From positions 1 to 64,000 of the forward strand of contig CAWIEK010000019.1 of NCBI GenBank assembly GCA_963835065.1: a stretch of 64,000 nt of DNA. Direction: 5' to 3'. Of the stretch, positions 1 through 64,000 are shown one piece after another (positions within the stretch are counted from its first letter, which is position 1; each line of letters starts with the position of its first letter). The notes beneath the pieces are model-generated. The model made no database searches. It was not told the origin of the DNA and saw nothing but the letters and a program-made list of their open reading frames with translations. Source of the stretch: an uncultured Chthonomonadaceae bacterium. GTDB taxonomy: Bacteria; Armatimonadota; Chthonomonadetes; Chthonomonadales; Chthonomonadaceae. The translations under genes were made by a program, and so were the position numbers.

Positions 1-52
1 CGCACCGCCCCCTCGCAAAGGAGGTATTCTTCGCATTTGAAACTACGTCGCC
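1..52 (-). ncRNA. tRNA-like element, anticodon TGC (Ala-type), 3' end truncated by window edge
   Basis: Reverse complement reads GGCGACG TA GTTTC AAATGCGA AGAAT A CCTCC TTTGCGA GGGGG CGGT GCG..; same body as the two neighbouring elements. Confidence 0.6.
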
Positions 53-163
53 GGCAACGCGGATGCAAACCTACCAGGCGAACCGTCACCTGTAGGAGGG
101 GCCTTAAAAGTTCGTAGTTCCTGCATTCCTATCAACTACGAACTATCAACTATCAACTGCTCA

Positions 164-235
164 AGGCGGCGAATGGGCCTCGAACCCACACCTCAGATTT
201 GCAATCTGTGTTCTTCGCGTTTAAACTATGCCGCC
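164..235 (-). ncRNA. Non-canonical tRNA-like element, anticodon GCA (Cys-type)
   Basis: Cloverleaf GGCGGCA..CAGA TTGCAAA TCTG..GTGGG TTCGAGG CCCAT..GCCGCC T; U discriminator; D-loop lacks GG and T-loop is atypical. Confidence 0.7.
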
Positions 236-258
236 ACGAACGCGCTTCTCGAAAGAAT

Positions 259-333
259 TGGCGACGGCGGGCCTCGAACCCACACCTTCTCCCTGAAAAG
301 GAGATGTTTCTTCGCGTTTAAAACTACGTCGCC
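259..333 (-). ncRNA. Non-canonical tRNA-like element, anticodon TTC (Glu-type)
   Basis: Perfect 7-bp acceptor GGCGACG/CGTCGCC, anticodon arm TCTCC TTTTCAG GGAGA, T arm GTGGG TTCGAGG CCCGC. Confidence 0.75.
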
Positions 334-353
334 GCGCAAAGCCGCCTGTACAA

Positions 354-1355
354 CTACGCCGATTGCAGCGCGGACGTTGCCGCCCGGGTTTGCCGCCACA
401 CGCGCCACTGTTCCAGCACGGCTGCCGCCAGAATAATGAAGGCCACGAACAGGTTGGATTGTTCGGGCGGGCGATGCGTTAAAATCAGGGCGTTGCGCAG
501 CAGGGCGATCAATAATGCGCCCAATGCCGCCCCGATCAGGCTGCCGTCTCCCCCCGTGATGCGGATGCCGCCGACCACGCAGGCCGCAATCACGTTCAAT
601 TCCGCGCCCTCGCCGACAACCGATTGCGTGGTGTTGTTGAAGCCCATAGCGATCAAACCCGCCAGTCCCGCGCACAGCCCCGACAGCAGATACGTCCACC
701 GCTTCACGCTGCCCACCGCAATGCCCGACAGCCGCGCCGACTGCTCCCCGCCGCCAATGGCAAGGGTCCACCGCCCCAGCCGCGTTTGCTGTGACACGAT
801 TGCGAACACAACGACCACAATCACAAGCAACAGCGTGGGTGTCCAGCCCGTGCCCAAAAAGCGGAACGCATCGGGAAACGGACCGAAATTGCGGGCGTGG
901 GTGAGCAGACTCGTGCCGTGCCGAAACAGCAGCAGGGTGGCAAGCGTTGTCAGGATGGGCGGCAATTTGCGGTACGTGACCAGCGCCCCGTTCAAACTGC
1001 CCGCCAGCGCGCCCGCGCCCAATCCGCACACCATGCAAAGCGGCCACGCCCAGCCCGCCGCCAGGCACAGGGCGGTGATGCAGCTTGACAGCGCGACAAT
1101 CGCCCCGACCGACAAATCCAGCCCGCCGCCCAGAATCACCAGCCCCTCGCCACACGCCATGATGCCGATGTACGCGGCTTCCTGCCCGACGATGCTCAGA
1201 TTACTGCCGCCCCGAAAAGAAGGCACAAACGCGCCCATCCAGCCGCACAGCAGCGCGATCAGCAGCAGTGTAGGCAGTTCGCGGGGCAGAAATCGGGTAA
1301 ACGCTTTGAAAGCAGGTTTGGGCGCGCTGTCGGAAACAGCAATCGGGTTCGGCAT
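354..1355 (-). CDS. Sugar ABC transporter permease (RbsC/BPD_transp_2 family)
   Basis: GGLDLSVGA, PPILTTLAT, AIGGGEQSARLSGI and ELNVIAACVVGG motifs; multi-TM. Confidence 0.92.
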   Translation of the reverse strand: MPNPIAVSDSAPKPAFKAFTRFLPRELPTLLLIALLCGWMGAFVPSFRGGSNLSIVGQEAAYIGIMACGEGLVILGGGLDLSVGAIVALSSCITALCLAAGWAWPLCMVCGLGAGALAGSLNGALVTYRKLPPILTTLATLLLFRHGTSLLTHARNFGPFPDAFRFLGTGWTPTLLLVIVVVVFAIVSQQTRLGRWTLAIGGGEQSARLSGIAVGSVKRWTYLLSGLCAGLAGLIAMGFNNTTQSVVGEGAELNVIAACVVGGIRITGGDGSLIGAALGALLIALLRNALILTHRPPEQSNLFVAFIILAAAVLEQWRVWRQTRAATSALQSA

Positions 1356-1453
1356 GAGGTCACAATCCACGCAAAGTTCGCCTGCCACAAGAAACCGTTT
1401 ACAGCAGCGACAGCGCGTGGTTTATATTGTAGCATATTGGGCACAAGGAGAAC

Positions 1454-2863
1454 TTATTGGGATAGACTCTTCTCTGATGCTGGCTTGTCCGCCTTGGGCT
1501 TGTCCGTTTCCGGCTTTTCCGGGATCAGCGTCACGACGGTTCGGTTGCGGTCGCTGAAATACTGTTTGGCAACGCGCTGCACGTCCGCCGCCGTTACTTT
1601 GTCGTGTTTGGGCAGATAATCGTACAAGCGCAGCCAGTTGCCCCAGTTTGCCTCGTACTCGGCGATTAATCCCGCCCGCCCCAGATTGGTTTTGAACTTG
1701 TCCAGAAACTCCACGCGCTCCACGTTCTTCGCCTTGAGCATCTCCTGCGGGGTCACGCCGTCCTTTTGCACACTTGTCAGCGCGTCGTAAATGGCGGTTT
1801 CGCACTCCTGCGCCGTATGCCCCTGCTGCGCCTGACAGGTAAAAATGAACAGGCCGGGGTCCTGCCGCGAGTCGTTGCCCGCCGAGACCGAAGTCGCAAT
1901 CTGCTTGTCATACACCAGCGAACGGTACAGGCGCGAACTTTCGCCATGCGACAGGATGGTGGACAGCATATCCAGCGCGGCATCGTCCTGGTCGTGATTG
2001 GAGCCGACGTGGTAGCCAATCTGCACGGCAGGCAGTTCCGCCGCCTTGTAAAACGCGATCCGCTTTTCGCCGCGCTGCACAGGCTCGGCATTGACGACCG
2101 GGCGCGTGGGCGGCTGCGCTTTGATGTCGCCGTAGTATTGCGCGGTTTTGGCGAAAAGCTGCCTGCTATCGAAATCGCCTACGATGGTCACGACGGCATT
2201 ATTGGGCGCGTAGTGTTCGCGGAAGTAGGATTTGGCGTCTTCCAGCCGAATGGCGTCAATGTCCTTCATAAACCCGATGGTGTCCCACCGGTACGGGTGC
2301 GCGACAAAGGCGTTGTTCCACAACACTTCGTCCATTGCCGACTCAACGTTGTTGTCCGTGTTGACGCGCCGCTCCTCCTTGACGATGCCGCGCTCCTGCT
2401 CGATGTTGGCCTTGTCCAGCTTCAGGGCGCGCATCCGGTCGGCTTCCAATCGCAGCGCAATATCCAGCGTACCGGACGAAAACTCCTCATAATACTCCGT
2501 CGTATCCGCGTTGGTGAAAGCGTTGGAATAGCCGCCGCCGGTTTCCAGTATCTCGTCGAACTGCTTGGGCGCGTACTTGGCCGACCCGTTAAACATCATG
2601 TGTTCAAACAGGTGCGACAGTCCCGTAATGCCCGGATGCTCATTGCGCGACCCGACTTTGAACACGGTATAAAACGCGACAGAGGGCGTGGTATGGTCTT
2701 CTAGCGCCAGAATGGTCAGCCCGTTCGCCAACTTCTGCTTTTGAACCTTCAGCATCTGCTGCGCCCGACACGCCGAACCCGATACCGTCACCAGCAGCCC
2801 CGCGACAGCCACCAACCACCCCACCCGCCGCCCCAAACCATTGAAGTTTCCTGCAAAATCCAT
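1454..2863 (-). CDS. M16 family (pitrilysin) zinc peptidase, secreted
   Basis: Inverted zinc motif HLFEH, NAFT, HPY; N-terminal signal peptide. Confidence 0.95.
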   Translation of the reverse strand: MDFAGNFNGLGRRVGWLVAVAGLLVTVSGSACRAQQMLKVQKQKLANGLTILALEDHTTPSVAFYTVFKVGSRNEHPGITGLSHLFEHMMFNGSAKYAPKQFDEILETGGGYSNAFTNADTTEYYEEFSSGTLDIALRLEADRMRALKLDKANIEQERGIVKEERRVNTDNNVESAMDEVLWNNAFVAHPYRWDTIGFMKDIDAIRLEDAKSYFREHYAPNNAVVTIVGDFDSRQLFAKTAQYYGDIKAQPPTRPVVNAEPVQRGEKRIAFYKAAELPAVQIGYHVGSNHDQDDAALDMLSTILSHGESSRLYRSLVYDKQIATSVSAGNDSRQDPGLFIFTCQAQQGHTAQECETAIYDALTSVQKDGVTPQEMLKAKNVERVEFLDKFKTNLGRAGLIAEYEANWGNWLRLYDYLPKHDKVTAADVQRVAKQYFSDRNRTVVTLIPEKPETDKPKADKPASEKSLSQ

Positions 2864-3225
2864 GTTAATGCTTTCCTTAACCCTAAAAACCCAAAACCCT
2901 AAAACCCTAACCACCTACCTCTAATTGTCTTTGCCGCATGGCTTTTCCTGCTCGAACGCGCAGTCTCCTTAAAACTTACGAAGCGGCAGTAGTATTGTTC
3001 GCCTGCAAACCGAACAGCGCCACTCCCGCAAAAAAGAAATAGAAAAAAGCAAAACCACGCAAAAAAGTGGAACCTTTTGCCCCACTTCCTCCTGTCTAAA
3101 TAGTACAAGTGTCTACTAACCAGACACAAAGGCTGAACGTTCGTAGTTCCTATCAACTATCAACTATCAACTATCAACTACTTACTCAAAAAGGAGGTAC
3201 AGGCCCATGTCCCACCCCTCCCGTT

Positions 3226-3332
3226 CGCCCTGACGCTTTCGAGGTCACGACGCCTCTCTCCTACAATTTGACACAACGAGACATCGGGCTGGAAGCGCTG
3301 TATTGCCAAGATTTCGACGATGACTCTACATA
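3226..3332 (+). repeat. 107-nt dispersed element, copy 1
   Basis: Ungapped match to the reverse complement of 24297-24403 with 10 mismatches by my alignment. Confidence 0.9.
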
Positions 3333-3519
3333 CTCTTTTTCTTTTCCCGCTTTCCCAACGCTTTCCTCATCCTTCATCCTTATGCTTGCGCCGGTTCGGG
3401 AAGGGATAGATGTACGGATACCAGGTATGCGTTTGGAACTTGCCGAAATAGGTTCAATCCAAGCGTTTGCCACAGCCGAAGCCTTGATAGTCGCTATCAC
3501 ATAGTGTTCCCGGCGCGGT

Positions 3520-3548
3520 CTAAACCTGCCCGGTCTTTGCGCCGACAA
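3520..3548 (+). promoter_or_regulatory. Sigma-28 (FliA/SigD)-like promoter of the HDOD gene
   Basis: CTAAA-N16-GCCGACAA, about 30 nt upstream of the start codon. Confidence 0.5.
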
Positions 3549-3578
3549 TATAGCGTCACGGAGGGACACCCACACGCA

Positions 3579-4433
3579 ATGGAACTCAAGCACATCGAAA
3601 CCAAACTGGCGCGCGCCACCACGCTGCCGATCCTGCCCAATCTGGTGATGCAGATTTTAGCGCTGACCGACGATATGAACGCTTCGGCGCGGGATTACGA
3701 GCGGCTGATTATGCAGGATGCCGCCATGACCGCGAAAATTCTGCGCACCGCCAATTCGTCGTACTTTGGCGGCAACGGCCAGATCACGAGCCTGCGCCGC
3801 GCGCTCACGCAGGTCGGCAACAATACCCTGCGTTCCATGTGCCTGACGGTTTCGCTGCAATCCGCCCTGAGTTCCAAGACGCTGAACAAAGCCTTCAATC
3901 CCAAATCGTTCTGGCTGCACAGCCTGGCCGTCGCCTGCGCCGCCAAAATTCTCGCCTGCCTTGCCCGTGACCCGCGCGGCGAGGAAGCCTTTGTCGCCGG
4001 CCTCGTCCACGACATCGGCAAACTAGCGCTGTGCATGTTCCTGCCGATGGAAGCCACGCACGTTTATCAATTGATGCAGACGTATAAAATCACGCAGTTC
4101 GAGGCCGAGCTTCAGTTTTTGGACGTCACGCATGAGGACATCGGGCACATGGCCGCGCAGCGCTGGCAACTCCCCGACATTTACCTGACGCCCATCGCCA
4201 AGCATCACGATCCGACCGCTGACGCCGACGAGATAGACATGCTCACGGCCTATGTCCATGTCGCCAACGCCATCGCGCACCAGATCGGCCTGGGTTTCGA
4301 GCCTGCCGCCGCCAACCATTGTCCCAATCCAACCGTCGTCGCCCTGCTCAACATTTCCGAAGAACAGTACGACCCGATCCGCTCCGCCGTCGCCAGCGAA
4401 GTCGCCAAAATGGGCAGCCAGATGGGGGTGTGA
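3579..4433 (+). CDS. Stand-alone HDOD domain protein
   Basis: LPILP, DAAMTAKILRTANS, FWLHSLAVA, AGLVHDIGKL, THEDIG..WQLP, HHDP. Confidence 0.93.
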   Translation: MELKHIETKLARATTLPILPNLVMQILALTDDMNASARDYERLIMQDAAMTAKILRTANSSYFGGNGQITSLRRALTQVGNNTLRSMCLTVSLQSALSSKTLNKAFNPKSFWLHSLAVACAAKILACLARDPRGEEAFVAGLVHDIGKLALCMFLPMEATHVYQLMQTYKITQFEAELQFLDVTHEDIGHMAAQRWQLPDIYLTPIAKHHDPTADADEIDMLTAYVHVANAIAHQIGLGFEPAAANHCPNPTVVALLNISEEQYDPIRSAVASEVAKMGSQMGV

Positions 4434-4465
4434 GGCAGGAGTATAACCCCCGTGTTCCCCGTGGT

Positions 4466-6508
4466 TTACACTCCTACAAATTGCGGGACGGCAGTGTGTT
4501 CAAGGAGGCGGGCGGCGTGGGCGGACAGTTCGGTTAGCAAGCGCATGTCGGCAGGCGTGAAGGCGTGGGGCAGGGCGTGGCTGACGTTGAGGACGCCGAA
4601 GACGGTATCCTGAACGCGCACGGGAATGGCGGCAAACGAGCGGATTTGGGGCGGAATGGTTTCCACGTAGCGCAGATTGGGTTCCTCGGTTAAATCAGGA
4701 ATGTTGAGGGGCTTGCCGGACGCGGCGACCCAGCCGGAAACGCCATGCCCACGCTCAAACCGGATATGGTCGAGCAGGTTTACCACTTCGCCCCGCGTGG
4801 CTTTCGCTTCCAACCGCCGCCCCCGCGCATCCAGCAGAAACAGTGTGCAGTTTTCACACGGAACCAGTTCCATGACCTGATTGACAATGTGCGTGTACGC
4901 TTGTTCCGCGTCCATTTCCACGTTCAGCGCCGTTTGCGCCATGCGGCTCAGGTCGCGCAATTGGGTAAATTCGCGGCATTGGCGCTGCATTTCGGTCCGT
5001 TCTCGAATAATGCTGACCGCTGAAGTCAGGGCGCGGCACAGCGACGACACTTTTTCCAGTTCGCTGCTCAAAAAGCGCTGCCGCCCGCGCGGGTCACAAA
5101 CGCCGATGGCTCCCACAATGCTGCCGTTCGGCTCGGCAGGAGTCGGGCGCGTCCGCAGCAGGGTCACGCCGGCCAGTCCGGGGTTCGCGGCGGTTCCCGG
5201 ACTGCGCAAAGCATGAACGCCAGCAGCAGGCGCTTGCGGAGCCAGCAGCAGGCTGAACTCGTTGTCGGCAAGCGGATTTACGTTCCCTGTGTTCGGCTCA
5301 TTCCCTGTGTCCATGCGGTTCAGGGTGTAGGAAACCTCTGTTGGGTCGCCTGCTATTGGGGCAAATGTGGCACTTTGCGTCACCACCGCGTAACTACTCG
5401 ACTCGTCTCTATCGTTTCCTGCTCTTTCTTCACTCGCCGCTACAAACAGCGCATCCAAACGGCTGACAGACGGCAGCGCGGCAGGCAGGGCGTGGAGCAG
5501 CGCCGTCTCGCAATGGGCGCGTACGGCATCGGGTGTCAACGCATCGAGGCAGGGCAAGGGATCGCGGTTCAGCGCAATGGCAACAGGTCCTTGCGCCGCG
5601 CCAACGGTCAGCGAACTGCCGTCCCGCCCTCGCAGCCACAGAACGCCCCCGCTCGCGCCGGTGAGTTCCATCACCAGTGCCAGTATGCGATTAAACGCCG
5701 CGCTGCCGCTTGTATCCTCCCCTGCCATGCCCGCGCTGATTTCGGCAAGTTGTTCCACCATTCGCGTTCGCGCCGCCTGCGCCTTCTGGTCGTGATGCAG
5801 GTTTGTGATAGCCCGGTAGTTGTCCTTCATTTGTTCCTGTGCGCGGTACGCGGCTGCCAGTTGCGCCTGCAATTCTTCCACATCCGGCGGGCGAATCAAC
5901 GCTGCGCCGGACGGACGCTCGCTGTCCAATCCCTCGCGCCGTTGCGCCAGCCGAACCGCCATGCCCGCGGCGCCCAGTGTTCCCAGTGCCAGTCCATAAA
6001 GGATAGCCGAAGTGGGCGTAACCCCCACCCGAAAATGCGCCAGATTCACCAGCCCCGCCAGCAGTCCGGTATAAACCGCCGCGCTGCGCCCCAACAACGC
6101 AAACGCTTCCAGCACCACCCCGAACACAAGCGGCGCAAACGGGCTTCCGAACCCGCCACTCACCGCCACCAGAACCGTCGCCACAAGCAAGTCCAGACCG
6201 ATTTGAAGGGTTGAGAAAGAAGAAAGTGATGAGTGATGAATGATGAGTGATGAATGGGATTCTAATTCATCACTCATTATTCCGCGTTCAGCATTATCTT
6301 CTGTCTCCTCTTCTTTTCTTCTTTTCTTCTTTTCTTCTTTTCTTCCCCCTACGAACGGCCAGAGCAGCGTGAACAACGCGCCGAATGCGGCCACTTGCCA
6401 GGCGAGCGGCCATGCGGAACGGAGAAACCAGAAGGCCAGCAAGCCTGAAGTGATCCAAACACCAAGACGAATTTGCGTGATTCGTTTTTCAACTATCGAG
6501 TTCTGCAT
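4466..6508 (-). CDS. Membrane-anchored GAF domain protein
   Basis: N-terminal TMs (VSGGFGSPF), coiled coil, C-terminal GAF (GHGVSGWVAASGKPLNIPD..SFAAIPV..GVLNV). Confidence 0.85.
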   Translation of the reverse strand: MQNSIVEKRITQIRLGVWITSGLLAFWFLRSAWPLAWQVAAFGALFTLLWPFVGGRKEEKKKRRKEEETEDNAERGIMSDELESHSSLIIHHSSLSSFSTLQIGLDLLVATVLVAVSGGFGSPFAPLVFGVVLEAFALLGRSAAVYTGLLAGLVNLAHFRVGVTPTSAILYGLALGTLGAAGMAVRLAQRREGLDSERPSGAALIRPPDVEELQAQLAAAYRAQEQMKDNYRAITNLHHDQKAQAARTRMVEQLAEISAGMAGEDTSGSAAFNRILALVMELTGASGGVLWLRGRDGSSLTVGAAQGPVAIALNRDPLPCLDALTPDAVRAHCETALLHALPAALPSVSRLDALFVAASEERAGNDRDESSSYAVVTQSATFAPIAGDPTEVSYTLNRMDTGNEPNTGNVNPLADNEFSLLLAPQAPAAGVHALRSPGTAANPGLAGVTLLRTRPTPAEPNGSIVGAIGVCDPRGRQRFLSSELEKVSSLCRALTSAVSIIRERTEMQRQCREFTQLRDLSRMAQTALNVEMDAEQAYTHIVNQVMELVPCENCTLFLLDARGRRLEAKATRGEVVNLLDHIRFERGHGVSGWVAASGKPLNIPDLTEEPNLRYVETIPPQIRSFAAIPVRVQDTVFGVLNVSHALPHAFTPADMRLLTELSAHAARLLEHTAVPQFVGV

Positions 6509-6728
6509 CGTTTCTCCGGTTCCTTTATCGGCGCGTGAGTTGATAATTATTCTTTCGGTAATTTTGCGGCGGATTTGCAGAATATGCAGGAGCAAACACC
6601 CTCAGTGGCGAATGGAACCACAACGAAATCTTTGCTGTCTCTCACTCTCCACTCTCACTCTCACTTCCCTGCTGGAGAGCGCTTGTTTGCCGGTCGTTGT
6701 GGCCGGCATTGGAAAGGAACCAAAACTC

Positions 6729-8185
6729 ATGGACAGGATCACGCGCCGACGCTTCCTGGAACAATCCCTGCTTGCCGCCGCTGCGGGAGCGGGACTTGCG
6801 CATTTTGGCGAAGCCGAGGCGAAAGCGCTCAGTCGGCACAGTCGTCCTCTGGGAGCCAATGACCGCATCCGTATCGCCTGCATTGGCCTGAACGGGCGGG
6901 GCATGAACCATCTGGACGCTTATCTGGGCCGCGACGATGTGGACGTGGTTGCCCTGTGCGACCCGGATAGCAAAGTGCTGGACAAGGCGCAGGCGGAATG
7001 CGAAAAGAAAAACAAGCCCAAGCCCGACGCGGTTCAGGACATTCGCAAACTGCTGGAACGCAAGGACGTGGACGCGGTTTCCATTGCCACGCCCAACCAC
7101 TGGCATACGCTGGCGGCGCTGTGGGCGATGGAAGCGGGCAAGGACGTGTACGTGGAAAAGCCCGTCAGCCACAACGTCAGTGAGGGGCGGCGTCTGGTGC
7201 AAGCGGCGGCGAAATACAACCGGATTTGTCAGGCGGGAACGCAGTCGCGCTCGCACAAAGCCATGCAGGAAGCGATGGCCTATATTCACGGCGGCAAAAT
7301 CGGCAAAGTCACCCTTGCGCGCGGCCTGTGCTACAAGCGGCGCGAAAGCATCGGCAAGGTGGACGGCCCGCAGCCGATACCCGCGAACGTGGATTACGAC
7401 CTGTGGCTCGGCCCCGCTCCCGAAAAACCGCTCCTGCGCAAGCACCTGCACTACGATTGGCACTGGCAATGGGATTACGGCAACGGCGATCTGGGCAATC
7501 AGGGCATTCATCAGATGGACATTGCGCGGTGGGCGCTGAATAAGCCCGGACTGCCGCAGAGCGTGATGTCATTGGGCGGGCGCTTTGGCTATGTGGATGA
7601 CGGTCAGACTGCCAACACGCAGATTTGTATGTACGATTACGGCGACTGCCACCTGATTTTCGAGGTGCGCGGCCTGAAAACCGACAAGTACATGGGCGTC
7701 AGCGTAGGCGACATTATCTACGGCACGGACGGCTATGTGGTGATTCCAGACAACTACGCCCATGCCACCGCGTTCGACAAGGACAACAAGCCCGTGCAGG
7801 AGTTCAGCGGCGGTGGCGACCATTTCGCCAACTTCCTGTCTGCCGTGCGCAGCCGCAAGGCGACGGATCAGAACGCGCCGATTGTGGAAGGCCACGTATC
7901 GAGCGCCCTGTGCCACCTGGGCAATATCTCCTATCGCCTGGGCGACGAGCAGCCGTTCAGCAAGCAGAGCCAGTCCTTCGGCGACGACAAAGAGGGCGTG
8001 GAAACCTTCGGGCGCATGACCGCGCATCTCAAAGACAACGCGATTGTGCTGGAAGAAACTAAGTACCGCGTCGGCCCACCCTGAAACTGGATGTGGAGAA
8101 AGAGCGCTTCCACGGGAACAAAGCCGCCAATGCCATGCTGACCCGCGAGTACCGCAAAGGGTTTGTCGTGCCGGAAAAGGTGTAG
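6729..8185 (+). CDS. Gfo/Idh/MocA oxidoreductase with Tat signal (frameshift near 8080)
   Basis: TRRRFL Tat motif, IATPNHWH, GKDVYVEKP; C-terminus ANAMLTREYRKGFVVPEKV continues in another frame. Confidence 0.92.
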
Positions 8186-8241
8186 GAGGAGTTTTCACCA
8201 CCCGCTGCGCTAGAGGCACAGAGATACAGAGGAGAAAAACA

Positions 8242-8682
8242 GTGGAAGATAACAGGGATGAAAAGCAGGCTTTTGTACCGGTATCGGCGGAAGTGGATTT
8301 GTTGCCAAAAGACTGGTTGACGGTTGTTGCCAAAAGACTGGTTGACGCTTGTTTCACTGTCCACTCCGCGCTTGGTCCAGGACTGCTGGAAAGCGTTTAC
8401 GAAGCCTGCCTTGAACATGAATTGCAGCGCAGGGGCACGAAGGTTCAGCGGCAGGTGGAGTTTCCCGTCCTCTACCAAGGGTTGCACATTGATGCGGGCT
8501 TGCGGATTGACTTGCTCGTTGAAAACTGCATTGTGGTGGAACTCAAAGCCGTTGAGGGCATCTTGCCGATTCACAAAGCGCAGCTAATGACCTACCTCAA
8601 ACTGACAGGCCATCGTCTCGGCTTCCTGATCAACTTCAACGTCCCGTTAATCCGTCAGGGAATAAACCGTTTCGTAAAATGA
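8242..8682 (+). CDS. GxxExxY (PD-(D/E)xK-like) protein
   Basis: LGPGLLESVYE, RIDLLVE..VELKAV, HKAQLMTYLK, GFLINF. Confidence 0.95.
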   Translation: MEDNRDEKQAFVPVSAEVDLLPKDWLTVVAKRLVDACFTVHSALGPGLLESVYEACLEHELQRRGTKVQRQVEFPVLYQGLHIDAGLRIDLLVENCIVVELKAVEGILPIHKAQLMTYLKLTGHRLGFLINFNVPLIRQGINRFVK

Positions 8683-8725
8683 CTTTGCATTTCTTTTCTT
8701 TGCATTTCTTGGTGTTCTTGGAGTC

Positions 8726-11059
8726 TTGGTGGTGAAAATTTCCTCTGTCCGCTGGTTCACCTGGGCGTTGCTTCTGTTGCTGCCAATGGAAGCGCGCTGC
8801 CAACCTGCCTCGCAAAAGAATGCCTCTGTTTGGGGCGATGTGATTGCGCCACAGGCGTTTGACCGGCAGCCTTTTCAGGCTATCGCCGTTCCCGATTGGC
8901 TGCAGGATTTGACGGGGCTGACCTACTGCTTTTCCGTGATGGATGCGGGCGGGCGCGACAGGGGCGTGTTGGCGGGCAGCCGGATGAGCGAAATGGGGTT
9001 TGTCAGTCCGCTTTTTGTCAATTATCCGAGCGCATTTCTCAGCAGGCACGACGCTAACCTGTCGCCCGACTATATTGATAAAGAGATTGCCGATTACAAG
9101 AAGCGGCATGTCCGTATTCTGGCTGTCGTGCCGCCGGGATTGCAGGGCGAAATTTACGAACAGCATCCCGAATGGCGGCGGATTGCGGCCAATACAACCG
9201 TGATTCCGCAGGTGGATTTGAAAGCGAATCCGGTTGGTGGCGGATTATGCCTGCTTGGGCCGTGGGGCGACAGGCTTGTGGATATTCTGGCCGAAGTTCT
9301 GACCCGTTATCCCGATGTGGACGCTTTTAGTTTCGACGGACTGCACTACTCCGGCTATTGTTACTGCCAGTTCTGCCGCGACAACTACCGCCACGATACG
9401 GGGCAGGAAATCCCCGCCGTTGACATGAACAACCTTGCGTTCCGGCGTTATCTGCTGTGGGAAGATCGGCGCTTGGAAGCGCTTGTCGAGCGGATGCAGA
9501 CGCACTTGAAAGCCATCAAGCCGGGCGTGGCGCTGGTGACGTGGACAACGAACGCGGGGCGGTTCGGGCATTTTCTGGATATTCCGCGCAATATGTCCGC
9601 GCGCATGAACCTGCTGTTGGACGCGCCCGATCAGGAATACTGGATGGACGAGACGAACCGGGGCAACACGCTTGTGCCCGCGTTCGCCAACGCCGTTATC
9701 TGGGCATACAGCAATCACCGCGTCGCGTTCAGTTCCCCCTACCTGTTTTCGCACGGCAACCCCTACGGCCCCGACAGTTTTCCGCCCGAAGAGGTTTTGC
9801 ACCGCGTTTTGCTGACAATCACGTATGGCGCGCGTCCGAGCCTGCCGCTTGCGCAGCCCAAACCGCTTCAGGAAGCCGTACTGCAAAGCGTCCGCGAAGT
9901 CGGCAGGCGCGCGCCCTGGATCACGCGCGTTCAGCCGGAACCCTGGGCCGCGCTGGTAATGAGCGACGCCACGCGAGTCTTTTACGGGCGCGAATCGGGC
10001 AGAGTGGAGGAACGCTACCTTGCCAGCGTCCTCGGCATGTTCCGCGCGTCCGTCGAGGAGCATCTGCCCGTCACGGTTATTGCCGACTGGAATTTGAACC
10101 CAACCGATCTGTCCCGCTACAAAGTTTTGATTTTGCCCAACATGGCCTGCCTGAGCGACGAACAGGCCCGCGCTATAGCCGATTTCGTCCGGCAGGGCGG
10201 CGGGCTTGTGGCAACGCTGGACACCTCGCTGTGTGACGAAATGGGCGAACTGCGCCATGATTTCGCGCTTGCCGATGTGTTCGGCGTCCACTACAAAGGA
10301 AGTCCGAATCAAGGGCTTCCGAATAAAGGCGTTCCTACCGGAGACAGCGGCAAAACGGATGCGCTGGATGTGAATTTCGTCAAAGGGCTGGACGCGAGTT
10401 ACTGGGAAAAGCGGAAGAACATCTACGATTTCCGGTTGGGCAAACACCCGATGCTTGCCGACCCGCGCCTTCGCGCGTACTTGGGCGATGCGCCCGTCGT
10501 GTTCAAAGGACAGGCGGCGGCTGTCGGCAATCTGGAAGCGGACGCGGTTTTGGCAGGCATGTTCGGCTTGCGCGACAAGCCGCAAACCCTCCCGGCGATT
10601 GTGGCGCGTTCTTATGGCAAGGGGCGCGTGGTGTATATGGCGGCGGGTTTCGATGCCGCATATTATACGTACCCGTATCCCTATCAGCGGCTCTTATTGG
10701 CGCAGGCGATTCGCTGGGCCGCGCCGCACCCCTTTGGCATTGCCGTAGACGCGCCGATGTGCGTTCACGCCACCTATTACCGCCAGAAAAATGCGCAGGG
10801 CGCGCGTTTGATTGTCCATCTTTATAACGACCTGAACAGCGCGGGGCATCATGCGCGTCCCGAAGACGACATTCCCCTGCGCGAAGAAACCGTTCCCATT
10901 CACGACATCCGCGTTCGCTTTACCGGTTATAACATCAAGCGCGTTCATCTGGAACCGGAAGGCCGCGCCCTGACATTGCGCCACATTGGAAACAGCGTGG
11001 AAGTGGGCGTTCCCGTTCTCGCTATTCACAGCATAGTGGTTGCAGAATTGGTCAAATAA
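8726..11059 (+). CDS. Putative glycoside hydrolase (GHL6-like) with beta-galactosidase trimerisation/GATase-like domain
   Basis: DVDAFSFDG..GYCYCQFC; YKVLILPNMACLSDEQ..FVRQGGGLVAT; start codon uncertain. Confidence 0.8.
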   Translation: MVVKISSVRWFTWALLLLLPMEARCQPASQKNASVWGDVIAPQAFDRQPFQAIAVPDWLQDLTGLTYCFSVMDAGGRDRGVLAGSRMSEMGFVSPLFVNYPSAFLSRHDANLSPDYIDKEIADYKKRHVRILAVVPPGLQGEIYEQHPEWRRIAANTTVIPQVDLKANPVGGGLCLLGPWGDRLVDILAEVLTRYPDVDAFSFDGLHYSGYCYCQFCRDNYRHDTGQEIPAVDMNNLAFRRYLLWEDRRLEALVERMQTHLKAIKPGVALVTWTTNAGRFGHFLDIPRNMSARMNLLLDAPDQEYWMDETNRGNTLVPAFANAVIWAYSNHRVAFSSPYLFSHGNPYGPDSFPPEEVLHRVLLTITYGARPSLPLAQPKPLQEAVLQSVREVGRRAPWITRVQPEPWAALVMSDATRVFYGRESGRVEERYLASVLGMFRASVEEHLPVTVIADWNLNPTDLSRYKVLILPNMACLSDEQARAIADFVRQGGGLVATLDTSLCDEMGELRHDFALADVFGVHYKGSPNQGLPNKGVPTGDSGKTDALDVNFVKGLDASYWEKRKNIYDFRLGKHPMLADPRLRAYLGDAPVVFKGQAAAVGNLEADAVLAGMFGLRDKPQTLPAIVARSYGKGRVVYMAAGFDAAYYTYPYPYQRLLLAQAIRWAAPHPFGIAVDAPMCVHATYYRQKNAQGARLIVHLYNDLNSAGHHARPEDDIPLREETVPIHDIRVRFTGYNIKRVHLEPEGRALTLRHIGNSVEVGVPVLAIHSIVVAELVK

Positions 11060-11218
11060 GAGCCTATCCTCATTGGGCCGGGTACTGAAAGTACCCGGCA
11101 ACAAAAAACAAGCGTCTGAAAGACGCGATTCTCGGCATTTAAGAATGCCGCGTCCGCAGGACGCTTGCACTTTCCTGCCGGGGATTTTCAATCCCCGGCC
11201 TCAAATGAGGATAGGCTC
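11060..11218. mobile_element. MITE/REP-like palindromic element
   Basis: 15-bp perfect terminal inverted repeat GAGCCTATCCTCATT/AATGAGGATAGGCTC enclosing five symmetric hairpins. Confidence 0.7.
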
Positions 11219-11243
11219 GAAGTGGTAAAACAGGAGGGTTCCG

Positions 11244-12389
11244 ATGCGAAAAATCAGCCGCAGCATTTTGCTCTTGATTGGCGCTGTTGCGCTTCCCGCG
11301 ATGGCTCATGCCGATGAGCAGGGGGAAGCCCTGCGCGCGCAGGTAGTTGCGTTTGCCCGCGCGGCGCAAAGTTTCACCGCCGACATGACACTGAGCGACG
11401 GGAAGAAGATGCAGGCAGCGTCAACCCTCCAAGTGAAGAAGCCCGCTTTCATGCGCGTGGAAACCGACTACACGGAAGGCAGGGGGCATCAAACTGAGGT
11501 TGTAGACGGCAAAACGGACTGGAACTTATATGCCCCGCTTGCCACAGCGACAGGGACAGCGAACCTGATCCATTCTCCGCTTGACAGGGATTACCGCGTC
11601 TATTTTCCCGGCGACGGCTGGCCCGGCTGGGGCGAACCCGCCTTTGAAGACGCGCTCGATATGTCCGGCCTTCCCGCCACTTACATCGGCCGGCAGATCG
11701 TAGAGGACACGCCTTGCGAGGTCATCGAACTGACCGGGCACAAGCAGACGATTCGCTGGTACATCGGTCCCGACAGCCAACTGCGGCGCGTGGAGGAAAC
11801 GCAGCAGCAATACCTTTTTCCGATGTCCAAAGCGCCTGTTTCCACGCGCATCTTCTCAAATTTCCACTGGAATCCCACCCTGCCCGACAGCGAATTTCAG
11901 TTTCAGCCGCCCGCCAACACCAAACCGGGAATCAACAACAAAGCCCACGCGGTTCCGCTCGGCTGGCAGGTTCCTCCGTTTCTTATTCCACAATGGCATG
12001 GCAGGCCGATTAGTCTGGCCCAGGCGCTTAAAGGCAAAAAGGCGCTCTTCTTGTTCTTTTCCGGCGGTTGAATCTGCTGCACGGAGGAGTTGCCTCACGT
12101 CCAGAATTTCGCGGCTCGGCTGAAACAGCAAGGAGTGAATGTACTGCTGCTTACCCTTCCGAATGGAGCCATAACCACCAAGCCCTGCATGGTCGCCCAT
12201 AACATGACGCTGCCCCTGCTTATCAGCGATGACCGCGCCATGGATCGCTTCAAAACAGCGTCTTCACCGGCGGCTTATCTTCTGGACAGTAAAGGCAGGG
12301 TCGTATGGACAGACCTCAATCGCACCAATACCTTGTCTGCGGCGTTGTCACGTCTGGGCATAGCCGTCACGCCGCGCGCTTCCAAGTAG
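11244..12389 (+). CDS. Secreted LolA/DUF2092-like + TlpA-type redoxin fusion, probable selenoprotein (UGA at 12069-12071)
   Basis: ORFs 11244-12071 and 12090-12389 are in one frame; read-through gives FFSGG-U-ICC-TEELPH and the later PAAYLLDSKGRV thioredoxin-fold motif. Confidence 0.75.
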
Positions 12390-12430
12390 CCTTCTTTACC
12401 ATCTTATAATCGTTCTTGTTCGTGTAACAC

Positions 12431-13132
12431 CTATACACCGGATATGGCGGGCGGTTCAGAAGACGTTTCACCGGATAGTTCCTGCGGCAGAGGCTTGCTG
12501 AGGGCGGAAAACGGCGGCGGGGGTGGGGCAATCGTGACGGGCGGCCACGCGATACGCGCCTTGCCCTTGATGGTCAGGCGTCCCGGTTCGCACTTGATCT
12601 CATCCAGCCGCACGGGAACCGCAAGTTTGGACAAATCCAGACTGAGCGAGTGGTTTAGATGCTGTTCGATCACGTCCAGCACGGGGCCGGGAATGGTAAT
12701 GCCCATACGCGCCGTTTGAAAATCCAGCCGTACCCGCGTCCCGTTGTCCACTACGGGGACGCCTTCGAGGGTAAACGGCAGGCTGAGAACGGATTTGACA
12801 ACATGGCCTGTAATTCGCGCTTTGCCCGATAGCAGCGCCAGTTTCAAGCCGCGCACGGGAGCCTCCGGGGGCAGGTTGGCGGTAAGCAGGCGATTCACAT
12901 TCGGTTCGCTCATCATGGCGGTAAACGTGGTTTCCTCCACGCTGATCTTACTGAGCGGTTCCGCTTCCCCGGCTACCTTCTGCGACTCAAACGCAATGGC
13001 CTTGCCGTCCAGATGCACCTCATCAATAACGATGTCCGGGCGCAATTGCACCTGCTGCAAATGTATCTGCGCACTCGCAACCGTAAATTCAACCCCTTGT
13101 TGTTGCGCAGGCGCGTCTGCCATTGCCACCAT
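12431..13132 (-). CDS. LmeA/DUF2993-like lipid-binding protein
   Basis: MSEPNVNRLL, LDLSKLAVPVRLDEIKCEPGRLTIKGKA beta-rich pattern. Confidence 0.6.
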   Translation of the reverse strand: MVAMADAPAQQQGVEFTVASAQIHLQQVQLRPDIVIDEVHLDGKAIAFESQKVAGEAEPLSKISVEETTFTAMMSEPNVNRLLTANLPPEAPVRGLKLALLSGKARITGHVVKSVLSLPFTLEGVPVVDNGTRVRLDFQTARMGITIPGPVLDVIEQHLNHSLSLDLSKLAVPVRLDEIKCEPGRLTIKGKARIAWPPVTIAPPPPPFSALSKPLPQELSGETSSEPPAISGV

Positions 13133-13474
13133 ACTTCACTCCTGTTCAGAATTTTCGATTGACGATTTTCGATTGCCGATTGAGGGTTAGGCTTCTTTCG
13201 TCTCCTGCTTTCCTCTTCTTTTCTTATCCCTTATCCCTTACCACTTACCCCTTGCACTCTACGTTTGTTACCGGGAAGGGGTTTCGTAGAGGCTGTGGCT
13301 GCGCCTGTGGTTGCGAGTTGAATGGGCTTGTGCAGAAATTTCAAGGTTGACATTGGCGTTCGTGTGTGCCAAAATAAGAATAGTCTACAAACTTGATAGA
13401 ATTAGTAACCATTGGCGGACCCGCTCTCAAAGGCGCGGTTCGCATCGGGTACAGCAACGCAAAGGAGCATCATT

Positions 13475-14107
13475 ATGGCTGTTCAGCTGGGGGATGTCGC
13501 CCCTGATTTTACACAGGAGTCAACGGAAGGCCCGCTTCATCTGTACGAGTGGGCGGGGGATAGCTGGGTTGTGCTGTTTTCGCACCCCAAAGACTTTACG
13601 CCCGTCTGCACAACGGAATTCGGCGCGGTTGCGCGGTTGAAGCCGGAATTCGACAAGCGCAACGTGAAGGTCGTCGGCCTAAGCGTGGATCAATTGACCA
13701 ACCACGCCGGGTGGAGCAAGGACATTGAGGAAACGCAGGGCGCGGCCTTGAATTTCCCCTTGATTGCCGACACGGACCGCACCGTATCGGATTTGTACGG
13801 CATGATTCATCCCAATGCCAGCGATACCATGACCGTGCGCTCCGTTTTCATCATCGGCCCGGATAAGAAAGTGAAACTCACGCTGACCTATCCGGCCAGT
13901 ACGGGACGCAACTTCCAGGAAATCCTGCGCGTGATTGACAGCCTGCAATTGACCGCCAAACACAAGGTCGCCACGCCGTCCGACTGGAAGCAGGGCGACG
14001 ATGTGATTATCACGGCAGCCGTCTCCAACGAAGATGCCAAAACCCTGTTCCCGGACTACAAGGAAGTCAAGCCCTACCTGCGCACCACGCCGCAGCCTAC
14101 GAGTTGA
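13475..14107 (+). CDS. 1-Cys peroxiredoxin (Prx6)
   Basis: FSHPKDFTPVCTTE, YPASTGRNF; RBS AAGGAG; upstream TTGACA-N17-CAAAAT. Confidence 0.96.
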   Translation: MAVQLGDVAPDFTQESTEGPLHLYEWAGDSWVVLFSHPKDFTPVCTTEFGAVARLKPEFDKRNVKVVGLSVDQLTNHAGWSKDIEETQGAALNFPLIADTDRTVSDLYGMIHPNASDTMTVRSVFIIGPDKKVKLTLTYPASTGRNFQEILRVIDSLQLTAKHKVATPSDWKQGDDVIITAAVSNEDAKTLFPDYKEVKPYLRTTPQPTS

Positions 14108-14223
14108 TAGTTGATAGTTGATAGAACAGTCCTAACAAGGATGCCGTTATGTCTCTATAACGGCCTAGTGTGCTTCGCACACGCACCCTTGTTAGAACCC
14201 GCCTGAGTTTGAGAAGTACAATC

Positions 14224-14264
14224 AACGCCGCCGTAAGCATGAGCCATCTGCTTACGGCGGCGTT
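14224..14264. terminator. Hairpin/terminator between convergent prx and tRNA-Thr
   Basis: AACGCCGCCGTAAGC-N11-GCTTACGGCGGCGTT, 15-bp stem. Confidence 0.7.
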
Positions 14265-14290
14265 ATATTGTATACAGGATTGATAGGGAA

Positions 14291-14362
14291 AGCCGACAAG
14301 CGGATTCGAACCGCTGACCTGCTGTTTACGAAACAGCTGCTCTACCACTGAGCCATGTCGGC
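14291..14362 (-). tRNA. tRNA-Thr (CGT)
   Basis: Canonical cloverleaf GCCGACATGGCTCAGTGGTAGAGC..TTCGTAA..GGTTCGAATCC. Confidence 0.97.
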
Positions 14363-14376
14363 ACGGAAACGAATAT

Positions 14377-14406
14377 AGTATAGCAAGGGCAGGCGGCTTT
14401 TGTCAA
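14377..14406 (-). promoter_or_regulatory. Sigma-70 promoter of tRNA-Thr
   Basis: TTGACA-N18-TATACT on the minus strand. Confidence 0.8.
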
Positions 14407-14661
14407 GTTCCGCGAAACCGGATTCCTCCCCAAAACCTTGTACGAACCAGGCGACAAAAGGACTATTCATCAGTCTGCGCCCATCAGCACATTCCGCGAA
14501 TTCTCAACCTTTCCTTTTATCTTCTTTTTCGTGTAGTTCGCGTGTTTCGCGGTTCCCATCTCCCTCATTGTTCTTTGCGCTCCTTCGCCCCTTTGCGGTT
14601 CCTTTCTCCTTATCTCCTCTTCTCCTCTTCTTCTTTTCTTCTTTTCTTTTCTTCTTCCCCT

Positions 14662-15747
14662 CTACGCCTCGGAACTGGCCCGCATTTTTTCCGCTTGGTC
14701 GGCGGTAATCAGCGAATCAATGAAGGGCTGAATGTCGCCGTCCATGACGGACGGGATGTTGTGAATGGTCAGGCCGATGCGGTGATCGGTGACGCGGCCA
14801 TCCTGAAAGTGATAGGTGCGGATTTTTTCGGACCGTTCTCCCGTTCCTACCTGCGAGCGGCGCGTACCGGCCTGCTCCGCATTGGCCTCCTGCAGCTGCA
14901 TATCGTACAGGCGCGCCCGCAGTACCGCCCGCGCTTTGATCTTGTTTTGCAGTTGGCTGCGCTCGTCCTGACAGGTCACGACAAGGCCGGTTGGTTTATG
15001 GATCAGTCGAATGGCTGTCGCCACTTTCTGCACGTTCTGGCCGCCCGCCCCCGCCGAATGGTAGATTTCTTCCTTGATGTCCGCCTCGTTGAGTTCCACT
15101 TCCACGTCTTCCACGACCGGCATCACGGCAACGGTAGCGGTAGACGTTTGCATGCGCCCGCTCGACTCGGTGACGGGTACGCGCTGAACCCGATGGACGC
15201 CGCCCTCGAACTTCAGCTGGCTGTACGCGCCCTTGCCCTCGATTTCAAACGTCGCTTCGTGCATGCCGCCAATGCCCGTCTCCTGCAAGTTGATAATATC
15301 CGTTTTCCACTTGCGGCGTTCCGCATAGCGCGTGTACATGCGGAACAACTCGAACGCGAACAGTTTGGCCTCTTCGCCGCCCGCCGCCGCCCGGATTTCA
15401 ATAATCACGTTGCGGTCATCTTTCGGGTCTTTGGGCATCAGCAGCAGCCGGATATGCAGTTCCAGTTCGTCAGCTTTGCGCTTTGCGTTTTCCAATTCCT
15501 CCTGATAATACAGGCGCTCGTCGCCATCCGCCATGCCGAGCATTTCTTCCGCAACCGGAATGTCTTCCAGCGTACTCTTATAGGCTTTGTACGCCGTCGC
15601 CACGTCTTCGATTTCGGTTTTGCCCTTCGCGGCCAGCGTATAGCGCTGATAGTCGCTGCTGACTTCGGGATCATTCATCTGCCGCAACAGTTCATCGTAG
15701 CGGGCCTCGATCTCATCCAATTTATTTTTCGCCTGTGCGAGTGACAC
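14662..15747 (-). CDS. prfA: Peptide chain release factor 1
   Basis: GAGGQNV, PVT recognition motif, EGGVHRVQRVP. Confidence 0.97.
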   Translation of the reverse strand: MSLAQAKNKLDEIEARYDELLRQMNDPEVSSDYQRYTLAAKGKTEIEDVATAYKAYKSTLEDIPVAEEMLGMADGDERLYYQEELENAKRKADELELHIRLLLMPKDPKDDRNVIIEIRAAAGGEEAKLFAFELFRMYTRYAERRKWKTDIINLQETGIGGMHEATFEIEGKGAYSQLKFEGGVHRVQRVPVTESSGRMQTSTATVAVMPVVEDVEVELNEADIKEEIYHSAGAGGQNVQKVATAIRLIHKPTGLVVTCQDERSQLQNKIKARAVLRARLYDMQLQEANAEQAGTRRSQVGTGERSEKIRTYHFQDGRVTDHRIGLTIHNIPSVMDGDIQPFIDSLITADQAEKMRASSEA

Positions 15748-16011
15748 AATACTAACCCTCCTCCAAAATACAAACAGCAGAGTTCAAAAAGAAAAGAGAC
15801 GTTAAAAGACGTTATCCACGAATGTTCATGAATGGGCGCAAAGGGGAGAATTCTTACCACTGATGAAACGGAGGAAACGGATGAACGCGGATTAAGATTC
15901 GGAATGGCTCTTTATCCGTGTGTATCCGTGTTATCCGTTCAATCCGTGGTAAGCTGTTCTCCTGCTTTCGCGCTAATTCATAACTGTTCGTGGATAACGT
16001 CTTGGGTGCTG

Positions 16012-18045
16012 CTAATGGCCGGATTTTTTCAGGACGATCTGGTCATCGGACGCTTTCAGCATGTCGTCGTAAAAGCCTTTGACTTTGGCATAGTCGGCGA
16101 CAGGCACCTGTCCCGGCTTGGAAACGAATGTATCGGCAATGGTGACGGTTTTGCCGTCCGTAGATTTGGTGATTTTGCGATGATATTCCTGAATCGGGCA
16201 AGTCAAATCCACGTCACCGGGCAGGTCGTCAATCTCAAAGCCGTCGGGAATGGTCAGGACAGTTTCGCTGCGCATGGAAGACGTGTCTTCTTCCACAATC
16301 GGCCATACGCGCTTGTCGGCCTTGTATGGGTTGTCCTTGAAGCCGCTGATGCTGCTGATAAGCGGTAGAATCAGCAGGCTTTTGCCCGTCGCCTTGCCAT
16401 AGTGCGCCGAGTCCAGCGTCATTTGCATCACGAACGGACCCGTTTTGTCCTGTCCGTCCGGCAGGCCAAAGTCTTTCACCTTGCCTGACAGTCCCAACTT
16501 GCCCGCGATGCTTTCCATCACGTCCTTGCGCTTGTCGGGCGCGATGTTGCGCACGGAATAGCGGATGGACTGCCCGAACTCGCCGAGCATTTTGGCTTCC
16601 GATTGGGTATGGGCGCTGCCGTCCGCCAGCATTTTGATGGTTGTTTTCACGTCCATGCTGTTTTCGGACGGATTGTACACGGGGATCGTCTCGAACTTGC
16701 CTTTGCCGTCGCGCACCACAAGCGCGTTCACGCCCCGGTCGCCGTCGGGAATGTCGCCATACGCGCAGGTTTCCGCAGTCGCGTCAAGCCACACTTCCTT
16801 GCCGTCCACATCCGCAACCGCGATGCAGTGGTTAAAAGCGTTGAGGGTCGGCAGGCCGTCGCCCACCACGCGCCGCTCGCCCGCATGGAGCAGAACGGGA
16901 TGCGCCTTGATATTCGCCAGCGCAAGCATGGTAATCAGCAGGTTGGCTTTGTCCTTGCAGTCGCCGTACATTTTGTCGTGAACATCGGCGGCGGGGTGCG
17001 GCTTGTACGCGGAAATGCCGAACTCAATGCCGACATAGCGCGTCCGGTTGGCGACCCAATCGTAAATGGCGCGGCATTTCTCCGCATCGGTTGTTTTGCC
17101 CGCAATCAGGGATGCGACGGTTTTGCGGATGGCGTCATTGGATTTGGCCTGCGGCTGCTGCAACCCCCAGAACCAACCCGCAATGTCCTGCCAGCCGTCC
17201 AAAGACGAGGCTTCCATCCAGATTTTTACATCGTCGGCTTTGGGCATGGACGGCTCAATTTCCAGCGGAGCCAGATTCTTCTTTTCCCACACGTAAGTTT
17301 TGGTGCGTCCGTCTATAGATGTCGTGACAACCGGTTCCAGTTTGTCGTTGTACATCTTGAACTTCATCGGCTTGTCGGCGGGCGCTTTCAGGGTCAGGCG
17401 GCTGACGCCAACAGGTTCAAAGCCGGAAAAGCCCCAGTACGTCGTAAACTGTCCGGGCAAGAACATCGGGTGCGTAATCATCTGGAACGTGTAATCAATC
17501 ACGCACTCGTCTTCGATGCCGGGCATGGAAAAGTTGATGCCGTGCGCGTCGTCGTACATCAGATAGTCGCCCGCAATGCCGCCGTCGCGCATGTCTTCGC
17601 GCTTCACGTCCTGAACCGTGCCGTCTTTCTTGATGGTGCGCGCGCTCAACACCCGCAAATCCTGATAACTGGCGTTGTAGGGCAGCACCACTTCAGCAAG
17701 CCTCTGCGCAATGGCATTGTTTTTGTATAGCTTGTAGGTAACGCGGTATTCGGCAATGGTCGTGCCGTCCGACTTTACCGTAACCGTGCCCAAATCGAGC
17801 AGGCGGGCGTAGCTGCTGTTCGGGTATTGGCTGGCCGGGGGCGCGTTTTTAATGGCGTCCAGCAAAACAGGATCAAGCCCCTTTTTGCCGGGAGTAGTTA
17901 CAGTTGATTTTTCCCCGACGGCTTTAGTTTTGCCGCTCTGCGGCGCAGCGTGGGCCGAACCGGCAGCAAGACTCAGGGAAGCCATCGTGGTCAGTGCAAG
18001 CACGGACGGCAGCACGGCAGCAAGGCGACGCCGACGATAGGACAT
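16012..18045 (-). CDS. DUF3857 + transglutaminase-like secreted protein
   Basis: Signal peptide; YGDCKDKA, FNHCI, WLDAT catalytic triad motifs. Confidence 0.92.
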   Translation of the reverse strand: MSYRRRRLAAVLPSVLALTTMASLSLAAGSAHAAPQSGKTKAVGEKSTVTTPGKKGLDPVLLDAIKNAPPASQYPNSSYARLLDLGTVTVKSDGTTIAEYRVTYKLYKNNAIAQRLAEVVLPYNASYQDLRVLSARTIKKDGTVQDVKREDMRDGGIAGDYLMYDDAHGINFSMPGIEDECVIDYTFQMITHPMFLPGQFTTYWGFSGFEPVGVSRLTLKAPADKPMKFKMYNDKLEPVVTTSIDGRTKTYVWEKKNLAPLEIEPSMPKADDVKIWMEASSLDGWQDIAGWFWGLQQPQAKSNDAIRKTVASLIAGKTTDAEKCRAIYDWVANRTRYVGIEFGISAYKPHPAADVHDKMYGDCKDKANLLITMLALANIKAHPVLLHAGERRVVGDGLPTLNAFNHCIAVADVDGKEVWLDATAETCAYGDIPDGDRGVNALVVRDGKGKFETIPVYNPSENSMDVKTTIKMLADGSAHTQSEAKMLGEFGQSIRYSVRNIAPDKRKDVMESIAGKLGLSGKVKDFGLPDGQDKTGPFVMQMTLDSAHYGKATGKSLLILPLISSISGFKDNPYKADKRVWPIVEEDTSSMRSETVLTIPDGFEIDDLPGDVDLTCPIQEYHRKITKSTDGKTVTIADTFVSKPGQVPVADYAKVKGFYDDMLKASDDQIVLKKSGH

Positions 18046-18274
18046 GCAGAAACTCCTTCAGCCACAGGGCAAAATAAGCGCGCGGGAAAGCGCGCAATGA
18101 GAAAGCAAAATAGGGATATATTAACGACGTACAGAACGGGCGAAAGTTACGCGGGTATACTCCTATTATCCTATGCTTTGGCGATTTCCGCAAGACATGC
18201 CGCAAGCATACCGGATGTTTTCAGTACAAGGCAACGCGACTCGCGTAAAATTCACAAAAATAATTCCAATGGGC

Positions 18275-18303
18275 TTGACATACCTAGATGAACAAGATAT
18301 AAT
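18275..18303 (+). promoter_or_regulatory. Consensus sigma-70 promoter of the padR operon with an overlapping imperfect palindrome (possible PadR operator)
   Basis: TTGACA-17nt-TATAAT; spacer region ATACCTAG..CAAGATAT. Confidence 0.8.
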
Positions 18304-18342
18304 GTTCACACAAGTTACAAAGACACCACAAGGAGGCTGACA

Positions 18343-18690
18343 ATGGCCGAAGATCGCGATCTATTACGCGGCAACATTCCTACCCTTATTCTTGCCGTCG
18401 TAAGCGAAGCGCCCCTGCATGGCCTCGCCATTGCCCGCGAAATCAATGAGCGCAGCAACAATGCTCTACAGCTTAAACAAGGCACTTTGTACCCGGCGTT
18501 ACATGCGCTGGAACGAGATGGCTGGATCAGCGGCGCGTGGGAAATCCTCGAAGGGGAGCGGCCCCGCAAAATCTATACCTTGACGCCCGCCGGCATTACC
18601 GAACTGGAACGCAGAATGAGGGCGTGGAAGCAATTCACTGCCGCGATGGAGAGCGTGACAAGGAGCAAGCATCGTGAGCAACCTGCCTGA
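18343..18690 (+). CDS. PadR family transcriptional regulator
   Basis: PLHGLAI, GTLYPALHALERDGWI, RKIYTLTPAG. Confidence 0.95.
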   Translation: MAEDRDLLRGNIPTLILAVVSEAPLHGLAIAREINERSNNALQLKQGTLYPALHALERDGWISGAWEILEGERPRKIYTLTPAGITELERRMRAWKQFTAAMESVTRSKHREQPA

Positions 18691-19384
18691 GTTCCAATGT
18701 CCTGCAAACGACTGGAAGGCGCAGCCGTTTTCGGGTGACGAGCGCGTTGAAGACTATCTGGAACATCTGATCGCGCCCTTGATTGGTGTTGTGCCTTATT
18801 CGGAGCGTAAGGCTTTTCGTCAGGAAGCTCACGCCCATTTGGAAGGGCTGATCCGCGAATATAGCTGGCAGGGGCAAAATGAGCGCGCGGCAACAGAAAG
18901 CGCCTTGCGGGAGTTCGGCGAACCCTGGAAAGTGGGACAAGCCTTCTTACAGGAATGGCTGCAGGGAACTCCCCGCCTGCGTCCCGTCCTGCTGATTCGC
19001 AAAGCGACCTTTACAGCGTTCGCCTGGTTTGGCGCAGCCTCCATGCTGACTCTGCTGCTGCTGGAACAAACGGCGCTTACTCCCGCCCACGATGCTTTGC
19101 TTCCCGGCATCGCGCTGCTGGCCTTCCTGGCTCCCTTCGCCGCCGGCGGCCTGACCGGGGCAATGGCTCCTTTACAGGCGGGGCGCGGGGCGCGTAACGC
19201 GATACTGATTCTGGTCTTACATTCCCTCGCCGCCGGCCTGCTCCTGCAGCCAAAAGTCGAAGGCCTGGCTTTTGCGGGGTGGCAGTTGTTTTTCTGGCTG
19301 CCTGCCGGCTGGGGCAGCGCGGCGGTGACAGCCAAATGTGTACAGCAGGTTCGGCGTCGCCATTTTTGGCAGGTCGCTCGTTAG
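18674..19384 (+). CDS. PadR-associated membrane protein (HAAS/permease-prefix domain)
   Basis: EAHAHLE..ALREFGEP followed by 4 TMs; overlaps padR. Confidence 0.8.
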   Translation: MSNLPEFQCPANDWKAQPFSGDERVEDYLEHLIAPLIGVVPYSERKAFRQEAHAHLEGLIREYSWQGQNERAATESALREFGEPWKVGQAFLQEWLQGTPRLRPVLLIRKATFTAFAWFGAASMLTLLLLEQTALTPAHDALLPGIALLAFLAPFAAGGLTGAMAPLQAGRGARNAILILVLHSLAAGLLLQPKVEGLAFAGWQLFFWLPAGWGSAAVTAKCVQQVRRRHFWQVAR

Positions 19385-19443
19385 CGGTGTTGTGTCAGCA
19401 TCATTGTGGCGCGATGCCGCGCCCACTCAGAAAGGATACGCGC

Positions 19444-20145
19444 ATGAACACACGTTTCTCTCGCTTGCCCGGATTTACCCTCGTCGAGATGTTGGTCGTA
19501 ATTGCCATCATTGGCTTATTGGCGGCTCTGCTTTTCCCCATATTCGCTAAAGTACGCGCCAAAGCGCGACAAACAACGTGTGCCGACAATATGCGCCAAT
19601 TGGGGCAGGCGTTCATCCTGTATGCGCAGGACTACGATCAGTGCCTGCCCGATCAGTGGTCAGGCCGGACGCCGAATGATCTCAATAAATTGGCTATCAG
19701 CAGCGCCTGGGAGACTTACCTGCGCCCCTATACGAAGAGTGTGGAAATCAACCGCTGTCCCGATGACACGCTTTCGGTTCCTCTCAAAGTGCCCGGCACG
19801 AACATCACGCTGTTCAGCTCGTATGCCACGCCCTGGAATGTGCAGGGGAAATCACTGTCCGCCATCCCTGCCTCCGCCGCGACCGTGCTGCTTGCCGAGA
19901 ACATACAATACGATGACCTGGCCGGGGTAAATTGGTTTGTGAAATGGCTTGGATGGCCCAGGATCGAATCCGGTGAGCAATACTCCTCGGTAGTGCCGAT
20001 ATTTCGCCACAACGAAATGGGCAATTATCTCTTTGTGGACACCCATATCAAAGCCCTGCGCGGTCCCAATCCCAGGTTTGCGGGCTACAAAATGGACACA
20101 GATGGCGTCGCTGTGTGTGACACCGGCGATCCGTTGCCACAGTAG
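19444..20145 (+). CDS. Prepilin-type N-terminal cleavage/methylation (DUF1559-like) protein
   Basis: GFTLVEMLVVIAII..ARQTTCADNMRQLG; C-terminal RHNEMGNYLFVDTH. Confidence 0.92.
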   Translation: MNTRFSRLPGFTLVEMLVVIAIIGLLAALLFPIFAKVRAKARQTTCADNMRQLGQAFILYAQDYDQCLPDQWSGRTPNDLNKLAISSAWETYLRPYTKSVEINRCPDDTLSVPLKVPGTNITLFSSYATPWNVQGKSLSAIPASAATVLLAENIQYDDLAGVNWFVKWLGWPRIESGEQYSSVVPIFRHNEMGNYLFVDTHIKALRGPNPRFAGYKMDTDGVAVCDTGDPLPQ

Positions 20146-20166
20146 TCTGCAAAGCAGTTCTGCAAG

Positions 20167-22995
20167 TCAGCGGTGCGGCGATTTGACCGGGCGCGTTCGC
20201 GGGGCGGCAGACCGGGACGCAAGGGCGGCGCGGAGGGGCGTTTTCGCTTTCGGCATTGGCGCAGGCATTTTCAAGGACGCGATTTTTACGGGCGCGGCAG
20301 GACGTATTTGCCCCGGCGTAAATAGCGGCAGACCCGACAATCCCGCCATTTCGACAGCCTGCGTTGCGGTTGTAAACATCCGTCCCTGCGCAAGCCCATT
20401 GATACCCGGCGTATCGCAGGCCAAAGTCGCGCGCCCCTCCTGCATTTCCAGTTCCCACGTCCCGTCAATCATCCACAGGGAAAGCAGTTGTTTGGTGATT
20501 TTCGATTGACGATTTTCGATTGACGATTTTCGATTGGTGATTTTAGATTGGCTTGTCACAGGATTCTGATTTCCCGCTGTTTTCTTCTTTTCTTCTTTTC
20601 TCCTTTTCTCCTTTTCTTCCCCCGCTGACTCAAGCCAGACGCGGGTGGGCAAGGTGGCGGAGCGTCCGAAGGTGACGACGGGCGGGGCGCCGGGATTGCG
20701 CAGGACCCAGGTGTTGATGTAACCGGGCGGGGCTTTCTCTAAAACTTGGCCTGTGTTGTCGGCCCGCGTCACCATTTTTACAATTAAGTGGCGCGAGCGT
20801 TCTATGGGAAGGCCATCGAGGGACAGGGCGAACAGGGTTCCGAAGGGTGATTGGGTGGAAAAACGCAGGTTGCCCACGCTGTAGATTTGTCCCGGCGCGA
20901 ACTCCCCGGATACGACGCGCAGGGTGGGCGCGTTGATTTCCAGCCTCCCCTGGCCGGCATTGCAAACGATCTGCCCTGTGTCGCTGCGCCAGATATGCCC
21001 GCTCACGGACGCGCTCGAAACGGGAACGCCGTTGCCGCGCAGGGTGTTGAGCAGGTTTATCAGCGCGCGGCGATCTGATTGGGCGTTGGTGGGCACGAGG
21101 CTGCCCGCGTTGGTTTTGGCGACAAGGGCGTTGTTGACACGGACGGACCAGGCGGCGCGGTACAATTCGCCCGCGTTGTTGGGCCAGTTGAACACGCGGT
21201 CGGGCGTGTACGCGAACGTCACCTGATGCGCGGCGGGGCGAATCGCCTGATTGAGAAACGCCTGCCCCGCCAGCGCGTACAATCCCCAGGTTGTCGGGTC
21301 CATCTGGACTGCGAAGTCGTTGAGCATGTCGGCTTCGGCTCCGTTGGGCGCCCGGTTGGTCTGGTAGCCGAACAGCAGCACGGCGTCAAAGTCCTGCAAA
21401 CTTGCGTACGCGAGGGCTTCGGGCACGGACGCGGCGCGGTATTGGTTGGGCCAGGTCGTTGCCCATTCGCGCACCACGACGGGCTTGTTCTGCCAGCGCA
21501 GGGCAGCCGTAAACGGCGCAAACCCGCCGGGACTGTCATCGCGGAGGGTGTTGCGGTTGGAATAGTAGTTCAGTCCGGGGGTGCGCGGATCGCCATTCAC
21601 GCTTTCGCCGTACCAGTTTTCGGAGGTAAAATCGCACTCCTGCGCCACGGAAGCCACGTCGGGAATCATGCCGTTGGAAACGACGGCTGTGACGGGACAG
21701 CGCAGCCCGATAGCCCGCAAATGGCTTCGCATCTCTTTGAAATACGCGCGTTGTGTTTGGTATAAAAACTCAATCCCATCGCGCATCCGGGTGGGCGCGC
21801 GGCGAATGTCGGCCACGCCCTGCAGCAAAGGGGAAAACGCTCCGGTCAGAATGGGCAAATCCACGTTGTTGTGATCGGGGTCTTCATCATCGCGCAATAC
21901 ATTCACGCCATTGGTCTGCCCCCACCGAGCGGCAAGTTGGTCGCGGGTCTGGTAACGCGCTTTGAGCCACTGGCTCCATCGCCCCCGCAGATCGGAATTG
22001 TAGGGTTCCACCATCTGCTCCAGCTTTTCCCCGTACAGGAAAAAACCGTGTTCGTTGCAGATTTCCACAAGGGCAAGGGCGGGGTCGTCAATGGGCATCA
22101 CGCCGGAATAGCGGTTTTTGTGCAGCAGCAGTTGGCTGGCGTATTCCTTTTGCAGTTGAATGAGATAGCGGTCGAACAGGGCGTAAGGCCGCGCGCCGCG
22201 CGCCATTTGCGCCGCGTTGAGGACGCCATCCCCGGCCTTGAAGGTGCGAAAATCCAGCAGGTCGAGATAGTAGCGCATCCCGTGCCGGCGCAGGCAATCC
22301 ATCCAGTAGTCCAGCCGGTCCAAGTAGGCAAGGTCGAAATGCTGCGAGTCGGGCGCGTCCACGCTTCCAAGCAGGCAGTTGCGGTTGTCAACGGCTTCCA
22401 GACGGACCATATTCAGGCCGGCCTGCTGAAAGTTGGAAACGACCTGCTCAATCTGCGCGTTGGGAATGTTGAGGCGCGTACTGGAAACATTGATGCCCCA
22501 AAACCGCGCCCGCGTCCCATCTTCGTAATGAAAATGCCCGTCATTGCCCACCGTCACAAAGCCATGTTTGGCAATGTTGTTATCAAGTTTATCGCTCAGG
22601 TCAAGGAGGGAGGAGGGGGGCAAGTAAGGCTGCGTGGCGGGAGTTTTGGCCGGTATTATGTTGTCTGCGCGTACGGAAAGGCTGGTGAACAAGCTCGGTA
22701 TCGTCAATGCCAGTAAAATGGCGCGAATTGTCCGGCAAGGAAATATGGGATGGTTCTGTGCGTTCGGGCGCGACGGGCTGAACCCCTTCGCTGTATGGCC
22801 TACGGCCCAGTGTCCTTCGGACACAATGTTTTTTACAAGAGGGTTCTGTCCGAAGGACAGTCGGCGGAACGCCCTACAGCGAAGGGGTTCAGCCCGTCGC
22901 CTAAACGCGGCAAGCCTCCTACAAATCAAGGCCGATAGGGCTTGGCGAACAAGATGGAGTATAGAAATAAGCAAAAGAAAATCCTGACAGCGCAT
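20167..22995 (-). CDS. GH5-like secreted glycoside hydrolase (true start probably downstream of the ORF start)
   Basis: RFWGIN, NMVRL, YYLDL, DDPALALVEICNE; signal-like stretch near 22670-22735. Confidence 0.75.
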   Translation of the reverse strand: MRCQDFLLLISILHLVRQALSALICRRLAAFRRRAEPLRCRAFRRLSFGQNPLVKNIVSEGHWAVGHTAKGFSPSRPNAQNHPIFPCRTIRAILLALTIPSLFTSLSVRADNIIPAKTPATQPYLPPSSLLDLSDKLDNNIAKHGFVTVGNDGHFHYEDGTRARFWGINVSSTRLNIPNAQIEQVVSNFQQAGLNMVRLEAVDNRNCLLGSVDAPDSQHFDLAYLDRLDYWMDCLRRHGMRYYLDLLDFRTFKAGDGVLNAAQMARGARPYALFDRYLIQLQKEYASQLLLHKNRYSGVMPIDDPALALVEICNEHGFFLYGEKLEQMVEPYNSDLRGRWSQWLKARYQTRDQLAARWGQTNGVNVLRDDEDPDHNNVDLPILTGAFSPLLQGVADIRRAPTRMRDGIEFLYQTQRAYFKEMRSHLRAIGLRCPVTAVVSNGMIPDVASVAQECDFTSENWYGESVNGDPRTPGLNYYSNRNTLRDDSPGGFAPFTAALRWQNKPVVVREWATTWPNQYRAASVPEALAYASLQDFDAVLLFGYQTNRAPNGAEADMLNDFAVQMDPTTWGLYALAGQAFLNQAIRPAAHQVTFAYTPDRVFNWPNNAGELYRAAWSVRVNNALVAKTNAGSLVPTNAQSDRRALINLLNTLRGNGVPVSSASVSGHIWRSDTGQIVCNAGQGRLEINAPTLRVVSGEFAPGQIYSVGNLRFSTQSPFGTLFALSLDGLPIERSRHLIVKMVTRADNTGQVLEKAPPGYINTWVLRNPGAPPVVTFGRSATLPTRVWLESAGEEKEKRRKEEKKKTAGNQNPVTSQSKITNRKSSIENRQSKITKQLLSLWMIDGTWELEMQEGRATLACDTPGINGLAQGRMFTTATQAVEMAGLSGLPLFTPGQIRPAAPVKIASLKMPAPMPKAKTPLRAALASRSAAPRTRPVKSPHR

Positions 22996-23018
22996 TAACG
23001 TTGAGGTGATGAAAACAA

Positions 23019-24149
23019 TTATGCAGGCGCAAAGCGCGACAATCGAAAGCGGCTCAGGTCATAGCCGACAGGCTTGTCCTGCGCGAGATCGGCTAGTATC
23101 TGGCCGAGCAGGGGGGTGAACTTGAAGCCATGCCCGCTCAGGCCACCGACAACAAATGTATGCGGCAGGCCGGGAACCCTATCAAGAATGAAATCCTCGT
23201 CCGGCGTGTTGGTGTACAGGCACACTTTGGAGTACGCAACTTCGCTGCCGAGCCAGGGAAACCGTTTTTGCGCGTAGGCGAGCGTACTCTCTATATCGGC
23301 AGTTGTCACATCGCGGTTTACCGTTTCCGGCGTGGTTGCCGTTCCCCGGTCATGCAGGCCGATTTTGACGCCCGGCACGTCGCCAAGCTGCGGAAAGCCA
23401 TAAAAATTTGTACCCGCGTCAATCCAGACAGGGAATTGCCCCACCCCGAATATTTCCGGGCGCGTGGCCGGCTGAAGATGGATGTACGGCTGCCGCGTGA
23501 CTACCAGCGGAACCGAAACCCTGAATTCCGCCAGTTTTGGCCCCGTCCAGGGTCCCGCCGTGAGCAGCAGCCGATCCCCTGCTATGATTGTACCCGCAGC
23601 CGTTGTCACCCTGACGCCGCTTGCGTCCGCTGTGATGCCGACAACGGGTGTATTTTCCTGAATTATTGCCCCATGCTGCCGCGCCAGTCTTACCGCCGCT
23701 TTCACGCAACGCGACGCGCGGGCGTAGCCCATACTCGGCTCGTAAACGGCGGCTTCGTCGGCCTCCAGCGCAAAGGCGGGGAAACGCTTCGCGCACTCGG
23801 CCTTATCCAGTACCTCGTGTGCTACGCCGCTCACTCCCAACGCTGCCTGCGCCTGCTGAATCAGGGGATGATGGACAGGTCCGACAAACACGCCGCCCGC
23901 CCGCAGAAACAATTCCTCGTCCGGGCATTGCGCCTGCAACTCGTCCCACAATGTATACGCATCCGCCATCAGACTTGTATACAGCGCGTCGGGATACACG
24001 CGGCGCACAATGCGGCTGTCGCCATAGGAACTGCCCCGGTCATGGTCCAGGCCGAACTGCTCGAACGCAACAACGTCCTGCCCCGCCCGCGCCAATCGCC
24101 ACGCCGCCATCGCCCCCACGCCACCCACGCCGATAATCAACACGCGCAT
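23019..24149 (-). CDS. solA: N-methyl-L-tryptophan/sarcosine oxidase
   Basis: GVGGVG FAD motif, HDRGSSYGDSRI, CLYTNTPDEDFI, SGHGFKF. Confidence 0.9.
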   Translation of the reverse strand: MRVLIIGVGGVGAMAAWRLARAGQDVVAFEQFGLDHDRGSSYGDSRIVRRVYPDALYTSLMADAYTLWDELQAQCPDEELFLRAGGVFVGPVHHPLIQQAQAALGVSGVAHEVLDKAECAKRFPAFALEADEAAVYEPSMGYARASRCVKAAVRLARQHGAIIQENTPVVGITADASGVRVTTAAGTIIAGDRLLLTAGPWTGPKLAEFRVSVPLVVTRQPYIHLQPATRPEIFGVGQFPVWIDAGTNFYGFPQLGDVPGVKIGLHDRGTATTPETVNRDVTTADIESTLAYAQKRFPWLGSEVAYSKVCLYTNTPDEDFILDRVPGLPHTFVVGGLSGHGFKFTPLLGQILADLAQDKPVGYDLSRFRLSRFAPA

Positions 24150-24296
24150 CTGCCTGCCTCGCAATCAGAGAACTATTTTACCACGGATGAAACGGATGAA
24201 ACGGATTGTCGCGGATAAGATGTGATGAGAAGATGTCTATCTGTGACAGCCTGCTCGTCGCCCGCCGGTTATGCCGCCGTATAAAGAATAAAGAAA

Positions 24297-24403
24297 TATG
24301 TAGAGGCATCGTCGAAATCTTGGCAATACAGCGCTTCCAGCCCGGTGTCTCGTTGTGTCTGGTTGTAGGAGAGAGGCATCGTGACCTCAGCGGCGTCAGG
24401 GCG
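24297..24403 (-). repeat. 107-nt dispersed element, copy 2
   Basis: Reverse complement matches 3226-3332. Confidence 0.9.
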
Positions 24404-24796
24404 GCAGTGGGAGCAGGCAGAGCATAGGCATCTGTTCTCCTTCCTGTATAGTACCTCACCCCGGGCGTCCATTTATGGACACCCTCTCCTGGCCGTTCGT
24501 TCCTCACCAGGAGAGGGGCTTTTGGGTAGACGCATGTGCATGTTCTTAGACGCCTCCTGTGGAGAAAAGGTTTCAGTCTCTTGCCGGGGACACGCATTTT
24601 TCTTTTGGAGAACTGCGAATGAAAATCATGTACGGGCAGGAGTCGCATCAGGCAGTTCGTAAAATCTTTGTTTTGGACGCACACGGCTTGCGCCTTTGCT
24701 CCCTTCTCCCTCCGAACGCAGTTCGGGAATCAGGGAGAAGGGCCGGGGTTGAGGGTACAAGCCCCATACTGCGCCAACTTGAGTAGTAGCAGCGGA

Positions 24797-25687
24797 TTAC
24801 AAATCGCGTTCTACGATGTAGCGGGCGATGGCGCGGAGGGGAGCGGCGTCCGTGCTGAAATCTTCGAGCGTGGTCAGGGCGGCTTCTACTTCCTCATGCG
24901 CTCGGCGCTTCGACTCGTCCAGACCGTACAGGCGGGGATAGGTGGCTTTGTCCCGTTCCTGATCGCTGCCGACGGGCTTGCCGATTTTGCTTTCGTCGCC
25001 CGTCACGTCCAGAATATCGTCGGCGATTTGGAACGCCAGCCCGATGTGGCCGCCATAGGAGCGCAGGTTTTCCAACTGCTGCGCGTCGCCGCCTGCCAGC
25101 ATCGCGCCGGAGAGGACGGACGCGGTAAGCAATGCGCCGGTTTTGTGGCCGTGAATGTAGCGCAGGGTATCGGGCGTCACTTCCTGCCCCTGCGACTGCA
25201 TATCCACGACCTGCCCGCCCACCATGCCCCACGTCCCGGACGCTTCGGCAACCAGATGCAGCACCGGGATGATGCGCTCGGCGGATACCAGCTTGCCGTT
25301 ATCGGCGATCATTTGAAACGCGAGGGCGAGCAGGGCATCCCCGGCCAATAATGCCATCGCTTCGCCATAAACCTTGTGATTGGTCAGGCGTCCGCGCCGA
25401 TAATCGTCGTTGTCCATGCAGGGCAGGTCGTCGTGGATCAGGCTGAAAGCGTGGATACATTCCAGCGCACAAGCCGTCGGCATCACGTCCCGCGCCTCAC
25501 CGCCCACCGCTTCCGCTGAGGCCAAAACAAGAATGGGCCGCAACCGCTTGCCCGGAGCCAGTACGCTGTAGCGCAGCGAGTCGTGCAGGGTTTCAGGCCG
25601 CGCCGTAATCGGCGGCAAATATTGGTCGAGCGCGGCCTCCACGTCCAGCCGCTTGCGCTCCAGATAAGTTTCGAGGTTGAATATCAA
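24797..25687 (-). CDS. ispA: Farnesyl/geranylgeranyl diphosphate synthase
   Basis: GKRLRP, SLIHDDLPCMD, FQIADDILD; TTG start after GGAG. Confidence 0.93.
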   Translation of the reverse strand: MIFNLETYLERKRLDVEAALDQYLPPITARPETLHDSLRYSVLAPGKRLRPILVLASAEAVGGEARDVMPTACALECIHAFSLIHDDLPCMDNDDYRRGRLTNHKVYGEAMALLAGDALLALAFQMIADNGKLVSAERIIPVLHLVAEASGTWGMVGGQVVDMQSQGQEVTPDTLRYIHGHKTGALLTASVLSGAMLAGGDAQQLENLRSYGGHIGLAFQIADDILDVTGDESKIGKPVGSDQERDKATYPRLYGLDESKRRAHEEVEAALTTLEDFSTDAAPLRAIARYIVERDL

Positions 25688-25701
25688 GCCAATCTCCAAG
25701 A

Positions 25702-26421
25702 TTAGGGAACAGGGGACAGGGAACAGGGAACAGTAAGGCTGGCTTTTTCCTGTTCCCTGTCCCCTGTCCCCTGTTCCCTAAGTGCGTACTGCGCAAGGTA
25801 AGACAAAACGGCGCGAATGACGTCGGTGTGCTGCGCGAAGGGGAAAATGCAGCCGGGATGGGTGGGCGCTTCCGCCGCGTAGGTATGCTCGTCGGCGGGC
25901 ACGTGCAGAAACCCGGCCTGTATGGGATGTTCGGAGGTTTGCAGGGAGTGCAGGACTGTGTACAGCAGATGGTTACACAGGTACGCGCCGGCAGAATTAG
26001 ACAGCACGACGGGTACGCCAACCGTTTCGACAGCCTGCGCGATCAGGGAAGGCGAAAGCGTGGCGGGCAATTGCGCAGGGCCATCCGCGACAATGGTTCT
26101 GCCGGGCGTGGAAAAGCCGTCTACGTCGGGGATGCGCGGGTCGTCCCAATTCAAGCCCTGCGTTTCCACCCGCCAGGCGTAACTGCCCGCCGCCACGCCG
26201 AGCATCAGCGCGATGTCGAACGGCTGCCCACCGCGCCCGCCCGCTTCCAACGCCGCTTGAAACGCCTGCGGCGCGCGGGCAAACGAAGTCGGCAGGGCGC
26301 AAACCGTCAGTTCAAGGCCGGAATGGTTCTGGTTTTCAAAGTGACGCAGCAGGCGTTCGGTCGGGTTGTCCACAACATTGCCGAACGGTCCAAAACCGGT
26401 CAGGAGGATTTGTTTAGGCAT
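25702..26421 (-). CDS. pcp: Pyroglutamyl-peptidase I
   Basis: LLTGFGPFG..NPT, SNSAGAYLCN, GFLHVP. Confidence 0.9.
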   Translation of the reverse strand: MPKQILLTGFGPFGNVVDNPTERLLRHFENQNHSGLELTVCALPTSFARAPQAFQAALEAGGRGGQPFDIALMLGVAAGSYAWRVETQGLNWDDPRIPDVDGFSTPGRTIVADGPAQLPATLSPSLIAQAVETVGVPVVLSNSAGAYLCNHLLYTVLHSLQTSEHPIQAGFLHVPADEHTYAAEAPTHPGCIFPFAQHTDVIRAVLSYLAQYALREQGTGDREQEKASLTVPCSLSPVP

Positions 26422-26450
26422 AACGCTTCCTATGATTTACATCCTGTGAT

Positions 26451-27920
26451 TTACAAACTATGCTGCCACTCTCCCAATCCAATAGCAAGAGCGGCCTCTA
26501 GCCACTCTTCAAAACGTGTTTGTGTTGACGCCGCTGATTCCGCATAGTTAAATTGAAACAGATCGACGCATGGAGAAACGCCGGTATACTCTGTACCGCC
26601 ATCTTCGTGTGATATACGCTGAAATGTGAAAGCCGAGGCGGCCAAAATGCCGTTATATGCAGGACCATAGCCATGGAAACTGACTATTAATTCAAAGCTG
26701 GTTTCAGTATGGATAACCAGGCTTGCCCACGAGCGATAATCAACTGTATTCGCAAAATACCCCAACTGCCGGGCTGTGTCGATAATCTGTCCCGAATAGT
26801 ATATCCGTTTCGAATCCGCATTGTCAGCCTGTTTGGAAACGGCTTTGTAGGCTCTGTCTGCATCGGACGGCGTGAGTTCATAGAGATTCTTGTTCAGGTC
26901 CTCTACCATATCACTGAAACGCTTCACCGTCATAGCCCGCAAAACATCCGCAACCCGAAAGGTTTCGGCCAGGCTCTCTTGTCGCTTTTGCAGCCTGTCT
27001 CGAAGTATTTTTAGACCGCTTTGAAGCGCTTTATCCGCATACCCTGCCTGTCGAACTTGCTGCTCAACTCCTAAAGCCTTCAAGATTGCATCACGTTGAC
27101 GCGCGGCAAACAGATGGATCAACTTGTTCAGGTTGCCATCATCCGCAGTCTCAAGCGCTGCAATGTATTGTTTGCGATCCTCATCCCTGATAACTAAAGG
27201 AAAAAGATCGGCTTTCAGAAAAACCAAAGAGGCAAGAATGCGAGCAACCCGACCATTGCCATCTTGAAAGGGATGAATTTGCGTGAAGCGATGGTGCAGC
27301 CAGGCAGAAAGAACTTCAGGAGCATACTGGCCTTCGTACTCGGCATACCATCCTACCAATTGTTGCATCTCATCACGAACGATTTCTGGAGGTGAATAGA
27401 TGTGCATCTCGCCGTCTTGTCGACGTGGATTGTTAGGAAGTATCTTATAATCGCCACGCCGCAATGGCACTTGGATAATTTTTCCATCCGGTGTCTGAGC
27501 TTCTGTTGATTGCTGATGATCGGTTAGTACCTGATGCATGCCGCGAACGAAATACTCCGTAAAAGGTTGTTCCCCCTTGATGAATTGAAACAGCGCTTCA
27601 ATAGCCTGATATTGGTCATCTATCAAGTTCTTGATATGAGCGGCTTCTTCTCTGCGCAGCCCGGTCGAACTGGCAATCAGAGACGCCTCAATGCCTTGCT
27701 CAATCAGAGTTTCTGTAACGCCTCTGTCCCAATGGTATAGTCTTTCAATAAGACCTGTCTCTATGGCCCACTCACGTTTAAGCTTCTTCAAGAATTCTTC
27801 GTGTTCAGGATGGGTTCTCAAAATCTCGCGCTTTTCGCGCCATACGACAGTCAATGCTTCTAGTTCAGGATTTTTTTGTTGAAACGTGCTGCCCAACATT
27901 GGTTTAATGCGCTCATACAT
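26451..27920 (-). CDS. Fic family protein with C-terminal extension
   Basis: HPFQDGNGRVAR Fic motif; WAIETGLIE; visibly lower GC. Confidence 0.93.
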   Translation of the reverse strand: MYERIKPMLGSTFQQKNPELEALTVVWREKREILRTHPEHEEFLKKLKREWAIETGLIERLYHWDRGVTETLIEQGIEASLIASSTGLRREEAAHIKNLIDDQYQAIEALFQFIKGEQPFTEYFVRGMHQVLTDHQQSTEAQTPDGKIIQVPLRRGDYKILPNNPRRQDGEMHIYSPPEIVRDEMQQLVGWYAEYEGQYAPEVLSAWLHHRFTQIHPFQDGNGRVARILASLVFLKADLFPLVIRDEDRKQYIAALETADDGNLNKLIHLFAARQRDAILKALGVEQQVRQAGYADKALQSGLKILRDRLQKRQESLAETFRVADVLRAMTVKRFSDMVEDLNKNLYELTPSDADRAYKAVSKQADNADSKRIYYSGQIIDTARQLGYFANTVDYRSWASLVIHTETSFELIVSFHGYGPAYNGILAASAFTFQRISHEDGGTEYTGVSPCVDLFQFNYAESAASTQTRFEEWLEAALAIGLGEWQHSL

Positions 27921-28198
27921 GAAGTTGTCTCCAGCATTTTGATCGTAAGCAGGTTCTTAGCCACCAAATATGAAGACATTATACCATTCTCCGGCAATCT
28001 GCTAATGTTCCAACTGGTTGAATTTGCAGCCTACCTCGGTCCTTGTTGTTCGACTTGATTTGTGAAAACTCCTGCCGGATGATTTGTAGTAGCCGTACAG
28101 CAATTTGCAGCAAAACGCTGAACCTTTTTCTTGTTCGGGAACCTATACAGGGTGAAGCAGGCGAGAACATGCGGATATCTGGGCACGGGCGGAGGCAC

Positions 28199-28755
28199 AT
28201 GGAGCGAAGCGACATAGAATTGATGCTGTGCGCGCAAAAGGGCGACCTGTCCGCGTTTCAGGAACTGACCCGGCGATACCGCGAACCCTTGCGTCGTTTT
28301 TTTGCCGCGCTGCTGCTGGAATCCTCCCAAGCGGACGATTGCGTACAGGAAACGTTTCTGCGGCTGTGGCTGCTGCGGCAGGCGTACCAGCCGACGGGCA
28401 AGTTTTCCACCTACCTGTTCCAGATCGGCAAGCACCATCTGCTCAATCACAAGCGCAAACTGCGGCAGGACGCGCAATGCCTGCCGGTTGAACAGGCGCA
28501 AAACGTGGCGATGCCCGAACAAACTCAGCCGGAATGGATTGTGCTGAGATAGACAGGCAAGCGCGGATGCGGCAGGCTATCGGGAAGCTGCCGCTCCATT
28601 TGCGCGAGGTGGTAGAATTGCGTCACACAAAACAATACACGTATGCGGAAATTGCGCAGAAGCTGCAAGTTCCCGTTGGCACGGTGAAATCGCGCCTGTC
28701 GGAAGCGACCCGTCGCTTGAGGCAAGCGTTTTCCGAAGGAGAAACCGAATTATGA
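28199..28755 (+). CDS. ECF sigma factor (frameshift near 28545)
   Basis: Region 2 (ADDCVQETFLRLW, FSTYLFQI) and region 4 (YAEIAQKLQVPVGTVKSRL) in two frames. Confidence 0.9.
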
Positions 28756-30158
28756 ACTATCAGGAACAGGCGCTGGCCTATCTGCGCGGCGAAATGAACG
28801 AGGGCGAGCGCGCGGCGTTTGAAGACGCGCTGTTTCAATCGGAAGAACTGCGAACCGAACTGGAAAGCAGTCGCGCCCTGCTCGACATGCTGGAAGCGGC
28901 CAGTCAGGAAAGCATTACCAAACTGGTCAACGCGCAGATACAACAGGCGATTCGTGACCGCGCCAGCGACATTCACATTCTGCCTGCCGGGGAAAGCCGG
29001 GACGGGCAGGCGGGCGGAAGCGCGGTGGTCAGCTACCGCATTGACGGACGCTTGCAGGAAGTGGGACGGCTGCCCGGCGAACAGTACCGCGCCCTTGTGG
29101 ATCGCTGGAAAGTAATGGCGGAAATGAACGTTGCCGAGCAGAAACTGCCGCAGGACGGGCGTATACTGTGCCGTTATGGGCAGAAAGAGTTTGATCTGCG
29201 CGTTTCCATCCTGCCGACCGTGACCGGGGAGCGGATTACCGCCCGGATTTTAGACAGATCGAATGTGTTTCGGGAGTTGGACACGCTTGGCATGGACGAG
29301 ACGACGCTTGGCGCGGTGAAGCGCCTGATGGAGCGCCCGCATGGGTATGTGATTTTGACGGGCGCGGCGGCAAGCGGCAAAACCACCCTCGCGTATGCCC
29401 TGTTGCGGTATGCGCGAACGATCAGCGCGCCCGCGTCCAATATCCTGACGGTGGAAGACCCCGTTGAGTACCAGATACCGGGCGTATCGCAGGTTCCCGT
29501 CAACCCCCGCTCCGGCCTGACGTATGCCGCCGCCCTGCGCTCCATGATGCGCTCGGACCCCGATATTCTGTATGTGGCGGAGTGTCGCAGCCAGGAAATC
29601 GCGGAACTGAGCATCGAAGCGGCGGTGACAGGCCATCTTGTGCTTTCCATTCTGCACGTTGGGGGCGCGGTGCAAACCGTGCAGCGACTGCGCGACATCG
29701 GTATCGTCAATCATCTGTTGGCAAGCAATCTCGCGGGCGCGATTGGAATGCGCCTTGTGCGGCGCGTCTGCCCCGACTGCTCCGCGCCCTACGTCCCTGC
29801 GGAACGCGACCTGTCCCGCGCCGGCCTGTCCCTGCTGGAAGACGGCCCGTTCCGGCGCGGAACCGGCTGCGACAACTGCCGTCAAACCATGTACCGGGGG
29901 CGGGTCGGCCTGTTTGAAGTGATGGAAGTCAACGAGGCATTACGTACCTTGATTGCCGAACATGCGATGCCGGATGTTCTCTGGCAGCAGGCGTTCGCAA
30001 CGGGCGGTTCCCTGTGGGACGACGCCCGCAACAAAATCCGGCAGGGCTTAATCACCGTTGAAGACGCGGCCTGGGCGCTGTTCGACTACGCGCAGCCCCG
30101 CCGAACCCCTTCCGCCGAACACACATTGGGCGGCATCCTTGATCTAACGGAGTTGTGA
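28752..30158 (+). CDS. Anti-sigma-like N-terminus fused to a GspE/PilB-family ATPase
   Basis: ASDIHI, YRIDG, PQDGR, GAAASGKTT, EDPVEY, SDPD, TGHLV, CPDC..CDNC; N-terminal LAYLRGEM..ERAAFEDAL. Confidence 0.88.
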   Translation: MNYQEQALAYLRGEMNEGERAAFEDALFQSEELRTELESSRALLDMLEAASQESITKLVNAQIQQAIRDRASDIHILPAGESRDGQAGGSAVVSYRIDGRLQEVGRLPGEQYRALVDRWKVMAEMNVAEQKLPQDGRILCRYGQKEFDLRVSILPTVTGERITARILDRSNVFRELDTLGMDETTLGAVKRLMERPHGYVILTGAAASGKTTLAYALLRYARTISAPASNILTVEDPVEYQIPGVSQVPVNPRSGLTYAAALRSMMRSDPDILYVAECRSQEIAELSIEAAVTGHLVLSILHVGGAVQTVQRLRDIGIVNHLLASNLAGAIGMRLVRRVCPDCSAPYVPAERDLSRAGLSLLEDGPFRRGTGCDNCRQTMYRGRVGLFEVMEVNEALRTLIAEHAMPDVLWQQAFATGGSLWDDARNKIRQGLITVEDAAWALFDYAQPRRTPSAEHTLGGILDLTEL

Positions 30159-30309
30159 ACCGCGTGAGGAAGAAAAGAAGAAAAGAAGAAAAGGAGAGGG
30201 GGAGAACCTAACCTCGATTTCTTCTCTCTGTGAAACCTCTGTGTCTCTGTGTCTCTAGCGAAGCGGGTGGTGAAAATTCTTTGCCGTTGTAGAAAAAAGG
30301 AGCAGGCGT

Positions 30310-31263
30310 ATGTGGCAGCGATTTACGGAACGGGCGCGGCGAATGGTGTTTTATGCGCAGGAGGAAGCGGGGCGTTTGGGCGAAAACTATGTCTCGACGG
30401 AACACCTGCTGCTTGGACTGTTGCGTGAAAATGACAGCGTAGCCGCGCGTCTTTTGGATCAAATGGGCGTGGCATTGCCAAGTTTGCGCGCTAAAATTGA
30501 GCAGGAAGTGACGCAGGGCGAAGGGCGGTTGGGGCAGGACATGCAGTTGACTCCCCGCTCCAAGCGCGTGATTGATCTGGCGTATGATGAAGCCAAGCAG
30601 CTTAACAACAACTATATCGGCACGGAGCATCTGCTGCTCGGCATGATCCGTGAAGAGGAGGGAGTGGCGGGGCGTATCCTGAAGGAAAGCGGCGTGACGC
30701 TGGAACAAACGCGGCAACTGCTGCGAACGCTTCAAACAGAAGCCGCAAGCAAACCCACGCAGGCGCAGAGCGGGCAGGAAGCAGGCGCTCCCCAGGGTGA
30801 CGCTGCCGACTCCCAACTGACCAGTTTCAAGGAAACGCTGGGCCGCCTTGCCGCCGAAGCGCAATCTCTAAAGTTGAAAATGCAGGGCAGGGAAGCGGGG
30901 ACGGCTTCGGATACAGCGCCACCCGCGATATTCGGCGGGGCGCGCGGCGACATCGGCATTCTGAAAAACGCGGATGAGCGCGGGGTTGTAGAGTTCGTGC
31001 CGTCCGAGTCCGATCTTGCCGCGTTTGAGGACGTAATGCGAATCAAGGACGAGTATGCGTACCGCGAACTGGTCACAAACGGCAAAATCCTGCTGCTGGA
31101 AGCGGGCACACAGGCCAAACTGCTCAAGCGCGGAACCGGCACAACGGACTACGTTCGCATCCTGAGCGGCAAACTGGCGGGCGAAGTTGGCTATGTTCTG
31201 CGAACGGTTCTGCAAGACCTCAAGCCCGATGACCGGCCCTTTCCGCCACCCGTCGCAGACTAG
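30310..31263 (+). CDS. Clp N-terminal (double Clp-repeat) domain protein with unknown C-terminal domain
   Basis: MWQRFTERARR..TEHLLLGL twice; no AAA+ motifs. Confidence 0.9.
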   Translation: MWQRFTERARRMVFYAQEEAGRLGENYVSTEHLLLGLLRENDSVAARLLDQMGVALPSLRAKIEQEVTQGEGRLGQDMQLTPRSKRVIDLAYDEAKQLNNNYIGTEHLLLGMIREEEGVAGRILKESGVTLEQTRQLLRTLQTEAASKPTQAQSGQEAGAPQGDAADSQLTSFKETLGRLAAEAQSLKLKMQGREAGTASDTAPPAIFGGARGDIGILKNADERGVVEFVPSESDLAAFEDVMRIKDEYAYRELVTNGKILLLEAGTQAKLLKRGTGTTDYVRILSGKLAGEVGYVLRTVLQDLKPDDRPFPPPVAD

Positions 31264-31350
31264 AAAAGGAGAAAAGGAGAAAAGGAGACAAAAACAATAG
31301 AGAACCGCCTCCTCTTCTCCTTTTCTCCCTTTCTCCTTTTCTTCCCCTCT

Positions 31351-33493
31351 TCACGCCGTTTGCAGCGCAATCTTCTCGCTCAGGCGGGCGCGGCGGGTGA
31401 ACATGGAGAGGAGTTGAACCTCTTCCTGCGAGAAGGCGCGGCGTTCCTGCGTGTAGATTTCGATCACGCCGACGGTTTGCCGCCCGGATTTCAGAGGAAC
31501 GGCCAGGTAGGAAGTCAGGCGGTCACGGTGCAGCCAGGCGTGGGCGCGGGAACGGGGATCGTCGTCGAGGTTGGGGAGGACGAGGGATTGGCCGCGCTTT
31601 GCCACCCATCCGGCCAGTCCGACGCCCAGAGGGATTTGGTCTTCCGGGGGAACGGTCGGGCGGAAATGGCTTGTCACTTGCAGGCGGAGGCTGTCGCCTT
31701 CCAGCCGGTAAATCGCGCAGCGATCCGCGCGCATGATTTCTACGGCTAAGTCGGCCATTAATTGCGGCAGGTTTTGGGCTTCCAGAGCGGAGCCGATGGC
31801 CTGCGCGACGCGGCGGAAATAGCGGCGCATTTCGTGCGATTTGGAACGCGCTTCCTGATACAGCATCGCGTTGACGACCGCGAACGCGGCTTGATTGGCA
31901 ATCGTGTACAGCAGTTCCATTTCGGCAACGGTGAACAAGCGGCGCTTGCTGCTCATGGCGTGGAGAACGCCGATTACGTCTTCCCCGACCTGCATGGGTA
32001 CGCACAGCGTGGACGCGATCCCCGCCTGGTCAATGGGCGCGCTGCGGTTGCGGGCGTCTGCGGGAACATCCGAAACGGCTGCCGGAGTCTGCCATTCGTA
32101 CACCCACCCCGCAATACCTTCCCCGATGCGCGGATGCGTGGCGGCAAACAGGGATTCGTCCACATGCCGCGACAGGCGCGTTATTAATCGCTCCTCTTCT
32201 TTGTCATACAGCAGCAGGGCGAATTTGTCCACTTTCAGCAGGTTCAAGACGCTTTCGGCAACGAAATTCAATACGCGATCCAGATGCAGGGTGGCGTTGA
32301 CGTGCTGCGATAGATCGTACAGCGCGGTCGCTTCTTCGGCCTGGCGCTGCGCGTCCTCGTACAGCCAGGCGTTTTCAATGGCGATACCGGCCTGCACTCC
32401 GACTGCGGACAACAGTTTCAAGTCATCCGTGTGGTAGGCGCGGCGTTGCAGGCTGGTGACAAGAATCAGGCCATGCGTTTCGTCGCGGCTGCGTATGGGC
32501 GCGATCATGGCGGAAAGGGCGTGGGCGCGTTCGGAAAACGGCTCAAAATCCTCGTCGGTATCAGTATCTTCGATCAGGCGGGGAACGCCGCTGTCCAGAA
32601 CGCGGGCATGAGCGCCCGAATCCACGCTGTACTGAATTTCGCGCTCGTCTTCGGTCAGGCCCCGCTCGGCCGCGATGAACAGGTGCGTTCGCTCGTCATT
32701 GAGCAAAAATAGAATGGCCGTATGGTGTTCCAGATGGGTGCAGATGGCGGCGAGAACGCTGTCCATCACTTCCTGCACGTTCAGACTGCCGGCAATGGTA
32801 TGCGCGGCGTCATACAGCACATCCAGTTCGCGGGACTGTTCGCGCGCCAGTCGCGCCGTGTGTTCCACTGTGCGCGACAGGCCGGCAAATTCCGCCAGCA
32901 GCGTCAGAATTTCCAGATCGTCCTGATCGAACATGGGGGAAGCGGGGAAGCGGGGGAAGAACGGCAGCAGGGGAGGAAGTCTCGGCGGTTTTGTTGGAAG
33001 CGGAAAGCGTGCCGACAATGCGGCCATTGCGGATCAGGGGCACGACGGCAGCCGAACGGGTTCCGGCCTGTTTGTCGTCGGGGGAGGCGATGAGATGCAG
33101 GGGCGCGGACAGCGAATCGGTAGTCCGCCGCTCCGCGCGACGGGCTGGAATTTCGGGCAGAGGTTCTCTGGCAAGGGCAAACAAATCGCCCGATTCATGA
33201 GCCGGGCGCGCATCAAGCAACACGGAACGCCCGGTAGAAATCACGGGTTCGGAAAGCGAATCATTCAAGCGTATGCGCAGACCGACGATCAGGGCGGCGT
33301 TTTCGCCGGCTGCAGCGACAAAATCGAGCATATCGCCTTCGGGGGCAAGCAGGCAAAGGGCCGCGCTGGCCGCATCGGTCAGGCGGCGCGCTTCTTCGAC
33401 GACAATCTGTTCCACGTCGCCCTGTGACAGGGGCGTGGTCAGGCTTTCGGTCAGGCGGCGAATGGCGGCGCGCTGTTGTGCCGCTCGGTTCAT
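31351..33493 (-). CDS. Multi-GAF domain protein (frameshift near 32980)
   Basis: Four tandem GAF-like units (e.g. GEGIAGWV, GVGLAGWVAKRG) across two overlapping ORFs. Confidence 0.85.
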
Positions 33494-33988
33494 AGGCGCG
33501 TTTCCCTCCTCCCTCTCATTTTAGACGATATGCGCAATCGTGTCAAGCGTCTATAGAGTAAAATAGGAGAATAGCCGCGAATGAACGCGAATAAACGCGA
33601 ATGGACTTTCCCTGCTGCGGAATCAGGCGTACAGACGCGCCTATTTAAGTGTGCAGTAAGGTTGTTGAGCAGTGGGCGGTGAAACGCGATACAATTTGGA
33701 GGACTTAAGGACAAAGCAGATAAACACGATACTGCCACGTTCAACGCGGATTATAAAAATCCGGTTATTAGGCCTTCGGCCAATTGTCCTACGGACACAA
33801 GATTGTGCAAAGTTCAAGGGGTTTGTTTATTATCTCTGTGACCCCTCTGTGTCTCTGTGTCTCTGTGGTGAACTTGTATTCGCGTTCATTCGCGTTCATT
33901 CGCGGCTAATTCTTCCTGATTTTCTTTAGCAGTTGCGCGGATGTGAGGGGTGACGGGATGCCACAGATGGGGTAAAACGCAGTCAGAT

Positions 33989-35703
33989 ATGCCGAACCGC
34001 AACGGCACGGACGCCGGAAGGCGAGCTGAAACGCCATCTGGCAAATTTAGGGTTGGACAAGGCGGAAGCGTACCGGAATTGGTGTCGCGCGCAGGGTTTC
34101 AGCGCGAACCTGAACAAAACGTGGCAGGAGCGGCGCGCGGAAGTGCAGGCGGCGCAAAAACAAGCGGCCGGGATGCGGAACGGGGCGAATTGGCGCGGCA
34201 TTGGCAGGCATTGGGATTTGGGGAGGAAGGCGCGTATCTGGAATGGAGCCGTGCGCATGGGTTTGGCGGGAGCGAGCGTAAATCCGCAAAGCAGAAGCGC
34301 ATGGAGAAGGAAAAGCGCGAATTGGAAACCGCGCAAATTGCCCTGAGCCATTCGCGGCAACAGGCGCGCAGACCGGAAAACGCGATTACGCGCCTGTACC
34401 ACGATCCACAGGAAGCCGAGCACGTGAAAACGCCGTACCTGCACAAGATTGGCGAGTTGTTTGCCGGGGAAGTGGACAACGACGTTCGGGACGCGCTGCT
34501 GAAATTGCTATTGCGCGTCCAAGCAGGCGGGCGCTTGTTCGGACTGGAACCCGTAATCGCCGATTTGGGGCACAATCCGGGCAACACGTTTCTGGACGGC
34601 CTTCACGCTCTGGCGCGGCGTCATGCCGATTGGCAGAACTCGCCGGAAGCATGGCAGCCGGACACCCACAACGCGCCCCGTCAATTCGGCGCATTGGCGC
34701 GGCATCTGCTGACACGATACGCGGTTCCCGGCTTTATGGATCGCGTATGGTTTGAGGGCGAGGGGAAACGGGCGGCGCGGCATCAGGATTGGTTTCTGCA
34801 TATCGGCAGGGGGCAAAACATCCGACCGCCGATCTGCCGTTTGCGCTGACGAAAATGGCGGCGCACCAGTTTCTACTGGCTCCCGATGATTTTTCCATCG
34901 AAGCCGCTTTGCGCTGGGGGCAAATTCGCGCGTTGGGCGGGGGTGAATAGCTGGTTCGCGCCGTGATCGCGACCCGGCTGGGGCACGATCTGGAAACCCT
35001 GCCCGACCAGGAGTTCTGGCAGTCCGTCATCCACTTTTTCGTCAACAATCCCATGCTGGACACGGACTGGATCGGCCCGATGGTGGATTTTATCTATGAC
35101 CGCAAGTTTGTGCCGCGCGAAGAAATAGGCCCGGACGGACAACTGACAATTTTGGAGCCGGCGGAGCCGACGTTCAGCATGAAGGGCCGCACAGCCGCGG
35201 CGTTGCAGTTTCGCGTGGAAGCGTGGCATCGGCAGCTTGCGAAAGACACGCGCAAGGGTTTTCGGCAGTGGGAGCCGTCGGGCATCGGGGCTTATGCGGG
35301 GTCGGCTCCCGACCCGAACACGGGCAAAGCGGTGCGCTGGCAGATCGTGGAACTGCTGGACAGCGCGGCCTTGAAAGCGGAGGGCAAAACCATGCACCAC
35401 TGCGTCGCCTCGTATGACCGCTCGTGCGCGCGGGGGCAAACATCCATCTGGTCCATGCGGATTGCAGGCGCGACAGAAGAAACCTATCGCAACGTGATGA
35501 CAATCGCCGTCAACAACGCTTCGCGCACAATAACGCAGGCAAAGGGACGGTGCAACAAAGGGCCGGGCGACAAACGCGCCGGTGACCGCCTGAACTATGC
35601 GCCCCTCCTCCTCAAACAATGGGCCGCGCAGGACAAACTACCGTGCCGAGTTATGTTTGACGGCGGTTTCTACCCTCATCAAAGAAGGAACCTATCCGCA
35701 TGA
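33989..35703 (+). pseudogene. PcfJ-like domain protein, disrupted (frameshifts and an in-frame TAG at 34948-34950)
   Basis: ALRWGQIRALGG, FSMKGRT, LKAEGKTMHHCVASY, SIWSM, ITQAKGRCN. Confidence 0.75.
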
Positions 35704-36491
35704 AACGACGACGCGGTTTGCTGTTGACGGCAGCGGTTGGGTTGACGCTGTGTACGGCATGTGGCGCATGGCTGACTGTGCAGCGACAGCAGTATGCCCG
35801 CAATCGCCAACTCATTGACGCGCTGACGCATGGCGACACCCGAACCGCGCTTGCCCTCGTCAACGCGGGAGCCGACCCGAATACGCAGGCTGAGCCCGTT
35901 CCCCCGCCCTCGTTCAAACTCCTGCTGGATCAACTGCTCCGCCGCAAAAATTCTCCCGTCAATACCAGTCCCACCGCGTTCGTGTGCGCCTGCGGCTTGA
36001 ATTGGAACCCGGCAACCGGCGCGGAAATGGATTGGCTCACTCTAGATGAAGATTTGCCCCTGCTGCAAGCGATGCTGGCGCATGGCGCAAACGTTCACGC
36101 CACAACACTCGACAACAACGCCCCGCTGCACTATGCCGTTGCCGAGGATCGGCGGCGCACGGTGGAACTGCTGTTAAAGCATGGCGCAAACCCCAATGCC
36201 CAAAACAGATGGGGCAAAACTCCGCTGATGTGGTCCGGCGCGAATATGACAATTGATGTGGCGCATATTCTGCTGGCGAACGGCGCAAACCCGAATATGC
36301 CGGATGCGAACGGAGACACTGCTCTATATTGTGCCGTCGAATATGACAATGCTAAAATTATGATGCCCGAACTGCTGGCGCATGGAGCCGACCCCAACCG
36401 GCGCGACAAATACGGCTCAACCCCGCTCATCATGGCGCAGACGGCGAATCGCCCTGATCTCGTACGCCTGCTAAAGCGCAGCGCGAGGTAA
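35700..36491 (+). CDS. Membrane-anchored ankyrin repeat protein
   Basis: Repeated LLxHGANPN / GKTPL / GDTAL motifs; N-terminal TM. Confidence 0.92.
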   Translation: MKRRRGLLLTAAVGLTLCTACGAWLTVQRQQYARNRQLIDALTHGDTRTALALVNAGADPNTQAEPVPPPSFKLLLDQLLRRKNSPVNTSPTAFVCACGLNWNPATGAEMDWLTLDEDLPLLQAMLAHGANVHATTLDNNAPLHYAVAEDRRRTVELLLKHGANPNAQNRWGKTPLMWSGANMTIDVAHILLANGANPNMPDANGDTALYCAVEYDNAKIMMPELLAHGADPNRRDKYGSTPLIMAQTANRPDLVRLLKRSAR

Positions 36492-36663
36492 AAAGCAACC
36501 CCTTCCCTGCCCCATTCTGCGCGTGAAAAAGCCGCGAATTCGTTGAAGACAATTTGACACGATAAGCGTAAAACCTTGTTATCGGATTTGTCTCTCCCAT
36601 ACAGCGAATCAGGGCTGTTCCGCCGTTCCTGCGGCTGAGAACGCGAGTGCAGAGGAGACCCCA

Positions 36664-38691
36664 TTGATTGAACAACGCGGTTTGGATACGGATGCGCAGG
36701 ACGCGCCGGAAATAGAAGCGGAGGAGCGGAAGCGGAAGCGGACGCCCTGCCCGAACATTTGCCGCTGCTCCATCGTCTGCGCCAGCGGCTTCTGGGCGAA
36801 GCGCTTTCCAGCGAACACATAGAGCATACGCTGCTTTCCAAGCTGATCGCGCTGCCAGTCTTTTCCTCAGACGCCATTTCTTCGGTCGCTTATGCCACGC
36901 AGGAGATCGTTCTGGTCATGGGCGCGGCGGGATTAGCGGCGGCGGCGGGCGGGGCGTATACCCATTACACGCTGCTCGTTTCCAGCCTGATTGTCGCCCT
37001 GCTTGTCATTGTCGTCACCTCCTACTGGCAGACCATCTTCGCATATCCAAGCGGGGGCGGCAGCTACATCGTTTCCAAAGAAAATCTCGGCACGAACTGG
37101 AGCCTGATTGCGGCAGGGCGCGCTGCTGATTGATTATGTGCTGACCGTTTCCGTTTCCATCGCGTCGGGCGTTCAAAACCTTGCCGGCGTTCCCTTTTTG
37201 ACGCGCTTTCACCCGGACAAGCACCTGGTTCCCATCTGCCTGTTTTTCATCGTGCTGTTGATTATTGCCAACCTGCGCGGATTGAAGGAGTCGGGGTCGC
37301 TGTTCGCCGTTCCAACGTATGTGTTTGTCGGCATGTGCTATCTGATGATCGGGCTGGGATTGTTCGGCGGGCTGATAAACTATCACAACCATCTGGAAGA
37401 AATCAACAACGTTGCCCGAAATATGCCGGAAGAATGGAAGAACGCGCAGCGCAATGTGGGCGCAGTCGGCGTATTGGTGCTGATGCGCGCGTTTGCCAAC
37501 GGCTGTTCTGCCATGACCGGAACCGAAGCCGTCAGCAACGGTATCCCCGCTTTTCAGGAACCCAAGTCCAAAAACGCCGCGCAAACCCTGCTGGCGATGG
37601 GCCTTATTTTGGGAACGCTGTTTATGGGCGTTTCCCTGCTCGCCACCCATCTGCATGTCGTGTATTACGACGGCGCTCCGGCTGTGATTGACCAGCTTTC
37701 CGGCGCGGTGTTCGGCAAAACCGGCGGCATGAGCATTTTGTACCTGATTACGCAGTTCTTTACCGCCGCCATTCTGGTGCTTGCCGCCAATACCAGTTTC
37801 GCCGACTTTCCGCGCCTGTCGTCCATTCTGGCGCGCGACAGTTTCCTGCCCAAGCAGTTCCATAAATTAGGAGACCGCCTCGTTTTTAGCAACGGCATTA
37901 TGATTTTGGGCGTATTCGCGGGTGTGCTGCTTGTGGTCAAGCGGGGCAATGTGGACGCGCTAATTCCCCTTTACGCAACGGGCGTGTTCACGGCCTTCAC
38001 GCTGTCGCAGGCGGGCATGGTGCATCACTGGCTCAAACTCAAGGCCGACCCGGAAGCGGGCAAGGGCTGGCAATGGCGCATGGCGGTCAATGGCCTGGGC
38101 GCGGCTGTCACCTTCATCGTCTTGTGTACGATCCTGATTGAGAAGTTCCGGGAGGGCGCGTGGATCAGCGTCCTGCTGACGGGCCTGCTGTTTTTCATGT
38201 TCAAGAAAATCCATCAGCACTATACGGATGTGGTGGAAGAAGACAAACTTGTTGCGCCGGACCCCGACCCGCCCTCCCAAAACACCGTCTTGGTGCTGGT
38301 TGGAACGCTGCATCAGGGTTCGATACGCGCGCTGGAATATGGCAAACTGCTGGCTCCCGATTGCCGCGCCGTGCATGTGGACACGGAACCCGAAGCGAGT
38401 AAAAAACTTCAGGAGCAGTGGCCGACATTGGGGCAGGGCATGCCGCTCGTGATTCTGCCCTCGCCCTACCGTCAGGTGGCGCGGCCCGTGAAGCGCTACG
38501 TGACCCAGGTTCACAAAGAACATGACAACGATTACGTGACCCTCATCATTCCCGAAGCCGTGACCGAAAAAGGCTGGCAGCAGCTTCTGCACGGGCAAAT
38601 CGGCCTGCGCCTGAAGCTGGCGTTCCTGAACCGCTCGGACGTAATCATTTCCAACGTGCGTTACCGTCTACAGCCGCCCCGCAAAAGGTGA
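36664..38691 (+). CDS. APC-family K+ transporter, KimA/YdaO-like (frameshifted)
   Basis: SSDAISSVAYA, AYPSGGGSY, MTGTEAVSNG, NTSFADFPRL, SPYR. Confidence 0.9.
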
Positions 38692-38873
38692 CAGCCCATG
38701 CCTTCATAGAATAGACCTCTTTCATAAGTCTGTTGGATGCGATAAGGCTTGCCGCGCTTGCAAGGACTTATGAAAGAGGCCCAATATAGCAGTTGTCTGT
38801 CATGTGCTGCCGCTCATCCATCCTTGCTGTCAGGGTATACTACGTTTATTACAGGCAGGTGAGGAGAACGAGA

Positions 38874-39110
38874 ATGGCAGGGACAACGGTTGAAGAACGC
38901 TTGGCGACAGTAGAACAAGAACTTGCGCGGCTCAAACAGCAGTTGGCGACGGACAAACCACAAACGGCAACACCCTGGTGGAAGAAAATCGTCGGCGTCT
39001 ATAAGAATGACCCGGAGTTCGACGCGGCAGAGCGGCTTGGGCGGGAGTACCGCGAGGCGTTGCGCCCACAAGAGGATGAGGAATCGGGTTATGTGGAAGA
39101 AATATTGTGA
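38874..39110 (+). CDS. Small coiled-coil antitoxin-like protein
   Basis: VEERLATVEQELARLK..PWWKKIVGVYKNDPEFD..GREYRE directly before a vapC remnant; 3' end lies in the C-free tract. Confidence 0.75.
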   Translation: MAGTTVEERLATVEQELARLKQQLATDKPQTATPWWKKIVGVYKNDPEFDAAERLGREYREALRPQEDEESGYVEEIL

Positions 39111-39456
39111 ATGTGATAATGTAAATTAGTTTATATTGTAAATGAGATTAGAATAAGTTGTGTGTGAAGAATTTGTTATTAATATAGAAAATGTAAGGAG
39201 TAAATGAGTGGATGGTTGGGTGAGAGGGTAAGAGAATAGTAGGAATAGATGTGAGGATATGGTGGTGAAGGAATAGAAAATTTGGGTATTAAATATAAAT
39301 TAGATGAAAGGGAGGATGAAGTAAGGAAGGAAAAAGAAGAAAATGGACTTGAAAATAGCCGCCATTACCCTCGCCAACAACGCCACCCTCCTCACTCGCA
39401 ATCTCGCTGACTTCAATAAAGTTCCCGGCCTCAAGGCCGAAGACTGGTCTGCCTGA
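39091..39456 (+). pseudogene. vapC: VapC/PIN toxin; 5' two-thirds corrupted, C-terminus intact
   Basis: 39343-39456 encodes [37 protein letters not shown]. Confidence 0.8.
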
Positions 39457-39577
39457 CGCAAACTCGAAACTGCCGGATGTGAGCGAGATATAGATATGTA
39501 TTGGTCTGGTGATGTAATGTGGCAGTTCACCCTTGCGCCATTTGCTGTAACGGCTTCAGAAACATAGAAAGGCTGCC

Positions 39578-40261
39578 ATGACACGGAAGAAACAGACACG
39601 CGGGCGCTGCGCGTACTGTCAGCGCGAAATGACGCGGGGAGGCATGTCGCGCCATCTGCCGGAATGTGCCGCGCGACAGCAGGCCATTGCCACTGCGGAA
39701 AGCGGAAAAGGCCGAACGCAACCGCTTTATCATCTTCAGGTGCAGGATGCGTGGGGCGGCGAGTATTGGCTGCACCTGGAAATGAACGGCCTGGCCCGAT
39801 TGCAGCAGTTGGACAGTTACCTGCGCGCCATCTGGCTGGAGTGCTGCGGCCATCTCAGTGCATTCTACCAGGATAAGCGCTATGGCGGCGAAGTTGCTAT
39901 GACGAAAACGGCGGAAACCGTTCTGCGCCCCGATATGCAGTTGGTGCACATCTACGATTTCGGCACGTCCTCGGAAACCGTTATCAAGGTCGTGGGCATG
40001 CGCAAGGGCAAGCCGACAACCCCGCATCCGATTGCGCTGATGGCGCGTAACGACACGCCGGAAGCCGCCTGCATGGAGTGCGGCAAACCCGCAACGCGGC
40101 AGTGCATCGAGTGCCTGTACGAAACGGAGGATTCGGGCGAGTTGTGCGACGAACACGCGGAAGAACACCCACATGACAATTACGGCGAACCCGTTCCCCT
40201 GGTAAACTCGCCGCGCATGGGCATGTGCGGCTACGATGGCCCTGCCGAGCCGCCCTACTGA
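39578..40261 (+). CDS. Cys-rich pRiA4b ORF-3-like protein
   Basis: LDSYLRAIWLECCGHLSAF, YDFGTSS, several CxxC, PLVNSPRMGMCGY. Confidence 0.75.
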   Translation: MTRKKQTRGRCAYCQREMTRGGMSRHLPECAARQQAIATAESGKGRTQPLYHLQVQDAWGGEYWLHLEMNGLARLQQLDSYLRAIWLECCGHLSAFYQDKRYGGEVAMTKTAETVLRPDMQLVHIYDFGTSSETVIKVVGMRKGKPTTPHPIALMARNDTPEAACMECGKPATRQCIECLYETEDSGELCDEHAEEHPHDNYGEPVPLVNSPRMGMCGYDGPAEPPY

Positions 40262-40301
40262 CGGCTTTCTTTTTCTGGTTCTGAATGGAGAAACCAAATT
40301 G

Positions 40302-42016
40302 ATGTATCGCCCGTTGCGCGTCCTGCGCTGTGCCTCCTTCCTGCACACCGTAAATCGCGCTGCTGCTTTCCGATTGTGCTTACTGTTGGTTCTGACGGTG
40401 TTTACAGCCGCCGCCAATGCGCAGCGAAACCGACAGGGAAACGCGCCGCCCGGTTCCGCTCCCGGCGCGAACCCGGCGGCGTCCATAACCCTGACGCCTG
40501 CGCCGAATTCTGCGCCCATCAGAGAAGCCGCGCCGCCGGTTGACACGCGGCATGAAATCACAGTTCACGGGATCGCCGCTCCCTTACATCGTCACGACGG
40601 GCATGATGCCGCTGAAGGGCGCGACGGGCGAAACCGAAGCCAACGTGTTCTTTGTCGCCTATCATCGCACGGACGGCAAGAGCAATGACGCCGATCCTCA
40701 CCGCCCGCTTGTATTCGCGTTCAATGGCGGGCCGGGATCGGCGTCCGTTTGGCTGCACCTGGGCGCAATCGGACCGAAACGGGTGCAGATGCTGCCGGAT
40801 GGCGGCCTGCCGCCCCCGCCCTATCATCTTGTGGACAACGAGCAGACGTGGCTGGATCAGGCGGATCTGGTCTTTCTCGACCCGGTCGGAACCGGCTACA
40901 GCCGCCCGACAAAACCGGAATACGGCGCGAAGTTCTGGGGCTTGCAGGGGGATATTGCGGCTGCGGGCGATTTTATCCGCCTGTACCTGACCCGCTACAA
41001 GCGCTGGTCTTCGCCCCTGTTTCTGGCCGGGGAAAGCTACGGCACGACGCGGGCGGCGGGACTGTCCAACTACCTTGTGGAACATGGTATCGCCCTCAAC
41101 GGCATCGCCCTGCTCAGTTCCGTGCTGAATTTCCAGACGCTGGAGTTCCGTCCGGGCAACGATCTGCCCTACATGCTGTTCCTGCCGACCTATACCGCCA
41201 CCGCCTGGTATCACCACAAACTGCCCGACGCGCTGCAAAAAGACCTGAATTCCACGCTGAAAGAAGCGGAAAATTGGGCGCAAACCGATTACGCGAACGC
41301 GCTGGCGCAGGGAGACCGCCTGACCGGGGCGCAGCGGCAGGCCGTGATTGACAAAATGGCGCGATACACGGGATTGTCGAAAACCTATCTGGACAACAGC
41401 GACCTGCGCGTGGACATCGAGAGTTTTTGCAAGGAATTGCTGCGGGACCGCAAACGCTCCGTAGGCCGCCTGGACAGCCGCTTTGTCGGGCTTGACTCGT
41501 CCAACGTTTCGCAGACGCCCGACTTCGATCCGAGCCAGTCCGCCATACGCCCTCCGTATACCGCGATGATGAATATGTATGCGCGGGAAGAACTGAACTT
41601 TGAGTTCGGACGAGGAGTATTACGTGCTGGGAGGAGGCATCAAAACGCCGTGGGATTGGGGCACACGGGGGCAGGGGTTTGCGAACGTCAGCGAATCTCT
41701 GCGCAGCGCGTTTGCCAAAAACCCGTACATGAAACTGTTCGTGGCGGAAGGGTATTACGACCTGGCAACGCCGTACTTTGCCGCGCAGTACACTGTCGCG
41801 CATCTGGGACTCGACCCTACCCTGCGCGCCAACATCACCACAGGCCAGTATGCGGCAGGCCACATGATGTACATTGATACGGCTTCCCTGGCGAAACTGA
41901 AATCGGACGTGTCGCAATTCCTGCAAAGCGCGATTCAACCGTCCGGGGCAGCCCGCAATCCGCCGTCGTTGGCAGTGTCAGTAACCGCAAATCGCCGTAA
42001 AGCCGAATTGAGTTAG
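40302..42016 (+). CDS. S10 serine carboxypeptidase (two frameshifts)
   Basis: FNGGPGSAS, DPVGTGYS, GESYGTTR; GYYDLATP and AGHMMY in a later frame. Confidence 0.92.
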
Positions 42017-42224
42017 CCGCAAATACACGCAAATAGACGCGAATACACACGAACCGCAAAGGGGCAAAGGGAACAAAGAGAAACCGCAAAGACTAGGGAA
42101 CCGCGAAAAACGCGAACCAAAACGAAAAAGGATATAAAGGAAAACAGAAGACAGATTTTGCCTCCGGTTCTTTCAGGTTCTTTTCGTTTGTTTCGCGTTT
42201 TTCGCGGTTTAACCGTATACGCGT

Positions 42225-42664
42225 TTATTCTTTCGTGAAGTTCAGGCTTTCGGAGTTGATGCAGTAGCGTAATCCCGTTGGCTTGGGGCCGTCGTTGAAG
42301 ACGTGGCCGAGATGCCCGCCGCACCGGCTGCACAGCACTTCGATGCGCCTCATGCCGTGACTGTTATCTTCGCGCGCCGTCACTTTGCCGCTGTCCATCG
42401 CTCGTAAAAGCTGGGCCAGCCACAGCCTGAATCGAACTTGGCGCTGGCCGTAAACAACTCCTGCCCGCACCCGGCGCACACATACGTGCCGTCTTCTTTG
42501 GCGTTCCAGTACCGGCCTGTAAACGCCCGCTCCGTGCCCGCCTGCCGCAAAACGTGGTACTGTTCCGGCGTCAGTTGCTCCCGCCACTCCGCATCCGTTT
42601 TCACTACCTTATCCGTTGCGTTCGCCGCGCTGCCCGTTGTCGCTGTGGTTGTTTCCTCGGTCAT
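42225..42664 (-). CDS. msrB: Peptide-methionine (R)-S-oxide reductase (frameshift near 42400)
   Basis: [31 protein letters not shown]. Confidence 0.93.
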
Positions 42665-42922
42665 GTTGTTGCTTTCCTATCCTTCTGTCCTTATCTGGCA
42701 GTCTTTAGGAGTTTGCAAATCTATAACTTCCCGCCACATGGGGCGCAGCAAGCAACGCCCCTACCTATATTCGGGAACTTGTAGAAGTCTGTGCGCCCTG
42801 AAATCATCGTTACGAGGCGCTTCCTGCTTATTGATACCGCGCTGAGGCCGGCACAGTTCCGCTCAAGGTTGTGTGGCGGATTGACAGAACAAGGAAAACG
42901 GGGTACGCTCCACTCCAATACA

Positions 42923-44609
42923 ATGATGAATACCTTAAAACCTCTTGCCGCTGATGCGGCCAACCAAAAACTGCGCGGCGGCTATTACACGCCCCCTGCC
43001 ATTGCCCGCTTTCTGGCGCGGTGGGCGATACGGCAGGCCGGAGAAGAGGCGCTGGAACCCACCTGTGGAGATGGCGGGCTGTTGCTGGCGGCAGCGCAGC
43101 GCCTGATGGAGTTGGGGGCGACTCCTCATGCGGTCAGCCGACAACTTCATGCCGTCGAGTTGTACCGCTCCGAAGCGGCGCAATCGCAGGCTCGCCTTGC
43201 CGAATGTGGTATTCCCTCTGAGGATGTAATTGAGGTTGGTGACTTCTTTTCTTTCGATGATCAGGAGTGGGGCATCATCGGGCGCAAGGTAGACGTTGTT
43301 ATCGGCAATCCGCCGTTCCTACGCTATCACAGTTTCCCCGAAGAGCAGCGTCAGCGCGCGTTCCGCATTATGCAGACAGCCGGCCTGAATCCTTCCCGTC
43401 TGACAAACTCGTGGGTTCCGTTTTTAGTCGCTGCCAGTCTGCGCCTGCGGGAAACCGGGCGGCTTGCCATGATCGTCCCGGCGGAATTGCTGCAAGTCAA
43501 GTATGCGGAAGAGACGCGGGCTTTTTTAGCGCGGCATTTCGGCGCAATCACCGTCGTTACCTTTCGCCGCCTCGTGTTCGCAGACATTCAGCAGGAAGTG
43601 GTTTTACTGCTCGCCGAAAAAACAACCGGAGATTGCGCGCGGCATTGACATCGTGGAACTGGAAGACGCGGCGGAACTTGAAAGTTTTGGGGCAGAATTA
43701 CGGGACAAGCAGCATCTTAAAACCATAGATCAGGCAAGTGAAAAATGGACGCAGTATTACCTTGATCCTAAAGAAATCGCTCTACTGCGCAAATTGAAGC
43801 AGGATGTACGTCTGACGCGATTGGGACAACTGGGTTGCGTGGATGTCGGCGTCGTCACCGGCAATAACAGTTTTTTTGTGTTAAGCGAGGAGCAGGTACA
43901 GCAGCAGCAGTTGATGGAGTGGACACTGCCGCTCGTGGGACGAACCGCGCAACTGCCCGGCTTGGCGCTCGGCAAAACGGAATGGCTTGCCAATCGGGAC
44001 GGAGGAGCGGGCTGTCACCTACTCAATCTGCCCGCCATGCCCTTCGAGGCATTGTCGCCGCAGGCGCAGGCGTATGTTCGCAGCGGGGAGAAGGCGGAGG
44101 CTCACATCGGCTTCAAATGCCGCAACCGCAAACTCTGGTACGTGGCTCCGTCTTTGTGGTCGCCCGACGCCTTTTTGTTTCGCCAGATACACGCTTATCC
44201 AAAAATTGTTGTCAACGGCGCAGGGGCCACGTCTACGGATACCGTTCACCGGGTTCGCTTGAACCAGCCTCAGCACGGCGCTTTGATCGCTTCTACGTTT
44301 TTGAACGCGCTCACCTTCGCGTTTGCGGAAGTAACCGGGCGCAGTTACGGCGGGGGAGTTCTGGAACTGGAGCCGAACGAGGCCGAACTGCTGCCCGTTC
44401 CCTTTTTCGCCGACGCGGTTCTGGACTTTGAAACGCTTGACCGGCTGGAGCGAGCCGGCGACATAGAAGCCATTCTGAACATTACAGACGATACGCTGCT
44501 GCGCGGTAAATTGGGATTGCCGGAAGCGGATATACGCGCCCTGCGCGCAATCTGGCGCAAGCTGTCCGGGCGGCGCATCGGACGCAAAACAAAGGCGGCG
44601 CGGAAGTAG
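42923..44609 (+). CDS. N6-adenine DNA methyltransferase (frameshift near 43635)
   Basis: GGYYTP, LEPTCGDG, GNPPF, GRSYGGGVLELEPNE. Confidence 0.9.
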
Positions 44610-44627
44610 ACCCGCAGAAGTAAACTC

Positions 44628-45359
44628 ATGCCTAAACTTAATCCTATGCCGCCCATTGTAGTTTCGCAGGCCGAACTCGCGCAGATAGGTCAAATCTGGA
44701 CAAGCAGCGGGGGCAGACTGGACGCCGTTTCCGCAAACAGACTGACGCAATTGTTCGTTGAGGCTGTTGGCAACGCGATGGCAATTATGTTGGGCAATAT
44801 ACCTGTCGTGAGGCCCAACGCAAACGCCCTAGCCAGCGCGCAGCCCGACTGCGTAGAAGTGGGACCGGTGCGGATCATCGGCGGCGTTCGTCCACAAAAC
44901 TTTGACGTCGGGTATCGTCCTGACGGCATACGGTTCGCGCTCGATCACAAGACGCTCAACGACAAGCAAAGCGTGGGCAAGAACTGGCAGAACATGATCA
45001 ACGACCTTGCGACGGAAGCGACAACCGTTCACAGCCGCTTTCCTCATGCCATCGTCGCGTTTGTCGTGGCGATCCCTGCTCCCTGCTTTACCGATACGAC
45101 TGCTTCCACAGCGGCAAAGGCGGCGGCAAGAAGATCGGCTCTTATTGAGACGCTGGAACGACTTGCCCGCCGCACTAATGTAGAAGCGCCGGACTACATG
45201 GCGGAAGAAATTGCGCTCGTATTATGGAATCCTGCTGACGGCAGCATAGACCCGAATTTTCCCGATCCATCCTCACCTCTCCGCATTGAAAGGTTCTCCG
45301 AGCAGGTAGAGGCCGTGTACCGAAACCGCTACAAGGGCTTGCCTCCCCACGCCGAGTAG
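44628..45359 (+). CDS. Putative type II restriction endonuclease
   Basis: NFDV..ALDHKT PD-(D/E)xK-like core, KNWQNMINDL..EA; directly after the methyltransferase. Confidence 0.7.
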   Translation: MPKLNPMPPIVVSQAELAQIGQIWTSSGGRLDAVSANRLTQLFVEAVGNAMAIMLGNIPVVRPNANALASAQPDCVEVGPVRIIGGVRPQNFDVGYRPDGIRFALDHKTLNDKQSVGKNWQNMINDLATEATTVHSRFPHAIVAFVVAIPAPCFTDTTASTAAKAAARRSALIETLERLARRTNVEAPDYMAEEIALVLWNPADGSIDPNFPDPSSPLRIERFSEQVEAVYRNRYKGLPPHAE

Positions 45360-45401
45360 TAAAACGCCGAACACCGAACACCTGAATACCGAATACCGTG
45401 T

Positions 45402-45839
45402 TCAGCGTGTGGATTCTTCCTCGCCGCGCAGCAGCCAGTAGTAATGGTGGTATTTGCGGACGCGCTCCACGTCTTTTTCGGTCAGGCTGCGGATGCGGCG
45501 GGTGTCCATGTTGTCCTGCAAATCCGCCAGTTTGACGTTGCGGGAGATGGGGTTGGATTGGGCACGGGCAATGAAGGCTTCATACGACTCGCCTGCCCGC
45601 CCGGTAACGCCATCCAATGCGGCAAGAACTGTTTCGGAAAAGCCTTCCGCGCGCAGCATTTCCAGCGTCCACGGTGTATCTTCCACCACGTCATGCAGCA
45701 CGGCGACGATTTTTTCCTCGTCCGTGCCCATCTGCTGCATCATGCGCAGGGGATGCAGAATATAGGGCGCTCCCGCCTTATCGAATTGTTCCTGATGCGC
45801 GGTTGCGGCTATGGCAATGGCGCGGGCAAGGGTGGACAT
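45402..45839 (-). CDS. RelA/SpoT-type HD domain hydrolase (small alarmone hydrolase-like)
   Basis: AHQEQ..GAPYILHP, LHDVVEDT, VKLADLQDN. Confidence 0.88.
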   Translation of the reverse strand: MSTLARAIAIAATAHQEQFDKAGAPYILHPLRMMQQMGTDEEKIVAVLHDVVEDTPWTLEMLRAEGFSETVLAALDGVTGRAGESYEAFIARAQSNPISRNVKLADLQDNMDTRRIRSLTEKDVERVRKYHHYYWLLRGEEESTR

Positions 45840-45966
45840 GGCAAACTCCAGGGGTCAGGGGTCAGGATTCAGGGGTCAGGCAATCTACTGTCTCCCTTGC
45901 CTTCTACTGGTATCAGCATCAGGAGAAAGTAAGGTACGCTCCAGCCTGACCCCTGAATCCTGACCC

Positions 45967-47307
45967 CTATATTAGCGAACGGATAATCAACCCACTGTAC
46001 AACTTGGGATAAAAGAAGGTGGACTTTTGCGGCATTTTGTCGCCTTCGGAAGCCACGTCGCGCACCTCGGTCACGGTGGGGTTTTGCAGCAGGCAGGCCA
46101 GTTGGAACTCGCCCGACTGCACCTTTTGCACGGCTTCTTCCTCGTCGCGGGTGTAGGCTACGTCGGGCGTGTGCGCGAGTTCCTGCCAACTGATGCCCAA
46201 ACAGCGGTCCAAAACCAGCGTTTGCAGAATGGTCACGTCGAGATGCTTCCACGCCGCGCAATGCGAATTGTCCATCGCCGCTTCCGCCTGCGCCGGGTCG
46301 CGCAGAATAAGGCCGTATGCTTTGCCGGGCAGCACAATGCCGAACCGCTTCTCCCCTTCTATTTGCTGCTTGATCCACGTCCGCAGATCGGGAATGGACA
46401 TAAAATGGATGTGGAAATACCGCTCCAATTGCAGCGGCAAATCCTCCATACGCGCCGGGGCGATGTTCTTGACCAGCCGATGCGTCGGCAGCACCACCAT
46501 GCCGGCGTCTTCAAACGCGCTCAAACCAATGAGGATGAAGTCAGAAGGGGCAGTTGATAGTTGATAGTTGATAGTTGATAGGGAATCCTCTGCTGTTCCC
46601 TTTTCCCTCTGATAGTTGAGCGCCGTCTCATACCGATGGTGGCCGTCGGCGATCCAGACGCGCTGCGGGGCGAAAAAGGCTTCCAGTTCGGACAGAAGAG
46701 TGGGGTCAGTGTGGCGGTAAATAAGGTGCTGTTCCACATCGCGGCCGGTTTTGCCGGGCAGGTTGGCTTGCAGCAGGGGCGGCGTGTCGGCGCGGGATTG
46801 GCGCAGTTTTTGTACGACGGTTTGGCCGGGATCGGCGTACAGGCCGTAAATAGGTTCGGGGTTGGCCTGGGTAGCGCGCATCAGTTCCAGACGGTCGGCT
46901 TTGGCTTTGGGGTGCGTTTCTTCATGGGGCAGGACGACGCCATTGGCATACGGCTCCAGTTTCAGCGCGACAAACAGCGTGGTTCGCTCCACAATTTGCG
47001 TGGGGTCAAGCGGATGCTCGAACCGCTGAATGTACTCGTACAATCCGGGCGCGTCGTCCTGCGCCAACACGCCCCGTTCCAGCGCGTCGCGCAGAAAGGC
47101 GTTGGCGCGGGTGTAGCGGTTGTTGTCCGGCGTGTCAGCGGGCGTTTCCTTGTTGAGCATCAAGCGAACGATATTGTCGGGGTGGCGGGCGTAGAGTTCG
47201 TCCTGTTGCGCGGGTGAAAGCACGTCATACGGCGGCGCGATAACCAGATCGAGCGGCACACGAGCGGGAGCGTAATGAATTGCGGCAAAAGGAGCGATTT
47301 GCGCCAT
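45967..47307 (-). CDS. DUF1015 family protein
   Basis: APPYDV, LPHEET, IADGHHRYETA, MPQKSTFFYPK. Confidence 0.93.
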   Translation of the reverse strand: MAQIAPFAAIHYAPARVPLDLVIAPPYDVLSPAQQDELYARHPDNIVRLMLNKETPADTPDNNRYTRANAFLRDALERGVLAQDDAPGLYEYIQRFEHPLDPTQIVERTTLFVALKLEPYANGVVLPHEETHPKAKADRLELMRATQANPEPIYGLYADPGQTVVQKLRQSRADTPPLLQANLPGKTGRDVEQHLIYRHTDPTLLSELEAFFAPQRVWIADGHHRYETALNYQREKGTAEDSLSTINYQLSTAPSDFILIGLSAFEDAGMVVLPTHRLVKNIAPARMEDLPLQLERYFHIHFMSIPDLRTWIKQQIEGEKRFGIVLPGKAYGLILRDPAQAEAAMDNSHCAAWKHLDVTILQTLVLDRCLGISWQELAHTPDVAYTRDEEEAVQKVQSGEFQLACLLQNPTVTEVRDVASEGDKMPQKSTFFYPKLYSGLIIRSLI

Positions 47308-47776
47308 AGTTTGGGTCTTCTTTCCGTATCGGAGGGTGATTGTTGATAAATTAATGCAGGTCGAATTTGTTGAAAATGCCGCGCAGGAAGCGGGCAAGTG
47401 TCTTCATTATACCGCGAACTGGCGTTCACGCTAAAAATAAGACACCTGGAAGCAAAGAAAAATGCGCTCCGTCGAGCAAAACGGGAACATTATTTTCACC
47501 GCTTACGTCATGCTCCTACCCGATTCCAGTAATAAACGAGATAATTCCCGTTTGCGGCGCAGATAAGCAGGAAAATGCCCGATGATTGAGGAATATACCC
47601 CCTGACAACATATCGCCCTTGACGCAATTGTAAATTAACCCTGTTCCATCGCGCAATAAAGCGGCGCAATCAGGTATTCTTTGCAGAATATCCTGCTTTC
47701 TTCCGAAATTCCTTGTGAAACAAAGCAAGCCCATTTGAAACGCGCATTGAACAGAACCCTGTGGAGGAACGAACCT

Positions 47777-48655
47777 TTGAAAACCAACATGCAACGTAAC
47801 CTGATGTGTGCCTTTACCGGCATCCTTAGCCTGGCCGTCGTCGGAACCCTGACCACGCCCGCCAACGCGCAGGCCAAAATGAAGAAGCAGAAGAGCGCTC
47901 CGATGAAAAAAGACAGCATGATGAAGAGCGACAACATGCAGGGCAACATGATGGACAAGAACACCAGCGCCGAAGAGCGCCGGATGCAGACGCTGGGCGA
48001 AAAGTTCGGCGACTACAAGTTTGTGGATCCCGCGCCCCTGAACTATCCGATGGCCGCGCCCGCAACTCTGGACGTCTACCATTTCGAGACTTACAGGGGT
48101 GACCATATCATGCCCGGCTCCGCTCATGATGCCCGCATGGACAAGATGATGATGACGGACAAGAACATGATGAAGGGCGATAAGATGATGGGGCATGGCA
48201 TGACGCGCCAGGCGTATCGTGACGATCCCTTCACCGCCGACCCCGCGCCCGTCAACTATCCGCTTGCCGCGCCCGCAACCCTGGATGTCTATACCTTCAC
48301 CGACTACTCGATGAACAAAATCACGCCCGCCAACACCCTCGACACCCGGATGGACAAGCAGATGATGAAGGACACCATGGTTCCCACGAGCCGCGTGTTC
48401 AATCGCCAGTCCTACTACGATGACCCGTTCACCGCCGATCCCGCGCCGGTCAATTACCCGCTCGCCGCGCCGGCCAGTCTGGACCTGTATCACTTCCGCA
48501 CCTACCAGATGAATGAACTCCGCTCAGGCTCTGTGACGGATACGCGCATGGATAAGCAGATGATGCGCGACAACATGACGCCCGGCAGCGGCAAAATGGA
48601 CAGCACCATGAAGTCGGGCGGCACCACAAAGAAGGCCGGCAAGACGAAAAAGTAG
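47777..48655 (+). CDS. Secreted Met-rich protein with three internal repeats
   Basis: RBS GGAGG, signal peptide ending ANA, 3x DPAP(L/V)NYP(M/L)AAPA(T/S)LD(V/L)Y. Confidence 0.85.
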   Translation: MKTNMQRNLMCAFTGILSLAVVGTLTTPANAQAKMKKQKSAPMKKDSMMKSDNMQGNMMDKNTSAEERRMQTLGEKFGDYKFVDPAPLNYPMAAPATLDVYHFETYRGDHIMPGSAHDARMDKMMMTDKNMMKGDKMMGHGMTRQAYRDDPFTADPAPVNYPLAAPATLDVYTFTDYSMNKITPANTLDTRMDKQMMKDTMVPTSRVFNRQSYYDDPFTADPAPVNYPLAAPASLDLYHFRTYQMNELRSGSVTDTRMDKQMMRDNMTPGSGKMDSTMKSGGTTKKAGKTKK

Positions 48656-48783
48656 GTACTACCGGAAAGTTTGCCGTTTTGCTGAAATTTTGCTTGCAGA
48701 AACCGGCTTGCCTGTGGTAACATAATAACAATCATTCTGGTTGACGAACGCGAGGGACTGCAAACGCAGTTCGGCGCTTTTGT

Positions 48784-48848
48784 AGGCCAGCATCCTTACG
48801 GGACTGCCGTTTCGGCAAGACTCGGCAGCGATGCTGGCCTTTTGTTTG
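48784..48848 (+). terminator. Leader terminator/attenuator upstream of DUF2294
   Basis: AGGCCAGCATC..GATGCTGGCCT 11-bp stem followed by TTTGTTTG, about 35 nt before the ATG. Confidence 0.7.
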
Positions 48849-48877
48849 CTTTGGATGCCCGTTTTGGATGACACCCG

Positions 48878-49252
48878 ATGAGCCGACCGACAAAGGGAAC
48901 GCTGGAAGCCGAAGTCGCCAATGCCGTCACGCGATTCCATCGGGAACAGCAGGGACGCGGGCCGACAGATGTACGCGCGCACCTTCTTGGCGATTTAATT
49001 CTGGTGCGCTGCGCCGGGATTTTCACGCCGACAGAAGCGCGGCTCGCGGTCACGGACGAGGGCCGCAGGCTCATCAAAAGCGCGCGGCAGGAGTTGCGCA
49101 GTATCAACCATCTGGAAATCGAAGGCGTGGTTGCCACCCTAGCCAATTGCCCGGTATTGCGCAGTTATTGCGACATCAACACCGACGCCGGGGAACAGAT
49201 GGAAGTGTACGTGCTGGAAGCCGACGTAGAAAAACGCTTGCTGCGCCAGTAA
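48878..49252 (+). CDS. DUF2294 / MpsC-family protein
   Basis: TKGTLEAEVANA..GRGP..ILVR..FTPTE..GRRLIKSAR..DINTDAGE. Confidence 0.9.
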   Translation: MSRPTKGTLEAEVANAVTRFHREQQGRGPTDVRAHLLGDLILVRCAGIFTPTEARLAVTDEGRRLIKSARQELRSINHLEIEGVVATLANCPVLRSYCDINTDAGEQMEVYVLEADVEKRLLRQ

Positions 49253-49398
49253 CAAGGCGCGTTCGTAGGGGCATGATTTATCGCGCCCGCGCCTGCTGCG
49301 TTCATCGCGCCCGCGCCTGCTGCGTCCGTATAACAATTTCATACAAACCATGCGGTTGCCATGCAGAAGGGTAAATTTCACGCTTACCCGTCCAAGCG

Positions 49399-49473
49399 GA
49401 GGCCGAAGTTCGCAGACTTAGGAACGTTTTCGCGTTCCGAATGTCTGCGCGACTTCGGCCTCTTTTGCGTTTT
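49399..49473 (+). terminator. Leader terminator/attenuator upstream of the kdp operon
   Basis: GAGGCCGAAGT..ACTTCGGCCTC stem, inner CGCAGAC/GTCTGCG and GGAACG/CGTTCC, then TTTTGCGTTTT. Confidence 0.75.
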
Positions 49474-49523
49474 ACGCCTACTCTTGCCCAATCATGTGAG
49501 GCGAAAAGGAGCCATGAAGTACC

Positions 49524-49607
49524 ATGCAGGACATTCTTTACACAGTCGTGGTTGTCGTTTTCTTTGCGGCCAGCGCCGCTTATGTGCGCGGCTGCGACAA
49601 ACTTTGA
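49524..49607 (+). CDS. Small hydrophobic kdp-associated peptide (27 aa)
   Basis: MQDILYTVVVVVFFAASAAYVRGCDKL, single TM, directly before kdpF. Confidence 0.75.
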   Translation: MQDILYTVVVVVFFAASAAYVRGCDKL

Positions 49608-49619
49608 GGAGAAACGATC

Positions 49620-49706
49620 ATGTTTGATTATCTTTGGACGGGCGGGGTCGCCCTTCTCCTCCTCGTCTATCTGCTTTACGCGCTGCTGAAGCCGGAGCGC
49701 TTTTAG
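49620..49706 (+). CDS. kdpF: K+-transporting ATPase subunit F
   Basis: MFDYLWTGGVALLLLVYLLYALLKPERF; RBS GAGGAG. Confidence 0.93.
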   Translation: MFDYLWTGGVALLLLVYLLYALLKPERF

Positions 49707-49798
49707 GGAGTTGATAGTTGATGGTTGATAGTTGATAGTCCGAAACTTCTGTATCTCTATCAACTATCAACTATCAACTATCAACTAAGGGGACTCTT

Positions 49799-51664
49799 AT
49801 GACACCCAATGGCGTCATCCAAATTCTGTTGTACTTCGCGCTGATTATGCTGGTCACAAAACCGCTCGGCGCGTACATGGTCAAGGTGTTTGAAGGCGAA
49901 CGAACGCTGCTCTCGCCCCTCTTTCGCCCCATCGAGAAGCTGTTTTACGGCATGTTCGGGGTGCGCGAAGAAGAGGATATGAAGTGGACGACGTATGCCT
50001 TCGCCATGCTGATGTTCAGTGTGGTCGGCCTGCTGTTTACCTATGTCCTGCTGCGTTTTCAGGGGCATTTGCCCTTCAACCCTAAAGGTTTCAGCGGCAA
50101 GGACATGACGCCTGACCTGGCGTTCAACACGGCGGGGTCGTTCACGACCAACACCAACTGGCAAGCGTATGTGCCGGAAACAACCATCAGTTATTTTTCC
50201 AACATGGTGTCGCTTGCCATTCACAACTGGATGTCGGCGGCGACGGGCATGGCGATTGCCATTGCGCTTGTGCGTGGCTTTGCGCGGCGTTCCGCGCAGG
50301 GCATCGGCAACTTCTGGGTGGACATGATGCGCAGTACGCTGTACATCCTGCTGCCCCTGAGTTTTATTGCGGCTTTGCTGTTCGTGTGGCAGGGCGTGCC
50401 GCAGAATTTCAGCGCGTACACCGATGTGAAGACGCTGGAAGGCGCGGCGCAGGCGATTGCGCAGGGACCGGTCGCTTCGCAGGAAGCGATTAAGATGCTT
50501 GGCACGAACGGCGGCGGATTCTTCAACGCCAACAGCGCGCACCCGTTTGAGAACCCGACGCCGCTTGCCAACCTGTTCCAAATGTTCCTGATTTTCTGCA
50601 TCCCCGCCGGCCTGACGTACACATTCGGCAAGATGGTGGGCAACACCAAACAGGGATGGGCGCTGTTCGCAGCCATGTCCGCCATGTTCTTTACGGGCGT
50701 GTTCGTATGCTACGGAGCCGAATCGAAAGGCGTTCCTACAGCCGTAGAGGCTGCGCATATTCTGACGGTGGATACGGGCACACAGCCCGGCGGCAACATG
50801 GAGGGCAAGGAAACCCGCTTCGGAATCGCCAACTCCGCCCTGTTCGCAACCATTACGACGGACGCAAGCTGTGGCGCGGTCAACAGTATGCACGACAGCT
50901 ACACGCCGCTTGGCGGCATGGTTCCCCTGTTCAACATTATGACGGGCGAGGTGATTTTTGGCGGCGTGGGCGCGGGGCTATACGGCATGTTGATGTACGC
51001 CGTAATCGCGGTCTTCATTGCCGGCCTGATGGTCGGGCGGACGCCGGAGTATCTGGGCAAGAAGATCGAGCAGTATGAGGTGAAAATGGCGATGCTGGCC
51101 GTTCTCGTTCTGGCTGCCGACATCCTGTGCTTTACGGCCATTTCCACCAACCTGAATATCGCGCCGGGAGCCACATCGCAGACGTTTACTGACAAGCAGA
51201 CAGCCGACGAAGACAAGCTGACGCAGCAATTCCCGTCCGCGCAATGGAACCACGTCAACAACAGCAGTCCGAGCAACTACTACGGCGCGACGTACAACAA
51301 CCAGAACAACAGCGGGGCGCACGGCTTCTCGGAAATCCTGTACGCCTACACGTCGGCAACCGGCAACAACGGTTCGGCCTTCGCGGGCATCACAGCCAAC
51401 ACGCCGTACTACAACCTGACGATTGGCATCGCCCTGCTCATCGGGCGCTTTATGATGATTATTCCGCTCCTGGCGATGGCGGGCAGCCTGGCAAAGAAGA
51501 AACTGGTGCCGGCATCGGCGGGCACGTTCCCGACAGATAGCGCGACGTTTACCGTCCTGCTCGTCGGCGTGATCCTTATCGTGGGCGCCCTGACCTTCTT
51601 CCCGGCTCTGGCGCTAGGTCCAATCGTGGAACACTTCCAGATGCTTGGCGGAAAGACGTTTTGA
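49799..51664 (+). CDS. kdpA: K+-transporting ATPase subunit A
   Basis: [30 protein letters not shown]. Confidence 0.98.
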
Positions 51665-51787
51665 GGAGGTAGACGGTAGACGGTAGACGGTAGACAGTAG
51701 GAACTCCCTCCACTTACTGTTTAGTTTAACATAAACGCGAGGAATGTCCTACCGTCTACCGTCTACCTCCCTACCCGGAGATTACCA

Positions 51788-53914
51788 ATGGCTACTCAAA
51801 TGCAGACGCCGACCCCGATTGTAGGCGGGACGCCCGGCGGTTTCCATAAACCCAAAAATGCCCCGAAGTCTTTGTTTGACCCGGCGATTATGAAGCGCGC
51901 GGCGGGGGATGCTTTCAAAAAACTCGATCCGCGACTGGTGGCGAAGAACCCGGTCATGTTTGTGGTCGAAGTCGGCAGCGTGATTACCACCTACTACTGG
52001 ATTAAGGGATTGGTCACGCACGACGGCACGGCGCTGTTTGTCGGGCAGGTATCGCTGTGGCTGTGGTTCACCGTCCTGTTCGCCAACTTCGCGGAAGCGA
52101 TGGCGGAAGGCCGGGGTAAGGCGCAGGCCGACACGCTGCGCAAAGCCAAAACCGACGCGGTAGCGCGGCGATTGGCGGGCGGCAATCTGAAGGGCGAAGA
52201 AGAGCGCGTAGCCGGTACGCAGTTGCGCAAGGGTGATCTTGTCGTCTGCGAAGTCAACGACGTGATCCCCGGCGACGGCGAAGTGATAGACGGCATTGCC
52301 AGCGTGGACGAATCGGCGATTACGGGAGAATCCGCGCCGGTTATCCGCGAATCGGGCGGCGACCGGAGCGCGGTCACGGGCGGAACCAAAGTGCTTTCGG
52401 ATCGCATCGTGATTCGCATCACTTCCAATCCCGGCGAAACGTTTATTGACCGCATGATCGCGCTTGTCGAGGGCGCGCAGCGGCAGAAGACGCCGAATGA
52501 AATCGCGCTTTCCATTCTGCTGTCCGGCCTGACGATTGTGTTTTTGCTGGCAACCGTCACGCTCCAGCCGTATGCCATTTACAGCGTTCGCTCGGCGGGC
52601 AGCGGTTCGCCGCCCACGATTACGGTTTTGATTTCGCTGCTTGTATGCTTGATACCGACCACGATTGGCGGGCTGCTGTCGGCCATCGGTATCGCGGGCA
52701 TGGATCGCGTCATGCAGCACAACGTTCTTGCCATGTCGGGCAAAGCCGTAGAAGCGGCGGGTGACGTGAACACCCTGCTGCTGGACAAAACCGGAACCAT
52801 TACATTAGGAAACCGGCAGGCGTCGGAATTCATTCCGCTTCCGGGCGTCAACATCAACGAACTGGCGGACGCGGCGCAGCTCTCTTCCCTTGCGGACGAA
52901 ACGCCGGAAGGCCGCAGCATCGTCGTCCTGGCGAAAGACAAATACGGCCTGCGCGAACGGCAACTGAGCGCAAATGAAGCCGAATTCGTGCCCTTCACGG
53001 CGCAAACCCGCATGTCGGGCGTGAACATGAACGGAACGCAGGTGCGCAAGGGCGCAGCGGCAAGCGTGGCATCATGGGTGCAGGAGCAGGGTGGGAGCGT
53101 TCCCGCCGAACTCGACGAGATCGTGACCCGTATCTCCTCGCTTGGCGGTACGCCGCTGACCGTCGCCGTCAACAACAAGCCGCTTGGCGTTATCTACCTG
53201 AAAGACATTGTCAAGGGCGGGATGCGGGAACGGTTCGATCAGATGCGGGCGATGGGCATCAAAACCGTGATGATTACGGGCGACAACCCGCTGACGGCGA
53301 AAGCCATTGCCGAAGAAGCGGGCGTAGACGATTTTCTCGCGCAGGCTACGCCCGAAAACAAGATGGACTTGATTAAAAAGGAGCAGCAGGGCGGCAAACT
53401 GGTCGCCATGACGGGCGACGGCACGAACGACGCCCCCGCGCTGGCGCAGGCCGATGTCGGCGTCGCCATGAACACGGGTACGCAGGCCGCGAAAGAAGCG
53501 GGCAACATGGTGGACTTGGACTCCAACCCCACCAAACTGATTGAAATTGTGGAAATCGGCAAGCAGTTGCTCATGACGCGGGGCGCGCTGACCACGTTCA
53601 GCATCGCAAACGATGTGGCGAAATACTTTGCCATCATCCCGGCCATGTTCGTTGTCACGTACCCGGCCCTGAACCGGCTCAACATCATGCACCTGAGCAA
53701 CCCGAATTCGGCAGTGCTGTCGGCGGTTATTTTCAACGCCCTGATTATCATCGCGCTGATTCCGCTGGCTCTGCGCGGAATCGCGTACAAGCCGATGGGC
53801 GCGGCGCAAGTCCTGCGCCGCAACCTGATGCTCTACGGCGTCGGCGGCCTGATTATCCCGTTCCCCGGTATCTGGATTATTGATCGCTTGCTTGTGCTGC
53901 TGCATTTAGCGTAG
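51788..53914 (+). CDS. kdpB: K+-transporting ATPase subunit B
   Basis: TGES, IPTTIG, DKTGT, GDGTND. Confidence 0.98.
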
Positions 53915-53925
53915 AGGAGTTCTCC

Positions 53926-54582
53926 ATGTTCCAACAATTACGCGCCGCTGTGGTCAGCGTGCTTGTCATTACGGTATTGACGGGGTTGATTTTCCCCTTT
54001 GTGATTACGGGTATTGCCAGAGTGATTTTTCCCCGGCAGGCGAACGGCAGCCTGATCGAGCAGGATGGGAAAGTGGTCGGTTCGGCTTTAATCGGGCAGA
54101 ACTTCGCCGCGCCCGGTTACTTTCATCCGCGCCCTTCGGCGGCAGGCAACGGCTACGATGCGGCCAACTCCAGCGGCACGAACCTGGGGCCGACGAGCGA
54201 CAAACTGATTAACGGCATCCACAAGAAGACGGCGGACGGCAAGGACGATCCGGGCAACTTCGACGGTATCAAAGACCTGGCCGACGCTTACCGCAAGGAA
54301 AACAATCTGCCTGCCACGCAGGACTTGCCTTCCGACGCCGTGACCCGCTCCGCCAGCGGCCTGGACCCGGAAATCAGCCCCGCCAATGCCGCCCTGCAAA
54401 TCGGGCGCGTCGCCAAACAACGCGGCCTGGGCGAAGATCAGGTGAAGAAACTGGTGGACGACAATACGGCGGGACGGCAACTCGGCATTTTGGGCGAACC
54501 CCGCGTCAACGTCCTGAAACTGAATCTCGCGGTGGATCAGGCCGCGCCCGGCAAAGCCGGCGTAACGCCGCCGAGTCCGTAA
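53926..54582 (+). CDS. kdpC: K+-transporting ATPase subunit C
   Basis: QANGS, YFHPRPS, SASGLDPEIS, RVNVLKLN. Confidence 0.97.
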   Translation: MFQQLRAAVVSVLVITVLTGLIFPFVITGIARVIFPRQANGSLIEQDGKVVGSALIGQNFAAPGYFHPRPSAAGNGYDAANSSGTNLGPTSDKLINGIHKKTADGKDDPGNFDGIKDLADAYRKENNLPATQDLPSDAVTRSASGLDPEISPANAALQIGRVAKQRGLGEDQVKKLVDDNTAGRQLGILGEPRVNVLKLNLAVDQAAPGKAGVTPPSP

Positions 54583-54656
54583 CCGTTCAAATGAAGTAAA
54601 ACCGGCCATCCATACAATTATTTTGAGTTTCTACGAAGGAGTAGACGGAGAGAACG

Positions 54657-56072
54657 ATGAAGAAGGTATTGAGGACAAGCGCAAATTTCATTCGGAGCGA
54701 CAAGGCAGGCGCATTGCTGACTGCCCTGCTGCTTACCATGACGGCAACAGCAAAGGCGGAGGAGACCGCCGCCAAACAGGACAAAACCGCAGCCGCGTCA
54801 ACCCAGGCCGCGCCCGCGCAGACCAACCCGCCGCAGACGAGTACGCCGCCGCAGAAACCCGCCGAAGGCCAGCCTGCCGCGCCCGCTCCGGCCACGCCTG
54901 CTTCGCCTGCGCCGGGAACCGTCACGTACTCCGGGCTGATTGACGTGTACTTCGGCATCAATGCCCGCGCCCCCTACAGCAACGGTCCTTCGCCCTTCGG
55001 CGGCCATGCCTTCACCGGGCTGATCTTCCCCAACGGCGAACGCTTCGGCATTGACAACGTGGGACGCTCCTTCGATGTCAATGACCGCGATCCCAGTTTC
55101 AGCCTGGGCGAGTTCAACATCAGCCGCACGGAAGGCAAGGGCTTTCCATTTGGCGTGACGGCCACGCTCACGACGGGCGACACGGCTCGCCTCGTGCATG
55201 CGACGGAACCCGGCGGCACGAGCAGTTGGCAGAACTTGCAGCAGTTGTACCTGACCAAGACCATCCATGCGGGAGGGCGCGACATTGCCCTGGACGGCGG
55301 CATCTTCGTGACGCCGCTGGGCTTGGAAGTGATTGAAAGCACCAGCAACGACAACTACTCGCGCAGCTTCGGCTTCCAGTACGGCGTTCCCTTCTACCAT
55401 GCGGGCTTTCGCGCCACTCTGCCCCTGTCGTCCAAATTGACGCTGTTGGGCGCGATTGTCAATGGCTGGAACAACATCGCCGATGATGGGGACGGCAAAA
55501 CCGGCATTGGACAACTGACGTGGAAGCCCACAAGCACGTTCACGGGCATTTTGGGTTTCATCGGCGGCACGGAAGGCACAGGCGCGTATGGTCCCATCCT
55601 CGCTCCCAAGAACCAGGCGGGCATCAACACCTACGTGTACGAGGCGCAGGGCATTTATCAGGCCACTCCCGCCCTCAAACTCTCCGGCATCGTGGACTAC
55701 GGCACGGCTGCGGGGCACACGCTGGTGACAACCGCCGCCGGAGCCAGCGGGCAGGCGCATGTGTCGGGCACGTGGCTTGGGTTGGGCGGGTATGCGCGGT
55801 ATCAGTTCACGCCGCGCCTTGCTCTTGCCGGACGCATCGAGCAGTTTGATGACAACGCAGGCGCGGGCGGCATCGGACTGCGAACCGGGGGCTTAGGGTA
55901 CAACCGCCTGCGCGAAGGAACGGTCACGCTGGAGTACGCTTTCCTGCGCGGCCATCTCATCTCGCGCCTGGAGTACCGCCACGACGCTTCCAATCAGTCC
56001 TTCTTCGGCGCGGGAACCAACACAGCCCGCGATCAAGATACCATCTACGGCAGCGCCGCGTACAAATTCTAG
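54657..56072 (+). CDS. Outer-membrane beta-barrel porin-like protein
   Basis: Signal peptide, YSRSF..PFYHAG, VNGWN, RLEYRHD, C-terminal YKF. Confidence 0.85.
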   Translation: MKKVLRTSANFIRSDKAGALLTALLLTMTATAKAEETAAKQDKTAAASTQAAPAQTNPPQTSTPPQKPAEGQPAAPAPATPASPAPGTVTYSGLIDVYFGINARAPYSNGPSPFGGHAFTGLIFPNGERFGIDNVGRSFDVNDRDPSFSLGEFNISRTEGKGFPFGVTATLTTGDTARLVHATEPGGTSSWQNLQQLYLTKTIHAGGRDIALDGGIFVTPLGLEVIESTSNDNYSRSFGFQYGVPFYHAGFRATLPLSSKLTLLGAIVNGWNNIADDGDGKTGIGQLTWKPTSTFTGILGFIGGTEGTGAYGPILAPKNQAGINTYVYEAQGIYQATPALKLSGIVDYGTAAGHTLVTTAAGASGQAHVSGTWLGLGGYARYQFTPRLALAGRIEQFDDNAGAGGIGLRTGGLGYNRLREGTVTLEYAFLRGHLISRLEYRHDASNQSFFGAGTNTARDQDTIYGSAAYKF

Positions 56073-56188
56073 TTTGCAGCGTATAAATAGCCGTAGAGAG
56101 TCGGTGAGGCAATGCAGATGCCTATCCGATAACGATGTGTCGTAATGTCGGCGAGGTTTTTACCTGCGCCAGAAAGGGGGTAACGCAG

Positions 56189-56254
56189 ATGTCCAAGAAG
56201 AAAGACGATAAGAAGGGAAAGAAGAAGGGCGACAAGAAAGGTAAGAAGAAATAA
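56189..56254 (+). CDS. Putative Lys-rich micropeptide (21 aa)
   Basis: MSKKKDDKKGKKKGDKKGKKK after RBS AAGGGGG. Confidence 0.5.
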   Translation: MSKKKDDKKGKKKGDKKGKKK

Positions 56255-56350
56255 CTTCTAGGTATCAGGTGTCAGGTGTCAGGTGTCAGGAAATGAATAC
56301 TCTTATCCTGACACCTGACACCTGACACCTGACACCTGCAAAGGCTGTGC

Positions 56351-57894
56351 ATGAACCTGAACGTTTTGCCGTTTTTCTGGCTGATTTTGATTGCGTTTAT
56401 TGTCGCGCTGGCGGCGCGGCGCGTGAAGGTTCCTTACGCCCTCGCCCTGGTGGTAACGGGGCTGGTGTTGGGAGCCGCGCATCTGCTGCCGCATACGCAC
56501 CTGGAACCGTCTCTGCTGTTTACCGTGTTTCTGCCGCCCCTCCTGTTCGAGTCGGCCATGCACCTGCGCGCGGAAGATTTGAAGCAAAACTGGAAGCCCA
56601 TCAGCATCTATACGCTGGCGGGAACTATCGCTTCCACCTTTATTGTGGGCGGGCTGACGGCCTGGGGATTGCACATTCCGTTTGCAGCCGGGTGCGTGTT
56701 CGGCGCGTTGATTTCGACAACCGACCCGATTTCGGTAATCGCCATCTTCAAGCGATTGGGCGCGGGCAAGCGGCTGACGCTGATTATGGAAGCGGAAAGC
56801 CTGTTTAATAACGATACGGCTGTGGTGCTGTTTACGGTGATGCTGGGCGCGATGGCAGGCGGTAAAATTTCGCTGGCGCAGGGTATCGGGCAGTTTGTGC
56901 AGCTTGTAGCCGGGGGCGCGTTGTTGGGAAGCGCCATTGGCCTGCTGGCTTCCCGCGTCCATAACGAATTGAACGATCATCTGGTAGAGATCACGCTGAC
57001 AACCGTTGTCGCGTTTGGATCCTATCTGTGCGCCGAAGCGCTGCATGTTTCGGGGGTAATGGCGGTTGTGGTGGCAGGCATTGTGCTTGGAAATGTGGGG
57101 ATGCAGACGGCTATGACGCCGGGTACGCGCCTGGCCGTGACCGCGTTTTGGGAATACGCCGGGTTTGTCGTGAATTCCATTGTGTTCCTGCTGGTCGGTA
57201 TCGAAGTCGGGTTTGTGGATTGGCGGCATAAGATCGGGCTGGCATTGGGCGCAGTGGCAATCGTGCTTATTGGACGAGCCGCGATATACCCGATTTCGCT
57301 GCTTGTGAACCGCGTCAAGGGCGATATTCCCTTCGCCTGGCAGCATGTGCTGTTTTGGGGCGGGCTGCGCGGCGCGCTTTCGATGGCATTGGTTTTGGGA
57401 CTGGACAGACGATTTTCCGCAACGGGAAACGCTGATTGCGGCGACATTCGGAGTAGTGCTTGTTTTCGCTGCTGGTGCAGGGCTTGACGGTCGGGCCGCT
57501 GATGCAGAAACTGGGGCTGTGTAACGCGCAAAGCAAGGAACCCAAAGACCATCGGCGGCTGGCGAACGAACTGGTGGCGTGTCAGGCGGCGATTGCGGAA
57601 CTGGAGCATTTGCGCGCGGCGGAAGCCCATGCGAACTGGTCTATCGAACTGCTGATGCGCGACTACCGTACCCGGCTGACCCTATTGGAACAGGCGCTGG
57701 AAGAAGCGCAGCCCGGCCACAAAGTTCTGCACCGCAAACAGGCCGCTCGCGCCCGTCAACTCGCCCTGCAAGCCGAAAAAAGTTCCTTACAGGAAGCGGA
57801 GCGGCAAGGCTGGCTCGACGAAGACGACTGGCGCGAACTGTCCGCCCGCATTGACTCGGAACTGCTGGCGTTACATGCGGCGGAGAAGGAGTAG
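56351..57894 (+). CDS. CPA1/NhaP Na+(K+)/H+ antiporter (frameshift near 57417)
   Basis: FLPPLLFE, TDPISV, ESLFNND, GLRGALS. Confidence 0.93.
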
Positions 57895-57984
57895 GGAGGT
57901 ATAGAGATAAGAGATAAGAGATAAGAGGCACTCAGGATACAAGTTTGTACTCTCTTATCTCTTATCTCCTTATCTCTCGAAACC

Positions 57985-59819
57985 ATGCACAACCTGAAAA
58001 CGCAACTATGGGTAAGTCACCTGCTGCTCATATTGGTGCTGGCAGTGGTGATGGCGAGCGCGATCTTTAATTTTGTCCGCCTGGGGCGCTCTATTGACCG
58101 CATCCTGAAAGACAATTACAAGAGCGTGATTGCCGCGCAGGATATGAAGGAAGCGCTGGAGCGGCAGGACAGCGCGGCCACGTTTTTTCTCGCGGGGCAG
58201 ACGCAGAAAGCGCAGGACGCAGTATCAGGCGAACTGGACGCGGTTCCGGGACGCTTACCAGACCGAAGCGCACAACATTACGGAGGCGGGCGAACAGGAG
58301 ATTGCCGACGACATTGGACGCAACTTTGTGGATTATCGGCAGGAAGTGGAGAAGCTGCTGTACGCTCGCCCGCCTATGCCGCCCGAACAGGCGCGGGCGT
58401 TTTATTTTGGAACATTGGAGCCGGCTTTCGCGCACTTGAAGCAGCGGGCGCAGGACGTTCTTGACCTGAACCAGAAGGCGATTGTCTATGCGGATGAACA
58501 GGCCAAAGCGGAAGCGCGGCGTGTTTCCCTGGTCAGTTTCGGGGTCACGGCAGGCGCGTTCGTTCTGCTTCTTCTGCTTGTGCCCTGGACGATCCGGGCT
58601 TCGCTGACTCCGCTGCGGTCCCTGGCGCGGCAGGCGGAAGAAATCGGCGTCGGGCATCTGAACCAACGTATCGAATTGAACCGGACGGATGAGTTGGGCG
58701 CATTGGCGGCTTCGTTCAACAGCATGGCCGAGAAACTGCGGGCGGCGCGGCAAGTGGAGGAGGAGCGGCTGCACCTGGCCGAGCGCATGTCGGACGCCGC
58801 GCTGGAAAGCCTGTACGATCCCGTCATTATCACGAACGGCGCGGGGCGCGTCGCGCATTTGAACCCGGCTGCGGAGGGCTTGTTCGGTTCGGCATCACAG
58901 GCGAAATCCCGTCCTATCGCGCAGGTGGTGGGAGACAAAGCGATTGTGGACGCCGTAACGCGCGCCATTCAGCAGGAGCGGGTTTCCGCGTCGGAAGATG
59001 AAGCCGGGTTTGTCACGCGGCGCGATGGGAGAAGTGGAGCGCACGTATCGGCTTCGCGCCAGTCCCATGCGGGATGAAGACGGCAGCGTGTTGGGAGCCG
59101 TTACGGTTCTGGAAGACATCACGCACCTGCGCGAACTGGATCGCTTGAAAACGGAATTTATCGGCGTGGCTTCCCACGAACTGCGGACGCCCGTCACCAG
59201 CCTGCTCCTATCGGTGCAATTGCTTCAGGAGGGCGCAGTGGGGGAACTCACGCCCGATCAGAAGGAAGTGATCGAAGCGCAGCGCGAGGATTTGGAACGT
59301 TTAGAACGCATGATGCGCGACCTGCTCGACATTACGCGGCTGGAAGCGGGCGTGACGCCGCCGCGTTTTGCCCTTGTCGCGCCAAACGAACTGGCCGATT
59401 CGGCAGTGCAGGCGGTAGAAGCGCCGGCCCATGCCAAAGGGGTGTGGTTAGTCCGCGATTGGGCGGATAATTTGCCTGCTGTCCGCGCAGACCGTAATCA
59501 GATTTCGCGCGTTCTGGTCAACCTCCTCAACAACGCGGTTCGCCACACGCCTTCCGGGGGCAACGTCACCGTGAGCGTTCGGCAGGAGGGCGACAAAGTT
59601 AGATTTCAGGTGGCGGACACGGGAACGGGTATTCCCGCCGAGTACCTGCCGCACATTTTCGAGCGTTTTGTGCAGGTTCCGGGCGCAACACGGGGCGGCG
59701 CGGGATTGGGATTGTCCATTGCGCAAACGATTTTGAAAGCGCACGGCAGCGAAATCAAGGCGGCAAGCCTGCCGGGCAAGGGCGCGACGTTTACGTTCGC
59801 GCTGCCGGTAGGGGGATAG
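57985..59819 (+). CDS. Sensor histidine kinase, 4HB-HAMP-PAS-HisKA-HATPase (two frameshifts)
   Basis: DELGALAASFNSM, ASHELRTP, NLLNNAVRH, DTGTGI, GAGLGL. Confidence 0.93.
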
Positions 59820-59951
59820 GTTTCAGGTTTCAGGTGTCAGGTGTCAGGGAAGAACTATTTGATTGCTTATCCTGCTCTCTAGAACAAAAGCACCTATGCA
59901 GGCTCCTCCTGACACCTGAAACCTAACACCTCGGTTGAGGAGATACAAACA

Positions 59952-60698
59952 ATGGCGCGAATTCTGGTAGTAGACGATGAAAATAATATCCGCATGATGG
60001 TTCGGCTGGCCTTGCAGCACGTCGGGCATCAGGTGGAAACGGCGGCGGACGGCACAGAAGGCTTGGAAAAGTTCGGCAACGGCAGCAATTACGATCTGGT
60101 ATTGCTGGATCAGCGTATGCCGGGATTGGAAGGGCTGGATGTTCTCAAGCAGATGCGCTATCACCATCCGCAGGCGAAAATCATCATGGCAACCGCGTTC
60201 GGCACGATTGACCTGGCCGTAGACGCGATGAAGGCGGGCGCGACGGATTTTTTGCGCAAGCCCTTTACGGCGGAAACCCTGCGCGGAGCCGTACAATCCA
60301 CCCTACAGGAAGTTCCGAATACCGAACACCGAACACCGAACACCCGGACGGGCGTTACATTCGGCTCGACTACGATCAACGGCTTTCGGATTGAGTTTCA
60401 GGCCGGTTCGGGCGAACATGTCGGCGGCGGGTTTCGGCAGGTGTTTACGGTGCGCAGTCCGGGCGGCGAAAACAAAATCTGTACCGTTGTTCTGCCCTCG
60501 TATATCACGGAATTGGTAAAAGCGCATGCCGACTGCGAGCAGTTTCCCGGCAATGACCGCTTCTGGCAGGCATTGTGCGAGGAAGCGTTGGCGAATTACT
60601 TGTGGCAAAACGCGGAACTGCCCGCCGGGGCGCAAATGCGAATTGAGGAATTATCAACAGGGCTGCGCCGTTTCGTGGATACCGTGATGGCGGCGTAG
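59952..60698 (+). CDS. Response regulator with unrecognised C-terminal domain
   Basis: ILVVDD, LLDQRMPG, ATAFG, RKPF; no OmpR-type or HTH output recognised. Confidence 0.9.
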   Translation: MARILVVDDENNIRMMVRLALQHVGHQVETAADGTEGLEKFGNGSNYDLVLLDQRMPGLEGLDVLKQMRYHHPQAKIIMATAFGTIDLAVDAMKAGATDFLRKPFTAETLRGAVQSTLQEVPNTEHRTPNTRTGVTFGSTTINGFRIEFQAGSGEHVGGGFRQVFTVRSPGGENKICTVVLPSYITELVKAHADCEQFPGNDRFWQALCEEALANYLWQNAELPAGAQMRIEELSTGLRRFVDTVMAA

Positions 60699-60772
60699 GC
60701 AGCCCTCACCCCCAACCCCTCTCCCAAAGTTGGGAGAGGGGAGCAAATAAAATTCTTCACGAAGGACAACCA

Positions 60773-62725
60773 ATGGCATTTTTAGACCGACTTTTGGGCA
60801 GGCGGCTGGCGACCCATGAAGAAGATGAGCAAAAAGTCGGCGTGTTCGCGGGCATTCCCATGCTGGGACTGGACGCGCTTTCCTCATCCGCGTATGGCCC
60901 CGAAGCCGCGCTGACGATCTTGATTCCATTGGGAGCGCTCGGTCTGGCGTATATCGGCCCGATCATCGGCGTGATTCTGGCACTGCTGATTATCCTGTAT
61001 TTTTCGTACCGGCAGACGATTGCCGCGTATCCCAATGGCGGCGGCTCGTACACCGTTGCGAAGGAAAACCTGGGAACGCGGGCAGGACTTTTGGCGGCGG
61101 CGGCGCTGCTGCTGGATTATGTGATGAATGTGGCGGTGGGCATTTCGGCGGGCATGGGCGCGCTGATTTCCGCCGTGCCCGGATTGCATCGGTATCTGCT
61201 GCCCTTGTGTTTGGTCACGCTGGTCTTTGTCGCGTTTATTAATCTGCGCGGAGTTCGAGAATCGGGACTGGCGTTCGCCCTTCCCACCTATTTGTTTGTC
61301 GGTACGCTTACGGTTGTGCTTGTACTGGGAGTGGGCAAGATTTTGCTGAGTGGCGGGCATCCCGTACCGGTTGTCGCGCCTCCCGCCCTGCCTGCCGGAA
61401 CGGGAGCCGTCACGCTGTGGCTGTTGCTGCGCGCGTTTGCGAGTGGCTGTACGGCGATGACAGGCGTGGAAGCCGTCAGCAACGGCGTCACGGCCTTTGC
61501 CAAACCCGCCGTTGTCAACGCGCAGCGAACCTTAACGGCGATTGTCGTGATTTTGGGCGTTTTGCTTGCGGGTATCGCCATTCTTGCCCGCGCATACCAT
61601 ATCAGCGCGATTGACCCGGACAGCCCCGCGTATGACAGCATCGTTTCGCAATTGGTGGCGGCGGTTGCGGGGCGGGGCGTGTTTTACTATTTCACCATCG
61701 GCAGCGTTCTGGCCGTGCTTGCGCTTTCCGCCAACACCAGTTTTGCCGACTTTCCGCGCCTGTGCCGGCTGGTCGCGCAGGACGATTTTCTCCCCCACGC
61801 CTTCGCCAACCGGGGGCGGCGGCTTGTATACTCCTACGGCATCGCCATTCTGACCGTTTCCGCCGCCATTCTGATGATCGCATTCGGCGGCATCACGGAT
61901 CGGCTGATTCCTCTGTTTGCTATCGGCGCGTTTCTGGCGTTTGCGCTGTCGCAAGCCGGCATGGTGGTGCATTGGAAGCGCGTGGGAGGGCCGCGGGCGC
62001 AAACGTCCCTGTTCGTGAACGGCCTGGGCTGCGTGGTTACGGTGATTGCGCTTGTCATCGTTATCATTGCTAAATTTGTGGAAGGCGCGTGGGTCACGCT
62101 GCTGCTGATACCCGCGTTCCTCATCGTTTTTGACCGCGTGAAGGCGCATTACGTGCATGTGGCGCAGGAAATCCATTGCCCGCGCCCCCTGAATTTGGAA
62201 CGCTTGCAGCCGCCGGTTGTCGTGGTTCCCATCAAGGCGTGGAATACGATTGCCGAACGCGCGCTGCAATTCGCGCTGCAACTGTCGCCGGACGTGGTTG
62301 CCGTTCACATCAGCGCGGACGAAGGCGCGGCGTATGGCCTGCGCATGCAATGGGCGCAGTACGTGGAAGAGCCAATTGCGCAGGCGGGATTGCCGCAGCC
62401 GCGCCTGCTCCTGCTTTTGTCGCCTTATCGCCGCCTGTTCACGCCCCTGCTTAACTTCATCAATCAATTAAAAGAGGAATACCCCTCGCGGCTGATCGCC
62501 GTCATTATCCCGGAGCTCGTGGAAAAGCGCTGGTATCAATATCTGCTGCACAATCAGCGCGCGACGGGATTGAAAGCCGCGCTCCTGCTGCGCGGCGACA
62601 GCCGGGTCGTGGTGATCAACGTGCCCTGGTATTTAGGAGAAAGCGCGGAAAATCCTATTAGCGACGATGACTCAAAACCGCCGTTAAGGTTTGTCGAAGC
62701 GGAGAATAGCCTGGGAGGTGGATAA
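60773..62725 (+). CDS. Second KimA/YdaO-like APC K+ transporter
   Basis: LDALSSSAYG, AYPNGGGSY, MTGVEAVSNG, NTSFADFPRL. Confidence 0.92.
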   Translation: MAFLDRLLGRRLATHEEDEQKVGVFAGIPMLGLDALSSSAYGPEAALTILIPLGALGLAYIGPIIGVILALLIILYFSYRQTIAAYPNGGGSYTVAKENLGTRAGLLAAAALLLDYVMNVAVGISAGMGALISAVPGLHRYLLPLCLVTLVFVAFINLRGVRESGLAFALPTYLFVGTLTVVLVLGVGKILLSGGHPVPVVAPPALPAGTGAVTLWLLLRAFASGCTAMTGVEAVSNGVTAFAKPAVVNAQRTLTAIVVILGVLLAGIAILARAYHISAIDPDSPAYDSIVSQLVAAVAGRGVFYYFTIGSVLAVLALSANTSFADFPRLCRLVAQDDFLPHAFANRGRRLVYSYGIAILTVSAAILMIAFGGITDRLIPLFAIGAFLAFALSQAGMVVHWKRVGGPRAQTSLFVNGLGCVVTVIALVIVIIAKFVEGAWVTLLLIPAFLIVFDRVKAHYVHVAQEIHCPRPLNLERLQPPVVVVPIKAWNTIAERALQFALQLSPDVVAVHISADEGAAYGLRMQWAQYVEEPIAQAGLPQPRLLLLLSPYRRLFTPLLNFINQLKEEYPSRLIAVIIPELVEKRWYQYLLHNQRATGLKAALLLRGDSRVVVINVPWYLGESAENPISDDDSKPPLRFVEAENSLGGG

Positions 62726-63876
62726 TGCCAACGGATGCCGACATGCCGCGCCGCCCCACGCCCGAAGAACTGCTGGAGCGGGTGCAGCGCGAGGAAAAAC
62801 AGCAGAAACGGGGACGCCTGAAAGTGTTCCTGGGCTTTGCGGCAGGCGTGGGCAAATCCTACGAAATGCTTAACGAGGCCAACCGGCGGCGACAGCGCGG
62901 GCAGGATGTGGTTATCGGGTACATCGAAACCCACAGGCGCAAGGGAACCGAGGAGCAGCTTGGCGACCTGGAAACCGTTCCGCGCAAGCAAATCGAGTAC
63001 CGGGGAACGGTTCTGGAAGAAATGGATACGGAAGCCATTCTCGCCCGCCATCCGCAATGGGCGGTTGTGGACGAACTGGCCCATGCCAACGTGCCCGGTT
63101 CGGCTCGCGCCAAGCGCTGGCAGGACGTGGAGCTTCTGCTGGACGCGGGCATCCATGTGCTGACGGCAATGAACGTGCAGCATCTGGAAAGCCTCAACGA
63201 TACAGTTTACGACATTACCGGAATCCGCGTCCGCGAAACCGTTCCCGACCGTATCATCCGGGACGCAGACGAAGTGAAGATGGTGGACATTACGCCCCGT
63301 TCGCTGATTCACCGTTTGGAGCGCGGCGACATTTACGCGCCGGATAAGGTACAGCAGTCGCTGCAAAACTGGTTCCGGGAAGGCAATCTGAACGCCCTGC
63401 GCGAAATCGCCCTGCGGGAAGTGGCGCACGAGGTGGACGAGGACGTGGCCGCGTACCGCAAGGAGCGCAACGTCCGGGAAACGTGGGCCACGCATGACCG
63501 CGTGATGGTGTGCATCAGCCCCGACCAATCTTCGCTGCGCCTGTTGCGGCGGGGCTGGCGCATCGCGGGGCGGCTTCACGCCGAGATCGTCGCCGTGTAC
63601 GTGGAAAATAAGCCGACAACGGAAGAGCAGAAACAGATATTACGGGACGACTTTGCGCTCGCGGACCGCCTGAAAGTGCCGGTTGTCACGCTGCATGGCG
63701 ATGTGGCGAACGAGATCATCCGCTACGTCCGCGAAAACCAGATCACGCAAATCGTCATCGGCCATTCGGATCGAACGCGCTGGCAGGAGTTCGTCAAGGG
63801 TTCCATCATCAACCGCCTCACCTACGCCCTGCGCACCATAGACATTCTGATTGTCGCCTCGGCGGAGGAAGGTTAG
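62725..63876 (+). CDS. kdpD: Stand-alone KdpD N-terminal + USP domain protein
   Basis: RGRLKVFLGFAAGVGKS, VDELAH, NVQHLESLND, VRETVPD, USP tail; no TM or kinase domain. Confidence 0.9.
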   Translation: MPTDADMPRRPTPEELLERVQREEKQQKRGRLKVFLGFAAGVGKSYEMLNEANRRRQRGQDVVIGYIETHRRKGTEEQLGDLETVPRKQIEYRGTVLEEMDTEAILARHPQWAVVDELAHANVPGSARAKRWQDVELLLDAGIHVLTAMNVQHLESLNDTVYDITGIRVRETVPDRIIRDADEVKMVDITPRSLIHRLERGDIYAPDKVQQSLQNWFREGNLNALREIALREVAHEVDEDVAAYRKERNVRETWATHDRVMVCISPDQSSLRLLRRGWRIAGRLHAEIVAVYVENKPTTEEQKQILRDDFALADRLKVPVVTLHGDVANEIIRYVRENQITQIVIGHSDRTRWQEFVKGSIINRLTYALRTIDILIVASAEEG

Positions 63877-64000
63877 GAATTGGAATCACCGAACACAAGG
63901 CCGATCACCGCATCATTGGCTTCTTCGATCTGTTCAAGTTCCACGATATAGTTTTCGAGGTCTTTACAGCGGGCGCGGATAGCGGCGATGTCTTGCTGTT
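63873..64000 (-). CDS. 3' end of an unknown gene (partial)
   Basis: Open frame QQDIAAIRARCKDLENYIVELEQIEEANDAVIGLVFGDSNS*. Confidence 0.5.
   Translation of the reverse strand, partial: QQDIAAIRARCKDLENYIVELEQIEEANDAVIGLVFGDSNS

Follow-up and report, generated by a model that had tools for sequence, protein, structure and literature searches.

The window analysed here, 64,000 nucleotides at the start of contig C19 of genome G000, opens with an array of three tRNA-like genes on the minus strand, which are paralogues of one gene and carry different anticodons. The explanation that we prefer, tentatively and with somewhat less than even confidence, is that an accessory tRNA gene was duplicated in tandem and the anticodon arms of its copies were remodelled, giving a small back-up set in which charging and decoding are predicted for the Glu(UUC) copy. 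The array is laid out as follows:

1..52, minus strand: 5' part of copy 3, anticodon TGC (Ala), consisting of the 5' acceptor strand, the D arm and the anticodon arm
107..161, no strand assigned: dispersed repeat within the spacer that divides copy 2 from copy 3, outside the family, defined by genome matches
164..235, minus strand: copy 2, tRNA-like gene, anticodon GCA (Cys), from ARAGORN and Rfam RF00005
259..333, minus strand: copy 1, tRNA-like gene, anticodon TTC (Glu), from ARAGORN and Rfam RF00005
334..353, minus strand: 20-nt leader between the permease stop codon (354-356) and copy 1, in which no promoter-like site was found
354..1355, minus strand: gene for an ABC-transporter permease (PF02653), immediately upstream of the array

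ARAGORN calls a tRNA-Glu(TTC) at 259-333 and a tRNA-Cys(GCA) at 164-235, which score 51.4 and 34.4 bits with RF00005 (gathering score 29); with the same model, the three copies of the congener G002 obtain 49.5, 44.1 and 39.6 bits (cut-off 29). Both complete copies of the window fold into a cloverleaf (z of -2.5 for TTC and -2.0 for GCA), and the TGC copy, whose 3' end is cut, scores 36.3 bits with a model built from complete copies. The initial annotation of this DNA had described three minus-strand paralogues (TTC, GCA and TGC) with differing anticodon arms, and the sequence, ARAGORN and RF00005 bear this out. On re-reading, the shared features were also as claimed, i.e., a start GGCG(A/G)C, a D-loop AAA(C/T)GCGAA without GG and a T arm GTGGG-TTCGAGG-CCC; likewise, the array begins 20 nt past the permease stop codon and runs off the window edge, which is the contig start. 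The array copies have a 7/5 acceptor/T domain and a variable region of 4 nt.

Copy 1 has a 7-bp acceptor, a 5-bp anticodon stem, a 4-nt variable region, G59-G60 and A73. Copy 2 shows two defects: its anticodon stem has only 4 bp (15-nt arm), and its 3' acceptor strand is longer by one base; the X4 metagenome contig spans 165-236 with two differing letters and no gaps, and reproduces the extra acceptor base. Copy 3 has C3 in place of G3, confirming what had been annotated, and G37, and its anticodon arm and D-stem are nearest to those of the TTC copies. Because contig C19 begins at window position 1, the truncation of copy 3 is an assembly end. Its missing part was sought at the other contig ends of G000 and none carries it, and a 30-nt flank present in run X1 was absent from G000 on search. 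The X1 metagenome contig (3189 nt) covers window positions 1-158 and beyond, with a complete TGC copy, and contains no additional piece aligning with the G002 array past the third gene, so that the array likely stops at three copies in that strain. The spacer repeat at 107..161 has 108 genome matches of at least 40 nt in G000, and contig depth is very high. Elsewhere in the window, ARAGORN finds an ordinary tRNA-Thr(CGT) at 14291-14362 on the minus strand.

The invariant G18-G19 is absent from the array, where the D-loop reads AAAYGCGAA in all six copies, and the missing G18 together with a G at position 60 sets the array copies apart from other host tRNAs. Three of the 75 ARAGORN calls of G000 have no GG at nucleotides 14-24, two of them being the array copies and the third a false call that arises from a repeat. 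One D-loop G could still face C56 in the copies without GG. A kissing contact of D-loop with T-loop (CGAA with UUCG) was considered and then abandoned, since other T-loops occur in array tRNAs that share this D-loop. The lack of an encoded CCA, to which the initial annotation drew attention, is true of both complete copies, but it carries no information since CCA is rare in the host genes (7 of the 75 calls encode it).

The D-loop AAYGCGAA was also found in unrelated organisms, in five tRNA genes (two Asp, one Val, one Ile2 and one of Lys type). Both Asp genes are long-array members, the Lys-type gene also stands in an array, and the Ile2 gene reaches 66 bits (Rfam). GG-less tRNA genes made up three of seven matches in the metagenome search and two of 12 in the genome search. 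These occurrences suggest that the GG-less loop may be a rare D-loop variant of accessory tRNAs and not the sign of a non-translational role. An array tRNA-Asp (L046; body identity 0.82, with a loop one base off the TTC loop) may indicate where the body came from, and counts as a lead only, since that gene was picked by its D-loop.

When the anticodon arm is removed, the bodies of the five complete copies (two from G000 and three from G002) are 0.82-0.95 identical, and the array bodies share at most 0.74 (median about 0.6) with the 58 other short tRNA calls of G000. This result demonstrates that the array copies are paralogues of one gene, and agrees with the annotated picture of one body, duplicated and diversified. 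The same annotation took the body to be Cys-like, which found no support: for no copy do the three nearest bodies include a host tRNA-Cys(GCA), although G2-C71 and C3-G70 are Cys determinants. The window GCA body is 0.95 identical to the G002 CAT body and 0.86 to the G002 GCA body. All five distinct anticodon arms present a 7-nt loop with Y32, U33 and R37. The TTC loop equals that of the host housekeeping tRNA-Glu(TTC) letter for letter, the GCA loop of G002 is the housekeeping Cys loop, and the CAT loop of G002 is that of one housekeeping Met tRNA. The YTGCAAA loop of the GCA copies is framed by two different stems.

The TTC anticodon arm plus variable region (283-304, minus strand) lies within two mismatches of a genome-wide palindromic repeat found at 19 other places in G000, a likeness that no other genuine tRNA among 76 queries shows. 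Derivation of the TTC arm from this dispersed palindrome was considered and is indistinguishable from chance.

The identity elements differ from copy to copy. Both TTC copies carry U34, U35, C36, A37, G1-C72, U11-A24 and no residue 47, as do the E. coli Glu determinants. Their discriminator is A73 in G000 and G73 in G002, and this variation fits a GluRS that does not need N73, which is not required among the E. coli tRNA-Glu determinants given in PMC9976931. The TTC copies have G46 and G2-C71, not A46 and U2-A71, and the same holds for the host housekeeping tRNA-Glu; at the U13-G22:A46 triple, the 13-22 pairing varies with the register of an extra D-stem base and position 46 is the said G. The window GCA copy, which like copy 1 ends without CCA, carries the Cys set GCA, U73, G2-C71 and C3-G70, i.e., the tRNA-Cys determinants given in Table 1 of PMC9976931. 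The G002 GCA copy has C73 and the G002 CAT copy has a broken stem and G73, two oddities that are unsure because stray single bases are common in the G002 assembly (35 frameshifting indels, most of them added bases, in a coding alignment of 11.7 kb). In the TGC copy, C3 takes the place needed for the Ala identity pair G3-U70. G51-C63 is present in all six aligned genes. We predict that only the Glu copy, and perhaps the Cys copy, would work as a tRNA.

The array copies are not the only normal tRNAs of this lineage for their anticodons, a possibility that the initial annotation had left to be checked. Among the 75 ARAGORN calls of G000, the anticodons TTC (Glu), GCA (Cys) and TGC (Ala) are all represented by housekeeping genes, which makes the array copies extras. 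A 16-gene long array (C49:430274-432286) holds another Glu(TTC) and another Cys(GCA), so that two tRNA-Glu(TTC) and two tRNA-Cys(GCA) are already in the host and a third gives little obvious gain. This long array is common to three congeners, with 16 genes in G000, 16 in G002 (L136) and 22 in G001 (L172), and a tyrosine-recombinase-like gene, as judged by reading its translation, follows it in G000.

Other unusual tRNA genes were observed in these genomes. G000 has an odd tRNA-like gene at C49:587868-587941 (minus strand), with the D-loop AAACGGAA, a possible extra acceptor pair and a 3-bp stem with a 9-nt loop that replaces the anticodon arm. This gene is 96% identical in G002, where it is preceded by a second GG-less gene, with GAC (L165:83-156 and 180-253); by translation reading, its neighbours in G000 are a dual-specificity phosphatase-like gene and SDR-like and leucine-rich-repeat-like genes. 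Its body is the nearest to several array copies (0.70-0.74). G002 also has a tRNA gene with a CUA (amber) anticodon and a short variable region (L164:79-150, G002:C11:90528-90599; RF00005 53.8 bits), of which no counterpart was found in G000 and which is possibly a natural amber suppressor. Finally, an atypical pair of Tyr and Ala genes is kept at C49:61388-61671 of G000 and L166 of G002, the body of the Ala gene being 96% identical and its anticodon TGC (G000) or CGC (G002).

A DNA search of 61 genomes found the array only in G000 and its congener G002, where CAT, GCA and TTC copies stand behind the same permease; the cluster is therefore kept in a relative, which answers another check raised initially. 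The congener G001 (97% complete) has no array, and there the permease is followed by a second permease. A covariance model made from the five complete copies scores those copies at 80-93 bits and found nothing else above 54 bits in the 61 genomes; in 150 phylum genomes outside G000 nothing exceeded 62 bits, and within the 24 loci inspected the best matches were ordinary tRNAs. A pattern search allowing two mismatches in 301 phylum genomes gave six matches outside G000, none of them with the family body. The exact pattern, searched in 185,579 species genomes with the own genome left out, gave 12 matches, i.e., one array, two other tRNAs and nine non-tRNAs, and the one array belongs to an uncultured Chthonomonadaceae (phylum Armatimonadota). 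The metagenome pattern search gave seven matches, three tRNA genes and four non-tRNAs. Three pattern searches of viral contigs yielded 0, 2 and 2 matches, all four non-tRNA, a phage collection yielded partial matches only (E of 0.04 or worse) and a plasmid collection none.

The order of the copies is TTC-GCA-TGC in G000 and X1, and CAT-GCA-TTC in G002. The TTC copy adjoins the permease in the X1 and X2 contigs, as in the window; in X4 the permease is joined directly to the GCA copy and TTC lies on a separate contig, and in X6 a copy with a 15-nt arm is followed by TTC. The metagenome contigs thus hold two or three copies in varying order with a TTC copy in every case, and this demonstrates a turnover of copy number and order in the array. 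The array has this permease (PF02653) as its direct upstream neighbour not only in G000 and G002 but also in contigs of runs X1, X2, X4 and X6.

A pair of abutting degenerate tRNA-like genes, with a GGA loop and then a CCA loop, was observed in G034 (L123:2288-2429, minus strand), with, by translation reading, a vWA-like gene region on one side and a trmFO-like gene on the other, and the body of the second gene (CCA loop) resembles that of the array. The look-alike at L123:2288-2358 (minus strand) agrees with the array copies in its first 16 bases and in the 3' strand of its acceptor. Its kinship is unproven, as its body identity of 0.75-0.78 falls within the 0.68-0.79 of unrelated tRNAs picked by the model. 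The look-alike and its neighbour had a single 37-nt match in 401 phylum genomes and none in viral contigs.

The TTC copies of G000 and G002 are 0.92-0.93 identical, with five substitutions and one indel, and the three substitutions that fall in stems all keep pairing. At fourfold sites of seven coding blocks, the two genomes agree in 1336 of 1847 cases (72%), compared with which the binomial P is 6e-6 for the TTC copies and 0.018 for the GCA pair. No likeness was evident on comparison of the array spacers of the two genomes. Among the housekeeping tRNAs of G002, 33 of 39 are at least 0.96 identical to those of G000, and the median for the 16 long-array tRNAs is about 0.92. The TTC identity equals this median and lies below the housekeeping genes, so that the TTC gene evolves in the manner of an accessory tRNA of an array. 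Pairs were counted in a six-gene alignment of the five complete copies and the G034 look-alike, in which 123 of 126 cells are paired and nine of 21 pairs show two-sided changes, four of them outside the anticodon stem (5-68, 7-66, 49-65 and 50-64); the shuffle control overstates this pairing signal, because the six genes are related and the alignment was fitted to a model. These data demonstrate conservation in the congener and covariation in the stems.

The order of events that we propose begins with an accessory tRNA gene that would have come to lie behind the permease in an organism ancestral to G000 and G002, been duplicated in tandem and then changed the anticodon arms of its copies. The permease gene is probably the source of read-through transcription into the array: promoter-like sites upstream of the G000 array number 1 against 1.3 expected and a terminator scan also remained at chance level. 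Downstream of the G002 array, there are three promoter-like sites against 0.8 expected, two of them antisense, and the next gene is a BT1/MFS transporter. The transcripts would then be trimmed and receive CCA enzymatically, as expected for most host tRNAs. The TTC copy would receive Glu from the only type of GluRS present, adding redundancy for Glu(UUC), and cysteinylation of the window GCA copy would be weak and its contribution marginal. The TGC copy, without G3-U70, and the G002 CAT copy would not be properly charged and would be passing side products of duplication and of drift in the anticodon. In the Anabaena long array, according to the charging results summarised in PMC8421152, 23 of 26 tRNAs were charged under translational stress and some genes were pseudogenes. 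Several observations speak against the back-up reading: promoter-like sites at chance level upstream in G000, the missing G18 and the G at position 60, the defects of the GCA and CAT copies, the Glu(TTC) and Cys(GCA) genes that the host already has, and the presence of the array in only 2 of the 61 relatives and not in the congener G001.

The copies might instead be uncharged tRNA mimics, in which a constant scaffold displays Glu, Cys, Met and Ala housekeeping loops and soaks up anticodon nucleases or anticodon-reading proteins. Anticodon nucleases target Cys and Glu tRNAs. They also target tRNA-fMet, as described in PMC10264068. The canonical loops fit this explanation together with an acceptor identity that does not follow the anticodon (no G3-U70 with TGC, G73 with CAT and C73 in the G002 GCA copy), and copy number and order change fast, as in conflict genes. 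However, no toxin, defence or RNA-repair gene was found beside the array, the downstream neighbour in G000 lying beyond the assembly, and the best-conserved copy (TTC) retains Glu charging determinants that a pure decoy would not need; quick turnover is equally compatible with relaxed selection. We consider decoys unlikely, though with an appreciable probability. The copies may also be mis-decoding tRNAs, another reading of the initial annotation.

A low probability that still has to be taken into account goes to neutral or nearly neutral relics, i.e., a foreign tRNA gene behind the permease that was duplicated and is decaying, its copies being held alike by gene conversion. Such relics would be in agreement with the narrow range (2 of 61 relatives, and one array among the 12 pattern matches in 185,579 genomes), with the defects of three of the five complete copies, with the dispersed repeat in one spacer, and with the window GCA body being nearer to the CAT than to the GCA body of G002. 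Nevertheless, the TTC copy is conserved far above fourfold sites with pairing kept at its three stem substitutions, two different stems surround the YTGCAAA loop, and conversion alone does not yield the two-sided changes at 5-68, 7-66, 49-65 and 50-64.

We have also considered, as a rather unlikely idea, that the array may be a chromosomal cassette with one scaffold and exchangeable arms bearing Glu, Cys, Met or Ala loops, renewed by duplication, whose products would act as decoys or nuclease-resistant stand-ins against tRNA-targeting toxins.

Very unlikely, in our judgement, is a dedicated role in non-ribosomal aminoacyl transfer, which the initial annotation had listed; such tRNAs might serve the aminoacylation of lipids or the cell wall, the maturation of RiPPs or the synthesis of tetrapyrroles. 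The non-proteinogenic tRNA-Gly of Staphylococcus has lost the GG of its D-loop like the array copies. We searched for partner genes in G000, G001, G002 and G034, whose incompleteness limits all absences. A FemAB-like gene is found in G000 and G002 and not in G001 or G034, but it lies on another contig among unrelated genes and four genomes are too few for a correlation; a MprF-type gene is present in all four genomes, unlinked to the array. Each of the four genomes has one CysRS, and no LanB/PEARL-type domain was matched in any of them, a control search being equally silent. No dedicated GluRS paralogue was found either: a second GluRS match in G000, considered as a dedicated enzyme, turned out to be a near-identical tandem repeat with a frameshift. 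In that region (C41:112277-116692), the GluRS gene and two neighbours are tandemly repeated with one copy frameshifted, by duplication or as an assembly artefact. The conserved G51-C63 means that the EF-Tu determinant at 51-63 is kept, and several anticodons per acceptor would ill suit a single transferase.

The chances are slighter still for tRNA-shaped signals for 3'-end processing or stability of the permease mRNA, with incidental anticodons. The array lies on the same strand within about 25 nt of the permease stop in G000, G002, X4 and X6, the partner permease of the operon of G001 has moved away or was not found, and the palindromic repeat likeness of the TTC arm and variable region would also fit. 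Yet one copy would do, canonical loops in five arms would be unneeded, and the repeat likeness, seen in 1 of 76 queries, may be chance.

Y-RNA or YrlA-like partners of Ro60 or RtcB, also put forward initially, share a tRNA-like fold with the array, but this proposal is already largely refuted and can practically be set aside. RF02553 has no match at the array in G000 or G002, the cloverleaf is unpermuted, and TROVE matches occur in three of the four genomes with none in G000 (92% complete); the array-less G001 has TROVE, RtcB and the only YrlA-like match beside TROVE. That match (L126:2688-2788, just downstream of the TROVE gene) has 38.7 bits, below the cut-off of 69. RtcB was found in three of the four genomes, not in G002, and in G000 it lies on a contig other than that of the array. 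The RtcB matches come in two pieces in G000 (C7:25776-28023, about 1 kb between) and in G001 (C2:4975199-4978432, about 2 kb). Overall, no TROVE/Ro60, RtcB, MprF, Fem or synthetase gene was found linked to the array.

Compared with known systems, the array most resembles supernumerary tRNA arrays (L-arrays, short accretive A-arrays and the Anabaena trn operon), as characterised in PMC8421152: the genes are extra, on the same strand, closely spaced and CCA-less, with isodecoder redundancy, conservation below housekeeping genes and some pseudogenes, and odd D-loops are also found in such arrays. It is supernumerary to a full housekeeping set like an L-array, but it is neither long nor horizontally spread nor made of unrelated isotypes, the features of L-arrays in that text; here two or three paralogues of one body are vertical in one genus behind a permease, and the 16-gene long array of the host is separate. 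Alloacceptor tRNA remolding, as outlined in PMC4783518 and PMC3923123 and, for a bacterial anticodon switch, in PMC7661048, also involves duplication followed by anticodon change, leaving genes with different anticodons as each other's closest relatives. In the array, by contrast, the ancestral housekeeping genes persist, the difference extends over the entire arm and not just the anticodon, the body departs from the canonical form, and a bacterium has one body with four or more anticodons.

The non-proteinogenic tRNA-Gly genes of Staphylococcus are likewise extra genes that depart from the consensus, and according to PMC9976931 they lose EF-Tu determinants at 49-65 and 51-63, whereas the array copies keep G51-C63, retain the TTC of the T-loop, have several anticodons and have no linked transferase. 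YrlA and other bacterial Y RNAs (RF02553) have tRNA-like D and T arms, but the array gives no match to that model, keeps the ordinary cloverleaf order including the anticodon arm and has no adjoining TROVE gene. The selC* tRNA-Cys and allo-tRNAs, in the description given in PMC7609411, are non-canonical extra tRNAs too, some with GCA and a bulge; they have 8/4 or 9/3 domains and a long variable arm, in contrast to the 7/5 domain and 4-nt region of the array, and selC* has its own CysRS whereas the array host has a single one. A literature search, whose scope lay outside the array lists in the supplements of PMC8421152, returned no description of this array or of such a family in Armatimonadota.

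The narrow range limits the weight of the finding, and the function is predicted from sequence. These genomes show bacterial tRNA remolding while it is under way: across two species and several strains, one body carries four or more anticodons. The array provides a natural test of how far the anticodon and the discriminator alone set Glu and Cys identity, and another of whether translation in bacteria works with a D-loop that has no G18, a loop that recurs in unrelated array tRNAs. If the copies were uncharged decoys, they would represent a new anti-toxin device.

Follow-up and report, generated by a model that had tools for sequence, protein, structure and literature searches.

An ECF sigma factor gene followed by an anti-sigma-like head fused to a PilB-type ATPase in Armatimonadota

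The window analysed here is a stretch of 64,000 nucleotides of contig CAWIEK010000019.1, assembled from an uncultured Chthonomonadaceae bacterium. Within it, an ECF sigma factor gene is followed by an intact open reading frame (28752-30158; 468 aa), whose ATG overlaps the sigma TGA in the sequence ATGA (28752-28755), an overlap that had already been read from the sequence in an earlier note on this DNA (Table 1). The encoded protein joins an anti-sigma-like head to a PilB-type ATPase, and this fusion is real and conserved. As had also been stated, pilC and gspF are not adjacent: a scan of 13 neighbouring ORFs lying between 16 and 36.5 kb found neither. Upstream of the sigma gene lies a divergent Fic gene, which is absent from the locus of a same-genus relative. 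The Clp_N gene 3' of the fusion was considered as a core part of the system and rejected, as just 4 of 48 loci, all from close kin, have it immediately downstream; it is possibly a third operon gene, in this bacterial family only.

Table 1. Positions of the genes, domains and landmarks at the fusion locus (numbering of the window)
Feature	Position	Strand	Evidence and remarks
Conserved ECF-type operon promoter	28120..28147	+	-35 GAACCTTTT (28120-28128); -10 region AACCTATA (28140-28147); likely read by the adjoining sigma itself
ECF sigma gene, 5' half, sigma-2 domain	28199..28552	+	Sigma70_r2, E 4.2e-13; premature TAG at 28550-28552
ECF sigma gene, 3' half, sigma-4 domain, different frame	28553..28755	+	Sigma70_r4_2, E 4.7e-15; TGA overlaps next ATG
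Zinc-free class I anti-sigma-like head, residues 1-50	28752..28901	+	Helices 3-11, 17-29 and 31 onward; zf-HC2 profile, models, structural matches
PilB/GspE-type N2D and ATPase core without N1/MshEN	28902..30158	+	T2SSE, E 7.9e-98; best Foldseek match PilB 5tsh
First N2D helix	~residues 53-68		ATPase core landmark
Walker A	29361-29384		ATPase core landmark
Asp box	near 29454		ATPase core landmark
Walker B and catalytic Glu	29565-29582		ATPase core landmark
His box	29634-29657		ATPase core landmark
Four-cysteine zinc site	29769-29879		ATPase core landmark
Double Clp_N-domain protein	30310..31263	+	Clp_N, E 8.2e-36; 152 nt 3' of the fusion gene

The earlier note took the sigma gene as whole and overlooked that it is frameshifted. 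Nor did it pick up the conserved promoter, the PilT-linked system or the fact that zinc-binding members prevail in the family, all of which are described below. The gene occupies 557 nt (28199-28755), with a TAG at 28550-28552 and a sigma-4 half that is out of frame with the sigma-2 half. [quoted passage not shown] In all 7 relatives aligned it is a single open frame, and the sigma of an intact relative scores 95.8 bits with TIGR02937, against a cut-off of 42.9. Measured against the same-genus relative, dN/dS was 0.10 for the sigma 5' half, 0.16 for the sigma 3' half, 0.10 for the head and 0.11 for the ATPase gene of the fusion, which is under purifying selection. Frameshifts were also found in 3 of 20 other ORFs of this assembly that were compared with the same-genus relative, and a close strain carries a net extra base at the frameshift spot (one contig, at a depth of ~5). 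An error in the assembly would fit the sigma frameshift, and so would a very recent loss.

The proposal that the first ~50 residues of the fusion protein are anti-sigma-like was borne out by both profile and structural matches. The head matches zf-HC2 at E 5.3e-4 (20.5 bits, below the cut-off of 22.2), and the NCBIfam anti-sigma model NF052375 spans residues 8-73 of the fusion at E 6.5e-6, again below its cut-off. While these single scores of the window head are modest, zinc-type homologues pass the zf-HC2 cut-off, and zf-HC2 was matched in 19 of 23 family members at E values up to 1 (profile of the first 52 residues). When a profile of the first 52 residues was compared with 1.8 billion representatives, the fusion family came top, followed by zf-HC2, FecR or RskA_C proteins, together with HxxxCxxC fusions. 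Among PDB sequences, a wider head profile matches RslA at E 2.5e-5; with the zinc-free head profile by itself there were no anti-sigma matches among them, nor any other match in this genome. With the folded head as query, the ten best Foldseek rows were all anti-sigma chains (RslA, RskA and MucA among them; E 0.25-2.0), no match having E 0.001 or better, and a search of the ESM Atlas with residues 1-75 gave no usable match. A structural ranking among 48,161 chains placed RslA first (Z 6.1, rmsd 5.2, 61 aligned) and RsiW next (Z 5.6, rmsd 4.3, 68 aligned), Z-scores that are modest and lie in a range common to short helical folds. The HxxxCxxC motif of zinc-binding anti-sigma factors is absent from the window protein; two other head residues are strongly kept, Y10 in 102 and E14 in 103 of 103 full-length proteins. 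On these comparisons the head is homologous to class I anti-sigma domains, having the three-helix N-terminal domain homologous to that of RseA, RsiW, RskA and RslA, and very probably it inhibits the adjoining sigma.

A model of the fusion protein (mean pLDDT 89.5) shows one unbroken helix from residue 31 to 68, without a flexible linker or a separate helix 4. Helix 4 of RsiW aligns weakly with the first N2D helix of the fusion (E 0.15), and the NF052375 match reaches residue 73; this N2D helix resembles that of an ordinary PilB, without clear difference, and its match to helix 4 may perhaps be that of just any amphipathic helix. When a complex of the intact relative's sigma (7-row alignment) and a 52-residue head (23 rows) was predicted, the best score was 0.12 against a mark of 0.32, in a comparison for which controls were not folded. 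The fusion protein had been suggested to be soluble and, since 65 of 65 family proteins lack any 19-residue hydropathy window above 1.9, this appears to be the case. That head and ATPase form a chimera made by the assembly was considered and rejected: 19 proteins match the first 110 residues, and more than 100 full-length relatives exist.

The T2SSE match spans residues 49-439 of the fusion protein. The modelled body shares ~40% identity with PilB/GspE structures (5tsh, 5oiu, 1p9r) at TM-scores of 0.75-0.77, and its best Foldseek match was PilB 5tsh (E 3.5e-45, rmsd 2.5). It possesses the N2D, ASCE core and four-cysteine zinc site of PilB/GspE proteins, and departs from that class in that its gene is not located in a pilC/gspF operon; the NCBIfam equivalog cut-offs (TIGR02538, TIGR02533) were not reached (400 against 630 for GspE, 351 against 676 for PilB). 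The fusion gave no match to MshEN (PF05157), a domain that this genome's canonical PilB does have, in keeping with the idea that the head stands in place of N1/MshEN. The ATPase motifs had been described as drifted on the basis of the strings GAAASGKTT and YVAECRSQE, both of which are present, but for this copy drift was an overstatement. Using residue roles mapped from Geobacter PilB, including the pore residue E400 (given in PMC5424180), the window copy was found to keep 8 of 8 catalytic residues, namely two Arg fingers (R150, R165), the Walker A Lys (K210), two Asp-box Glu (E235, E239), the catalytic Glu (E277) and two His-box His (H295, H302), with the changes at flanking positions (P-loop PTG to AAA, G276A, T300I, D280S). 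Ser takes the place of the second pore residue, equivalent to D398.

Across the family, at least one of the eight catalytic residues was lost in 36 of 65 proteins (24/35 zinc-free and 12/30 zinc-type members), compared with 0/92 among canonical controls, whose initial 93 had included a degenerate PilB copy from this genome that was removed; the residue table leaves out five loci shorter than 400 aa (three at contig ends and two frameshifted). All eight are kept in the other 29 of the 65, which include the window copy. Among 103 further full-length proteins, partly the same as the 65, 43 have lost at least one. The residues lost include E277 (in 19/65), H302 (16/65) and the Walker A Lys K210 (8/65); of the nucleotide-binding residues, E235 is found in 65/65 and K210 in 57/65. 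The zinc cysteines are kept in 92-95%, E282 (equivalent to the PilB pore residue E400) in 58/65 and R334 in 63/65. Since losses fall more on the catalytic Glu and H302 than on the zinc cysteines, R334 and E282, ATP hydrolysis looks dispensable in many lineages, with the architecture retained.

The fusion was identified in 42 of 401 Armatimonadota genomes, from 19 of 49 families (41 through full-span matches at E <1e-17 and one by inspection), a lower bound, obtained with a head-plus-junction profile and 13 candidates scored per genome. T2SSE was present in all 120 database matches listed, and those naming a phylum all name Armatimonadota. The fusion is present in 47 of 48 loci examined, the remaining locus meeting the contig end after the head. 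Synteny in relatives, which had been put forward as a check, was found to tie the fusion homologues to one ECF family in 47/47 loci: the ECF gene lies directly upstream in 46 and downstream in 1, and the two genes are separated by at most 4 nt or overlap in 37 of the 46 upstream cases (by start calls made here). Homologues unlinked to ECF genes, or an N-terminus without anti-sigma similarity, had been named as outcomes that would refute the earlier reading, and neither was observed. No neighbour gene is conserved past close kin in the 48 loci. A full HxxxCxxC motif is found in 31 of the 47 fused loci and in 101 of 103 further full-length proteins (overlapping sets). The fusion-linked sigmas form one branch (44 rows; SH-aLRT 93) in a quick tree that excluded the split sigma of the window. 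Both this tree and that of the ATPases, from which half of the non-Armatimonadota controls were excluded, come from quick searches, with long branches and kin that are not independent.

In the 44 upstream regions examined, Gibbs sampling located a -35 of the GAACCT type, followed ~16 bp later by a -10 element. The pattern from those regions matches 36 of the 44, against a shuffled mean of 1.0, in a test that is partly circular; when left out of the training, the window site still outscored every other site in the 8.0-Mb genome. The -10 varies by clade, being mostly CRTT in zinc-type and RACYT in zinc-free members, as expected if every sigma reads its own promoter. Furthermore, at the locus in which the gene order is swapped, fusion and sigma each carry their own promoter copy. 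The conserved ECF promoter at 28120-28147 points to probable autoregulation. In 4 of 5 zinc-type genomes, and in this genome, the sole promoter found for this sigma precedes its own operon. We found no excess that would indicate a wider regulon, either in a genome-wide matrix scan (10 against 10 control matches at a score of at least 18) or with strict promoter patterns in 5 + 5 genomes compared with controls. Nor was the promoter enriched at pilus genes, with 1 of 77 prepilin-like ORFs scoring at least 10 as opposed to 3.1% of other ORFs, and the upstream regions of the core pil operons scoring below 3.

This genome also contains 55 sites with an identical -35 and another -10 (YGTCTA), against 0 in the control, which are part of a multi-copy element. 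The genus is represented by three genomes, which contain 54, 2 and 1 copies of a strict pattern for this element, and none of 38 other relatives has more than one. Among the 42 ECF-like genes scanned, the GAACCTTT site was found upstream of this sigma alone. It is conceivable, if on balance rather doubtful, that this sigma drives the multi-copy element. The ECF on contig C44 was rejected as reader of the element's promoter, GAAC..TCT being found upstream in just 3 of 23 orthologous loci and so not as a conserved self-promoter.

The same genome carries, on contig C31, the closest paralogous sigma together with a PilT-like ATPase in divergent orientation and a stand-alone zinc anti-sigma whose tail is probably a coiled coil. 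In a search of the phylum, 20 of the 30 best loci were of this ECF, zinc anti-sigma and divergent PilT kind, with the ECF upstream in 19 and the zinc anti-sigma in 18 (one at a contig end), and the remaining 10 were ordinary PilT genes, with no ECF within 1.5 kb upstream. Such PilT-linked operons of ECF and zinc anti-sigma genes are new here. One of their anti-sigmas contains an MshEN domain. The PilT-linked sigmas form a branch of their own (SH-aLRT 93) beside the fusion sigmas, and the two clades share a branch with one other sigma (SH-aLRT 91). Both systems are present in four genomes. The promoter of the PilT system differs from that of the fusion system, and its pattern showed no regulon excess over controls in 5 genomes. 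Three zinc-type fusions share a branch of the ATPase tree (SH-aLRT 91) with the canonical PilB encoded in the main pilus operon. In addition, pilus parts were found downstream at two fused loci, a PilC-PilB fusion gene at one and a second MshEN-free PilB at the other; in 45 of 47 fused loci no pilus gene was seen in the next position downstream.

Amongst known systems, the best match of the head in both sequence profile and structure is RslA, of the RslA/SigL pair of Mycobacterium tuberculosis (PDB 3hug, ECF17), whose solved complex contains, according to the entry title, the -35-binding sigma domain alone. RslA is labelled in the PDB as a membrane protein and has a zinc motif, whereas the fusion protein is predicted to be soluble, has a motor ATPase of 400 aa attached and, in this clade, is zinc-free; nor is SigL the closest solved sigma to this one, SigW and AlgU scoring higher. 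The promoters of zinc-type fusions resemble the ECF17 consensus, given as TGAACC / CGT in the ECF classification (PMC7826278), and it is in the promoter that a likeness to ECF17 was noted. As in RsiW/SigW (5wuq), RskA/SigK (4nqw), MucA/AlgU (6in7) and ChrR/SigE (2q1z), the three-helix head is encoded right after the ECF gene. Anti-sigma factors of class I are described as having a bundle of three helices in contact with sigma-4, plus a helix 4 that is carried by a flexible linker and contacts sigma-2, and zinc and zinc-free forms mix within one anti-sigma group (both from PMC7406223), as they do in the fusion family. In RsiW, RskA, MucA and ChrR it is helix 4 on its flexible linker that binds sigma-2, whereas in the fusion the first N2D helix of the ATPase would lie there, and none of the four is known to have a secretion-superfamily ATPase as partner domain. 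Anti-sigma heads joined to varied domains are a known theme, and ChrR is soluble and carries a cupin. By analogy, the fusion would work like a soluble class I anti-sigma pair of the RslA, RsiW and ChrR kind, built on PilB.

With PilB/GspE the window copy shares the N2D and RecA-like core, the four-cysteine zinc site and 8 catalytic residues. PilB/GspE proteins have N1/MshEN, whereas the fusion carries the anti-sigma head instead and sits outside pil/gsp operons, and its catalytic residues decay across the family. In the FlgM/sigma-28 checkpoint and the ExsD-ExsC-ExsE system of type III secretion, a soluble inhibitor makes a transcription factor answer to the state of a surface machine, the logic that we propose for the fusion. 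Those systems work with proteins unrelated to the fusion, exporting the inhibitor or a partner, and drive structural genes; in the fusion system, by contrast, there is no sign of export, and the searches turned up no structural regulon. ECF254 is encoded near type IV pilus genes, with a membrane DUF4367 protein as putative anti-sigma, without an ATPase fusion (as listed in PMC7826278). A literature search that mostly covered journals outside subscription found no description of a fusion between an anti-sigma and a PilB-type ATPase. In the available main text of the ECF classification the word 'ATPase' is absent, and its available supplement is without T2SSE, PilB or GspE, with none of 13 'ATPase' and 7 'type IV pil' passages concerning such a fusion (PMC7826278).

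We propose a two-gene, self-regulating switch in which the ECF sigma would be held by the soluble anti-sigma head and released when the PilB-type body engages pilus-motor partners, a reading to which we give an even chance. Helices 1-3 of the head would clamp sigma region 4 in an RslA-like manner, and the first N2D helix would occupy the place of helix 4, with capture of sigma region 2 competing with, or following, N2D packing in the hexamer. Since architectural and pore residues outlast catalytic ones, the ATPase body could be a binding or conformational module, which might co-assemble with the PilB of the cell or dock on PilC. The freed sigma would transcribe its own operon and yield more inhibitor, closing a negative-feedback loop that, in this assembly, the sigma frameshift breaks on paper. 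Motor-gated release is favoured by the homology of the head, the linkage to an ECF gene in 47/47 loci, the promoter, the helix-4 register, the pilus ties and the pattern of residue retention. Against it count the 45 of 47 loci that lack a pilus gene next downstream, a promoter not enriched at pilus genes, the ordinary-looking N2D helix, the continuous helix 31-68, Z-scores typical of short folds, the Ser at the D398 equivalent, and the 29 of 65 proteins with all eight catalytic residues, which would fit an active enzyme equally well.

The same head could serve a body that acts alone, as a self-assembling nucleotide sensor in which the opening and closing of an ATP/ADP hexamer binds or frees the sigma without any pilus partner. 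We regard this as unlikely. Such a sensor would suit a stand-alone two-gene unit without conserved neighbours, the strong retention of E235 and K210 and the lack of promoter copies at pilus genes, yet the Walker A Lys is gone in 8/65 members, and sister sigmas with a PilT-like ATPase, an MshEN-bearing anti-sigma and a PilC-PilB fusion in one operon would be left unexplained. Because related sigmas are repeatedly tied to PilB-, PilT-, MshEN- and PilC-derived parts, we favour a pilus link over a free-standing nucleotide sensor. There is a similarly small chance that the ATPase is the output, the sigma giving rise to an accessory PilB that lacks MshEN and serves either as a motor blind to c-di-GMP or as a brake on the main one, the head sensing zinc or redox in zinc-type members and proteolysis in zinc-free ones, and the fusion merely linking doses. 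The ATPase is the one clear product of the sole promoter found for the sigma, anti-sigma and ATPase are separate genes in the PilT system, further PilB-like genes have been added in two loci, and the Clp_N protein follows in 4, though this neighbour is limited to close kin. This alternative stays alive because the apparent regulon is without pilus genes; however, 16 of 48 loci have lost zinc ligands and yet retain the fusion, in which the body is the only other domain, and an inhibitor that is the sole effector would still couple sigma activity to where the ATPase engages.

It is also possible, though we think it very unlikely, that the head no longer inhibits the sigma and serves as a structural substitute for N1, or that this locus is dead and its sigma a pseudogene. 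The frameshift in this assembly, the zf-HC2 score of the window head under the family cut-off and the lack of a separate helix 4 could all be read in this way. The conservation of Y10 and E14 argues against it, as do the low dN/dS values of sigma halves, head and ATPase (0.10-0.16), the other frameshifted ORFs of this assembly and the net extra base in the single, shallow contig of the close strain. Should motor-gated release hold, it might extend further: Armatimonadota would have a matched ECF pair, one PilB-like and one PilT-like, reading pilus extension and retraction motors by partner capture, as a FlgM-like checkpoint without export, whose output in this genus may include the multi-copy small-RNA element that shares the -35. 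We hold this wider scheme to be speculative and somewhat improbable.

Much bacterial signalling passes through ECF sigma factors, which count among its main devices, and soluble inhibitors of these factors respond, as described in PMC8999054, to redox, partner switching or a mechanosensing complex. Since it consists of just two small soluble proteins and a short promoter, the switch could be rebuilt and tested in E. coli, though its hosts are mostly uncultured, and ready-made controls exist in natural variants that differ in the presence of zinc and of catalytic residues. Links from type IV pili to transcription are usually explained by two-component or second-messenger relays. There is a real chance that the fusion represents a new type of signal input for ECF control; if so, an inhibitor made from a pilus-motor ATPase would provide a direct route from the state of the motor to transcription.

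Two genes of the window, encoding a multi-GAF and a PcfJ-like protein, were found to be frameshifted, whereas their orthologues in a genome of the same genus are intact, suggesting that the assembly of the window contains indel errors. The ORF list also includes two genes, one of which we take to be transporter-like and the other peptidase-like, that each appear to be split across two or more frames.

Variation was also seen at the junction between the sigma gene and the anti-sigma-ATPase fusion gene. In the L022 locus a 107-aa ORF, helical-looking and of unknown family, is inserted between the two, while in P0073, a database fragment, sigma region 4, a zinc head and the start of the ATPase run together in a single frame; this is either a true triple fusion or the product of an indel at the overlap of the two genes.

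Among the other neighbours in the window, a Fic-domain gene lies divergent from the sigma promoter in a stretch of lower GC (0.50), and is absent from the corresponding place in the same-genus relative. Further upstream, the DUF1559 gene that ends a row of three is one of 77 prepilin-like ORFs in the genome. The -35 of the sigma/fusion operon promoter is shared with a multi-copy element that carries GAACCTTTT..YGTCTA at its head. This element has 55 sites spread over many contigs of this genome and is present at 1-2 copies in the two same-genus genomes.

Features of the window, of its genome (G000; C, contig) and of loci from sampled Armatimonadota genomes (L)
Feature	Position	Strand	Locus
PadR regulator, small membrane-like protein and prepilin-type DUF1559 gene, in that order	window 18343-20145	+	
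Fic-domain gene	window 26451-27920	-	
Multi-GAF gene	window 31351-33493		
PcfJ-like gene	window 33950-35703		
Apparently split gene, presumably transporter-like	window 36759-38691		
Apparently split gene, presumably peptidase-like	window 40236-42016		
Multi-copy element, example site	C9:73706-73732		
Multi-copy element, example site	C44:334375-334401		
ORF at sigma/fusion junction	L022:5648-5971	+	
Fusion of PilC (two T2SSF domains) and degenerate PilB	L281:1-1593	-	
Second PilB copy, MshEN-free, catalytically degenerate	G000:C39:32712-34097		L285
Operon of ECF sigma, stand-alone zinc anti-sigma and divergent PilT-like ATPase	G000:C31:3699-5957	-	L284
Longer zinc anti-sigma, PilT-linked operon	L316:395-1468	+	
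Longer zinc anti-sigma, PilT-linked operon	L332:577-1176	+	

Other genes derived from PilB or PilC were identified. Within the main type IV pilus operon of this genome, the second PilB copy is inserted so that it separates pilB from pilT, and in the L281 locus a PilC-PilB fusion gene, cut by the contig end, overlaps the end of the anti-sigma-ATPase gene.

The genome also harbours an operon in which the zinc anti-sigma, probably bearing a coiled-coil tail, is separate from a divergent PilT-like ATPase. Loci of this type, 20 in the sample of 401 genomes, have a promoter of their own (GAAKCA..CGTT), and look like a second undescribed ECF system tied to a pilus ATPase. Of the two longer zinc anti-sigmas, one includes a complete MshEN domain (E 5.7e-19), a hint that it may receive input from c-di-GMP or from the motor platform.

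Follow-up and report, generated by a model that had tools for sequence, protein, structure and literature searches.

The two leaders that flank mpsC (DUF2294) contain the same conserved hairpin of about 58 nucleotides (nt), located in each case between an octamer and an intrinsic terminator and overlooked in the first-pass annotation of this DNA. Copies of this hairpin covary, overlap with terminators, co-occur with MpsC, and are missing from kdp operons that have a kdpE gene close by, and the locus described here has the layout promoter-T1-mpsC-T2-kdp. Judging from sequence and comparative data, we consider it probable that MpsC is a protein antiterminator that works in the manner of the bgl operon. 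The structurally conserved hairpin is an RNA family absent from Rfam 15, so that the RNA-protein pair is new, while the kind of mechanism is already known.

Layout of the mpsC-kdp island

In the window, i.e., the whole 64,000-nt stretch that was analyzed, mpsC is followed by genes for a 27-amino-acid peptide, KdpF, KdpABC, a porin, a Na+/H+ exchanger, a kinase, a receiver protein, an APC permease, and a KdpD-like nonkinase sensor, in this order (Table 1). The short peptide is presumably KdpG-like. A Pfam scan confirmed that the gene between the leaders belongs to the DUF2294/MpsC family (PF10057) and that the island contains no OmpR/KdpE-type gene, both in agreement with the first-pass annotation. 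KdpD consists here of its N-terminal part and Usp only and has no adjacent OmpR-type KdpE, which sets the locus apart from KdpDE control. Across the whole genome, which is 92% complete, no KdpE-like match was found at an E value of 1e-50, and the best ones, with 41% identity, lie on other contigs.

Table 1. Positions of the parts of the mpsC-kdp island in the window
Feature	Position	Strand	Basis or remark
Promoter, sigma70-type: TTGCAG (48694-48699)-N18-TG-extended TAACAT (48718-48723)	48694..48723	+	Predicted from sequence
ATAACAAT, first copy; straddles the inferred start site	48725..48732	+	No conserved part of the RNA: 4/101 leaders
Antiterminator hairpin, copy 1; GGUUGAC 48739-48745 pairs with GUAGGCC 48782-48788	48735..48792	+	44.9 bits; training member
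Intrinsic terminator T1 and U-tract; 3' strand of copy 1 serves as 5' arm	48784..48848	+	Folding
mpsC/DUF2294 (PF10057), 124 aa, candidate RNA-binding antiterminator	48878..49252	+	Pfam E 1e-30; model pLDDT 95; conserved basic residues
Dispersed palindromic genomic repeat and short duplication, outside the switch	49262..49325	+	Many genome-wide blast matches
ATAACAAT, second copy, with AU-rich spacer before copy 2	49330..49337	+	Sequence
Antiterminator hairpin, copy 2; GGUUGCC 49354-49360 pairs with GGAGGCC 49398-49404	49350..49408	+	42.6 bits; training member
Intrinsic terminator T2 and U-tract; 3' strand of copy 2 serves as 5' arm	49398..49473	+	Folding
27-aa hydrophobic peptide, recurs before kdpF in relatives	49524..49607	+	Sequence; no Pfam or NCBIfam match
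kdpF	49620..49706	+	PF09604
kdpA, kdpB, kdpC	49799..54582	+	PF03814, PF00122, PF02669
HAMP-PAS histidine kinase (three overlapping frames) and response regulator (receiver and unclassified C-terminal domain)	57985..60698	+	Candidate signal input
APC-family permease and KdpD-like nonkinase sensor (KdpD N-terminal domain and Usp)	60773..63876	+	NF038185 440 bits, under the cutoff of 550

The promoter proposed earlier, TTGCAG-N18-TAACAT with an extended TG, is present before leader 1, and relatives show a −35/−10 pair at the same place by eye, even though the consensus scan did not list it. An independent kdp promoter downstream of 49462, which would make the second hairpin a plain terminator, had been named as a point against control through the leaders; the promoter scan found no promoter-like site in this genome either there or elsewhere between mpsC and kdp. 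In some relatives that lack the first leader, a promoter-like site is visible by eye before the second one.

The first-pass annotation had recognized the leaders as look-alikes by their common start ATAACAAT. ATAACAAT indeed stands at 48725-48732 and 49330-49337 and nowhere else in the window (the 8-Mb genome has 111 copies), and the copy of leader 1 is placed after the −10 box and before the inferred start site. The octamer is nevertheless ruled out as a conserved shared motif, being found within 45 nt before only 4 of 101 homologous leaders, two of which are the window's own, and both leaders of the closest relative (L073, 86% protein identity) lack it. The looser ACAAY precedes 31 of the 101 leaders, against a shuffled mean of 9.9 and maximum of 18, with the kin among them not independent.

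Several further features of the window were recorded. The 324-amino-acid protein encoded just upstream of the promoter (47681-48655) looks secreted, is rich in Met and Lys, and has three internal repeats and no Pfam family. The dispersed palindromic repeat after mpsC (copy at 49262-49291) has 51 copies in the genome by a strict pattern. Between kdpF and kdpA, positions 49709-49790 form a long imperfect palindrome of tandem GTTGATA/TATCAAC heptamers, which gives spurious miRNA matches and whose unit also occurs in frame inside the gene at 45967-47397. The Na+/H+ exchanger gene (56351-57894) is split into two frames and the histidine kinase gene (57985-59819) into three overlapping ones; the kinase frame change was confirmed against a relative, and these are either assembly errors or real decay. 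Positions 164-333 on the minus strand hold two adjoining tRNA-like genes that are atypical and score low, at 34 and 51 bits.

A conserved hairpin overlapping both terminators

The hairpin consists, in order, of GGUUG(A/C)C, a short loop, a stem of 3 to 4 bp, an A.G/G.N loop, a variable hairpin, and G(U/G)AGGCC. As starting loci we used the DNA around MpsC matches in 69 of 301 genomes of the phylum (65 loci and the window, of which 59 gave a usable blast match). A descriptor search gave 48 copies, of which 15 precede mpsC and 33 follow it, and in at least 13 loci, the window among them, the motif is found on both sides of the gene. Thus, of the ATAACAA-plus-GGCC hairpin motif expected earlier at other DUF2294 loci, the hairpin does recur, while the first half was wrong.

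A broader covariance model (R2, 52 sequences) produced 101 matches in 94 chosen sources. Covariation in the leaders of DUF2294 genes, which the first-pass annotation had suggested looking for, is present in the shared hairpin: over the 101 copies, 85.6% of the cells are paired, 376 cells change on both sides, and the covariation score is 0.606, compared with 0.214 for shuffled and at most 0.164 for slid alignments (the alignment being fitted to the model and including kin). Pair 10-87, for example, is AU in 64 and CG in 35 copies. Positions G6, G9, and G76 of this alignment (A5) are invariant, and A88 and C92 are kept in 100 of the 101 copies. The middle stem pairs loosely in copy 2.

Besides these copies, variant leaders after mpsC in L203 and L036/L038 were missed by both models; they carry compensatory changes in the basal stem and an altered loop base. 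Tandem copies were seen as well, two in L130 and three in L018, where three motif-terminator units (L018:2002-2242) follow mpsC and precede an unclassified gene.

The genome of the window holds five copies. Besides the two described here, contig C60 has three, each with a terminator of its own. The C60 copies were found only with the covariance model, and blastn detected no leader paralogs in this genome. They lie at 18858-18920(+), 55304-55369(−), and 30264-30329(−) (L153, L155, and L157) and precede a DUF1003 gene, a second kdpA broken in pieces, and an unclassified 413-amino-acid gene followed by a kinase-like gene. They would form a small in-trans regulon of the single mpsC.

The two long hairpins with U-tracts that had been noted at 48784-48840 and 49399-49462 are confirmed by folding (−35.5 kcal/mol, z −4.7 versus shuffles, and −48.4 kcal/mol, z −7.8, respectively). 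Over the whole set, the terminator overlaps the 3' strand of the conserved hairpin in 93 of 101 leaders; in 79 of these 93 it is more stable than the antiterminator hairpin, and the basal antiterminator stem is kept in none of their 93 minimum-energy folds. Forcing this stem costs 8.6 kcal/mol in leader 1 and 15.3 kcal/mol in leader 2. In folds of successively longer prefixes, the antiterminator hairpin forms first and is displaced only once the terminator completes, with the terminator as the computed default fold. Since the 3' strand of each hairpin doubles as part of a stronger intrinsic terminator, termination is the predicted default.

Taken by themselves, these folds would also suit plain leaky terminators that set basal expression, with an upstream hairpin that is purely structural or serves stability: the terminator is always the predicted stable fold, and the copy 2 hairpin alone (49330-49400) is no more stable than shuffles (z 0.09). 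We regard this explanation as very improbable, given the conserved unpaired bases and compensatory changes across phyla, the exact overlap with the terminator arm in the 93 leaders, and the exclusion with kdpE described below. The conserved hairpin and its overlap with the terminator instead support the earlier reading of both leaders as attenuators.

Distribution of the hairpin, MpsC, and KdpE

In a sample of 150 genomes of the phylum, 33 encode MpsC, 48 encode KdpA, and 21 carry the motif at an E value of <1e-3. All but one of these 21 are MpsC positive, an association that is partly built in because the models were trained on mpsC-adjacent copies, and in which kin are not independent. The exception, G127, has an intact leader (L219:809-866) directly before the final codons of a kdpD-like gene, and neither kdpA nor mpsC nor a regulator gene was found in this genome; it reads as a deletion relic of a whole mpsC-kdp island. 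Conversely, the motif was found in none of the 22 genomes with KdpA and without MpsC, and an unfiltered scan of 21 of 30 kdpA loci, those without a descriptor match, did not reveal it either. The co-occurrence could also reflect a mobile cassette.

Among the 33 MpsC-positive genomes, 13 gave no motif match in the genome searches. Missed motifs are expected, since these searches score only 35 to 36 candidates per genome; within the 13, G109 has a variant recognized by eye and a targeted search found the motif in G071, while five have weak MpsC matches (E values of 1e-4 to 1e-10) and six come from distant clades. In the distant Armatimonadota clades of MpsC, the motif lies within 1.5 kb in only 4 of 19 loci. 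Weak motif matches (E above 0.007) were dropped as chance because those inspected lack a terminator, seven in the phylum itself and two, G332 and G316, in the second phylum described below; G087 C50, G023 C173, and the second match in G049 were outside this inspection.

The motif and KdpE exclude each other at kdp operons. By hand count, none of 19 motif-led operons (18 scored ones plus G109) has a kdpE-like gene at a distance of up to 10 kb from kdpA, compared with 23 of 29 others. The contrast holds inside families f1 and f6: G006, from the window's own family, and G059, from f6, use KdpE, and their kin use the motif. Together with the co-occurrence in 20 of 21 genomes, this supports the earlier suggestion that MpsC is paired with the leaders in place of KdpE. 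In family f29, a weak MpsC-like gene directly precedes kdp, the motif is missing, and a strong kdpE match is present, a pattern that would fit decay after a takeover. Weak MpsC-like genes right before kdp, without the motif and in genomes with a strong kdpE match, were seen at L195, L200, L201, and L212.

Outside the phylum, divergent copies of the motif (e.g., GGAAGAC/GUAAGCC) adjoin mpsC in Omnitrophota, Planctomycetota, Anaerolineales, Latescibacterota, Elusimicrobia, Spirochaetales, and Acetoanaerobium. Distant mpsC loci have the motif in 26 of 31 cases, 8 of them outside the training set. When we searched a second phylum (121 genomes, mostly small assemblies), its three MpsC-positive genomes were the three top motif matches, and the 118 MpsC-negative genomes contained no intact motif leader; three weaker matches fall in coding sequence without terminators, and one of them, G400 (E 2.5e-4), was dropped for this reason. 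We also scanned metagenomes starting from the motif, which gave at least 119 pattern matches. Among the matches listed, 10 pass a loose terminator filter, of which 4 have MpsC and 3 have kdp genes nearby, against none of the 109 others. Six of those listed look real by eye, and in the two of these that lack MpsC the upstream sequence is only 63 or 300 bases long.

The genes behind the motif are diverse. From 34 hand-picked cases, of which 3 had no open reading frame call, we obtained 31 first genes after the motif: PEP carboxykinase (11), SAICAR synthetase (4), aminotransferase (2), DUF4914 (2), APC permease (2), MFS, MpsC, KdpA, and DUF1003 (1 each), and no family (6). Since the motif stands beside mpsC in other phyla and yet precedes PEP carboxykinase, purC, aminotransferase, and transporter genes, it follows MpsC and not the ion.

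This last point bears on the possibility that the hairpin is itself a ligand-sensing ON riboswitch, responding to Na+, lack of K+, bicarbonate, or a nucleotide signal, with mpsC as a co-regulated neighbor; a cation-responsive riboswitch had been put forward in the first-pass annotation. The invariant loop nucleotides and the tandem copies would suit an aptamer, the logic is that of Na+-I riboswitches, in which the aptamer excludes a terminator (PMC9337991), and in Bacillus thuringiensis a c-di-AMP riboswitch takes the place of KdpDE (PMC6488665). Against it, a Rfam search that included the Na+, Li+, and c-di-AMP classes proposed for screening (c-di-AMP, Li+-I/II, and Na+-II) gave no riboswitch match in the window and 40 further loci at gathering thresholds, nor in 48600-49800 at E values of up to 10, leaving the leader RNA uncatalogued. 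The genes behind the leader range over K+ uptake and carbon or purine metabolism, the motif is absent from the 22 genomes with KdpA and without MpsC and, as far as intact leaders go, from the 118 MpsC-negative genomes of the second phylum, mpsC lies upstream of the leader and thus beyond its control in many loci, and a single hairpin with few invariant bases would be small for a binding pocket. We therefore think a riboswitch unlikely, and the cation-responsive version in particular is weakened by the genes found behind the same RNA elsewhere.

MpsC as a candidate antiterminator and its known counterparts

MpsC is the best candidate for the factor that reads the hairpin, because the RNA follows MpsC across unrelated regulons and is missing where KdpE runs kdp. 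The relatives are Armatimonadota, and in a quick protein tree the kdp-linked MpsC members form one group. The predicted structure of MpsC (pLDDT 95) is made up of a helix, two strands, two helices, two strands, and a helix, and basic residues at positions 6, 19, 22, 27, 44, 67, and 70 are near-invariant, as are several acidic ones. We found no sequence relative in the PDB and no Foldseek match to the model at E values of up to 0.001. The best structural match has a Z score of 6.7, to unrelated proteins, with none at 8 or above; RbfA (KH type II) scores below this (Z 5.6, rmsd 3.9, 89 aligned residues) and is a hint only. Nine longer homologs include one receiver-MpsC and one MpsC-CBS fusion, as expected of a regulatory output domain.

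A different trans-acting factor could read the hairpin, with MpsC as a co-factor, inhibitor, or sensor; for kdp, this would be the island response regulator, whose receiver is joined to an unclassified 119-amino-acid domain (60309-60698) that has no Pfam family and might be ANTAR-like. This domain is confidently modeled and sometimes has a second copy nearby; it had no usable Atlas match, and receiver-domain matches took up the results of the regulator's fold search. Of 150 genomes, 29 have the domain, for the most part within kdp islands; among them are G109, G059, and 17 of the 18 in which a scored motif precedes kdp. ANTAR regulators demonstrate that receiver proteins can act on RNA (PMC12591593). 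However, while 19 of the 29 genomes have the MpsC/motif system, the other 10 have the domain without a motif match, some of them beside KdpE-type kdp operons, and it was MpsC, not this domain, that served as the neighbor by which the copies in distant phyla were found. Such a factor seems to us rather improbable, even somewhat more so than a riboswitch.

In the mechanism that we favor, antitermination by MpsC, a factor would be needed to stabilize the antiterminator hairpin, and MpsC would provide this by binding its two internal loops (invariant G9 and G76 and near-invariant A88). The stabilized hairpin would allow read-through into mpsC and then into kdpFABC, so that mpsC would positively autoregulate itself through T1. 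Low K+ might gate MpsC, perhaps via the KdpD-like sensor, the kinase, and the receiver protein of the island, which are candidates by position; this is the weakest step. A positive loop behind a default-off terminator also needs a leak to start, which counts against the model.

More broadly, MpsC/DUF2294 may constitute an unrecognized family of RNA-binding antiterminators with its own conserved RNA target, used as a plug-in signaling output either alone or fused to receiver or CBS domains. It would have displaced KdpE in Armatimonadota, with KdpD-like sensor, separate kinase, and receiver protein passing a low-potassium signal to MpsC, which would open its own and the kdp leaders. On the comparative data, this wider proposal could about equally turn out right or wrong. 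If true, it would add a third way for kdp to be controlled, besides KdpDE and the riboswitch for c-di-AMP, as well as a new means of controlling bacterial potassium uptake where KdpE is missing. This bears on kdp control in KdpE-less species, mostly unexplained so far; KdpD without KdpE is reported for 42.6% of Kdp-bearing species (PMC6488665). The 124-amino-acid protein and the 58-nt hairpin would make a minimal two-part switch, and their presence in other phyla before genes related to CO2 and carbon suggests that the regulator is widely reused.

The proposal gives MpsC/DUF2294 a directly testable function, where work on Staphylococcus aureus had found none (PMC6689103). MpsC of S. aureus and YbcI of Bacillus subtilis belong to the same family, PF10057. 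In S. aureus, mpsC sits in a bicarbonate-transporter operon, and its deletion is reported to have had no growth effect (PMC6689103). Transcripts are on record before ndhF in both species, namely, the terminator-bearing leader RsaX05 in S. aureus (PMC2790875) and the 158-nt ncr181 in B. subtilis (PMC2965217). In the openly accessible literature, we found neither this RNA described nor RNA binding ascribed to MpsC. The main text of a paper on 224 motifs (PMC5737381) mentions neither kdp, potassium, nor carboxykinase, and its supplement may bear on novelty; a term search of bioRxiv 10.64898/2026.09.08.750065 gave no match, nor did MpsC, DUF, or kdp appear in the available text of PMC12591593.

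Na+-I (DUF1646, RF03071) and Li+/Na+-II (nhaA-I) riboswitches are likewise terminator-excluding ON switches of ion-transport genes, and both start with GGUUG (PMC9337991); the element described here shares with Na+-I its mutual exclusion with a terminator. In Na+-I, however, there are two consecutive stems, GGUUG pairs near CAAG, and the P2 loop is G rich, whereas here GGUUG faces AGGCC in one hairpin. RF03071 did not match these leaders even at E values of up to 10, with only subthreshold matches elsewhere in five genomes, and a Na+-I variant was rejected by the covariance model and by comparing published construct sequences by eye.

The ydaO c-di-AMP riboswitch on kdpFABC of B. thuringiensis also acts at the RNA level, next to a truncated KdpD without KdpE, and is mutually exclusive with KdpDE (PMC6488665); in contrast to our leaders, it is an OFF switch with a Rfam model, which found no such match here. 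ANTAR regulators (EutV, AmiR, and NasR) tie an RNA-binding output to receiver or sensor domains, comparable to the receiver-MpsC and CBS-MpsC fusions. ANTAR is, however, a three-helix bundle acting on dual hairpins (PMC12591593), whereas MpsC is predicted to be alpha/beta with one hairpin as its proposed target, and the ANTAR domain PF03861 matched neither MpsC nor the island regulator.

The same layout as here is known from BglG/SacY/LicT and their RAT sites: in the Escherichia coli bgl operon, an intrinsic terminator stands on either side of the regulator gene, each terminator overlaps with a binding site, and transporter genes follow (PMC8836124; PMC5393181). The island has this feature: at both flanks of the regulator gene, an intrinsic terminator is overlapped by an antiterminator hairpin. 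MpsC differs from BglG and SacY in having no CAT (PF03123) or PRD domain, with PF10057 as the only family in the Pfam scan. The RNA differs as well, since the RAT measures about 30 nt and its system is PTS controlled, whereas the hairpin here is about 58 nt long, has a variable apical stem, and belongs to no Rfam family. The mpsC-hairpin system would thus work like BglG/RAT, yet it is not a member of that group.
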